IMG/VR virus record: IMGVR_UViG_3300031920_000007
Location: 1-23,374 of that record
Length of the DNA: 23,374 bases
Strand: one strand, 5' to 3'
DNA from: a virus
The position numbers were made by a program, and so were the translations under genes. Position 1 is the stretch's first letter; the number at the start of each line of letters is the position of its first letter. Under the pieces are notes generated by a model. That model saw only the letters and a list, made by a program, of their open reading frames with translations. It had not been told where the DNA came from and did no database searches. This document shows, one piece after another, positions 1 through 23,374 of the stretch.

Positions 1-45
1 TGAAACCTTTTAAAAATATAGTGTATAACTAGTATATAACAATTT
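1..45. repeat. Terminal direct repeat, copy 1 (identical to 23330..23374). Signature of a circular or circularly permuted assembly.
   Basis: Bases 1-45 (tgaaaccttttaaaaatatagtgtataactagtatataacaattt) match bases 23330-23374 exactly, compared base by base. Confidence 0.9.
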
Positions 46-57
46 AAAACAAACATT

Positions 58-204
58 ATGAAAGTAACAAAAAAAGAATTAATCGCAGCAAGACAACAAT
101 TACTAAAAGAGTATAATATGTGGAGCCATCTAGTTGGAGTTGATGATTATGAATGTACAAGCAGAGACACAAAAATTAAAAAAATTACTAAAATCTTAAA
201 CTAA
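58..204 (+). CDS. Small hypothetical protein, 48 aa (MKVTKKELIAARQQLLKEYNMWSHLVGVDDYECTSRDTKIKKITKILN).
   Basis: Hand-translated ORF below the track cutoff: ATG at 58, TAA at 202-204. It has an A/C-rich SD-less leader (aaaacaaacatt-ATG) like the other genes here and lies downstream of P_a. Confidence 0.45.
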   Translation: MKVTKKELIAARQQLLKEYNMWSHLVGVDDYECTSRDTKIKKITKILN

Positions 205-206
205 AC

Positions 207-231
207 AGAGGGGGCGAAAGCTCTCTCTTTT
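207..231 (+). terminator. Hairpin with a GAAA tetraloop and a short T-run between the two plus-strand ORFs. Weak terminator or RNA structural element.
   Basis: agaggggGC-GAAA-GCtctctct forms a 9-bp stem including two G-U pairs. It is followed by only 3-4 T. Confidence 0.3.
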
Positions 232-243
232 AAATAAACAATT

Positions 244-498
244 ATGAGTGTACAATTACCAAACTTCTCAGATTACATGAGAGTAGTAGAAGGAATGATC
301 AATAAGAATGAACTAACAGTAGAACAAGGTATAATCCTTAGATGCTGTTACAACGCTACGGTTAATGAGAGACCAGTTAATGTAAACTATTTAATGTCTG
401 CAACTGGTTTAAACTGGAAAAGAATCAGTGCTATCCTAAATGGTCTAGTACTTAAAGGTGCTATCAGAGTACATGATAAAAAATGGTATACTCTTTAG
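244..498 (+). CDS. Small winged-helix / MarR-like DNA-binding protein; candidate transcriptional regulator.
   Basis: 84-aa ORF in the track. The segment VNVNYLMSATGLNWKRISAILNGLVLKGAIRV reads as helix-turn-helix plus wing. SD-less leader aaataaacaatt-ATG. Confidence 0.55.
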   Translation: MSVQLPNFSDYMRVVEGMINKNELTVEQGIILRCCYNATVNERPVNVNYLMSATGLNWKRISAILNGLVLKGAIRVHDKKWYTL

Positions 499-653
499 TC
501 CTTCTTTCTTTTGTCTCTAATCCTCATGATATTGAGTATAATACCTGTGATGATTAATCCCATAGTAAGTATACTATTCCATTCTACCATAGCTGAACCA
601 GCTGCAGTTATGGTAGTTAGGTTTGCTATTGAGTCTTTAGTTTCTGCTATCAT
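495..653 (-). CDS. Small single-pass membrane protein, 52 aa. Lysis-associated role is possible.
   Basis: Hand-translated: MIAETKDSIANLTTITAAGSAMVEWNSILTMGLIITGIILNIMRIRDKRKKD. It has a hydrophobic core and a basic C-terminus. The ATG at 653 lies 1 nt after the stop of the upstream gene (655-657), suggesting translational coupling. Confidence 0.5.
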   Translation of the reverse strand: MIAETKDSIANLTTITAAGSAMVEWNSILTMGLIITGIILNIMRIRDKRKKD

Positions 654-654
654 A

Positions 655-1701
655 TTAGTTTTTTTGTACGATTTCTAAGAAGTTACCAGTTACAGAGAAA
701 CCATTTAGTTCTCCTGCTTTGATTTGATTCCAAGTTTCTTCGTTATTTATTTTGTAACTTACCATCCAGGTTCCCGATGGTACATCAAAACCTAATCCTG
801 TTGCTTTGTCCATCTTTGGATCATCAACAATCCAAGACTCAAGAAGAGTATTCTCATTAACAATGTTATCATCGTGGTTTATATCTGTATTGTGTGTGTT
901 GTTATCTTCTAAAAACTTCTTTGCAATCTTTTGTACTGTATCTTTAGAGAAGTATACGTGAAATGTATTACCTAATTCATCCTTTCTTGGTATCAAAGCT
1001 AAAGGAATCATACTTGGCCCGGTTACAATCATCTGATCATCAGTACTAAATGACCAATGTTTACTCATTAAGTATGCATTGTTACTAACACTACCATCTG
1101 GTGATGGTTCTGATGAGTTATTAGTTTTACCAGCATCACCCGCAGCTGGTCCTAAGCTAACTAATACATCTCGTGTACCATTATTAAATTTAACCATAGC
1201 TTCCCAGTAATGATTACAATTGTTTGCTCCTTTATATTTGAACACATCATATGAATTACTTCCTCTTGGTCCAAATCCAGGATTGAATCGATTCATTCTT
1301 GTAATATCTTCTCTAGAATATGATTTGTTTAGGGCTTTTAAAGTAGCACAGAATGTTCTTTGTCCCGCTGGACCTGCATATCTATATCTTAGTTCTGCTG
1401 GTGTTGATGGATCTAAACCTTCTAATGCATCTAATGCTCTTGCTCCTTGTAAGTAATCACCTACAGATGCAAACTCATCTAATTTACCATCTATATAGAT
1501 AACATCTTCTGGATTAATAGTCTCACCTACTTCTTGTGCTATCTTTAATACATGTTCTTGGAATTCATCTTGCTCTTCAGAGAATGCCATCCAATTTACT
1601 TCTATTGCTGGTTTATCAACGAGAGACATGATCTCTACTCCTAAGTCTTCGAATTCGAATTCTTCCATGTTGATTATAAGTTCTACTATCTTGTTCATCA
1701 T
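655..1701 (-). CDS. XkdF-like phage peptidase with an embedded MuF / SPP1 gp7-like head-morphogenesis segment.
   Basis: N-terminal SLVDKPAIE motif. The C-terminal ~140 aa (IVTGPSMIPLALIPRKDELGNTFHVYFSKDTVQKIAKKF...INHDD...ESWIV...GTWMVSYKI...WNQIKAGELNGFSVTG) resembles B. subtilis XkdF. The central RYRYAGPAGQRTFC...FKYKGANNCNHYW resembles the MuF C-terminal motif. Both comparisons are from memory. Confidence 0.6.
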   Translation of the reverse strand: MMNKIVELIINMEEFEFEDLGVEIMSLVDKPAIEVNWMAFSEEQDEFQEHVLKIAQEVGETINPEDVIYIDGKLDEFASVGDYLQGARALDALEGLDPSTPAELRYRYAGPAGQRTFCATLKALNKSYSREDITRMNRFNPGFGPRGSNSYDVFKYKGANNCNHYWEAMVKFNNGTRDVLVSLGPAAGDAGKTNNSSEPSPDGSVSNNAYLMSKHWSFSTDDQMIVTGPSMIPLALIPRKDELGNTFHVYFSKDTVQKIAKKFLEDNNTHNTDINHDDNIVNENTLLESWIVDDPKMDKATGLGFDVPSGTWMVSYKINNEETWNQIKAGELNGFSVTGNFLEIVQKN

Positions 1702-1711
1702 AAGTTATATA

Positions 1712-3517
1712 TTATAGTCTTGCTAAGTCGTTTATTTTTGCATCAGCTTCTTGTTGTGAACTTACTTCTGAAGAGACTACATATGCTCTTACTACTGGTG
1801 GTCCACTACTTCCAGTTTGTTCACCTAATGTTACTTGATTTTCTGCTGTATCTGCATTAGCTCCAGCTTGTAAAGCAGTTTCTGGATTAAATGCTGGTGC
1901 ACTAGGTACTGAGATGCTTGGAGCACCACCAGCTGATTTATTACCTGGTGTCTTAGTACTTATAATCTTTTTGATTGACATTAACCCAGATGCTACAGCA
2001 ACTCCTGCTGCGATAGGTGCAAGTACTGGTCCTGCAACTGGAATACCAACTACTGATTTATAGGCTGCATTCGCAGATTGATAAGTATCTATGGTTGTAG
2101 ATGCAATAGCTGCTGCTTTACCAACTGCTGTACCTTCTCCAACTAAAGATGAAATACTAGAAAGAATATCAGAACCTGCACTTAATGCATTCTGAACATC
2201 TTGTTCTTTCATTGCTTTGTTAAAGTCTGCTTCTTCTTTTGCTAGATCTTTAGATTTCTTAACATAACTAGCTTTGATTCTATTGATCTCTGCTTCAGTT
2301 GCTCCTGCTGCAGTTAACTTTGCTATGTCTAATTCTTCTTGTATTCTTAATTCTTCAGCAGCACGTACAAACATGTTATCAATAGCATCTAAATCTGCTT
2401 GTTGTAACATGTCATCGATCATCTGTCTGTTCGCAAGATATGCGGCATCTGCTGCGGCCTTCTCTGCGTCAGCTTTATCTTTAATCGCTTTCTTATCAGC
2501 TGCTAGTTTTTCTGCTGCTGCGAGTTCATCTGCATCTCTTTTCTCTTGATCTGCTTTCTTCTTTGCAGCTGCATCGTCATCAGCTTTATTACTCGCTAGT
2601 ATAATACCATCTCTAGAGTTTTTAAGCTTCATCAGCTGCTCCTCTGTCTCTTTGATAGTAGCATCACCTTCTGCTTTAACTTCTTCAGGATCAAATATCA
2701 TACCAGCAATACCACCAGTGAAATCATCTGCTAGATTGGTTGCTATGTCAATACCTGGAATGTATGAAAGTGCCTTAGTTAATGCATCAACAGTTGCTAA
2801 TAACATTGTAATAGGAAGAGTTAAGAATGCAATTACACCTTGTGCGATGTCTTTGTTTCTTTGAGCTGCAGCAACTTGAGCTTCTTTAGTCTTCTTCATT
2901 TGCTCTAACTGAGCAATGGTAGCTGCTATAACTTCATCAGTCTGCTGTATCTTAAGGTCTCTGATTTCTGCTTCAGATTTACCTTGTAGTCTAAGAGAGT
3001 TCTCTTGTGCTGATATAGCATCTAAGCCTTCTTGTTGTGTTTTAACATTTTCTTCTGCTAGTGCATTAACTTTCTTTTGTTCTGAACTAACTCCACTAAC
3101 TAAACCAACAATATCATCCCAATAGGCAACGATTAGACCAAGCGCTACGACTAATGCACCAATACCAGTTGATATTAGGGCTTTCTTTAATCCACTTGCT
3201 CCAGCTATACCTGATTTAAATGAAACCTTTAAGGCTTTACCCATTTTACCAACACCAGTAATAACATTCTTAAATCTACTAGCTAAACCACCAGTTGCTT
3301 CATCAAGTACTGAGATAGCACCTTCACCAGCTTCACCTGCATCTTTAGATTCTTTACCTAATTTATCAAAGTCATCAGCAGCACCATCAGCGGCATCACC
3401 AGCTTTCTTAGCTTGTGTCTCTAATTGTTGTAATGCAACTTTGGCATCATCTATATTTGTGACCGACTGTTCTAGACCGTCGATCTCAAAGGTTATTTTA
3501 ACTATCTTATCTGCCAT
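1712..3517 (-). CDS. Tape-measure-like protein. An internal or ejection protein is the alternative.
   Basis: 601 aa, Ala/Lys/Glu/Asp-rich with coiled-coil character. Hydrophobic segments include GIGALVVALGLIVAYW and VIAFLTLPITMLLATV. The C-terminal motif IPVAGPVLAPIAAGVAVASGLMSIKKI is typical of TMPs. Confidence 0.6.
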   Translation of the reverse strand: MADKIVKITFEIDGLEQSVTNIDDAKVALQQLETQAKKAGDAADGAADDFDKLGKESKDAGEAGEGAISVLDEATGGLASRFKNVITGVGKMGKALKVSFKSGIAGASGLKKALISTGIGALVVALGLIVAYWDDIVGLVSGVSSEQKKVNALAEENVKTQQEGLDAISAQENSLRLQGKSEAEIRDLKIQQTDEVIAATIAQLEQMKKTKEAQVAAAQRNKDIAQGVIAFLTLPITMLLATVDALTKALSYIPGIDIATNLADDFTGGIAGMIFDPEEVKAEGDATIKETEEQLMKLKNSRDGIILASNKADDDAAAKKKADQEKRDADELAAAEKLAADKKAIKDKADAEKAAADAAYLANRQMIDDMLQQADLDAIDNMFVRAAEELRIQEELDIAKLTAAGATEAEINRIKASYVKKSKDLAKEEADFNKAMKEQDVQNALSAGSDILSSISSLVGEGTAVGKAAAIASTTIDTYQSANAAYKSVVGIPVAGPVLAPIAAGVAVASGLMSIKKIISTKTPGNKSAGGAPSISVPSAPAFNPETALQAGANADTAENQVTLGEQTGSSGPPVVRAYVVSSEVSSQQEADAKINDLARL

Positions 3518-3519
3518 AC

Positions 3520-3533
3520 TATTAAATATAAAT
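3520..3533 (-). promoter_or_regulatory. Second copy of the conserved 14-mer, 2 nt upstream of the tape-measure-like gene's ATG.
   Basis: Exact match to 11036-11049. It contains TATATTTA, which resembles the Bacteroidetes -7 box TAnnTTTG. Confidence 0.3.
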
Positions 3534-3548
3534 TATTAGTCATTTGAA

Positions 3549-6500
3549 TTACTGTAAACAGTGTATTGAATCTTCACAACCATATGATTGATCTTCGTTA
3601 TGTAGAATCGCATCTGGTGTTCCACTATTTAATTGAATAATAGTTCCACAGTAAACTGCAAGACCACCATTTAATCTGAACTGTACTACGTCTCCAATTT
3701 GGAAATTAGATTGACCTCGTTCTAATGTCCAATTATGCATAGCTGGTATACATGATTCAATAACGTAAGTTAAAGGAGTTGGTGGATCAAGCGTACAATC
3801 CTTTGGACTAGTACATACATTATCTGATATGTAAATATTTGTATAAGCTTGACCTTGAGTCACTGTAACACTTCCAATTTCTGCACATATTGAAATTGTA
3901 TTACCACTACCAACTATCCAACCATATCCAGCTAAACCAAAGGTATAACTACCATAAGCATCTGCAAATCCAGTATTAGTAATAGTATGACATACTTGTG
4001 ATGGTGGTGGTGTTATACCTTGACAGTCATTACAGTCTGTATATTCAAAAGGTAATAAGAACTCTCCAGATGGTGTTTCTTGTGTACTAATTATTTGAAC
4101 ACATATACCTGCATAAGTCCCTGTTTCTATCTTGTATACTCCACCTACTGCTAATTGTGTAGTTGATTGAAAGTATGTTGGTGGAAAACTTTGAGTATCA
4201 CATGCAAATGCATAATAACCAAATGTAGTTGGCATAGCACATGTAGTACAGTCTGTGTGTAACTGATCATAGCACAAGTTCCCTAGTTCAACACTATCTT
4301 GTGCTATTACTGTATAACAAGGACCATAAATATCTGTATATGTGGTATCAGCTACTACCATACCAGGTACTAATTGACCACTAGGTGCAGCGTATCCACA
4401 GGAGCCTTGGTTTGTTGGATCAAGTGTAACATACCTAGTTGCATTAGGATGGTTAATAGGATCATAAGGTTGAGTACATGATTGCACTTTCCAACTAATA
4501 TATGTTGGTTGATCTGCTTCACATGTTGCACAATCTTGATAAGTGTTGTCAACAGTTGCGATAGCAGTGGTTGATTGTGTTACACCTAAGACAGTGTAAC
4601 ATGTTGCAATATTATTTAAACTTACTACATCATCTTCTTCTAAAGTTACAGTAGAAGACACTACAATGACTTGTCCACCACCACATTCTTCTACTTGATA
4701 ATATAGTAATCCATCATCACAATCTAGATTAACTGTGTATAAGTCTGACTCACATCCAAGAGAATCTATTACTCTATATTGATAACTACCTTCACATAAA
4801 TTATTTCTAGGGTTTGATGTATTACCATCAGTGTATGCAATAGTGTAAGGTCCAGTACCTCCTGCTTCTGTAATTGTGATAGAACCATTACAAGCTGCTT
4901 CGTCACCTGCACATATAGTAGGATCTACTAATACGCTAGTTGCTGTGACTAGTGTCGCTTGACTTTCTGGTACATCTACCTGTACTGTTGCAGTTCTACC
5001 AAGTGAATCAGTTACTATAAGTGTATCGATACCAACTGGTGCTGTAATAGTAAATGTAAATGGTGCAGTACCTGTTGGATTTGCAGTACCTTGTGCTCCA
5101 CTTACATCAAGTTCCCAAGTAAATCCTGGTGTACCTTCAGTAGTGATCTGTATACTACCATCTTCACCAATACAATTATCATTAAACACAGCGACAGAGA
5201 ATCCATTAAGAGGTTCGTCTAACCATATTGGTCTTTGATCATTAAGAGTAATCAATTGACATGTTACTACAGTTTCTGCACCTACTTGTGCATCTATAAT
5301 CTTTTCAGGTCTATAGTATTTACCATTAACAAAGATAACATCATCGAATGTAAGATCTTGTAGATCTACATTGTTTAAGATAAACTTAGCAGTTAGTCTT
5401 CTACTAAACTTGTTGTATATTGATGAGATGTAACGTGACCAGAATCCATCAAATAGAGTAGTACCTTGCTCAAAGTAACCTGTACCTGGTGAAGGGTTAA
5501 TATAATATCTAGTGTCGTTAGAGAAATTTAAGTTTAATGATGTCTGTTGTACTGGCCAATTCTCATAAGGACTAACTAGTGGATAGTTTGTTTGTAAGAC
5601 TGCATTACCACTATCATTATTTAGATACCATCTATGTTGATTAACTGTAATAGGTATCTTACCATTATAGAATAAGAATCTAGTTTTAGGTTTAAGAGGT
5701 AATTGTTCTGGTCTTGATGGATTCGAACTGGTCTGTTCACCTGTTACTTCTACAATACTTGGTATGATAAATGAAGGCTCTGGGTGGTTATTAGTAGTAT
5801 CTATGATTTGATCTATAGGTGTTGGCGCTATGCCTTTTACATCTATCTTACGAGTACCTTTAAGTAACTCATTAGTTGAATTAAACTGTAAGTAACCATA
5901 AGGGTGTTTGTTATTATCAAAGTGGAATTTATTAATGAAATCCTCATCTTGTGCAAAAGAGTATTCTATCGTAGCTGACTGTGTATTAAACAGAGGCTCT
6001 AAGACAGTGTCTTTATCCTCTACTAGTTTATGAGACCAGTCATAAGTTACACCACTACCAATGAACTCTTGCCATGGTTCTATGATAAAGTTATTAGGTC
6101 TTTTATTATCAGGTTGCATTACTAACCTAAACATAGTAAGGATATCTTTAACGTAGTCTATTTGTTTGTGTTCACAATCTAAATCTAATGGTGAGTAGTA
6201 GTCACCAGGTGCTGCTGTACAATCCCAATAAGTATTAGTTACTGTTGAGTAATCTATGTAGCCGCTTTGTGTATCACAAAAGACTTGTATAATATCTCCT
6301 GCTATTGGTTGATAACCACCGTTACGTGAATCCCAAGTAAGTGATGAGGTACTTCCATTACCTGCAGTATTACCTTGAGCCAGTGTCTGTAAGATAGTTC
6401 CACCTATTTGATTAACAACACATAGTCTTAAGAATACAGGCACTTGTACGTTAGGTCCTTGTGATTGTTCTACTTCTCCATTCATTTGTGCTGACGCTGA

Positions 6501-7523
6501 CATAATATAGAAGTTACCTCCTAGTGTGGCATCTGCTGTGACATTAAAGTAAGAACCTGTTGCGGGACTAGCTATTACGTAGTTATTAGCTATGTTAGTA
6601 GTAACTAAGTTATTATACATAAACTGATTAATATCATTACCACTTCCAAATTGGTTACTAGACTCAAAGTTAGTTCCAGTTACTTGATCTATTTCCATAC
6701 CAATAGACTCGTCGTTACCGAATGCACTAATATACATTTGGTGAAACCTATCTGAGTTTAAGAACTCAGACGAATAAGTATAACCAACATCTTCAAAGAT
6801 TTGATCTAAGACTCTCTTAGCTCTAATCATTGGCTTCATTCTCGTTTGAGACAATGAATGTTGAGACTTTGTAAATGATCTAACACCATTACCTGCTCCA
6901 CCTAAGGCTACTGTACCTTGCAGCGGATCTCCATCATCATAAGTATTACCATGATTTATAAGTGGCATAATGATATCGCCATCTGCAAAGCCTGCAGTTA
7001 TGTTTGCTGTCTGAGGAAATGCTAGCCAACTTTGTACTATGTTAGTATATGTAAACGGTCCTGTGAAGTCATCCGCATTAGTGTATACATTAGGTAGACC
7101 TTCCCAATCAAAGTCTGTCATTGTTAATTGACATAGAGTCTTCTCAGCAATTGTAGATGAAAAGTCTCTAGTCTCTCCTAAGAAGAGTAACTCATAGTCA
7201 GTTCTATCTAAGTCATCATTTCTAAATATCTTTTGTAGTCTGATGTGTCCCTCTCTAAATTCAGATCCATCTACTAAGATCTCTGCGTAGTTCTTTAAGG
7301 TAACATCAAAATCTATTCCATCTACTTCAAACACATTCTCAAAGAATTCATTGTTATGTCTAGTCGCTGGTACTCTAAACGTCTTAGAGAACACTGAAGT
7401 AGCATCTGCCTGTGTAATGTCTTCTATACTCAGAGTCAACTTAATTGGTTCAGTCTCGTATAGATCTAAGAAGAGTGATGTGTCACTATCTCCTTTTGTT
7501 TTGTAAACTTTAAGTTGTATCAT
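3549..7523 (-). CDS. Giant tail / receptor-binding protein. It has an N-terminal tail-protein body, two SprB-like repeats and five C-terminal cysteine-framed modules.
   Basis: 1324-aa ORF. Residues ~775-940 carry CxG.DGSI.I and GGTGPYT.....G.Y...V.D..GC patterns like SprB repeats. Residues 941-1324 form five Cys-framed modules, of which A-C end in DCxxC. Confidence 0.7.
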   Translation of the reverse strand: MIQLKVYKTKGDSDTSLFLDLYETEPIKLTLSIEDITQADATSVFSKTFRVPATRHNNEFFENVFEVDGIDFDVTLKNYAEILVDGSEFREGHIRLQKIFRNDDLDRTDYELLFLGETRDFSSTIAEKTLCQLTMTDFDWEGLPNVYTNADDFTGPFTYTNIVQSWLAFPQTANITAGFADGDIIMPLINHGNTYDDGDPLQGTVALGGAGNGVRSFTKSQHSLSQTRMKPMIRAKRVLDQIFEDVGYTYSSEFLNSDRFHQMYISAFGNDESIGMEIDQVTGTNFESSNQFGSGNDINQFMYNNLVTTNIANNYVIASPATGSYFNVTADATLGGNFYIMSASAQMNGEVEQSQGPNVQVPVFLRLCVVNQIGGTILQTLAQGNTAGNGSTSSLTWDSRNGGYQPIAGDIIQVFCDTQSGYIDYSTVTNTYWDCTAAPGDYYSPLDLDCEHKQIDYVKDILTMFRLVMQPDNKRPNNFIIEPWQEFIGSGVTYDWSHKLVEDKDTVLEPLFNTQSATIEYSFAQDEDFINKFHFDNNKHPYGYLQFNSTNELLKGTRKIDVKGIAPTPIDQIIDTTNNHPEPSFIIPSIVEVTGEQTSSNPSRPEQLPLKPKTRFLFYNGKIPITVNQHRWYLNNDSGNAVLQTNYPLVSPYENWPVQQTSLNLNFSNDTRYYINPSPGTGYFEQGTTLFDGFWSRYISSIYNKFSRRLTAKFILNNVDLQDLTFDDVIFVNGKYYRPEKIIDAQVGAETVVTCQLITLNDQRPIWLDEPLNGFSVAVFNDNCIGEDGSIQITTEGTPGFTWELDVSGAQGTANPTGTAPFTFTITAPVGIDTLIVTDSLGRTATVQVDVPESQATLVTATSVLVDPTICAGDEAACNGSITITEAGGTGPYTIAYTDGNTSNPRNNLCEGSYQYRVIDSLGCESDLYTVNLDCDDGLLYYQVEECGGGQVIVVSSTVTLEEDDVVSLNNIATCYTVLGVTQSTTAIATVDNTYQDCATCEADQPTYISWKVQSCTQPYDPINHPNATRYVTLDPTNQGSCGYAAPSGQLVPGMVVADTTYTDIYGPCYTVIAQDSVELGNLCYDQLHTDCTTCAMPTTFGYYAFACDTQSFPPTYFQSTTQLAVGGVYKIETGTYAGICVQIISTQETPSGEFLLPFEYTDCNDCQGITPPPSQVCHTITNTGFADAYGSYTFGLAGYGWIVGSGNTISICAEIGSVTVTQGQAYTNIYISDNVCTSPKDCTLDPPTPLTYVIESCIPAMHNWTLERGQSNFQIGDVVQFRLNGGLAVYCGTIIQLNSGTPDAILHNEDQSYGCEDSIHCLQ

Positions 7524-7524
7524 A

Positions 7525-8991
7525 TTATCCTCTTTGCGATTTGATGTTTGATGCTAATTTGTAATTAACTGTGTATTGGAACAGTCTGTCTTTTCTATAA
7601 GTCTTCTCAGTATAAGATGATGAGATCAAGTTAATTGGAATCCATTGGTTTGCATATTCACCTACTGAGAACCTTACGTTAACTGATGGTGATTTAAACA
7701 TAGACTCTAACAGTTGTGCCTCTTCATCATTCATATAACCTGACATCGCTTCCCATACCTCTTTGATATCTTGTGAGTATGTAGTAAATCCTCTTGATCG
7801 TTCATTAACTGAGTACTCTGTTGAGTTATAGTCTGCTGCTTCCTTTAAGAAGTTATTACGTTTAGTATTTATCTTCTTCTCGTTCTTCTTAGTAAACGTG
7901 AACTGATCTCTATAACCTTCTGAGTTTAACCAAGCAAACTGGATATGATCGTAATCATTACAAGGTTCTTGTATTATGTTATACCTTTGGATTCGCCATG
8001 CTGCTTCTGACATTACTGGTATCTGTGATTGATCATCAGTTACACATGTTAATGGTGTGTATAAGACTGGAATTATATAGTAGTGTGTACATGCTGTGGA
8101 TAGTGTACCTTGTGGAAAGTTAGCAGGTCCTGTTGCAATAGTAATCACATTGAAGTTACCTGATGGTATTAGACCTTGGCCTAGTGTTATGTTAGGTCCA
8201 CCTCCATTTGATTGTGAGTTTGTTAAGAATGAGGTATTAAAGATACTACCTGCTGCGTTTGCTTGCAAGATCCAAAACCCTTCGATACCTCTAACTGCAG
8301 TGTTAGGTGCAGCAGGTTGACCAGATCTATTGACTTGTTGCCAAAATGATTTAGTACACTGATCATCTGCGTATACATTATGTACATCTATCCCGCCGGG
8401 AGAAGGATAACCTCCATTTACTGTAAGTAGATTATCACCAGTCTGTGTGTCTGCTATAGTCCATACGTTATCTGATAGTGGTCTAGCTGGTGAGTTGATG
8501 ACAGTACATGTAGGATTTGAATCATCACCACTTGCAGTAACTATGAATTCATTTGCCTCTGAGTAAGGTACTTGCCAATACTCTTTCTGACCACCAACAG
8601 CAGTAAAGATAGTAGGGTCAGTTACAAAGGCTGAATCTAATTGACCGTTAGTCTCTGTGGTTACAGCGATCTGATACTGTACTAGTTCGCCATCAGCTAT
8701 TTGCATTCTTGTATTCTGTTGTGCAAATCCAGATGTAGAGTAGTGTAAACCATCTATGTTTGATTTAGTTGGTTGTACTTGAGTCTGTAAGATATTCTGT
8801 ATATCAAAGACTGCTTTAGCATATCTGTTAGGTGATTGTCTGATATCTGCAATTGGATTTACTTGACCTACTACAAAGATTTGTAATGCATACTTTTGTT
8901 GAGAAGGTGTTATACCATTCAAAGTAATAGGATTAGCTCCATATGCCATATCAAATGGCGTCTGTGGTGTTTGTTGAATTGTTACTGCCAT
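7525..8991 (-). CDS. Putative tail / baseplate structural protein.
   Basis: 488-aa ORF tightly packed between a gp10-like gene and the giant tail protein (1-nt gap). No motif was recognised with certainty. Confidence 0.45.
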   Translation of the reverse strand: MAVTIQQTPQTPFDMAYGANPITLNGITPSQQKYALQIFVVGQVNPIADIRQSPNRYAKAVFDIQNILQTQVQPTKSNIDGLHYSTSGFAQQNTRMQIADGELVQYQIAVTTETNGQLDSAFVTDPTIFTAVGGQKEYWQVPYSEANEFIVTASGDDSNPTCTVINSPARPLSDNVWTIADTQTGDNLLTVNGGYPSPGGIDVHNVYADDQCTKSFWQQVNRSGQPAAPNTAVRGIEGFWILQANAAGSIFNTSFLTNSQSNGGGPNITLGQGLIPSGNFNVITIATGPANFPQGTLSTACTHYYIIPVLYTPLTCVTDDQSQIPVMSEAAWRIQRYNIIQEPCNDYDHIQFAWLNSEGYRDQFTFTKKNEKKINTKRNNFLKEAADYNSTEYSVNERSRGFTTYSQDIKEVWEAMSGYMNDEEAQLLESMFKSPSVNVRFSVGEYANQWIPINLISSSYTEKTYRKDRLFQYTVNYKLASNIKSQRG

Positions 8992-8993
8992 AA

Positions 8994-9434
8994 TTAAAAG
9001 TCTATTGTTATTTCTTCTAGGAATTGTGATCCTATATATTCTGATATTATTAGTTCATCATAGAACTTTCTAGCTGGTAAGCCAAAGGCTCTGTTTCTAT
9101 ATCCACTACCCATTCCAAAATTAGGTGCTGGTTGTGGGTTTGTAATACCACCAAAGTCACTCAAGAATGGCTTGTGATATGAAGCTTGATTATAGTTAGG
9201 TAAGACACCATAGTTTTGATACCATCCATACTCTAACATGTTAAACTCAATTGAGTTACTACCAGTAAATGACCAAGAGATACTACCTCTAAGTGCACCA
9301 GTATCAACAGGTACATTCTGTTTCATAGTCACTACTACTTGATCACCAATCTCTGCTAAGAGTGTTTGAGGATCTGAGAGTGCTTCACCTAATTGAGCTA
9401 AGTCATTAACAAACTGTGATACTGTTTCTGCCAT
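8994..9434 (-). CDS. HK97 gp10-like head-tail joining / tail completion protein.
   Basis: 146 aa. The motif NVPVDTGALRGSI matches the conserved PVDTGxLRxSI signature of the HK97 gp10 family, recalled from memory. Confidence 0.6.
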   Translation of the reverse strand: MAETVSQFVNDLAQLGEALSDPQTLLAEIGDQVVVTMKQNVPVDTGALRGSISWSFTGSNSIEFNMLEYGWYQNYGVLPNYNQASYHKPFLSDFGGITNPQPAPNFGMGSGYRNRAFGLPARKFYDELIISEYIGSQFLEEITIDF

Positions 9435-10372
9435 TACTCTTCTCTACCTATTTTAAGTGTACCTCCTATTAGCTGTTGTATACTAGTCTCAGCTTGTCCA
9501 ACTACATCTTGTATATGTATAAACTCCCACACATATGTTGGTCCTGCTACTGGCACTATGGCTCTGTAAGTTGCTCTAAATCTATATTGTTTAGTAGCAG
9601 ACTCAAAGGTAGTTGGCCATCCTTCTGCAAAGATAGGTTCTATGTATGTAATACCTGCACCATCTACTAATTGTTGGATAACTGGTTGTGTTGGTATAGT
9701 CTCACCAACTGCTGGTTGATTAATGGTTATGTTCTGATCTATCTTAAACTCATATTCACCTGGTGTTAGTGATGTGTATTTGTTAGTATCCCATGCATTT
9801 TCAGGATCATAGATAGTTGTAGTAAATGGGAATACATCATCTATACCAAAATCTGCGCCTATAGTATTCTCAGTTCCATTCAGTACACTAACTATTTCTT
9901 TAAATGATTGGAATGGATATACACATGCATCTAATGGTGTTGGTACTTGTATTGTTATAGTTGCTGTCATACCTGCTAACTCATCTTGATACTTCTCTTT
10001 GAATGGAGTGTATGTAATACCAGTTAAGGTTACTTCAGGTTGATCTCTATAGTAATAGTAAAGTCTCGCTAACATATCATCAATGTACAATTGACACTGT
10101 GATTGGATTGAGATGTAGTTATCATACTCATCACCCTCTTCAGTTCTCGCCATGTCCATTACTATCATATTGAATGAGTAGTTCATAACTGAGTTATCTC
10201 TAGTATTAGAACCTGGTAATAAGAACACATAAGGGTAATCTACACCTTGTTCTTCTGGTCCTAATTGTGATTGTGTCTTTAAGTCTGATAGTTGTCCATA
10301 ACCAAAGTCTTTCAACATTCGGTGTTCACCAACTATGGTTCTAAATCTGTTTATAATCTCTTTGTATGTCAT
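9434..10372 (-). CDS. Hypothetical virion (neck or tail) protein.
   Basis: 312-aa ORF. Its start overlaps the upstream stop by 4 nt and its stop overlaps the downstream start. The call rests on context only. Confidence 0.4.
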   Translation of the reverse strand: MTYKEIINRFRTIVGEHRMLKDFGYGQLSDLKTQSQLGPEEQGVDYPYVFLLPGSNTRDNSVMNYSFNMIVMDMARTEEGDEYDNYISIQSQCQLYIDDMLARLYYYYRDQPEVTLTGITYTPFKEKYQDELAGMTATITIQVPTPLDACVYPFQSFKEIVSVLNGTENTIGADFGIDDVFPFTTTIYDPENAWDTNKYTSLTPGEYEFKIDQNITINQPAVGETIPTQPVIQQLVDGAGITYIEPIFAEGWPTTFESATKQYRFRATYRAIVPVAGPTYVWEFIHIQDVVGQAETSIQQLIGGTLKIGREE

Positions 10373-11031
10373 GATTTAATCTTTTGTTTGCGTGCTTGTT
10401 GTGCTGCTGCTAAGGCCTTCTCTTTCTTTATCTGTAAGAAGGTTAAGACTTTATGTAATGGCTCTTCTGTTATCTGATCCATCTTAAGTATGTCTTCACC
10501 TGCTAGTTCTACTATTACTTTATACCAGCCACGTGCAACATCTTTAGGATCAAACTCTTTATCAGTGTCTATGTAGTCAGAGTCATTGTCATTCAGATCA
10601 AAGAGTTGAGCGTACTGTTTATATATTGAACCTCTCCACTTGACATACTGTTCGACAGCTGCTAAGCCTTCATTTGCCCATGGTGTATCTACCTTTAAGA
10701 TACCTAAGATATCTGTGATGTGCTTCTCAATACCAAGAGAGACGAAACAATCTAAATCTACGAACTGACCAAACTTGATGTCTTCTAATTTAGGTTGGTG
10801 TTTCAGAGTTCTTAGGTTCATCGCTGTTATGATAAGACCTATAAACAATTCCATTGATTTAGGATCAGCACCATTGAATGCCTCCGCCGGGACATGCATA
10901 CATGTATTGATAATCCAAGGCCAGTGTGCAGCATTCTCGAATTCCCACTGTTGTAACTGTTGCCACTCTTCAATGGTAAACCTTTCAGGTATGTTGTACT
11001 TAGTGTTGTCTATGTTAACTGTGATGCTCAT
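10369..11031 (-). CDS. Hypothetical protein; possible assembly chaperone.
   Basis: 220-aa acidic protein with a basic helical tail (KKEKALAAAQQARKQKIKS), immediately downstream of terL. The functional guess is weak. Confidence 0.35.
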   Translation of the reverse strand: MSITVNIDNTKYNIPERFTIEEWQQLQQWEFENAAHWPWIINTCMHVPAEAFNGADPKSMELFIGLIITAMNLRTLKHQPKLEDIKFGQFVDLDCFVSLGIEKHITDILGILKVDTPWANEGLAAVEQYVKWRGSIYKQYAQLFDLNDNDSDYIDTDKEFDPKDVARGWYKVIVELAGEDILKMDQITEEPLHKVLTFLQIKKEKALAAAQQARKQKIKS

Positions 11032-11035
11032 ATAG

Positions 11036-11049
11036 TATTAAATATAAAT
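11036..11049 (-). promoter_or_regulatory. Conserved 14-mer (minus strand ATTTATATTTAATA) 4 nt upstream of the ATG of the 220-aa gene.
   Basis: Plus-strand tattaaatataaat is identical to 3520-3533. Both 31-33-nt intergenic regions also begin TAATTCA after the preceding stop codon. Confidence 0.3.
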
Positions 11050-11064
11050 GTGGTTGATTATGAA

Positions 11065-12291
11065 TTACCTTCCTCCCATAACGGCGTACTGTCCATATGA
11101 TTTATTTTGTAGACGATTCCAGTTTGAAATACAAAGTGCTATTATCATATCATCATGGAATGGTGTTCTAGCTGCATACCTTACGTTTCTAGTCTTAGGA
11201 TTATAAGACATCTCGAAGACTTCTAATTCATGATGTAGTTCTTGTGATAGATGTTCATCTGGTATCATGATCTGTCCTTCGTTAAATGCAAGTATTAAAG
11301 ATTCTACTATGTCTTTCTTACTAGAGTTAGAGGTAACAAACGGGTGTGTGTCTTGGTACTGCTTCTTAATAGACTCAAAGATAACTGTACCCATTGAGTT
11401 AGTCTCAATCATTAAGGTTGCACCATATTTTCTGGCTAATAAGAGTATATTGTTTTGCATTACTTCCCAATCCTTTTGGTTATCTCTGTATATTTCTATT
11501 ACATTACCTGTTTGGTCCATTGCTATAGCTACTGTGTAATCTGATTCTCTACCTAAATCTACTCCTATAAATACTTTACCATTTCTATTAGGGTATTGGG
11601 TAAATGTATTTACTTTAAAGTTAGAGAAGACCATTGATTCTCCTTCTAAGAACTCTCCTTGGTATTCTGCTCTATAGATGGCATCTGGTAATACTTTTTT
11701 GGCTGCTGCTATTTCTTCTGGATTAATATAAGGATTATCACCCTGTTCCATGCGCACGCTAGCATAGTTAGGATACTCAGGGTTCTGTCCTAATTGAAAC
11801 ATATTATAGAAATAGTCTCTACCTCTAGGTGTACTAAACAGGACTACTTTTTTACCATGTACTAGAGCAGTTGGTTCGATCGCTCTACGGTATGCATCTT
11901 CTGATTGGTATGAGGCTTCATCCATAAATAGATAGTCGAATGTATACCCTCTTAAACCATCCTCTCTTTCTGATGATCTGAAGTATATCTTACTACCTGT
12001 TTTAAGTTTGATCTCATGATTAGAGAAGTTAGTAGCTTCTACTATACCTGAATTTTTAATGGCTTCATATAGATCTTCCATTAGTTTTCTTGCTTGGCTA
12101 TAGATTGGTGCTATTATTCCTATCTTACTGCCTTTATGGTTTATTCCATAGTATAAGATTAGGTTGATTAGTAGTAGTGATTTACCCTGTTGACGCGGAG
12201 AAACCACAGTGATATACTTTTCAGGTGTATCTACTATGGTGTTAATTACTCTCTGTTGTCCAATGTGTGGATTAAATCCAGTTACATTCAT
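11065..12291 (-). CDS. terL: Terminase large subunit.
   Basis: 408 aa. Walker A-like VVSPRQQGKS, Walker B-like DYLFMDEASY, and nuclease-domain acidic motifs (IGVDLGRESDYT, FHDDMIIAL). Confidence 0.85.
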   Translation of the reverse strand: MNVTGFNPHIGQQRVINTIVDTPEKYITVVSPRQQGKSLLLINLILYYGINHKGSKIGIIAPIYSQARKLMEDLYEAIKNSGIVEATNFSNHEIKLKTGSKIYFRSSEREDGLRGYTFDYLFMDEASYQSEDAYRRAIEPTALVHGKKVVLFSTPRGRDYFYNMFQLGQNPEYPNYASVRMEQGDNPYINPEEIAAAKKVLPDAIYRAEYQGEFLEGESMVFSNFKVNTFTQYPNRNGKVFIGVDLGRESDYTVAIAMDQTGNVIEIYRDNQKDWEVMQNNILLLARKYGATLMIETNSMGTVIFESIKKQYQDTHPFVTSNSSKKDIVESLILAFNEGQIMIPDEHLSQELHHELEVFEMSYNPKTRNVRYAARTPFHDDMIIALCISNWNRLQNKSYGQYAVMGGR

Positions 12292-12617
12292 TAATCGTCT
12301 GTGTTATCCTCTTGTATTCTTTTATCAGAATCAATAGGTGGTCCGAAACTAAACTTAAGTTCTTTAAAGATATCTTCACCATCTGCACCTGTTACCTCAG
12401 TTCTGGCTAACGCTGGTACAAATCTTTCAGATAACTTAATGATTAGATCCATAGCTTTAGCAGGATCTTCTGATGCGATCTGAGATATCCATCTATCCAT
12501 GTTTGGTAGATTAGATTCTACTAACATAGCAAATGCTTCCTTCATCAGTTTAGTTGATTTGTTTGGTCCAGTTCTACCCTTTCTCTGGATATTAGGGTCA
12601 TCTTTTTTAAATGGCAT
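12291..12617 (-). CDS. terS: Putative terminase small subunit.
   Basis: 108 aa, directly upstream of and overlapping terL by 1 nt. It has a basic N-terminus and the segment DPAKAMDLIIKLSERFVPALARTEV, as seen in small terminases (from memory). Confidence 0.55.
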   Translation of the reverse strand: MPFKKDDPNIQRKGRTGPNKSTKLMKEAFAMLVESNLPNMDRWISQIASEDPAKAMDLIIKLSERFVPALARTEVTGADGEDIFKELKFSFGPPIDSDKRIQEDNTDD

Positions 12618-12738
12618 CTGTGTCTCGTTTTTTTCTATTTAGTTTCTTTAGATCTTTTATAGTTTGATCTAATATCTCGTGAGTCTTTGCTCTTATGGTA
12701 TACTTAATACCTTTAACTGTTATTTCTGTCTTTATCAT
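12607..12738 (-). CDS. Possible 43-aa ORF (MIKTEITVKGIKYTIRAKTHEILDQTIKDLKKLNRKKRDTDAI) filling the apparent gap upstream of terS.
   Basis: Hand-translated. It overlaps both neighbours (11 nt and 26 nt). There is no other support. Confidence 0.2.
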   Translation of the reverse strand: MIKTEITVKGIKYTIRAKTHEILDQTIKDLKKLNRKKRDTDAI

Positions 12739-12976
12739 GGTTAAGATCTATATAATTTTGGTTTAATGCATCTGAAGCAATTGCTATATTGTAATGGTGC
12801 ATTATATTTTTTTTAGCAGTAGTTACGCAGCGACCACAACCTGTTGGTTTAGTCGGTGTATTAGTAACATCACTTACTATCTGGAATAACATTGTATTCT
12901 CTTGTGGTGTTAGTTTTCTACTGGTGGTAAAGATTAACATGTTATCTGTTACCCATTGTTTGTGTTGCTCTTGCAT
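12713..12976 (-). CDS. Hypothetical protein, 87 aa from the internal ATG.
   Basis: The track ORF runs 12713..13030, but that start overlaps the upstream gene by 50 nt. The ATG at 12976 (MQEQHKQW) lies 4 nt past the upstream stop (12981-12983). Contains GCGRC. Confidence 0.45.
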   Translation of the reverse strand: MQEQHKQWVTDNMLIFTTSRKLTPQENTMLFQIVSDVTNTPTKPTGCGRCVTTAKKNIMHHYNIAIASDALNQNYIDLNHDKDRNNS

Positions 12977-12980
12977 ATTA

Positions 12981-13214
12981 TTAAATATATTTATAGATGA
13001 TGTTGGCGGTAACTGCAGAGATTGCAGCATAAAGTATACCTACTGGTCCAAATTGAATACACAGTGGAACTACTGACATCCAATAAGTTAGACACATGTC
13101 ACACTTAAATGGTTTGTTAGGTAAATCATCTTCTTTATCTAAGGTTACCATTAGATCTGCTGTTAAATGTCCTAAGCATGCAAATCCTATTATCTGTAGT
13201 ATTATATTAAACAT
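12981..13214 (-). CDS. Small multi-pass membrane protein with a CxxC motif.
   Basis: 77 aa. Hydrophobic N- and C-terminal segments flank KPFKCDMCLTYWMS. Confidence 0.55.
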   Translation of the reverse strand: MFNIILQIIGFACLGHLTADLMVTLDKEDDLPNKPFKCDMCLTYWMSVVPLCIQFGPVGILYAAISAVTANIIYKYI

Positions 13215-13734
13215 AGTTTATATTGTTATTATTTAGTATTTCTTTTACATAGTCTCTTGCCTCTTCTACTGCCTTTGCTATTGTAGTTCTAGGTATTTTA
13301 GTTTGGCGTGCGAGTTCTGAGAAGTTTGGCTCTTTAGTATACATTTCCAGTAGTGTAGCGCGAAACCATAACTCTATTGATTCTGCCTTCATATCTTCCA
13401 GTACACCACAGATAGCTTCTGTTGCTATATCTTGTTCGTGGTCGTATATGTTATCGTCTTGTCTATTATCGTACGAGGGTGTTAGACTGTGCACTCTACC
13501 TTTTTGTCTGTATATTGTATGATACTGACTAGTTGATGAGTTAAACGATCTCCATATAATACCAGATAAGAAAGACATACCCTTTCCACTATCAACTAAT
13601 TCTTGTGCACGTTCATGTGTCATAAATTGTTCTATTGCAAAGTGTGCAACGTCTTCAGATTCATGACTACCTTTACATATCTTCTTCGACATTAGGATTA
13701 TCTCTTCGTACTGTTTAGTTAGGAACTTATTCAA
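13207..13734 (-). CDS. Sigma-70 family (ECF-like, regions 2 and 4) transcription factor.
   Basis: 175 aa. N-terminal region-2-like EDVAHFAIEQF...FLSGIIWRSF. C-terminal HTH FSELARQTKIPRTTIAKAVEEARDYVKEIL resembles sigma region 4. Confidence 0.55.
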   Translation of the reverse strand: MNKFLTKQYEEIILMSKKICKGSHESEDVAHFAIEQFMTHERAQELVDSGKGMSFLSGIIWRSFNSSTSQYHTIYRQKGRVHSLTPSYDNRQDDNIYDHEQDIATEAICGVLEDMKAESIELWFRATLLEMYTKEPNFSELARQTKIPRTTIAKAVEEARDYVKEILNNNNINYV

Positions 13735-13954
13735 ATCTATCTAAAATATCTTTTAAGATTAGACACCTTTCGTAGTGTTCAACCTGTTCTAACAATATAA
13801 GATCTCCTTTAAGTTCATCTATTGCTGTGTCAAAGTCCATATCATTACGATCATAATAATATTCAAAGACTAGTTCTTGTATTAGTTCTTTAGCTTTATC
13901 ATCTTCTAATGAATAACCATCAAGTACTAGTTTCTTTAAGTGTTCCCTTCTCAT
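13727..13954 (-). CDS. Small acidic hypothetical protein.
   Basis: 75-aa ORF translationally coupled on both sides (overlaps of 1 and 8 nt). Confidence 0.5.
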   Translation of the reverse strand: MRREHLKKLVLDGYSLEDDKAKELIQELVFEYYYDRNDMDFDTAIDELKGDLILLEQVEHYERCLILKDILDRFE

Positions 13955-14442
13955 TATCTATCTTTCTTTTTTATGTAAGGTAGGGCTTCTCTACTAATAT
14001 GGAATTCTTTAATACCAAATGTGTTTCTATCACAAGCATTCTTTGGATCTTCTCCAGTTATTAAATTTTGGTTAAGACATCCTAAGAGGTACATCCATAT
14101 AAACTTCTGTCTATCTTCTTTTAACTCTTTAGTGTACATACATTCTTTCTTGGGTCTACCTGTGTGTTTAGTTTGTTTTATTACTGGTTCTTTTAAACTA
14201 AAGCATACTACTGTATCATATAGTTTACCAACTTCTATGTTATCAGATATCTCAGGAAACTCTCTTAACCAATCTAATAAACCCATTGATCTCTTATTAC
14301 ATATCCTTACTAAGTCATCTACGTGTAAAGTATAGGTAGTATCGAATCCATTCAATCTACACATTCTATCTGCGAATGCTACAAACGTTAATACTCCTTC
14401 GTCCTTTATTGTTGTTGCCCATTTCGGAACTTTTATTTCCAT
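13954..14442 (-). CDS. Hypothetical early protein with an AT-hook-like motif.
   Basis: 162 aa. The central KHTGRPKKE resembles an AT-hook core (GRP flanked by basic residues). Leader aaaacaaacaac-ATG. Confidence 0.5.
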   Translation of the reverse strand: MEIKVPKWATTIKDEGVLTFVAFADRMCRLNGFDTTYTLHVDDLVRICNKRSMGLLDWLREFPEISDNIEVGKLYDTVVCFSLKEPVIKQTKHTGRPKKECMYTKELKEDRQKFIWMYLLGCLNQNLITGEDPKNACDRNTFGIKEFHISREALPYIKKKDR

Positions 14443-14471
14443 GTTGTTTGTTTTATTATTTATCTTAATTA

Positions 14472-15032
14472 TTAATATTCATTATCAAAGCCTATAGCTA
14501 AAGCTTGCAGCTTAAGGTCAATATCATCAGGCTTTACTTCTTCCTTAAAAATATCAAAAGAAAACTTTTCAGGCTTGGTACTTTTTATGGTATCTTCTAT
14601 GGTAACCTTATCTGGTACCTTATCTGGTATATGGGTTGTGCACGGTGTGCATTCCAGTGGTGCATCTAGTGCACTATCACTGTGCATATTGTGCAAGGTA
14701 GTAGTGCACGGAGTGCATGGTGGCAGTGCATCAAGTGCATAGTACCCTTTATCTAATACAAACTCTAATTGATCATGATTAATCCTAAGTACTTGTCTAT
14801 TATTAGTAAGTCTTCTAACTACTTCTATTATCTCATAGTCTTTTAATTTCTTAATAATAGTAAAATACTTTCTAGATTTGATATGATACTTCTCACAGTA
14901 TTCCTTTTGAGATTGAAAGTGTTCTCCTTTCTTTTTCTTATTAGTAGACCATGAATCTATAACTGCAACCATCATTGCTTCTTCATATCCTAGTTTTAGG
15001 TGATCGTTTGGTATTTGTTTAAACTCTTTCAT
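14472..15032 (-). CDS. Winged-helix replication-initiator-like protein (lambda O-like organisation).
   Basis: 186 aa. The N-terminal ~90 aa are HTH/wing-like (KEYCEKYHIKSRKYFTIIKKLKDYEIIEVVRR). The central linker is encoded by the GTGCA repeat array. The call is an inference from architecture. Confidence 0.5.
   Translation of the reverse strand: MKEFKQIPNDHLKLGYEEAMMVAVIDSWSTNKKKKGEHFQSQKEYCEKYHIKSRKYFTIIKKLKDYEIIEVVRRLTNNRQVLRINHDQLEFVLDKGYYALDALPPCTPCTTTLHNMHSDSALDAPLECTPCTTHIPDKVPDKVTIEDTIKSTKPEKFSFDIFKEEVKPDDIDLKLQALAIGFDNEY
14605..14628. repeat. Exact 12-bp tandem duplication (ACCTTATCTGGT x2) adjacent to the iteron-like array.
   Basis: Read directly from the sequence. It encodes PDKVPDKV on the minus strand. 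Confidence 0.8.
14638..14747. repeat. Five tandem 22-bp units, each GTGCAY-N3-GTGCAN-N7. Candidate iterons / replication origin.
   Basis: GTGCA starts at 14638, 14647, 14660, 14669, 14682, 14691, 14704, 14713, 14726 and 14735. Spacing alternates strictly 9/13 bp. Confidence 0.85.
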
Positions 15033-15661
15033 TATGATCTAACTTGATTATATTGTCTCATCTCTGTCGCTGTCATGTGTTTTTGTAACCACACATATAT
15101 AGTACTATGGTGAACATCTAAAGTTTCACCAATGTCTACGAGTTTCATTCCTGAGCGTCTTAACTCTACAGCTGTTAGTTGCTTTGCTTGTTTTAATTGC
15201 ATAATAGTTTGTGTTCTATCTAAATGTACTTGACGACTTGTTTCTCTATCATTATACCATTTCTCTAATTGATCAGTAGTCATACTCTTTTTCATTGCGA
15301 TAGCAGCATTGATATTGTCAGAGTGAGTTGCCCATCTTAGATTACTAACCTTATTGTTTAGTTTGTTGCCATCTATATGATCAATAGTATTTTCATCTTC
15401 GAATGGTTCTCTCATAAATGCTAGTGCCACTAGTTTATGTACATACTTTTCAGGTGCATCGTTAGTACTGATCGCAAGATAACGGCTAGCTCTGTGTCCA
15501 CCTGTTAGAAAGGTTTTAATTGGTTTTTCTTTGTCATTGTGACCATGTGTCATCTTAACATTACCACGATCTGATATCCACCATTGATTTGATTTAGGAT
15601 ACCTACCTCTCATGTAACTTTTTGTGTGGAATAATACCCACTTTTCATTTGTGTTTGTCAT
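15032..15661 (-). CDS. HNH homing endonuclease (NUMOD4-like N-terminus, HNH_3 core, C-terminal HTH).
   Basis: 209 aa. WWISDRGNV (NUMOD4-like), HKLVALAF...IDHIDGNKLNNKVSNLRWATHSDN (HNH), and C-terminal LVDIGETLDVHHSTIYVWLQKH (HTH). Confidence 0.85.
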   Translation of the reverse strand: MTNTNEKWVLFHTKSYMRGRYPKSNQWWISDRGNVKMTHGHNDKEKPIKTFLTGGHRASRYLAISTNDAPEKYVHKLVALAFMREPFEDENTIDHIDGNKLNNKVSNLRWATHSDNINAAIAMKKSMTTDQLEKWYNDRETSRQVHLDRTQTIMQLKQAKQLTAVELRRSGMKLVDIGETLDVHHSTIYVWLQKHMTATEMRQYNQVRS

Positions 15662-15693
15662 AATACATTGTTTTTATTTGTTAGTGTATACTT

Positions 15694-15723
15694 GTTATAC
15701 TAGATATCTATCCTTTGTTTCAT
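15694..15723 (-). promoter_or_regulatory. Promoter-like element P_c (ATGAAA-N18-TATAAC) for the HNH/replication/terminase block.
   Basis: On the minus strand, ATGAAAC (15723-15717), an 18-nt spacer holding the perfect palindrome TAGATATCTA (15701-15710), then TATAAC (15699-15694). About 32 nt to the ATG at 15661. Confidence 0.5.
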
Positions 15724-15771
15724 GGCGACTCGTCACTTTTGCGCATTATATTAGGATATTATTATATTATA

Positions 15772-15801
15772 TTGAAACAGTATGAAAGTTTGGGGTATAA
15801 T
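15772..15801 (+). promoter_or_regulatory. Promoter-like element P_d (TTGAAA-N18-TATAAT), divergent from P_c.
   Basis: TTGAAA at 15772-15777, TATAAT at 15796-15801. No long ORF lies downstream, and a terminator follows ~60 nt later. Confidence 0.5.
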
Positions 15802-15807
15802 AAATGT

Positions 15808-15897
15808 AATAACACTTAGATGTTTTGTTATTATTGTTTTAATTTTATTATGTATATATGGAAAAGCCAGAGTTCATGATCGTCTCTGGCTTTTTTA
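15808..15897 (+). ncRNA. Candidate ~90-nt small transcript (sRNA, or mRNA for a 19-aa peptide).
   Basis: Bracketed by P_d and the hairpin plus T6 at 15862-15896. An internal 8-bp hairpin pairs TAATAACA (15807-15814) with TGTTATTA (15826-15833). A mini-ORF at 15820..15879 encodes MFCYYCFNFIMYIWKSQSS. Confidence 0.25.
15862..15896. terminator. Bidirectional intrinsic terminator.
   Basis: AAAAGCCAGAG - 11-nt loop - CTCTGGCTTTT, followed by TT. The A-tract and T-tract flanks allow function on both strands. Confidence 0.65.
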
Positions 15898-15910
15898 TGT
15901 TCACTAGTGA

Positions 15911-15948
15911 GCAAAAGAAAACCCGTACAAAATGGCTTAAGTACGGGT
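15911..15948 (-). terminator. Intrinsic terminator ending the late (fibre) operon.
   Basis: 8-bp GC-rich stem ACCCGTAC/GTACGGGT (15921-28 / 15941-48). On the minus strand it is followed by TTTCTTTTG. Confidence 0.7.
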
Positions 15949-15977
15949 CAACTAAAAGTAATAACTTACGACAGCTA

Positions 15978-17333
15978 TTATGCTATTCTAATTCTCAATG
16001 CTCCAGCATTATGATAAACTTGACCTAAAGCTACTCCACCTGCAGCTGCTGCTGTATCGTCTGCGTAATTTAAATTTGCATAGTTTGCAATTTGTAGCAT
16101 ATTAACTGTAGCACATGCTTCAACTGTAGCTGTTACGTTCGCTCCTAATGCTACTGCATCTGTTACAGTAGTTTGAGCACCATTACCAATTGCTACGCCA
16201 CGATCATGAACGCTGCTTGTACCAGCTTTCGCTTCATATCCAATTGCAACAGATCTACCGTTACTAGCTCCGTGTACTTCAGATCCATGACCAATAGCTA
16301 CACCACCATTTGCATCTAATTTTTTAACACGACCAATACCAATCATGTCGTCTTGACCAACACTTGTTACGTGATCTTGACCATTACCAATAACTACACA
16401 GTCTGCACCGTATGTATGATTCCAGTCCTGACCCATGAAAATGCTACGTCCTTGACCACTGTTAATGATATTATCACCAATAGAAATAGAGTCTGCTACA
16501 TCATTCGTTAAATTATTACCAATAGCAATACAGTTGTCTGCTGATGATACGTTTGCGACAGTACCTAAACTATCTGCTGATTTAATTGAATTTGTCCCAG
16601 CGCTTCCTGCTACTAAACCGGCAGCTCCTCCGCCTCCACCACCAATAGCAGTACCGTCTAATGCTAATTCTGATGTATCTAATAATGTTACTAAACCTGC
16701 AGTTCCGTTTGGAGATAGTAATGTAATACCATTTCCGCCAGTTCCACCATCAGGTGCTACAATCTTTAATGCTCTAACGTGTGTTGTATCTGAAAGATCT
16801 GCTTCGACTTGACGTCCTAAAGCAACACCACCATTAACACCGAAAGGTACGTTAGTTTGTTGACCGAATGCAACTGAACCATCAGCTCCTGCTGATGCAG
16901 TACGTCCCCATGCTGATGCGTATATACCACCTGCAGATGCATACTCACCAATTGCAGCAGTACCTACTGAAGTAGATTCTGCAAAATTACCAATTGCAAT
17001 ACTTTGGTTGCTTGTCGCTTGAGCTCCGTTACCTAAAGCTATTGCTTGTGGTCCACTTGCAGTTGCATTGTTTGTTAGTAATGCATCTGCTGTCTTCATA
17101 GAGTCTGTTCCAGTACCTGATACTAAACCACCTGCTGCGATTCCAGTTACTGTAGCTGATGTAAAGTCTGCGTTACCTGTAAATTTAATTGTTGTTGTTG
17201 ATGCTTCTAATGGTAGTGCGTTTCCTACACCATCAGAGATCACTCTGTTTACGCCATTAATAGCTGCATTATCGAGAGTCTTTAAAAGCCCTTCATATGA
17301 TGTATTAATCGCGTTTCCTGTTAATGTTGCCAT
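15978..17333 (-). CDS. Tail fibre / spike with YadA-head-like Gly/Ala repeats.
   Basis: 451 aa. N-terminus MATLTGNAINTSYEGLLKT. Repeated S/V-AIG-x-x-A motifs (SIAIGNFAES, AAIGEYASA, SVAIGYEAKA, GVAIGNGAQT, AVALGANVTA). C-terminal YADDTAAAAGGVALGQVYHNAGALRIRIA resembles a recurrent phage fibre ending (from memory). Confidence 0.7.
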   Translation of the reverse strand: MATLTGNAINTSYEGLLKTLDNAAINGVNRVISDGVGNALPLEASTTTIKFTGNADFTSATVTGIAAGGLVSGTGTDSMKTADALLTNNATASGPQAIALGNGAQATSNQSIAIGNFAESTSVGTAAIGEYASAGGIYASAWGRTASAGADGSVAFGQQTNVPFGVNGGVALGRQVEADLSDTTHVRALKIVAPDGGTGGNGITLLSPNGTAGLVTLLDTSELALDGTAIGGGGGGAAGLVAGSAGTNSIKSADSLGTVANVSSADNCIAIGNNLTNDVADSISIGDNIINSGQGRSIFMGQDWNHTYGADCVVIGNGQDHVTSVGQDDMIGIGRVKKLDANGGVAIGHGSEVHGASNGRSVAIGYEAKAGTSSVHDRGVAIGNGAQTTVTDAVALGANVTATVEACATVNMLQIANYANLNYADDTAAAAGGVALGQVYHNAGALRIRIA

Positions 17334-17358
17334 AATTTATTGTTTGTTTGTTTGTTTT

Positions 17359-17697
17359 TTAAGTTAATGACCATGTTCTTGCTTCTGATTCCCATACAAC
17401 CGTATTCTCATCCCAGATAAATGCTGGTGATGGAATAGGTGCTTGTGATAGTGCAAACCACCAAGTTCCATTCTGAGGTTGTGTAATACCATAATAATTT
17501 GCTAATGCTATTGTCCATGAACCATATAAAGGTGCAGTAATACCAAAGTGAATACAAAGTGCTTGTAACCAACTAGAATTAACTGGTTGAGTTACACCTA
17601 AGAATTCACAATAAGCTTGAAGCCAATTACCATTGACAGTTTCCGTTACTGCTCCTGCAGTTTGGTTAAATACGTATGTTTGTTGTACTGATTGCAT
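17359..17697 (-). CDS. Trp-repeat protein (18-aa repeat N-x-S-W-L-Q-A-L-C-x-x-x-G-I-T-x-P-x); fibre-associated or wall-binding.
   Basis: 112 aa. Trp at residues 25, 43, 61 and 79, an exact 18-aa period. Confidence 0.5.
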   Translation of the reverse strand: MQSVQQTYVFNQTAGAVTETVNGNWLQAYCEFLGVTQPVNSSWLQALCIHFGITAPLYGSWTIALANYYGITQPQNGTWWFALSQAPIPSPAFIWDENTVVWESEARTWSLT

Positions 17698-17700
17698 ATA

Positions 17701-17877
17701 TTATTTTCTTAATTTTGTAACAGCATCGATGATTCCTTGCGTACCAATATAAACTGTCGCTATAGTTACCCAATCGGATGACGTTAAATTACCAAACACA
17801 GCGAGAGCAGTTGCTGTGATAAACACAAACAACTTCTTACTTATCCAACTATTTAGTGTTTTGTCCACTGTTCCCAT
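17701..17877 (-). CDS. Small membrane protein, 58 aa; holin candidate.
   Basis: Hand-translated: MGTVDKTLNSWISKKLFVFITATALAVFGNLTSSDWVTIATVYIGTQGIIDAVTKLRK. Two hydrophobic segments and a basic C-terminus. Stop at 17701-17703, 3 nt before the next ATG. Confidence 0.45.
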   Translation of the reverse strand: MGTVDKTLNSWISKKLFVFITATALAVFGNLTSSDWVTIATVYIGTQGIIDAVTKLRK

Positions 17878-17924
17878 TTTTACTTAAGTATATTTTTAGT
17901 TTCTTAATATTAGTTACTGTACTT

Positions 17925-18509
17925 TTAGTTACAGCTGCTACAGTCGGGGTCGCAGTCTGTTCCACAGTCCGCATAGATCCATAAGTCATTTCGTCTTGGT
18001 ATGTTTGTTTGTAATCCACTGAAATAAGGGTTTTGTCTATTAGGTGTCATTCCATCGTTTGGTGTTGCTACAGCATATAATGGGAACATCTGAGGATGAT
18101 CTTGTAAATACTCTAACATTCTCTTATTATAAAACTCTGCAGTGTCTACAGCAGCGTCTCTAAGATACTTCATCTCATCTAAGGTAGTTGCACCAGTCTC
18201 TTCACTTGCACCATTTAAAATACCTTTTTCTACCATCTTGTACTTTAAATTAGGAAGCAACAAGTATAATGCATATTGAATTAAACATGGACCAACATAA
18301 TCCTTAAGGAATGCTGATTCATTTACTGTTAAGTCATTTGCTACTACACCCTCTTTAAGTCTTCTGTAAAAAGGTGTACCTAAAGTATCTTGGATGTAAA
18401 TATCTTGTGCTTGTAATATAGACGGAGTTAAGACATCAATACGAATATTGTTATCTAAACTTGTCCACTGTTTCATTCTTTGTTCTGAAACTAAAAGTAC
18501 TGTTTCCAT
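17925..18509 (-). CDS. Putative head-tail adaptor / connector protein with a Cys-rich C-terminus.
   Basis: 194 aa, 1 nt downstream of the portal gene. Ends in CGTDCDPDCSSCN. The function is inferred from position only. Confidence 0.35.
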   Translation of the reverse strand: METVLLVSEQRMKQWTSLDNNIRIDVLTPSILQAQDIYIQDTLGTPFYRRLKEGVVANDLTVNESAFLKDYVGPCLIQYALYLLLPNLKYKMVEKGILNGASEETGATTLDEMKYLRDAAVDTAEFYNKRMLEYLQDHPQMFPLYAVATPNDGMTPNRQNPYFSGLQTNIPRRNDLWIYADCGTDCDPDCSSCN

Positions 18510-18510
18510 A

Positions 18511-19647
18511 TTATAATGATTCTATATTTGTTTGTGGTGCAGTATCAGTTACTTGTTCTTCGTTAACTAACTTGTTAGGTTTAATCTTAATACCTACATT
18601 GTAACCTGCTAATTTTAACATATAACCAAATCCACTAATAATCTTCTTTCTCTTAGGTGTAATTACTGTACCTTCAAAGTGTGCATAAGCAACTTTAATT
18701 TCATCTGAGTTATTAGAGAATCCTGAACTATCTTTAATACCTAATAATAGAGGTGATGTAATTCTATGTGCAGTTAAGATTCTACTAGAGATTCTTTCTT
18801 CTAATAACAAATAGTAGTCATCATTTGCACTATCAATAGGAGTAACTTGTAGTTCTTTTCCTGGTTCTGAGAATGCTAAGAAGAATCTACCTGCGTTTTC
18901 TGTTCCTGTAAATGTTCTTTCAATCTCTTGATAAACATCTCTTCTTTCTTCTGGTGTTGGTACGCCATTTCTAAACTGTACAAACATAGAAGGTGCTAAA
19001 CCATTTGCTATATTGTTAGCGTGAAATCTACTAACTTGTGCATCTAATGAAATATCATTCATTGCTGCTACATATCCTGGTAATGGATACACTTCGTTTC
19101 CTGGTGTGTAGTTATAGAAATAGAATATCTGAGAAGCATTGTCACCTTTATTATCAGTTGGATCAAATGCTTTATATGTGTTATAAGGATTCTTTCTAAG
19201 ATTAGCCCAATCAGATGAGAACATATACTCTTCAACTGTATCTTCTTCATTAGGTTTACCTGATCTTACATTACCAAATGGTAAGTGGTACATCTCTGAT
19301 ATCTTGGTTCTTTCTTTATTCCAGATTACATTAATAGCATAACCTTGATAGATTGTATAATCTAAAGAAATCTTTTCAAATATCTCATCAATTGTTTCGC
19401 CTTTTGAATTAATGTATTCGTCGCCGATGATTTCAATACCATCACCGATAATACCAGCTGTAATACTATCAATACAAGTATGGTGCATTGCAGAAGTGTC
19501 ATATAATTCTATTAATGATTGTGGGAATAGGTTTAAGCCGCCATAAAACATATAGTCTTTATTACGAACTTCTCTGATATCTGGCAATTCAATTGCTTGA
19601 AATTTAGAACCGTTGATTGCGTAGATTCCTTCGGGTGTACTTCTCAT
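18511..19647 (-). CDS. Portal protein.
   Basis: 378 aa. Portal-like segments: YPLPGYVAAMNDISLDAQVSRFHANNIANGLAPS, TFTGTENAGRFFLAF, ISSRILTAHRITSPLLLGI. Confidence 0.7.
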   Translation of the reverse strand: MRSTPEGIYAINGSKFQAIELPDIREVRNKDYMFYGGLNLFPQSLIELYDTSAMHHTCIDSITAGIIGDGIEIIGDEYINSKGETIDEIFEKISLDYTIYQGYAINVIWNKERTKISEMYHLPFGNVRSGKPNEEDTVEEYMFSSDWANLRKNPYNTYKAFDPTDNKGDNASQIFYFYNYTPGNEVYPLPGYVAAMNDISLDAQVSRFHANNIANGLAPSMFVQFRNGVPTPEERRDVYQEIERTFTGTENAGRFFLAFSEPGKELQVTPIDSANDDYYLLLEERISSRILTAHRITSPLLLGIKDSSGFSNNSDEIKVAYAHFEGTVITPKRKKIISGFGYMLKLAGYNVGIKIKPNKLVNEEQVTDTAPQTNIESL

Positions 19648-19656
19648 ATTTATATT

Positions 19657-20022
19657 TTAATAATTTGGTCGATAGAACACTTCAGAAACTCGTTCTTCTA
19701 TTGCTGGTGTACTAGTGAAGTTAGTAGTTCCTAAGCCTCCACCAGGTTGTGTTATTATTTTAACTAAGCCAGCTTCTATCGTGACTAGATTCTTTTCTAG
19801 CCTCCAGTTATATACTCCATTTTTGTGGGCGTTACCAAAGCCAGTTGGAAAGGTAATGCTTATTGTTGTAAATCTCGTGTTAGTCTCTAATATTGTAGCA
19901 GCCATTTCAATTGGTTGATGCGAATACTGAGATGTTAACACAAATGTCCAATCACCACTCAAATTAGGTTGGTTTATGGATACTTCTCTTGTTAAATCAA
20001 ATTCTGGTACTAAAATGGTCAT
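19657..20022 (-). CDS. Hypothetical beta-rich virion protein.
   Basis: 121-aa ORF, the first gene of the portal-to-fibre operon. No motif recognised. Confidence 0.4.
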   Translation of the reverse strand: MTILVPEFDLTREVSINQPNLSGDWTFVLTSQYSHQPIEMAATILETNTRFTTISITFPTGFGNAHKNGVYNWRLEKNLVTIEAGLVKIITQPGGGLGTTNFTSTPAIEERVSEVFYRPNY

Positions 20023-20030
20023 AGGCTAGT

Positions 20031-20058
20031 TATATTTAGTCGTATACATATAAATATA
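20031..20058. promoter_or_regulatory. 28-bp near-perfect inverted repeat TATATTTA-N3-GTATAC-N3-TAAATATA. Candidate divergent promoters or operator.
   Basis: The arms at 20031-38 and 20051-58 are exact reverse complements and the centre GTATAC is palindromic. Each arm reads TATATTTA toward its own gene (20077+ and 20022-). Confidence 0.45.
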
Positions 20059-20076
20059 AAAACATAGTAAATTGAC

Positions 20077-20577
20077 ATGGAGTTCAAAGAAGAAGACATA
20101 AAGATTGGTAAATTTAGAAATAATCAATGGAAACGACTTAATGGTATAGAATCAATAAGTAAAACTTTAGATAGATTTAAGAAAGAAATAGATTGGTCTG
20201 ATTATGAATTATGGATACATGGAAGTATACTCAGTGATGTTGACACTTATGATATTGATATGACTATAATGGGTCCAATGAAACCTAAGCGTATCATGTA
20301 TCTATTAGAACAAGTACATCGTATTGGATTTGAAGAACAAACATTACCTGATGTTAAGTATAGTCTCTCAGATGAGTTGTATGATCCTCAAATAGATTCG
20401 CCTAAGACTATTACATATGTATGTTATAGAGGTCAGATAACTATCAATGGTGAACCATACAACTATGGTAAACTAGTCAATAATCTTTGGATGAAAGAAC
20501 AGAGATATCCGATGGCTAAAACTCTAAATGCCATGGCAGAGGGTAGACAATATAAGAGTCCACACCAAGTTACATAA
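20077..20577 (+). CDS. Pol-beta-superfamily nucleotidyltransferase-like protein (moron, opposite strand).
   Basis: 166 aa. A helix then strand then IHGS-x8-DID (G49 S50 ... D59 I60 D61) fits the hG[GS]-x(8-13)-Dh[DE] minimal NTase signature. It has its own promoter region and terminator. Confidence 0.5.
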   Translation: MEFKEEDIKIGKFRNNQWKRLNGIESISKTLDRFKKEIDWSDYELWIHGSILSDVDTYDIDMTIMGPMKPKRIMYLLEQVHRIGFEEQTLPDVKYSLSDELYDPQIDSPKTITYVCYRGQITINGEPYNYGKLVNNLWMKEQRYPMAKTLNAMAEGRQYKSPHQVT

Positions 20578-20614
20578 AAAAAGGACCACATTTCTGTAGT
20601 CCTTTCTTTGTTTT
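20576..20614. terminator. Bidirectional intrinsic terminator between convergent genes.
   Basis: AAAGGACCAC - ATTTCT - GTAGTCCTTT. The single mismatch becomes a G-U pair in the minus-strand RNA. A-run upstream and CTTTGTTTT downstream. Confidence 0.65.
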
Positions 20615-20626
20615 AATGTTTAAAGA

Positions 20627-21145
20627 TTATGCTTCTACTATTGTAGATGCAACTGTAAAGATTGGGCTAGCTTCTAAGCCACCTAATACTATTTCATATC
20701 CGTTTCTATCTCCGTATGCTACGCCTGATGTTGCAGAACCTGATACTAAGAAAGCACCTTTTTCTACACCTATCGACCAGTAGTTTCCATTACCATCTTT
20801 AGCAACTACAACCATGGTAGTAGCTTGAGCCATTAATAACAATTGATCTCTTTTAGTAGCTTCCATCTTGTTAAAGACACAAGTTAATTGTTGATCAAAG
20901 AATAATGTACCATTTTCTTGAGATACTGTAGTAGTCTCAGTTATAGATGATGATTGTCTTGGAGTTTCGAATTTGAAAAAATCAGATGGTGTTAAAGCAG
21001 CACCACCTACAGTGATAGCGGTAATGTTACCTGCTGATTCTGTAATTGATTCTACAGGTCCATTCGCGATAAAGATAGCTTCGATACCACCAGTACCGTC
21101 GTTACATAAATCTAGAAAACCTGCTGTTAATGCTGAACAACTCAT
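20627..21145 (-). CDS. Putative major tail (tube) protein.
   Basis: 172 aa, downstream of the capsid gene. Pattern GGIEAIFIA...ETPRQSSSITETT...ENGTLFFDQQL...RDQLL...VVVAKDGNGNYWSIGVEKGA...GDRNGYEIVLGG resembles siphovirus tail-tube families (from memory). A decoration protein is not excluded. Confidence 0.45.
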   Translation of the reverse strand: MSCSALTAGFLDLCNDGTGGIEAIFIANGPVESITESAGNITAITVGGAALTPSDFFKFETPRQSSSITETTTVSQENGTLFFDQQLTCVFNKMEATKRDQLLLMAQATTMVVVAKDGNGNYWSIGVEKGAFLVSGSATSGVAYGDRNGYEIVLGGLEASPIFTVASTIVEA

Positions 21146-21160
21146 ATTTATATTGATTTT

Positions 21161-21201
21161 TTTAATTAATTAAAAGACTGAGGACTTAATGTCCCCAGTC
21201 T
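21161..21201 (-). terminator. Terminator / attenuator hairpin after the major capsid gene.
   Basis: In the minus-strand RNA, GACUGGGGAC - AUUAA - GUCCUCAGUC forms 10 bp with one G-U pair, followed by UUUUAAUUAAUU. Confidence 0.55.
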
Positions 21202-21216
21202 ATAGTTTATTGGCTA

Positions 21217-22116
21217 TTATGCCATATCGTTAGTAGCGAATACATTCACTTCACCAACTCCAACACCTAATCTCCATGCAGCTCTGAACTTCATTACGTC
21301 AGCAGCTTCGTCATAGAAAAATCTAAATGTATCTAACTCATCAGTTAAACCTGTTGCAGCAAGGATCATTTTCCCTGGTCCAGCAAATTTGTAATCAGAA
21401 CCAACTAATCCTGAAGACTTAACAACTGTTACGTTAGTTCCTGGAAGGATTAAGATATCATTACCTTCAACTGAGTTAAAGTGATATAAGTTCTGAGCAA
21501 CTAAAGCTCTTACTAATGCTCTATATGCATCAGGAGAAACTACCATGATTAAATCGTCTCTGTCTTTTACAGACTCGTCGATTGCATCATAAAGGTCTAA
21601 AGCTTGTTCATATGCGTTAGTTGCATCCCATGCAGCTGGTGTACCAGCTTGTAATTGTGCTCCATTAGCAGAAGTAACTTGTGCTTTTAATCCTGTTGTT
21701 GCACCGAAACCATTGATTAAGAAACCTTCGTTGTATTTTCTCAATTTGTCTGCATAAGACTCAGAGATTACTTCTTCGAAAGGAATCATATCGTTACCAG
21801 TTCCTGCGTTCATGAATGCTGATTGATACTTAGCTCTTAAGTCTTCAACACACATTTCAGTTTTAGACTGTAATGATTCGATTGTTACGTTTACTTGTGA
21901 GTAAGTTACTTCACCGTCTGAAGTCCATCCACAAGATAATGCAGATACTGGCAATGCAGCATCTACTAAGTTAATTGAAACAGTACCTGAAGTGAATCCT
22001 GATCTAAGATCAACATAGTCAAGTAGGTCTGTTTTTAAAACTACCTTTGAGATTAAATCTAAAGATAATTGGTCTGTATAAGCAGGCAATGCTGCTACAT
22101 TAAATCCAAATGCCAT
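21217..22116 (-). CDS. Major capsid protein (HK97-fold type).
   Basis: 299 aa. Size, its position after the scaffold gene, the downstream attenuator and the N-terminus MAFGFNVAALPAYTDQLSLDLI are typical of HK97-like MCPs. Confidence 0.75.
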   Translation of the reverse strand: MAFGFNVAALPAYTDQLSLDLISKVVLKTDLLDYVDLRSGFTSGTVSINLVDAALPVSALSCGWTSDGEVTYSQVNVTIESLQSKTEMCVEDLRAKYQSAFMNAGTGNDMIPFEEVISESYADKLRKYNEGFLINGFGATTGLKAQVTSANGAQLQAGTPAAWDATNAYEQALDLYDAIDESVKDRDDLIMVVSPDAYRALVRALVAQNLYHFNSVEGNDILILPGTNVTVVKSSGLVGSDYKFAGPGKMILAATGLTDELDTFRFFYDEAADVMKFRAAWRLGVGVGEVNVFATNDMA

Positions 22117-22147
22117 AATTGTTTGTTTTTGTTTTTTGTTTGTTTAA

Positions 22148-22726
22148 TTAGTTTTTACGAACAGATCTCAAGAAATCCATTCTTTGTGCTAGATTATCAT
22201 CTGCGATTTTCTTGTTCTCTGCAAATGTGTTTCTAATTGGTTTAGCTGCTGGCTCATCTGCAATTACTGCAAATTTAGCTTTAAGCTCTGTTACTTCTTC
22301 TGTTAGCGCTGCGATCTCTTCAGTGAATGGAGCAATCATTTCAGCAATACCTGTTAACAACTCTTCAGTTGCAGGAATAGCTGCTTCAGAAACTGGAACT
22401 TCTACCTCTACCTCTTCCATTACCTCTTCGATAATTTCTTCAGGTTTAGCTTCTGCTTCAACTTCTGAGATTTCCATAATCTCACCATTAGGACCAACAC
22501 CTACTAAAAGACCTTCAGTTGTTTCATGTATCGCTTCAGGTGCAAATGGTCTTTCTTCACCTTCTTGTACTTGTATGTACAAGATAGATCCAACTTCCAA
22601 TTCACCATCAGTTTCAACAATAGTCCCATCAACTAATTCGGCTGTTGCCATCTTAATCTCAGTTACAACTGCTTTGTCAGCTGCGAGCATAACTCTTAGC
22701 TTCTTTACCATGTCGTTTACTGTCAT
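22148..22726 (-). CDS. Scaffolding protein.
   Basis: 192 aa, strongly acidic and helical (EEIIEEVMEEVEVEV, EEIAALTEEVTELKAKF), immediately upstream of the MCP gene. Confidence 0.6.
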   Translation of the reverse strand: MTVNDMVKKLRVMLAADKAVVTEIKMATAELVDGTIVETDGELEVGSILYIQVQEGEERPFAPEAIHETTEGLLVGVGPNGEIMEISEVEAEAKPEEIIEEVMEEVEVEVPVSEAAIPATEELLTGIAEMIAPFTEEIAALTEEVTELKAKFAVIADEPAAKPIRNTFAENKKIADDNLAQRMDFLRSVRKN

Positions 22727-22750
22727 TGTATTGATTTTTTTTTAAATTCA

Positions 22751-22779
22751 TCTGGAGTATCCAGACAGAACTAAATATA
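22751..22779 (-). promoter_or_regulatory. TATATTTA box (22772-22779, minus strand) plus a 5' leader inverted repeat TCTGGA-GTA-TCCAGA (22751-22765) upstream of the scaffold/capsid operon.
   Basis: Read directly. The box lies ~45 nt from the ATG at 22726 and TTTG lies 17 nt upstream of it on the minus strand. Confidence 0.35.
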
Positions 22780-22803
22780 TATCGAGCTCATATTGCCAAA
22801 AGT

Positions 22804-22833
22804 TTGAAACTTTATCGTGTATGCCTGTATAAC
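22804..22833 (+). promoter_or_regulatory. Promoter-like element P_b (TTGAAA-N18-TATAAC) in front of the GIY-YIG-like gene.
   Basis: TTGAAA at 22804-22809 and TATAAC at 22828-22833. TATAACTAGTAT is shared exactly with P_a. The ATG at 22838 is only 4 nt downstream, so the mRNA may be leaderless. Confidence 0.45.
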
Positions 22834-22837
22834 TAGT

Positions 22838-23326
22838 ATGATATACACAATATACAAAGGATTATTACCAAATGGTAGAGTTAAAATTGGATGTGATGAA
22901 GCGTGGCCTAATAGAGCAATAGAACAAACACTTACAGATTATTACGTATTAGAAGAACACGAAGATATTAGAGTTGCTTCTTTTAGAGAAATAGAATTAC
23001 AAAGAGAACATGGTGTAAAGGTCGATACAATACCATACTACATGACTAAGGTATATGCCGCTCGAGCTTCACGTAAAGCACAGCAAAATGGTAATCATAA
23101 TTTTCAAACAATGACTAAAGAGCAAAGAAGTCAAAATGCTAAAAAAAATAGTATATTTAAAAATAGTTCTTTTCAATCTGAAATGGGTAAACGTGGTAAA
23201 GGTATACCTAAACCACATGCTGCTGATTTAGCTAGAGCTTTAAATACTGAATGGTATTGTGAAGTATGTGATAAGTCAGGTAAAGGTAAAGGTAATTGGA
23301 CAAGATACCATAAGAATTGTAAATAA
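22838..23326 (+). CDS. GIY-YIG-like homing endonuclease with a C-terminal zinc-finger-like motif.
   Basis: MIYTIYKGLLPNGRVKIGCD (degenerate GIY...YIG), then R (WPNR) and FREIELQREHG. C-terminal CEVC...YHKNC. The track ORF begins at GTG 22817, but ATG 22838 is preferred. Confidence 0.5.
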   Translation: MIYTIYKGLLPNGRVKIGCDEAWPNRAIEQTLTDYYVLEEHEDIRVASFREIELQREHGVKVDTIPYYMTKVYAARASRKAQQNGNHNFQTMTKEQRSQNAKKNSIFKNSSFQSEMGKRGKGIPKPHAADLARALNTEWYCEVCDKSGKGKGNWTRYHKNCK

Positions 23327-23328
23327 TT

Positions 23329-23358
23329 TTGAAACCTTTTAAAAATATAGTGTATAAC
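23329..23358 (+). promoter_or_regulatory. Promoter-like element P_a (TTGAAA-N18-TATAAC) upstream of ORF 58..204 across the circular junction.
   Basis: TTGAAA at 23329-23334, an 18-nt spacer, TATAAC at 23353-23358 (the second copy has TATAAC at 24-29). It is one of four copies of TGAAAC-N17-TATAAY in the window, and all four are intergenic. Confidence 0.45.
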
Positions 23359-23374
23359 TAGTATATAACAATTT
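23330..23374. repeat. Terminal direct repeat, copy 2.
   Basis: Exact 45/45 identity with 1..45. The unique genome length is therefore 23,329 bp. Confidence 0.9.

What the first reader, a model, noticed from the sequence alone, without database searches (positions are those of the whole stretch)
3552..4703. Five tandem cysteine-framed modules at the C-terminus of the 1324-aa tail protein
Residues 941-1324 split into five modules of 63-94 aa that share a cysteine framework.
- An N-terminal aromatic-x-h-x-x-C: YYQVEEC, ISWKVQSC, YYAFAC, TYVIESC.
- A central h-x-x-C-[YVA]-x-[VI]: ATCYTV, GPCYTV, GICVQI, SICAEI, VYCGTI.
- A terminal Y/H-x-D-C-x-x-C in modules A-C: YQDCATC, HTDCTTC, YTDCNDC. Modules D and E end in variants of it.
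- Intervening sequence is divergent.

I do not recognise this as a described domain. Its position is that expected for receptor-binding or glycan-binding tips, and the array could give multivalent or multi-specific binding.
Basis: seen in the sequence. Interest (0 to 1): 0.65.

Follow-up and report, generated by a model that had tools for sequence, protein, structure and literature searches.

The report
Undescribed four-cysteine modules on phage protein
The end of a very large protein of a small marine phage is a string of small four-cysteine modules from families no database describes, and related phages swap these modules like cassettes, which suggests they recognise the host.

Summary
Residues 938-1324 of the 1324-aa protein (nt 3552-4712, minus strand) form five small all-beta modules.

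- **Type I (A, B, C, E).** These four are homologous. Each has five strands and four near-invariant Cys, in the pattern Y-x-[VI]-x-x-C ... G-D-V-V ... G-x-C-[YW]-x-[VI] ... [YF]-x-D-C-x-x-C.
- **Type II (D).** This is a different six-strand four-Cys module. It is related to an alternative terminal module, F, found in relatives.

A type-I profile found 90 hits at E<=1e-3 among 1.84 billion representative proteins, about 84 of them genuine. That gave 511 unique module copies, 506 with all four Cys. Wherever context could be read, the proteins are phage proteins.

Pfam, NCBIfam and PDB sequences gave no match, and PHROGs had no family for the protein. Foldseek against PDB found nothing significant despite confident AlphaFold2 models (pLDDT 92-94).

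Relatives that are 88-90% identical in the N-terminal 735 aa carry replaced or highly diverged modules. That is cassette-like mosaicism.

My best reading is an exchangeable host-recognition end of a virion, probably tail, protein. Ligand binding, tail location and the Cys chemistry (zinc or disulfides) are not shown.

The parts
3549..7523 (-). Gene for the 1324-aa virion (probable tail or host-recognition) protein, stop codon included
   Evidence: ORF list and translation. The 146-aa gene one ORF upstream is HK97-gp10-like, and the next gene downstream is tape-measure-like.
5319..7523 (-). Conserved N-terminal body, aa 1-735
   Evidence: The aa 1-780 query has at least 435 homologues at E<=1e-5, about 50-90% identical among the 120 best listed. 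No Pfam, PHROG, NCBIfam or PDB match. Residues 12-147 are 33% identical to gp45 of Nonlabens phage P12024S.
4713..5183 (-). Two SprB-like repeats, S1 (aa 781-862) and S2 (aa 863-937). The zone where similarity to relatives starts to decay.
   Evidence: Pfam SprB PF13573 matches aa 871-902 at 19.3 bits, below the 28-bit cutoff. Many homologues carry a precomputed PF13573 hit. In a relative 90% identical in the N-terminus, identity falls to 74% in S1 and 49% in S2.
4515..4712 (-). Module A, type I, aa 938-1003. Cys 947, 975, 998, 1001.
   Evidence: A2 HMM hit at 67 bits. AlphaFold2 pLDDT 94, five strands plus a C-terminal helix that starts at the CxxC.
4233..4514 (-). Module B, type I with an insertion in the first half of the module, aa 1004-1097. 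Framework Cys 1016, 1069, 1092, 1095, plus extra Cys 1042 and 1084.
   Evidence: HMM hit at 74 bits. hhalign A-B E=4e-8. The insertion is absent from P0003 and P0004. In the relatives inspected, the two extra Cys occur together in insertion variants or not at all.
4017..4232 (-). Module C, type I, aa 1098-1169. Cys 1108, 1141, 1164, 1167.
   Evidence: HMM hit at 82 bits. Same strand pattern in AlphaFold2.
3789..4016 (-). Module D, type II, aa 1170-1245. Cys 1178, 1213, 1237, 1243.
   Evidence: Not matched by the type-I profile. Six predicted strands and no CxxC helix, pLDDT above 90. Present in 105 of the proteins fetched here. Related to the alternative terminal module F.
3552..3788 (-). Module E, type I with Cx5C instead of CxxC, aa 1246-1324, at the C-terminus. 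Cys 1258, 1292, 1316, 1322.
   Evidence: HMM hit at 84 bits. Aligns with A, B and C on all four Cys. Five strands in AlphaFold2. Replaced by the F module in about half of the relatives.

Best explanation
The last 387 residues are a beads-on-a-string array of small, independently folding all-beta modules. Each is locked by four invariant cysteines.

The architecture is two SprB-like repeats, then type I, type I, type I, type II, type I. Type I is a five-strand small beta-barrel of about 65-95 aa. Its Cys lie after strand 1, in strand 4, and as a CxxC at the start of a short terminal helix.

I propose that the array is the distal, exchangeable host-recognition part of a large virion protein, probably of the tail. 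The phage has a complete genome of about 23.3 kb and probably infects marine Flavobacteriaceae. The conserved N-terminal 735 aa would anchor the protein in the virion. The modules would be swapped between related phages by recombination to change or broaden what the phage sticks to, most plausibly cell-surface glycans or proteins.

**Shown:** module homology, fold confidence, Cys invariance, phage-restricted distribution, absence from the domain and structure libraries searched, and module-wise mosaicism.

**Inferred:** virion or tail location, ligand binding, and whether the four Cys hold a metal (Zn is the leading guess) or form two disulfides.
For: **Modules and fold.**
- Module homology and four invariant Cys columns.
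- 511 unique type-I copies, 506 with all four Cys. C3-C4 spacing is 2 in 467 copies, 5 in 38 and 4 in 2.
- AlphaFold2: module A pLDDT 94, pTM 0.78. Whole array pLDDT 91.8, pTM 0.52, meaning well-folded beads with uncertain mutual orientation.

**Family and distribution.**
- 90 hits at E<=1e-3, 27 at E<=1e-10, among 1.84 billion representatives.
- One to five confidently detected copies per protein, often joined by Pro/Thr-rich linkers.

**Mosaicism.**
- P0116: N-terminus 90% identical, but A and E have no match, B is 33% and C is 75%.
- P0117-P0119: N-terminus 87-88%, but B, C and E have no match.
- P0005: N-terminus only 51%, but A is 73%.
- P0173: N-terminus 60%, C 83%. P0140: N-terminus 74%, E 82%.
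- About half of the relatives end in E and about half in F.

**Context.**
- The 146-aa gene one ORF upstream is HK97-gp10-like, and the gene immediately downstream is tape-measure-like.
- P12024S gp45 shares the N-terminus and is annotated with BACON.
- In L004 a type-I-module protein lies after the tape-measure and tail genes and just before holin and amidase.
- Other carriers match phage-only PHROGs.
- BFVD neighbours are all from uncultured tailed phages, with TM up to 0.82.
Against: - No ligand, lectin or CBM similarity was found by sequence or structure.
- The protein's place in the virion is not established. It has no PHROG, Pfam or PDB relative.
- Its gene lies upstream of the tape-measure-like gene. 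That is not the canonical siphovirus order of tape measure, Dit, Tal and receptor-binding protein.
- Mosaicism also occurs in decoration proteins, so it is not specific to receptor binding.
- The genome encodes another fibre-like protein with YadA-head repeats. That protein could be the primary receptor binder.
Confidence: 0.6

Rival explanations
1. Structural stalk. The four-Cys modules are rigid, protease- and oxidation-resistant spacers that only extend the protein. Only the terminal module (E or F), or another protein, touches the receptor.
For: pTM 0.52 with per-module pLDDT above 90 fits a beads-on-a-string stalk. The terminal position alternates between two unrelated module types, E and F. 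The invariant residues are core and Cys positions, which suggests stability rather than a conserved binding site.
Against: Internal modules A, B and C are exchanged as freely as the terminal one. Pure spacers would be expected to drift, not to be replaced by distant variants. Module number varies from one to five among proteins.
Confidence: 0.2
2. Decoration or environmental adhesion. The array works like Ig-like phage decoration domains, giving weak adherence to mucus, particles or algal polysaccharide rather than specific receptor recognition. The protein may not be in the tail.
For: The array sits next to Ig-like SprB-type repeats. Pro/Thr-rich linkers appear in other carriers. The gene order is atypical and the tail location is unproven.
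Against: At 17% of a 23.3-kb genome, the gene is a large investment for an accessory function. In the relatives with a readable C-terminus, almost all retain the array.
Confidence: 0.12
3. Redox or catalytic CxxC modules, thioredoxin-like or iron-sulfur-carrying, with an enzymatic role at infection.
For: A near-invariant CxxC sits at a helix N-terminus. From my own knowledge, iron-sulfur clusters held by four Cys are known in phage tail-tip proteins such as lambda gpL.
Against: There is no thioredoxin fold: the module is all-beta and about 65 aa. About 8% of copies have Cx4C or Cx5C. Three to five tandem copies per protein is not an enzyme-like arrangement.
Confidence: 0.03
4. Chance or compositional artefact. 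The cysteine pattern does not reflect real domains.
For: Modules share only 18-34% identity with module A, and there is no DNA-level repeat between them.
Against: hhalign E down to 4e-8. 90 database hits at E<=1e-3. 506 of 511 copies keep all four Cys. AlphaFold2 pLDDT 92-94.
Confidence: 0.01

Closest known systems
Modular C-terminal receptor-binding regions of tailed-phage tail fibres and evolved Dit/Tal proteins that carry carbohydrate-binding modules (own knowledge)
   Same: A conserved N-terminal anchoring part is followed by a variable C-terminal part built of small beta domains. Domains are exchanged between related phages. Copy number varies.
   Different: The domains here match no known CBM, lectin, Ig or knob family by sequence or fold. 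Each carries an invariant four-Cys framework, which is unusual for phage receptor-binding domains. The tail location is not shown.
SprB repeat (Pfam PF13573) of Bacteroidota gliding-motility adhesins
   Same: SprB-like repeats lie immediately upstream in the same protein (aa 781-937). The probable host is also in Bacteroidota.
   Different: The four-Cys modules do not match PF13573. The predicted topology and the Cys pattern differ.
BACON domain (PF13004) of P12024S gp45, the only cultured-phage homologue of the N-terminal region
   Same: It occupies the part downstream of the shared N-terminal domain in a syntenic gene. It is a putative glycan-binding module.
   Different: There is no sequence similarity between BACON and the modules: Pfam gave no hit.
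Structural Zn(Cys)4 sites of the treble-clef or zinc-ribbon type, for example the Cys-rich region of PriA (own knowledge; weak Foldseek neighbours)
   Same: Four invariant Cys, two of them as a CxxC at the N-terminus of a helix. PriA chains recur among the weak structural neighbours, with TM about 0.5 and rmsd 2.7-4.5 A over 54-67 columns. A BFVD neighbour is named 'Primosomal protein N'.
   Different: Only one CxxC knuckle is present. The other two Cys come singly, one after strand 1 and one from strand 4. All these matches have E>1. Metal binding is untested.
Small beta-barrel domains (SH3-like or OB-like)
   Same: Five short strands in about 65 aa, with a G-D-V-V-type strand motif. The weak neighbours are small barrels: EutN, the ATP-synthase N-terminal barrel and the Gfh1 C-terminal domain.
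   Different: No significant Foldseek or HMM match to any of them. The Cys framework is not a feature of those folds.

Membership tests
SprB repeat (PF13573) | Match to the Pfam model at or above its gathering score | tested here: not met
   The only hit is aa 871-902 at 19.3 bits, below the 28-bit cutoff, and it lies upstream of the modules. Modules A-E give no hit even at E<=10.
Any curated domain family (Pfam-A, NCBIfam, PHROGs) | Significant profile match over the module region | tested here: not met
   No family for aa 938-1324 in Pfam, PHROGs or NCBIfam. Ten other module-bearing proteins gave no Pfam hit on the modules.
Any fold with a solved structure | Foldseek E<=0.001 or a sequence-profile hit to a PDB chain | tested here: not met
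   Best Foldseek E is 1.3 for the single module and 0.2 for the array, with TM at most 0.53. PDB profile searches returned nothing. AlphaFold DB and HHpred were not available.
Zinc ribbon or treble-clef Zn(Cys)4 domain | Two CxxC-type knuckles, or one knuckle plus a helix N-terminus, supplying four ligands | tested here: not met
   There is one CxxC, at the helix start. The other two Cys are isolated, after strand 1 and in strand 4.
Zinc ribbon or treble-clef Zn(Cys)4 domain | Four S-gamma atoms in tetrahedral geometry around a metal | not testable with these tools
   Model coordinates are not returned by structure prediction, and there is no metal assay.
Disulfide-stabilised extracellular module | Cys lost or gained in pairs; S-S distances of about 2 A | tested here: inconclusive
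   The framework Cys are almost never lost (506 of 511), so pairing cannot be read. The two extra Cys of module-B insertion variants co-occur, which looks pair-like. However, 22 copies carry a single odd extra Cys.
Phage receptor-binding or tail-fibre distal region | C-terminal region that varies and is exchanged among phages with a conserved N-terminal anchor | tested here: met
   N-terminal identity does not predict module identity, and the terminal module alternates between E and F.
Phage receptor-binding or tail-fibre distal region | Protein located at the tail tip or baseplate and binding a host receptor | not testable with these tools
   Only neighbourhood evidence is available: a gp10-like gene one ORF upstream and a tape-measure-like gene immediately downstream. 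The gene order is atypical.
DGR-diversified target (C-type-lectin-fold variable region) | Reverse transcriptase nearby, and a TR/VR repeat pair with the VR at the C-terminus | tested here: not met
   No RT domain among the window ORFs scanned. No long direct repeat in nt 3400-5300. For contrast, L004 has a real DGR, but it targets a neighbouring protein.

The most novel reading that the evidence does not exclude
Type I and type II are two new metal- or disulfide-locked lectin-like folds, in effect new carbohydrate-binding module families. Marine Bacteroidota phages would combine them as interchangeable cassettes to build multivalent, multi-specific adhesins. The four-Cys lock would be an adaptation that lets very small binding domains survive in seawater.
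Probability: 0.3. Interest if true: 0.7.

Novelty: new variant of a known kind. Interest (0 to 1): 0.55.

Why it matters
- **Scale.** These are two previously unannotated small domain families, with at least 511 unique type-I copies in the proteins fetched here.
- **Where they sit.** They occupy the variable end of a protein present in hundreds of uncultured marine phage genomes. They are probably host-range determinants of phages that infect Flavobacteriaceae, key degraders of algal bloom carbon.
- **Annotation.** Defining the families would give annotation to many 'hypothetical' phage proteins.
- **Structure.** It would provide a compact, confidently predicted fold with no neighbour among solved structures.
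- **A testable system.** Phages with near-identical bodies but different module sets are a natural experiment in how host range is rewired.

Tried and rejected
- **First homologue search misled.** The C-terminal query returned only four proteins, which at first suggested extreme rarity. The N-terminal search and HMM scans showed this was a sensitivity artefact of the word-index search. About 100 full-length relatives carry the array.
- **Negative library searches.** Pfam at E<=10 on each module, PDB profile searches, NCBIfam and Foldseek against PDB for one module and for the array all found nothing significant.
- **Genome scan with the module alignment failed.** The search for related loci found no stretch conserved enough to search with. 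The single-protein scan worked.
- **Recent duplication or DGR origin rejected.** There are no DNA-level repeats in the region.
- **Profile rebuild failed.** Rebuilding a wider type-I HMM from the hmmalign output gave an over-long model. I went back to the A2 profile.
- **Disulfide pairing could not be read.** The framework Cys are almost never lost.
- **Literature.** Searches for P12024S and for cysteine-rich flavobacterial phage tail proteins found nothing relevant.

Full report
**1. What is at the coordinates**

The window is a phage genome. Its first 45 nt equal its last 45 nt, so it is a circular assembly of about 23.3 kb and is probably complete.

ORF 3549..7523 on the minus strand encodes 1324 aa, and aa 941-1324 map to nt 3552-4703 as stated. 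Cysteine is strongly enriched: 22 of 34 Cys fall in the last 384 residues.

**2. Are the modules real?**

I cut the region into A (938-1003), B (1004-1097), C (1098-1169), D (1170-1245) and E (1246-1324), using an alignment with four metagenomic homologues.

- Profile-profile comparison gave A-B E=4e-8, B-C E=6e-4 and A-C E=3e-3, with the A-C alignment covering the full length. D and E were not significant at that depth.
- MAFFT aligned A, B, C and E from five proteins with exactly four invariant columns, all Cys.
- A profile of that alignment, searched against 1.84 billion representative proteins, found 90 proteins at E<=1e-3, 27 at E<=1e-10 and 5 at E<=1e-30. Six are repetitive false positives, which leaves about 84.
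Of these, 506 have all four Cys. The C3-C4 spacing is 2 in 467 copies, 5 in 38 and 4 in 2.
- The consensus is Y-x-[VI]-x-x-C ... L-x-x-G-D-V-V ... G-x-C-[YW]-x-[VI] ... [YF]-x-D-C-x-x-C, with the Gly before D-V-V at 89%.

**3. Fold**

AlphaFold2 on module A, with the 17-row module alignment, gave pLDDT 94 and pTM 0.78. The model has five strands and a short C-terminal helix that begins at the CxxC.

AlphaFold2 on aa 938-1324, with 78 homologues, gave mean pLDDT 91.8 and pTM 0.52. That means well-folded beads whose mutual arrangement is uncertain.

- A, B and C repeat the five-strand-plus-helix pattern.
- E has five strands and no helix, which is consistent with its Cx5C.
- D has six strands and a different layout.

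Consistent with this, D has no profile similarity to type I (E=0.09). It is related to an alternative terminal module, F, found in relatives (hhalign 88%, E=2.8e-6).

**4. Is it a known domain?**

No, as far as the libraries available here can tell.

- Pfam-A gave nothing on the modules at E<=10. It gave nothing on the modules of ten other carriers.
- NCBIfam gave nothing, and PHROGs has no family for the protein.
- PDB sequence and profile searches returned nothing.
- Foldseek against PDB had a best E of 1.3 for one module and 0.2 for the array, with TM at most 0.53. The neighbours are generic small barrels, and weak PriA Cys-rich-region hits recur.
- In BFVD the neighbours are uncharacterised proteins of uncultured tailed phages, with best E=7.5e-4 and TM up to 0.82 at 20-26% identity. 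These are probably family members.
- Source names are only 'hypothetical protein'.

**5. Homologues and mosaicism**

The first C-terminal search returned only four proteins. That was a sensitivity artefact of the word-index search.

The N-terminal 780 aa have at least 435 homologues, mostly 1280-1330 aa and from marine metagenomes. About 100 full-length relatives carry two SprB-like repeats followed by two to four type-I modules and a D module. They end either in E or in F, in roughly equal numbers.

Identity of each window segment to each relative shows module-wise exchange:

| Relative | N-terminal identity | Modules |
|---|---|---|
| P0116 | 90% | A and E no match, B 33%, C 75%, D 50% |
| P0117-P0119 | 87-88% | B, C and E no match |
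| P0122 | 84% | A 35%, B 84%, E 81% |
| P0005 | 51% | A 73% |
| P0173 | 60% | C 83% |

Similarity begins to decay inside the SprB-like repeats. There is no DNA-level repeat between modules and no DGR signature in the region.

**6. Context**

In transcription order the neighbouring genes are:

1. terminase large subunit
2. two unassigned ORFs
3. an HK97-gp10-like protein
4. a 488-aa protein
5. this gene
6. a tape-measure-like 601-aa protein (PHROG E=1e-17)
7. an XkdF-type protease

The same order is seen in a TARA contig.

Residues 12-147 resemble gp45 of the siphovirus Nonlabens phage P12024S, whose record notes a BACON domain. Two contigs of about 24 kb carrying 78-81% identical homologues are binned in a Flavobacteriaceae MAG. 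That suggests the host clade.

Type-I modules also occur in unrelated phage proteins.

- Some have Pro/Thr-rich linkers.
- Some are fused to phage-only PHROGs.
- In L004, one such protein lies after the tape-measure and tail genes and directly before holin and amidase.

**7. Mechanism**

The best-supported reading is an exchangeable host-recognition array. A conserved N-terminal body would be anchored in the virion. The distal string of compact four-Cys modules would be reshuffled among relatives.

Binding itself, the tail location and the ligand are inferred. The gene order is not canonical, because this gene lies upstream of the tape-measure-like gene. A second fibre-like protein with YadA-head repeats is also encoded.

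**8. Cys chemistry is unresolved**

*Pointing to a structural Zn(Cys)4 site*
- The Cys are near-invariant.
- The CxxC sits at a helix N-terminus.
- From general knowledge, phage virions assemble in the reducing cytoplasm.
- PriA Cys-rich-region neighbours recur, though weakly.
- 22 copies carry a single odd extra Cys.

*Pointing to disulfides*
- The two extra Cys of module-B insertion variants always occur together.
- The particle lives in an oxidising extracellular environment.

I could not inspect model coordinates. My rough split is Zn about 50%, disulfides about 40% and other about 10%.

**9. Verdict**

- The modules define two domain families that no library searched here describes.
- The biological kind, a modular and mosaic C-terminal end of a phage host-recognition protein, is known.
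- I rate this a new variant of a known kind, of moderate to good interest.

Noticed in passing
window 1-45 and 23330-23374: The first 45 nt are identical to the last 45 nt. The contig is therefore a circular assembly and probably a complete phage genome of about 23.3 kb. The 1324-aa gene takes about 17% of it.
   Followed up: partly
window 15978-17333 (-): A 451-aa protein with YadA-head repeats (Pfam PF05658, E=7.9e-8; NCBIfam Ata-like). It is a second fibre or adhesin-like protein in the same small genome and could be the primary receptor binder.
   Followed up: no
L007 and L008 (contigs CAJIZF010000008.1 and CAJIZF010000005.1): Two contigs of about 24 kb encode 78-81% identical homologues and are binned in a Flavobacteriaceae MAG (FRAM18_bin221). 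They are probably phage genomes binned with their host, which hints at the host clade.
   Followed up: partly
L004 8077-8187, 8260-8370 and 8478-9431: An unrelated phage that carries a type-I-module protein (P0110) has a diversity-generating retroelement. A 111-nt repeat pair, 78% identical, lies next to a reverse transcriptase gene, with one copy in the C-terminus of a 1235-aa protein. The module protein itself is not the target.
   Followed up: partly
L001 4593-8447: In a TARA contig the homologous gene is split into 621-aa and 640-aa ORFs, with the break upstream of the SprB-like repeats. This could be an assembly frameshift or a genuine two-gene version.
   Followed up: no
window 4233-4514 (-), module B, Cys 1042 and Cys 1084: Module B variants with the insertion carry two additional Cys that occur together, and both are absent from variants without the insertion. 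This hints at an extra disulfide stapling the insertion.
   Followed up: partly
window 655-1701 (-) and 18511-19647 (-): The XkdF-type protease domain is the C-terminal part of a 348-aa protein whose N-terminal part matches a portal PHROG. The portal gene itself lies about 6 kb from the terminase gene, with HNH and replication-like genes between them. This is an unusual layout for a small tailed phage.
   Followed up: no
proteins P0051, P0075, P0015 and P0037: The type-II/F four-Cys module also occurs alongside type-I modules in unrelated proteins with Pro/Thr-rich linkers. The two module families seem to travel together beyond this phage lineage.
   Followed up: partly

Follow-up and report, generated by a model that had tools for sequence, protein, structure and literature searches.

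The origin of replication of phage lambda is situated in the middle of gene O and comprises iterons, which are imperfect inverted repeats, together with an AT-rich tract (PMC7466680). Four 18-bp iterons inside O, spaced 20, 24 and 23 bp, are annotated in the lambda record. In plasmid pSK41 four Rep boxes, to which the N-terminal domain of Rep binds, occupy the centre of rep; the central protein domain encoded by the origin is a dispensable linker (PMC5703833). The N-terminal domain of RepA_N proteins is a winged helix that binds semi-palindromic repeats (PMC7145576). A 22-bp unit is typical of iteron plasmids, with five such repeats in pSK639 (PMC5703833). The iterons of these plasmids are asymmetric and bound by monomers, and their phasing is functionally required; in oriC and RK2, the unwinding element can consist of 13-mer repeats (PMC5043065).

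We analysed a stretch of 23,374 nucleotides from a marine tailed phage (IMG/VR record IMGVR_UViG_3300031920_000007, positions 1 to 23,374; referred to as the window), for which an earlier note had proposed a phased array of GTGCA boxes inside an initiator-like gene as a candidate lambda-O-style origin. The phage genome is circular and measures 23,329 bp. In our assessment the array is probably the cis-acting core of a phage replication origin situated within the gene that encodes the initiator.

The initiator-like gene and its array of dyad sites

The gene, the protein domains it encodes and the array within it are located as follows.

14472..15032, minus strand: gene for the initiator-like protein (186 aa) with an N-terminal winged helix, a disordered linker and short C-terminal motifs, as judged from the open reading frame, PHROG matches and the AF2 model
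14742..15032, minus strand: predicted winged-helix DNA-binding domain, residues 1-97 (AF2, Foldseek, viral fold matches)
14838..14876, minus strand: predicted recognition helix (helix 3), codons 53-65, limits taken from the AF2 model; the class-tracking residues are 53, 54, 55 and 57
14637..14746, no strand assigned: iteron array of five 22-bp units (14637-14658, 14659-14680, 14681-14702, 14703-14724, 14725-14746)
14639..14651, no strand assigned: dyad site 1, TGCACGGTGTGCA, arms perfectly palindromic
14661..14673, no strand assigned: dyad site 2, TGCATCTAGTGCA
14683..14695, no strand assigned: dyad site 3, TGCATATTGTGCA
14705..14717, no strand assigned: dyad site 4, TGCACGGAGTGCA, arms perfectly palindromic
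14727..14739, no strand assigned: dyad site 5, TGCATCAAGTGCA

On the plus strand GTGCA starts at 14638, 14647, 14660, 14669, 14682, 14691, 14704, 14713, 14726 and 14735, and the measured spacings of 9, 13, 9, 13, 9, 13, 9, 13 and 9 bp (14638-14739) bear out the strict alternation of ten boxes described in the earlier note. By chance about 0.12 copies are expected per 110 bp, and the probability of ten or more is about 1e-16. Self-identity of the array at lag 22 is 0.61, compared with a genome mean of 0.27 +/- 0.056 and a highest value elsewhere of 0.44, and a separate repeat search of the sequence also returned a 22-bp direct-repeat family. Because TGCA is self-complementary, the array is better described as five imperfect 13-bp palindromes of the form TGCAY-N3-RTGCA than as ten independent direct boxes. 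The centres of these palindromes are exactly 22 bp apart, which corresponds to about two helical turns, and their symmetry implies binding by a dimer. The 22-bp period is out of frame, as had been claimed, with the boxes on the gene strand falling into frames 2, 2, 0, 0, 1, 1, 2, 2, 0 and 0, and the encoded peptide repeats just every 22 aa (ALDALPPCTPCTT at residues 99-111, ALDAPLECTPCTT at residues 121-133).

The array occupies codons 96-132 of 186 and directly follows the winged-helix domain. This domain, previously surmised from the N-terminal sequence, is confidently predicted in the AF2 model (pLDDT 82-92 across most of it, lower at residues 1-10 and 31-40), with helices at residues 16-30, 42-49, 53-65 and 86-95 and a wing formed by strands 69-74 and 80-84. 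Residues 107-150 of the linker are predicted to be disordered (pLDDT < 50), and further low-confidence stretches extend up to residue 166. AF2 predicts no folded C-terminal domain; the last ~50 residues are of low confidence and contribute only short helices (145-151 and 173-185, pLDDT ~50-60). The short motifs of this part are FSFDIF and a tail of the DFDNDY or LDI type.

By family matches and predicted fold, the 186-aa protein is initiator-like. All 31 members of its family match phrog_428, annotated as 'replication initiation protein', 28 of them match phrog_678, 'replication initiation O-like' (best E 6e-10), and 17 of the 31 match a DnaD-like PHROG. The cluster phrog_678 is one of remote homology and broader than the lambda O type. 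In the PDB, the best Foldseek neighbours of the N-terminal domain are N-terminal domains of RepA_N initiators (4pql, 5kbj, 4pta and 4pt7, among them one Rep-DNA complex); the matches are weak (E ~1e-2, target-normalised TM 0.43-0.48), and ordinary MarR-type regulators follow close behind. Named fold matches in BFVD are phage replication initiators and replisome organisers. Among the best 25 of 41 Pfam families for the 31 members none reached its gathering score. Below threshold, Phage_rep_O (PF04492) was found in 9 of the 31 members (best E 1.9e-3; the protein of the window itself has no PF04492 match) and DnaD_N in 10 of 31, and PF06970 (RepA_N) was absent at E <= 1 from these best 25 families. 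Comparison of the family profile with PDB chain sequences gave nothing significant.

Conservation of the layout in related loci

DNA was compared at 20 related metagenomic loci, 16 of them close and four distant, which were mostly obtained by exact-protein look-ups; scans of viral and of metagenome contigs yielded only three loci each. Five 22-bp units are present at the same place in the gene in all 20 loci. The units of the 16 close loci are in register and fall into four half-site classes. In each of these classes the dyad axis is located at unit position 9 (9.0), with a complementarity of 66-73%, and information content is maximal at unit positions 2-6 and 11-15. The half-sites themselves vary by lineage and include TGCA, TGCCA/TGGCA, GGTCA/TGACC, GGCTC/GGGCC, TGGCCA and GGACA/GTCC. 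Distant relatives (~20-35% protein identity) carry either TGGCCA-N3-TGGCCA or TGGAC-N5-GTCCA five times, again at a pitch of 22 bp. In two arrays one unit is out of line and belongs to a different class, possibly as a relic.

The protein alignment is hypervariable at residues 98-132, and it contains no insertions or deletions other than one upstream insertion in member P0016. The earlier note had suggested looking in relatives for conserved box spacing combined with a drifting peptide. This is what was found: the layout of five 22-bp units is kept, and half-sites and amino acids differ by lineage, which favours selection acting on the DNA.

Within the N-terminal domain, residues 53, 54, 55 and 57, at the start of predicted helix 3, share the most mutual information with the site class; it is also high at residues 66 and 70, the latter located in the wing. 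P0016 (locus L014), like the protein of the window a member of class A, is only 58% identical to that protein and has kept both the TGCA sites and the helix sequence IKSRKYFTI. By contrast, members of classes B and C, which are 58-63% identical to the protein of the window, have not. In part, this association between helix-3 type and site class could stem from common descent and close physical linkage and not from independent co-adaptation. From the comparison of sites and proteins we predict, with near certainty, that the encoded protein has its cognate sites in this array.

Conserved DNA beside the array and genome context

Two further elements are located at the low-coordinate side of the array.

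14568..14636, no strand assigned: TATGGGT junction (plus strand) and five 12/13-bp repeats; candidate unwinding or second recognition element
14532..14564, no strand assigned: near-invariant 33-bp AT-rich block, reading TTTTCTTTTGATATTTTTAAGGAAGAAGTAAAG on the gene strand and encoding FSFDIFKEEVK

The exact 12-bp tandem duplication reported earlier at 14605-14628 (two copies of ACCTTATCTGGT) was recovered and belongs to a longer series of five units that repeat every 12/13 bp, whose GGTA motifs start at 14577, 14589, 14601, 14614 and 14626 on the plus strand. On the gene strand each unit reads TACNA followed by a purine-rich 7-mer. Within a genome, the variable base N of TACNA is exchanged concertedly across the five units, whether it occupies codon position 2 (first two units) or codon position 3 (last three units), and it follows neither the iteron class nor the type of C-terminal tail. 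The DNA between 14526 and 14642 is the best conserved of the 1.4-kb region, with a pairwise identity of 0.83-0.89 compared with 0.53-0.57 for the array and 0.45-0.55 for the neighbouring genes. Among pairs with the same residue, codon identity is 1.00 for nearly all of codons 133-168, and synonymous sites of the 33-bp block are nearly identical across 15 close loci. The 12/13-bp repeat block is also found in distant relatives and is more deeply conserved than the DNA-binding domain of the initiator itself.

Base composition was less informative. The flanks of the array, described in the earlier note as AT-rich, are only modestly so (24-30% GC; genome 36%), and the contrast stems mostly from the 52% GC of the array itself; their AT-richness is weak evidence for an origin. 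GC content is 27% at 14527-14559, and the adjacent conserved block has 60-77% AT compared with 64% in the genome and a purine fraction of 0.58, equal to the gene average. Composition alone singles out neither flank as the unwinding element. It is DNA conservation, not AT content, that points to 14526-14642 as a candidate unwinding element. The 12-bp repeats were also considered as DnaA boxes or IHF sites, and neither consensus fits by eye (5/9 for TTATCCACA).

It is tempting to speculate, although we consider it rather doubtful, that the origin contains two separate recognition arrays, the dyad iterons and the 12/13-bp repeats, in a minimal system that recruits the host helicase by an undescribed route. 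This would imply a second sequence-specific reader. Candidates would be a host factor or, on single-stranded DNA, either the disordered C-terminal segment of the initiator or the 162-aa protein encoded downstream. Together with the lack of a predicted folded C-terminal domain and of a recognisable loader, it would amount to a path to the helicase that has not been described for lambda O or RepA_N.

In agreement with the earlier note, no polymerase or helicase, nor a primase, was recognised among the open reading frames scanned. The 162-aa open reading frame downstream of the initiator-like gene (13954-14442) was considered as a helicase loader and set aside: it has no PHROG or other family match and only weak winged-helix-like fold matches. 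DnaA boxes (TTATCCACA, up to one mismatch) are absent from 12275-18679, and their genome-wide count is at chance level. GC and AT skews do not switch at the array; they are dominated by the single direction of transcription and mark no origin. Promoter and terminator scans around the initiator-like gene gave results at chance level, and tRNA and Rfam searches returned nothing. TerL is at most 28% identical to that of any deposited phage. A tblastn search with the initiator against 50,697 deposited phages gave no match, and none of the collections searched (phage, plasmid-independent and 185,579-species genomes) contained the initiator; since the species genomes include no relative, they offer no clue to a host or prophage. 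A sub-threshold SprB-repeat match in the 1324-aa tail protein is only a hint towards the Flavobacterium host suggested in the earlier note.

Origin function, alternative explanations and known systems

A winged-helix transcriptional regulator that binds inside its own gene, uses the array as an operator or roadblock and restrains read-through to the early and late genes beyond it, with no role in replication, is an unlikely explanation. It would accord with the generic fold, for which MarR-, ArsR- and CodY-type regulators rank just below the RepA_N matches in Foldseek, with the SarA/Rot and Crp-type HTH domains among the weak Pfam matches, and with transcription of the whole block in one direction through the array. 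However, every one of the 31 members matches phage replication-initiator PHROGs and none a repressor family, the intergenic/promoter region upstream of the initiator-like gene is devoid of a matching dyad, and an arrangement of phased dyads in a coding linker beside conserved DNA is on record for the origins of lambda O and RepA_N (PMC7466680, PMC5703833). Regulation and origin function can coexist.

The cosB, pac and centromere sites of phages and plasmids are likewise defined by phased repeats to which winged-helix or small DNA-binding proteins bind, and a gene for an HNH endonuclease abuts the initiator-like gene, with the terminase genes located ~2 kb downstream. Nevertheless, we judge it very unlikely that the array serves a winged-helix adaptor as a site for packaging (pac- or cosB-like) or for partition (centromere-like). 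The PHROG matches of the family include neither small terminases nor partition proteins, the usual TerS position directly upstream of TerL is taken by a separate small open reading frame (12291..12617), no ParA/ParM-type ATPase was detected among the open reading frames scanned, and in several relatives that retain the array the HNH gene is missing or located elsewhere. Finally, the repeats might have no function at the DNA level and merely be low-complexity sequence made by slippage in a tolerant linker, as the predicted disorder and poor peptide conservation of this segment would allow. This explanation has next to no probability left and is effectively refuted by the comparative data: the number of five units and their 22-bp pitch stay constant, without insertions or deletions, out to relatives of ~25% identity, four sequence classes share one unit position for the dyad axis, both half-sites are replaced in concert in all units, and the sites covary with recognition-helix residues.

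An origin of the lambda-O or RepA_N style is the most likely function of the array. We propose that the 186-aa protein dimerises via its N-terminal winged-helix domain and that one dimer binds each 13-bp imperfect palindrome. The five sites with their exact 22-bp pitch would thereby organize a phased nucleoprotein complex, like the O-some of lambda, which would stress the adjoining conserved DNA (14526-14636), with its five 12/13-mers and the invariant AT-rich block, and lead to its opening. Recruitment of the host helicase and replisome would then fall to the conserved short C-terminal motifs, possibly together with the downstream 162-aa protein. The DNA carrying the sites doubles as the code for a linker that is predicted to be disordered and would tolerate almost any sequence.

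With this locus, a probable origin and its initiator can be placed in a small uncultured marine phage lineage that has no cultured relative. An out-of-frame 22-bp periodicity in a linker that is hypervariable yet of fixed length can serve as a signature by which such origins are found from sequence alone. In addition, at least six half-site specificities occur naturally within the family, all on the same unchanged scaffold and each accompanied by changes at a few residues of the recognition helix. This makes the family useful for work on joint shifts in specificity of a winged-helix protein and its sites and for building orthogonal origin/initiator pairs.

The lambda-O-style origin proposed in the earlier note holds with respect to the intragenic layout and the initiator-like protein, and origin function would follow the scheme outlined above; homology to lambda O could not be demonstrated (hhalign probability of the family profile 0.1, not significant). 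The lambda origin and the probable origin described here are both located centrally in the initiator gene, where they separate the DNA-binding N-terminal domain from the C-terminal part, and consist of imperfect inverted-repeat iterons, which are dimer-bound in lambda and recur every ~20-24 bp there and every 22 bp here. In gene orientation the iterons are followed in both by a further cis element, here a candidate, and in both the replisome is supplied by the host, as predicted here. In lambdoid phages, iteron sequence and N-terminal domain differ together between relatives, and they also change together between the related phages studied here. Unlike lambda, with four sites at variable spacing, the array has five sites at a rigid 22-bp pitch. 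The protein has 186 aa and lacks a predicted folded C-terminal domain, whereas lambda O has 299 aa; no recognisable P-type helicase loader follows the gene; and sequence similarity is not significant, PF04492 being found only below threshold. The adjoining element is made of 12/13-mer repeats and is not strikingly AT-rich or strand-asymmetric.

Rep_3-type iteron plasmids (RK2, R6K, P1, F and pSK639) share multiple initiator sites phased with the helical repeat. Their iterons, however, lie outside the rep gene, whereas those described here are intragenic and dyad-symmetric, and many, albeit not all, of them have DnaA boxes, which are lacking here in the region searched. RepA_N proteins (pSK41 Rep, pTZ2162 RepA and PLE RepA) provide the best structural neighbours of the N-terminal domain, and in pSK41 the repeats are likewise central in the rep gene, where the segment encoded in our phage is predicted to be disordered. 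They differ in their C-terminal domain, which is folded, specific to the host genus and able to bind DnaG, in place of ~50 low-confidence residues with short motifs, and PF06970 is not among the best 25 of the 41 Pfam families for the members studied here. Furthermore, pSK41 has four boxes instead of five dyads, and the RepA_N system belongs to a Firmicutes plasmid and not to a marine tailed phage. Phage lambda and some plasmids already show this layout, and the present view of how replication is initiated is unchanged by it; in structure and architecture, the closest parallel is at least as much RepA_N, represented by pSK41 Rep, as lambda O.

A dyad-symmetric array conserved among relatives

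The repeat array lies within the gene of the initiator-like protein and comprises the following features:

14472..15032, minus strand: ORF of 186 aa, contains the array
14639-14651: dyad site 1, TGCAY-N3-RTGCA match
14661-14673: dyad site 2, TGCAY-N3-RTGCA match
14683-14695: dyad site 3, TGCAY-N3-RTGCA match
14705-14717: dyad site 4, TGCAY-N3-RTGCA match
14727-14739: dyad site 5, TGCAY-N3-RTGCA match

The ten GTGCA copies described in the earlier note were found on the plus strand at 14638, 14647, 14660, 14669, 14682, 14691, 14704, 14713, 14726 and 14735, in strict 9/13-bp alternation that gives five 22-bp units. Because only 25 further plus-strand copies occur across the remaining 23 kb of the genome, about 0.12 would be expected per 110 bp, and the probability of ten or more is about 1e-16. 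The lag-22 self-identity of the array segment is 0.61, compared with a mean of 0.27 ± 0.056 for all 110-bp genome windows and a maximum elsewhere of 0.44, and the 22-bp direct-repeat family was also recovered by an independent repeat search. Along the gene strand the boxes fall in frames 2,2,0,0,1,1,2,2,0,0. Since the box is read in shifting frames, the encoded peptide repeats only every 22 residues (ALDALPPCTPCTT and ALDAPLECTPCTT), in line with the earlier claim that the box occupies all three frames and the peptide repeats every 66 bp; the 12-bp tandem duplication placed at 14605-14628 is likewise exact.

As TGCA is self-complementary, GTGCA pairs 9 bp apart form 13-bp imperfect palindromes. 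A pattern search returned five perfect TGCAY-N3-RTGCA matches in the array, with neighbouring centres exactly 22 bp apart. The array is made of five dyad-symmetric sites, not of ten independent direct boxes, which points to protein dimers as its binders. Isolated perfect matches also occur at 2177-2189 (tape-measure gene) and 21622-21634 (299-aa ORF 21217..22116, whose only PHROG match is weak and to a family of unknown function), probably by chance.

The decisive evidence comes from the comparison of relatives, in which the earlier note had proposed to look for conserved spacing and a drifting peptide. This is the pattern observed: five in-register 22-bp units are kept, and half-sites and peptide differ. 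When the proteins are aligned, conservation is seen in the N-domain and in the C-terminal third, with residues 98-132 hypervariable; this last stretch is without indels, the sole exception being a 17-residue insertion just upstream of it in the homologue P0016. All 16 close metagenomic loci carry five 22-bp units in the same register, with half-site sequences that vary with lineage.

Half-site classes of the arrays in the window and close loci (L numbers), with class-specific helix motifs
Class A: window, L001, L004, L007, L011, L012, L014; site TGCAY-N3-RTGCA; helix IKSRKYFTI or IKPRNYNNI
Class B: L002, L008, L015, L018; site TGCCA-N3-TGGCA; helix TSxRTYCRxL
Class C: L010, L013; site GGTYCA-N3-TGACC; helix SPSKYKRCL
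Class D: L003, L016, L017; site GGCTC-N5-GGGCC; helix S(R/K)NTYKRCL

Per class, information content is highest at unit positions 2-6 and 11-15, whereas the centre and the spacers carry little. All four classes have their dyad axis at unit position 9.0, where complementarity is 66-73% versus mostly 0.1-0.4 for other axes. The family is small, since screening 1.84 billion representative proteins with an HMM retrieved only 17 clusters. Distant members (~20-35% identity) are built alike: in those whose DNA was retrieved (L019-L022), the arrays read TGGCCA-N3-TGGCCA (L019) or TGGAC-N5-GTCCA (L020-L022), in each case five times at 22 bp. Unit count, pitch and dyad-symmetric form are thus conserved and site sequence and peptide not. 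This argues for selection on DNA, by which alone such an out-of-frame architecture can be maintained.

Two class D arrays contain an odd unit, namely a class A site as unit 3 of L016 (TGTGCATATTGTGCA; gene L016:1239-1796) and a class C site as unit 4 of L017 (GGTTCATTATGACC; gene L017:1633-2181). These units could be relics or recombination products, and they suggest that specificity switches unit by unit. The truncated family member P0031 (133 aa, 37-kb contig) apparently reads a class B array in a different frame from the array onward, followed by an early stop, which suggests an indel inside the array of its genome.

The initiator-like family and proposed recognition of its sites

No match to the 186-aa protein was found in 50,697 phage records or 185,579 species genomes, and on its own it matched PHROGs weakly (phrog_428, 1e-4; phrog_678 'replication initiation O-like', 7e-4). 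The signal was consistent over a set of 31 homologues (53-100% identity): all matched phrog_428 'replication initiation protein' (best E 2e-8), 28 matched phrog_678 (best E 6e-10), 20 phrog_270 and 17 a DnaD-like PHROG. No Pfam family reached its gathering score in the scan of these 31 proteins; sub-threshold matches were to Phage_rep_O (9/31) and DnaD_N (10/31).

AlphaFold2, run with the family alignment, predicted a confident winged helix for residues 1-97 (helices 16-30, 42-49, 53-65 and 86-95; wing strands 69-74 and 80-84), with pLDDT <50 over residues 107-150 and more low-confidence stretches up to 166. The closest PDB folds are N-domains of staphylococcal RepA_N plasmid initiators (4pql, 5kbj (a Rep-DNA complex), 4pta, 4pt7). 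All are weak matches (E ~1e-2, TM ~0.47), with MarR-type regulators close behind; among predicted viral structures the named fold matches are replication initiators and replisome organisers. Family matches and fold support the assignment as an initiator, but curated-family membership is not supported. Conserved short motifs are present in the low-confidence C-terminus (residues ~155-186; 14472-14570, minus strand): FSFDIFKEE and an acidic/aromatic tail of two types, DFDN(D/E)Y and F(L/M)xxLDI, the second being that of other members and distant relatives. Tail type reassorts independently of iteron class. We take this tail to resemble protein-recruiting tails such as the SSB C-terminus.

Helix 3 of a winged helix is the usual recognition helix. 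Residues 53, 54, 55 and 57, where predicted helix 3 begins, are the N-domain columns that tell most about site class while staying uniform within each class; next come 66 and, in the first wing strand, 70. P0016 (from L014), a class A member only 58% identical to the query, retains the TGCA sites as well as the class A helix; in members of classes B and C, which are 58-63% identical, both are switched. This covariation of site class and helix 3 is supportive but not proof, shared ancestry and physical linkage being confounding factors. It is almost certain that the protein partly encoded by the array binds there, with the array as its cognate set of sites.

A second conserved element and its genomic setting

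Directly downstream of the array in gene direction, 14526-14642 is the most conserved DNA of the 1.4-kb neighbourhood, with a mean pairwise identity of 0.83-0.89 versus 0.53-0.57 for the array and 0.45-0.55 for flanking genes. In same-amino-acid pairs codon identity is 1.00 at nearly all codons 133-168; at invariant N-domain residues it is typically 0.3-0.6. The block contains:

Junction, within 14526-14642: gene strand reads CAACCCATA
GGTA on the plus strand at 14577, 14589, 14601, 14614 and 14626: five 12/13-bp repeats, TACNA plus purine-rich 7-mer (gene strand)
14532-14564: nearly invariant 33-bp AT-rich stretch

Homology of the repeat block is recognisable even in distant relatives. By analogy with the 13-mers that make up the unwinding elements of oriC and RK2 (PMC5043065) and with the tract adjoining the lambda iterons (PMC7466680), we infer that 14526-14642 may be a duplex-opening site or a second-factor binding site. 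The AT-rich flanks cited in the earlier note are weak evidence because the block, at 60-77% AT, is not more AT-rich than the genome (64%) and has no more purine bias than the gene on average; the contrast mostly reflects the array's own 52% GC. In 10 of 15 loci the repeat base N does not vary among the five units of a genome (14568-14636 in the window), being C in the window, T in L002, L017 and L018, and A in L008. Units 1-2 have it at codon position 2 (Pro, Leu or Gln), units 3-5 at codon position 3 (Thr), and in the 15 loci it tracks neither iteron class nor C-terminal tail type.

The genome is circularly assembled and complete (23,329 bp), since the first and last 45 bp overlap exactly (1-45 = 23330-23374); an 11-bp tandem repeat, TAGTATATAAC x2, lies within this overlap at 19-40. 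Nearly all genes are on the minus strand. Recognised products include terminase large subunit, portal, tape measure, a protein matching head-maturation-protease and portal families, a neck protein and, by weak matches, a holin and a sigma/Q-like protein. The proposed lack of a recognisable polymerase or helicase was borne out among the ORFs scanned and extends to primase. TerL is ≤28% identical to that of any deposited phage, and the lineage is uncultured, with mostly marine samples. Other genes of note are:

15032-15661, minus strand: HNH endonuclease with C-terminal HTH, directly upstream of and abutting the initiator gene
13954-14442, minus strand: ORF of 162 aa, located after the initiator in most relatives; 35 invariant residues
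13207-13734, minus strand: 175-aa protein with weak antitermination Q-like and sigma-factor PHROG matches, between replication and terminase genes
3549-7523, minus strand: 1324-aa protein with sub-threshold SprB-repeat match
15978-17333, minus strand: 451-aa protein with YadA-head repeats, above threshold

Among relatives the HNH gene keeps its position, gives way to small HTH proteins or lies downstream of the initiator (L010), which is typical of a mobile homing endonuclease. The 162-aa ORF has no PHROG or Pfam match; its AF2 model (pLDDT 73) yielded only weak winged-helix-like folds, with a RepA_N N-domain on top (E 0.055), and it is not recognisable as a helicase loader. The 175-aa protein is possibly a late-gene regulator, and the 1324-aa and 451-aa proteins probably serve as host-recognition fibres. 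Only the SprB hint, a very weak one, points to a Bacteroidota host.

The array as a candidate origin

Most likely, a theta-type origin of the lambda-O / RepA_N kind has its core in this array. Of the lambda-O-style origin proposed earlier, the array/protein layout and the initiator-like family are supported; the AT-rich flanks are weak evidence. A purely regulatory operator array is possible given the generic protein fold, but is disfavoured, as the initiator-family matches are consistent, the upstream intergenic region holds no sites and the layout fits documented origins. A role in packaging or partition is disfavoured, as TerS or Par family matches are lacking, the TerS position is held by a separate small ORF, and the array is retained in relatives where the HNH neighbour comes and goes. 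Low complexity derived from slippage is excluded by the comparison of relatives.

Origins of this type are already known; this candidate is in a phage lineage without cultured relative. Some points left over are of more interest: a second repeat array in which a single base varies in concert, the minimal initiator size, and a naturally occurring set of at least six site specificities that share one scaffold.

In sequence the phage initiator family could not be assigned to PF04492 (Pfam scan; lambda O profile comparison) or, among the Pfam families listed, to PF06970, and no DnaA box was found near the array. Unlike lambda O and RepA_N systems, the initiator has no predicted folded C-terminal domain and the phage no recognisable helicase loader. 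Classical plasmid iterons, located outside rep, are helix-phased sites for monomers (PMC5043065). The lambda origin, iterons together with an AT-rich tract, is embedded midway in gene O, and its iterons are imperfect inverted repeats (PMC7466680); in the lambda record, O carries four annotated iterons of 18 bp, spaced 20, 24 and 23 bp. The RepA_N N-domain of pSK41 Rep binds four Rep boxes central in rep; Rep can do without its ori-encoded central domain, a linker, and binds DnaG through its C-terminal domain (PMC5703833). By analogy, the phage element would operate like the lambda and pSK41 origins.

Follow-up and report, generated by a model that had tools for sequence, protein, structure and literature searches.

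The segment at positions 20023-20614 of the viral DNA analysed here (the window, meaning the whole stretch of 23,374 nucleotides) is an optional gene cassette in a hot spot between two late operons. From its sequence motifs and structure models, the single 166-aa open reading frame of this cassette is predicted to encode a catalytically complete, stand-alone enzyme of the Pol-beta nucleotidyltransferase (NTase) superfamily. We read the corresponding NTase family as new within this known superfamily and as so far restricted to phages and metagenomes. It is carried by uncultured marine phages, probably of Bacteroidota.

The NTase ORF starts with the ATG at 20077 on the plus strand and its stop codon ends at 20577, exactly where the preliminary description had reported a lone 166-aa plus-strand gene inside a minus-strand run. 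It is the sole plus-strand gene between the minus-strand genes at 19657-20022 and 20627-21145, and it is a real gene rather than a chance ORF, as evidenced by its homologues, a dN/dS of about 0.30 and a confident AF2 model. The gene at 19657-20022, which encodes 121 aa, is the first of the portal-side late operon and is divergent from the NTase gene; it adjoins the portal gene (18511-19647, minus strand), is hypervariable with a dN/dS of 0.36, and was assigned to no family by PHROG, Pfam or other searches. The gene at 20627-21145, which encodes 172 aa, is the last of the scaffold/capsid-side late operon, in which it is preceded by a capsid-like gene (21217-22116, minus strand), and is convergent with the NTase gene. 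Its product is 55-94% identical among relatives, and Pfam and PDB sequence searches gave no match for it. The minus-strand run had earlier been described as leading from tail tube to portal. The tail-tube label of the 172-aa neighbour is at best putative, the only match obtained being PHROG 19091, a family of unknown function.

The assignment to the NTase superfamily is based on the predicted structure and on the conservation of the catalytic residues. The AF2 model of the 166-aa protein (pLDDT 91.5, pTM 0.87) has an alpha-beta-alpha-beta-alpha-beta core, with a helix at residues 24-37 and strands at residues 44-48, 59-65 and 90-96. A second, independent AF2 model (pLDDT 95.5) shows the same order of elements, namely helix, strand, G[GS], strand with the DxD, helix, and strand with the third D. 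The motif consists of H48-G49-S50, eight residues, and then D59-I-D61-M (GS-x8-DxD). G49-S50 (codons GGA AGT, 20221-20226, plus strand) would form the hG[GS] NTP-binding turn after strand 44-48, and D59-I60-D61 (20251-20259, plus strand, with the Asp codons GAT at 20251-20253 and 20257-20259) would be the metal-binding DxD in strand 59-65. The preliminary description had recognised these two elements and suggested that a third catalytic carboxylate be looked for. The models place it at D92 (codon 20350-20352, plus strand), in the sequence P-D92-V of strand 90-96. In an alignment of 44 homologues reaching down to 20% identity (A2), G49, D59, D61 and G66 never vary and at least 90% of the sequences retain D92, while in a second alignment (A3) the matching residues, D92 included, are invariant. 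All three hallmarks of the superfamily, that is, the hG[GS] turn, the [DE]h[DE]h strand and the third carboxylate, are thereby present in the protein. The earlier suggestion of an NTase-like protein is thus supported: the canonical fold is predicted, the triad G49-S50 / D59, D61 / D92 is complete and conserved, and neither a missing NTase fold nor a broken triad was seen in the AF2 models and alignments.

When the two models were compared with the PDB using Foldseek, NTase-fold enzymes made up 49 and 50, respectively, of the best 50 matches, among them Pol beta, lambda and mu, TdT, AadA, AAD(9), MNT, DrrA and TENT5C. The matches are all weak (E ≥ 0.017, TM ≤ 0.46), and none is a close solved structure. 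The top matches of both models are the palm of the family X polymerases and TdT, AadA and AAD(9), which have the catalytic sheet with three carboxylates in common with the window protein. The similarity to these enzymes amounts to E ≥ 0.017 and TM ≤ 0.43. They are two to three times as large as the 166-aa protein, which has neither the fingers, thumb and 8-kDa domains of family X nor a helical C-terminal domain.

Twelve close homologues of the 166-aa protein are 55-89% identical to it, and a search of 1.84 billion representatives gave 57 homologue clusters at E ≤ 1e-3. No model of Pfam, PHROG, NCBIfam or PADLOC matched the window protein, a Pfam match to Dbr1_C at E 0.023 being spurious. The sequence and profile searches of the PDB returned antibody noise or, as the best profile match, the MNT protein 1ylq at E 0.54. 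The link of the window protein to the NTases of Pfam is a transitive one, through a tandem-duplicated family member, P0029, that passes PF01909 (NTP_transf_2; 26.7 bits, cut-off 21); in addition, weak sub-threshold matches to NTP_transf_2 and Polbeta were obtained for 6 and 2 of the 44 members, respectively. Searches of 50,697 GenBank phage records with the NTase gene (megablast and tblastn) gave no match, nor did a search of cultured (GenBank) phage records with the distant member P0091. A scan of 185,579 cellular species genomes yielded one spurious match without the motif, and no match came from a single-protein scan with P0035.

An unbiased set of related loci was assembled by way of the neighbouring 172-aa gene instead of the NTase. 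The NTase is present in 45 of the 72 loci obtained in this way, antisense and in the same slot every time. Another 21 loci have a short slot of 115-222 bp without a cargo ORF, and the remaining 6 contain other cargo, mostly homing-endonuclease-like genes and in one case a weakly GT8-like ORF (E 9e-4). Across related phages, the slot can be occupied by the NTase, by nothing, by a GIY-YIG-type homing-endonuclease-like gene, or by both genes. The GIY-YIG domain is confirmed for the slot cargo of locus L095 (28.9 bits, cut-off 22.6), while the match is weak for that of L093; for the endonuclease-like genes with the motif 'YYIYEV' and for the window ORF at 22838-23326 the same assignment was unconfirmed by Pfam. 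Four of the cargo-free loci have slots of 117 or 120 bp. The two alleles of this group that were inspected keep only ATG-GAA-TAA and read ...gacATGGAATAAaaaaaggaccac..., that is, a start codon, one codon and a stop codon, followed by the terminator. As relatives carry the NTase, lack it or hold a different gene at this place, the gene is optional, and the moron-like accessory character attributed to it earlier is supported. Loci fetched by NTase homology suggest a core gene fixed in place, but they constitute a biased sample, and this reading was overturned by the sampling through the neighbouring gene.

The cassette resembles phage morons and the hot spots of free-standing homing endonucleases in that it lies on the opposite strand, with a predicted terminator on one side and a promoter-like element on the other, and is present or absent in close relatives, and it resembles the latter also in that endonuclease-like genes are found in the slot of relatives. 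Unlike morons, it does not have a foreign base composition, nor does it show signs of a temperate life style or of expression from a prophage. Namely, the GC content of the NTase gene is 32.1%, compared to 32.5-39.0% in the flanks, and its GC3 is 0.23, compared to 0.19-0.25, which gives no sign of a recent foreign origin. A long residence is also indicated by the same-slot alleles, whose identity goes down to about 37%.

The 54-bp intergenic region that separates the 121-aa gene from the divergent NTase gene (20023-20076) holds a palindrome, TTATATTTA-N12-TAAATATAA (20030-20059), the perfect 9-nt arms of which (20030-20038 and 20051-20059) sit inside 18-nt arms that are 83% complementary. The region contains also a conserved element, ATAAATATAAAA (20050-20061), which in its minus-strand reading, TTTTATATTTAT, resembles the -7 box (TAnnTTTG) of Bacteroidota. 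The 16 related loci examined all contain this element, carrying one or two substitutions at most; its distance is about 22-30 nt to the start codon of the minus-strand gene and 15-46 nt to that of the NTase. A closely similar element, in several cases with one or two substitutions, is kept in 11 of the 12 cargo-free slots inspected, and four of the five copies of TAAATATA in the window are intergenic. Judging from this pattern, the element is promoter-like and most probably serves the 121-aa/portal operon, and it may be shared with the NTase gene. A sigma-70 scan of 20023-20076 gave no promoter, the only plus-strand site ending at 20016, inside the 121-aa gene. The mismatched hairpin was missed by the sigma-70 scan.

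At the other end of the gene, a hairpin with flanking A- and T-runs is found at 20578-20609 (AAAAA-GGACCACA-tttc-TGTAGTCC-TTTCTTT). The folding energy in the window is −18.8 kcal/mol for the minus-strand RNA, compared to −10.6 kcal/mol for the plus-strand RNA, and the medians over variants are −18.0 and −12.0 kcal/mol, respectively. The minus-strand hairpin has a U7 tail, whereas the plus-strand face has a C.A mismatch and an interrupted U tract. Among 61 distinct variants of the DNA 3' of the 172-aa gene, in which 60 nt were scanned, a hairpin is present in all but about 6; the stems differ widely, and in 53 of the variants the fold is more stable for the sense strand of the 172-aa gene. Three sub-threshold terminator-like matches to Rfam (best E 0.025) overlap the hairpin, all of them in minus-strand orientation. 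These results point to an intrinsic terminator that is strong in the minus-strand direction and weaker in the plus-strand one. Since the hairpin is far more stable on the minus-strand RNA, it would primarily terminate the capsid operon, and the NTase gene would use it from the opposite direction. It is present in the cargo-free slots too. The palindrome and the hairpin noted in the preliminary description are hence real, but the conserved promoter-like element and the terminator are not the gene's own, as both persist in relatives that lack the NTase.

The median dN/dS of the NTase gene is 0.30, which indicates purifying selection, compared to 0.115-0.145 for the portal, capsid and 172-aa genes. 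Between the window and the related locus L016, dS is 0.14 in the 172-aa gene and 0.99 in the NTase gene. For L016 and L017, the flanking intergenic DNA shows an identity of 85-96%, compared to 66-71% in the NTase coding sequence, and the DNA identity of the 54-bp region to relatives is 85-94%. The NTase alleles are thus mosaic and pass between phages that are otherwise near-identical.

The best joint explanation of these results, which we consider reasonably probable, is an optional, separately transcribed NTase cassette with a host-side target, the acceptor perhaps being RNA 3' ends, a sugar or small molecule, or a protein. The cassette sits between the predicted terminator of the scaffold/capsid/172-aa operon and the putative promoter region of the 121-aa/portal operon, on the opposite strand. 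Its transcript would start in the 54-bp divergent region and stop at the reverse face of the capsid operon terminator, and we propose that the gene would by these two signals be uncoupled from late expression. In the enzyme, the G49-S50 turn would hold the NTP phosphates, two Mg2+ would be held by D59, D61 and D92, and an NMP would be moved from the NTP to a hydroxyl of the acceptor, for which the site would be formed by the family-specific N-terminal beta-hairpin together with the beta-rich C-terminal half. The role would concern a host-side target rather than assembly. We agree with the preliminary description that the function is not assignable from the sequence, but the candidate roles listed there can be narrowed: membership in the CD-NTases is excluded, and no classical HEPN-MNT pair was found.

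Tentatively, the single likeliest class of acceptor is RNA 3' ends, for example in the repair or tailing of tRNA cut by host nucleases. Pol-beta NTases are used by phages in RNA repair (PMC7824862, PMC12776372), and in the RNA repair of phages and bacteria, RlaP (PF10127; T4 NrdC.11) is the Pol-beta NTase associated with RNA ligase (PMC12776372, PMC7824862). RlaP is likewise phage-encoded and stand-alone, and one distant member of the present family has the PNKP phosphatase and kinase genes as neighbours and a gene for a T4 Rnl1-type ligase at a distance of about 3 kb. In P0063, a CCA-adding-type head and an RNA-binding neck (PF01743, PF12627) are joined to the family domain. The association with RNA repair comes from this one fusion/adjacency and from one phage lineage. 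Unlike the window protein, NrdC.11 has 336 aa, and no RNA ligase is encoded near the window phage gene. Kinship with RlaP was rejected, as there is no Pfam match to PF10127 and the hhalign probability against T4 NrdC.11 is 0.25%. The family members are mostly acidic (median pI 5.85) and have no recognisable RNA-binding module, which argues against a polynucleotide acceptor.

The AbiEii/MenT (DUF1814) tRNA-modifying NTase toxins were considered too. Weak matches to PADLOC AbiEii were obtained for 11 of the 44 members (best E 5e-5), but none for the window protein, and the two alignments examined span 35-53 residues round the motif, out of 294 profile positions. These toxins are much longer and are encoded beside an antitoxin gene, whereas no AbiEi-like antitoxin gene lies beside the window gene. 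With no full-length profile match and no adjoining antitoxin, membership in this group was rejected.

The hydroxyl of a sugar or small molecule is a somewhat less likely acceptor than RNA. The corresponding rival explanation, unlikely as a whole, is a sugar/small-molecule NTase or phosphotransferase that either nucleotidylylates a sugar hydroxyl, similarly to the aminoglycoside and lincosamide NTases, or moves a phospho-alcohol from a CDP-donor, similarly to LicD and fukutin, such that a host surface glycan or metabolite is remodelled, for example in superinfection exclusion. It draws on the neighbours of distant members. In large marine phage contigs, these lie between genes for Sulfotransfer_2 and Methyltransf_21 (FkbM-type methyltransferase), where the Methyltransf_21 start and the stop of the member overlap and the sulfotransferase gene is either contiguous with the member or ends no more than 3 nt away. 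Other members follow an epimerase cluster or a weakly ATPgrasp_ST-like gene, or are located near CTP_transf_like and glycosyltransferase genes. The weakly GT8-like gene in the slot of one relative and the acidic pI fit as well, and AadA has the best query-normalised TM (0.43, probability 0.92) among the Foldseek PDB matches with long alignments. However, the family members of large phages have no conserved partner gene, their neighbours varying by lineage, and no sugar-metabolism genes are found beside the NTase gene in the window phage. There is also no sequence match to the LicD, ANT or Lnu families, and the helical C-terminal domain of the ANT enzymes is missing from the 166-aa protein.

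Less likely again is a protein as the acceptor. A specific version of this, which we find rather improbable, is an MNT-like protein AMPylase acting in counter-defence, i.e. a mimic of the HEPN-MNT (type VII) antitoxin whose adenylylation of a HEPN RNase of the host, or of some other immune protein, would neutralise the target. The MNT proteins (NTP_transf_2, PF01909; AF0614 1ylq; antitoxin 8xeo) are likewise small single-domain proteins with a Pol-beta fold and the same core order, and they are the nearest families at the sequence level, as seen from P0029 and from the profile match to 1ylq. For 8xeo the target-normalised TM is 0.46, with an rmsd of 4.2 over 82 columns. The accessory status, the faster evolution and the allele exchange would also suit an arms-race gene. 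On the other hand, the matches of the window protein itself are all below significance, the spacing is GS-x8-DxD rather than the usual x10, and MNT proteins lack an equivalent of the extra N-terminal beta-hairpin and of the beta-rich C-terminal half (about 70 aa). In addition, the family occurs in phages and metagenomes only, and no HEPN gene adjoins the NTase in the window or in 37 + 72 related loci, where the neighbours are structural or endonuclease-like; as neither the 121-aa nor the 172-aa neighbour has a HEPN match, the gene does not belong to a HEPN-MNT pair.

We have also considered that the gene could be a passenger without benefit to the phage, persisting in a recombination hot spot because it travels along with homing endonucleases, its activity being irrelevant or decaying. 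The nature of the hot spot, the 27 of 72 loci from which the NTase is missing, the start-codon-stop remnants and a dN/dS about twice that of the flanking genes would be in line with this. However, the purifying selection on the gene, the catalytic residues that are invariant in alleles down to 20% identity, the 45 carriers without a single frameshifted or truncated NTase, and the occurrence of the family at other positions in unrelated large phages make such a scenario very improbable. Finally, a nucleotide-signal enzyme, i.e. a CD-NTase/cGAS-like synthase or decoy that produces or disturbs immune signals made of cyclic oligonucleotides, shares only the superfamily motif GS...DxD...D with the window protein and is effectively refuted by the length of 166 aa with a beta-rich C-terminal half and no second helical lobe, by PADLOC CD-NTase models that match 0 of 44 members, and by the absence of cGAS and DncV structures among the best 50 Foldseek matches of either model.

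Returning to the cassette with a host-side target, one can speculate that this phage-specific minimal NTase family acts in counter-defence. It could either restore or cap RNA 3' ends hit by immune nucleases, or nucleotidylylate an immune protein or signal, and its alleles would be swapped between co-infecting phages, via the hot spot driven by homing endonucleases, as the hosts change. This more far-reaching proposal is a doubtful one at present.

With the present results, the NTase superfamily gains a structurally distinct family that is unannotated in Pfam, PHROGs, NCBIfam and PADLOC. Near-identical phages that have the NTase, a clean deletion or other cargo in the same 50-bp-defined slot constitute natural, isogenic-like controls, and because these exist, metagenomic and metatranscriptomic comparison, or knock-in and knock-out, could reveal a selective benefit. 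If the enzyme does nothing measurable, it would be an ordinary accessory gene. If counter-defence or RNA repair is true, the protein would represent a compact tool of 166 aa and a marker for an immune mechanism in marine Flavobacteriia.

The nucleotidyltransferase (NTase)-like gene is confirmed as a 166-aa ORF on the opposite strand, at 20077-20577 (+), where it is the sole plus-strand gene within a long minus-strand run. On the minus strand, an acidic scaffold-like gene (22148-22726) and a capsid-like gene (21217-22116) precede a 172-aa ORF (20627-21145), which ends convergently 49 bp downstream of the NTase gene. A 121-aa gene (19657-20022, -) starts divergently 54 bp upstream of it and is followed by the portal gene (18511-19647, -; PHROG portal, E 1e-39). 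The 172-aa protein had been labeled a tail tube in the preliminary description, but this could not be confirmed, as its only match is PHROG 19091, of unknown function, with no Pfam match and no PDB sequence match.

Twelve homologues of the NTase protein, at 55-89% identity, were found in a set of 5.8 billion proteins; among 1.84 billion representatives, 57 clusters match it at E <= 1e-3. Every one originates from a marine or other metagenome, and where a name is given it is "hypothetical protein" or a bare gene-call descriptor. Pairwise comparison of 37 related loci gives the gene a median dN/dS of 0.30, compared to 0.145 for the capsid gene, 0.145 for the 172-aa gene and 0.115 for the portal gene. 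The ORF is a real gene under purifying selection, about twofold more relaxed than these three. The 121-aa gene is equally variable (dN/dS 0.36), being 47-80% identical where the capsid is 85-97% identical; only its C-terminal "GLVKIIT.PGG...YRPNY" part is conserved, and its alleles assort independently of those of the NTase gene.

We now consider the protein itself, which has no significant match in Pfam, PHROG, NCBIfam or PADLOC. Among 44 homologues, down to 20% identity, G49, D59, D61 and G66 are invariant, and each of D92, P145 and P162 is retained in 90% or more; a second alignment, built around a distant subfamily of 180 aa, has the matching Gly and three Asp residues all invariant. The AlphaFold2 model (pLDDT 91.5, pTM 0.87) has a beta-hairpin (3-19), helix 24-37, strand 44-48 and the G49-S50 turn, followed by strand 59-65 with D59 and D61, helix 70-86, strand 90-96 and a beta-rich C-terminal half. 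D92, on strand 90-96, supplies the third catalytic carboxylate that had been proposed as a check. The model of a distant family member (P0091) has the same layout, with a pLDDT of 95.5. The window protein is thus predicted to have the canonical core of Pol-beta nucleotidyltransferases, its triad complete, in line with the signature noticed originally.

In Foldseek searches against the PDB, 49/50 and 50/50 of the top matches of the window protein and P0091 models, respectively, are NTase-fold enzymes, including Pol beta, lambda and mu, TdT, AadA, AAD(9), an MNT antitoxin, DrrA and TENT5C, none of them close (E >= 0.017, TM <= 0.46). The single significant BFVD match is an unnamed viral protein (A0A516ML51, E 1e-7, TM 0.68). 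At the sequence level, the second copy of a tandem-duplicated member (P0029) scores 26.7 bits with PF01909 NTP_transf_2, above the cut-off of 21, sub-threshold matches occur to NTP_transf_2 (6/44 members) and Polbeta (2/44), PADLOC gives AbiEii matches for 11/44, and the best PDB profile match is the MNT protein 1ylq (E 0.54). These links are transitive or weak, yet all run in one direction. We conclude that the protein probably represents a new family within a known superfamily, with the modelled N-terminal hairpin and beta-rich C-terminal region as its own traits. Tandem duplication is seen in both P0029 and P0053 (384-391 aa), and in P0020 the N-terminal half of the domain is joined to a nucleoside-diphosphate-kinase fragment; some of the odd architectures (P0029, P0053, P0020 and P0063, discussed below) may be gene-call or assembly artefacts.

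It is important to point out that the way relatives are collected affects the conclusion about the status of the gene. In related loci (L-numbers) fetched by NTase homology, it always occupies the same slot, between the 172-aa and 121-aa genes, in the same orientation. The reading as a fixed core gene came from these loci only and was wrong because such a sample is biased; it was overturned by a search with the 172-aa protein, which gave 80 loci, 72 of them with both flanks. An NTase-family gene is present in 45/72, always antisense, while the slot measures only 115-222 bp in 21 and holds other cargo in 6. In L095 this cargo is a Pfam-confirmed GIY-YIG gene; L056/57 and L114 have endonuclease-like genes of the "YYIYEV" type, L121 has a homologue of window ORF 22838-23326 (at 3758-4252), and L106 has a gene weakly resembling GT8. 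Six very close cargo-free relatives, whose 172-aa proteins are 88-94% identical, have a slot 117 or 120 bp long. The two inspected read ...gacATGGAATAAaaaaaggaccac..., that is, start codon, one codon, stop codon and terminator, which amounts to a clean deletion of the NTase ORF. In the Nonlabens phage P12024S (L013, NC_018271), the nearest relative in culture, with a portal 28% identical to that of the window, the gene order is the same (capsid-like gene, 181-aa gene, antisense ORF, 125-aa gene, portal), and the slot (2750-2980) holds an unrelated antisense ORF of 76 aa, gp04. Presence, absence and replacement by other cargo among relatives show that natural phages can do without the gene and that the slot is a hot spot, which agrees with the original proposal of a moron.

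The endonuclease-like genes of the slot lie alone or right after the NTase gene, on the same strand as it, and several loci carry both. They are found at L095 4064-4405 (the only one with Pfam confirmation), L028 8492-8983, L036 4786-5265, L038 5265-5708, L056 1367-1789, L087 4049-4486, L093 4067-4504, L096 813-1301 and L114 1708-2145; the "YYIYEV...ILIETMEGP...VGDREWELAD" family has no database match. The window has a second plus-strand gene at 22838-23326 (listed from a GTG at 22817), in a divergent gap past the scaffold gene. Its product begins IYTIYKGLLPNGRVKIG..., ends in a Cys/His cluster and looks like a free-standing homing endonuclease, with no GIY-YIG match in Pfam.

The alleles of the NTase gene have a mosaic distribution. 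Between the window and L016, dS is 0.14 for the 172-aa gene and 0.99 for the NTase gene. Both short intergenic regions of L016 and L017 are 85-96% identical to the window, those of L021 are 91% (upstream) and 59% (downstream) identical, and the NTase coding DNA of all three is only 66-71% identical; in L014 the pattern is reversed, with 87% for the NTase gene and 67% for the 121-aa gene. Divergent coding DNA between similar flanks, and the reverse, shows that alleles were replaced by recombination, beyond any faster accumulation of point substitutions. Such exchange would have an obvious driver in the homing endonucleases that share the slot. The family is an old resident of the slot, since GC and GC3 of the gene do not differ from the flanks and a 37%-identical allele holds the same slot in a more distant relative.

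As to the signals around the gene, the palindrome noted upstream is present at 20030-20059. The element ATAAATATAAAA (20050-20061), or a variant with one or two substitutions, occurs in 16/16 related loci examined, ca 22-30 nt from the minus-strand start codon compared to 15-46 nt from the NTase start, and a close variant is retained in 11/12 cargo-free slots inspected. On the minus strand, the element resembles the Bacteroidota -7 promoter box, with the consensus TAnnTTTG; for a Bacteroidota host, the only indication is the nearest cultured relatives. The palindrome's left arm is a less conserved copy of this element, oriented toward the NTase gene, so that a divergent, overlapping promoter pair is plausible. 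A sigma-70 scan gave no site within 20023-20076, its only plus-strand site ending at 20016, inside the 121-aa gene. TAAATATA has five plus-strand copies in the window, four of them intergenic and upstream of minus-strand genes (3523, 11039, 20051 and 22772); their distances to the start codon range from 5-7 nt up to 45 nt, so they may not all be the same type of signal. The putative promoter signals proposed as the gene's own are thus shared with the late operons and kept in slots without cargo.

A similar situation is found at the downstream hairpin, present as described at 20578-20609. We scanned 60 nt downstream of the 172-aa gene in 61 distinct sequence variants from 114 loci. On the strand of the 172-aa gene, all but about six (L001/L006, L032, L059, L063 and L095 have none within 60 nt) show a hairpin rich in G+C and followed by a U6-9 tail, regardless of whether the NTase gene is present, and the stems vary widely, with covariation. 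That strand gives the more stable fold in 53/61 variants, the medians being -18.0 kcal/mol there and -12.0 kcal/mol on the NTase strand, a difference of ca 6 kcal/mol; the window values are -18.8 (minus) and -10.6 kcal/mol (plus), a G.U wobble on the minus-strand RNA corresponding to a C.A mismatch in the plus-strand transcript. Ten variants were folded on both strands, and in eight of them one stem position likewise pairs as G.U on the minus strand and breaks the plus-strand stem as C.A. This asymmetry implies selection on one strand only. The hairpin is therefore best read as primarily the putative terminator of the scaffold/capsid operon, with the NTase gene ending at its weaker reverse face. 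The suggested division of the late genes by a terminator is supported at the sequence level, but the terminator is not the NTase gene's own. A second terminator-like hairpin (21175-21201, -; 11 pairs, then TTTAATTAAT), between the capsid-like and 172-aa genes, may attenuate transcription after the former.

Elsewhere in the window, the stretches 12618-12712, 13031-13206, 13735-13953 and 15662-15977 contain no ORF of at least 90 aa, and their 95-316 nt are unusually long for an otherwise tightly packed genome; the last has a hairpin and T-run (aaaagccagag...ctctggctttttt). Positions 1-45 and 23330-23374 are identical over 45 nt (TGAAACCTTTTAAAAATATAGTGTATAACTAGTATATAACAATTT), and the window, a complete JGI contig of 23,374 nt, may represent a genome of ca 23.3 kb assembled as a closed circle. 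No replication genes were noticed in the window, family-library searches having drawn on genes of its right half; relatives reach 28-30 kb, one with a DnaB gene.

Finally, we consider the possible acceptor, for which the earlier view that function cannot be assigned from sequence is upheld, three leads being inseparable. RNA 3' ends rank first, as a tentative proposal. In one cluster, P0063, a CCA-adding-type head and neck are joined to the family domain, which is either a fusion or immediate adjacency, since the junction still shows the start methionine of the family domain. A member from one lineage of large phages adjoins genes for a PNKP phosphatase and kinase and lies near a T4 Rnl1-type ligase, and Pol-beta NTases are known to be used in RNA repair by phages (PMC7824862, PMC12776372). 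A sugar or small molecule is a slightly weaker candidate: members from other lineages of large phages sit directly between genes for a sulfotransferase and an FkbM-type methyltransferase, which they abut or overlap, or have epimerase, glycosyltransferase and cytidylyltransferase genes beside them, and most of the family is acidic (median pI 5.85). A protein acceptor, suggested by MNT-type proteins being the nearest sequence families, is the least likely of the three. No conserved partner gene was found in the contexts of distant members in large phages. Among the known classes, a CD-NTase is ruled out by small size, the missing second lobe and the lack of any profile or structural match, a classical HEPN-MNT antitoxin by the absence of a HEPN neighbour in the window or any relative, AbiEii/MenT because only the motif aligns (35-53 residues around it in the two alignments examined), and RlaP by an hhalign probability of 0.25% against T4 NrdC.11.

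Apart from the shared signals and the tail-tube label, these results support the overall reading of an insulated, opposite-strand, NTase-like accessory gene. No surprising mechanism has emerged so far, and the relatives with and without the NTase gene constitute a useful natural presence/absence series.
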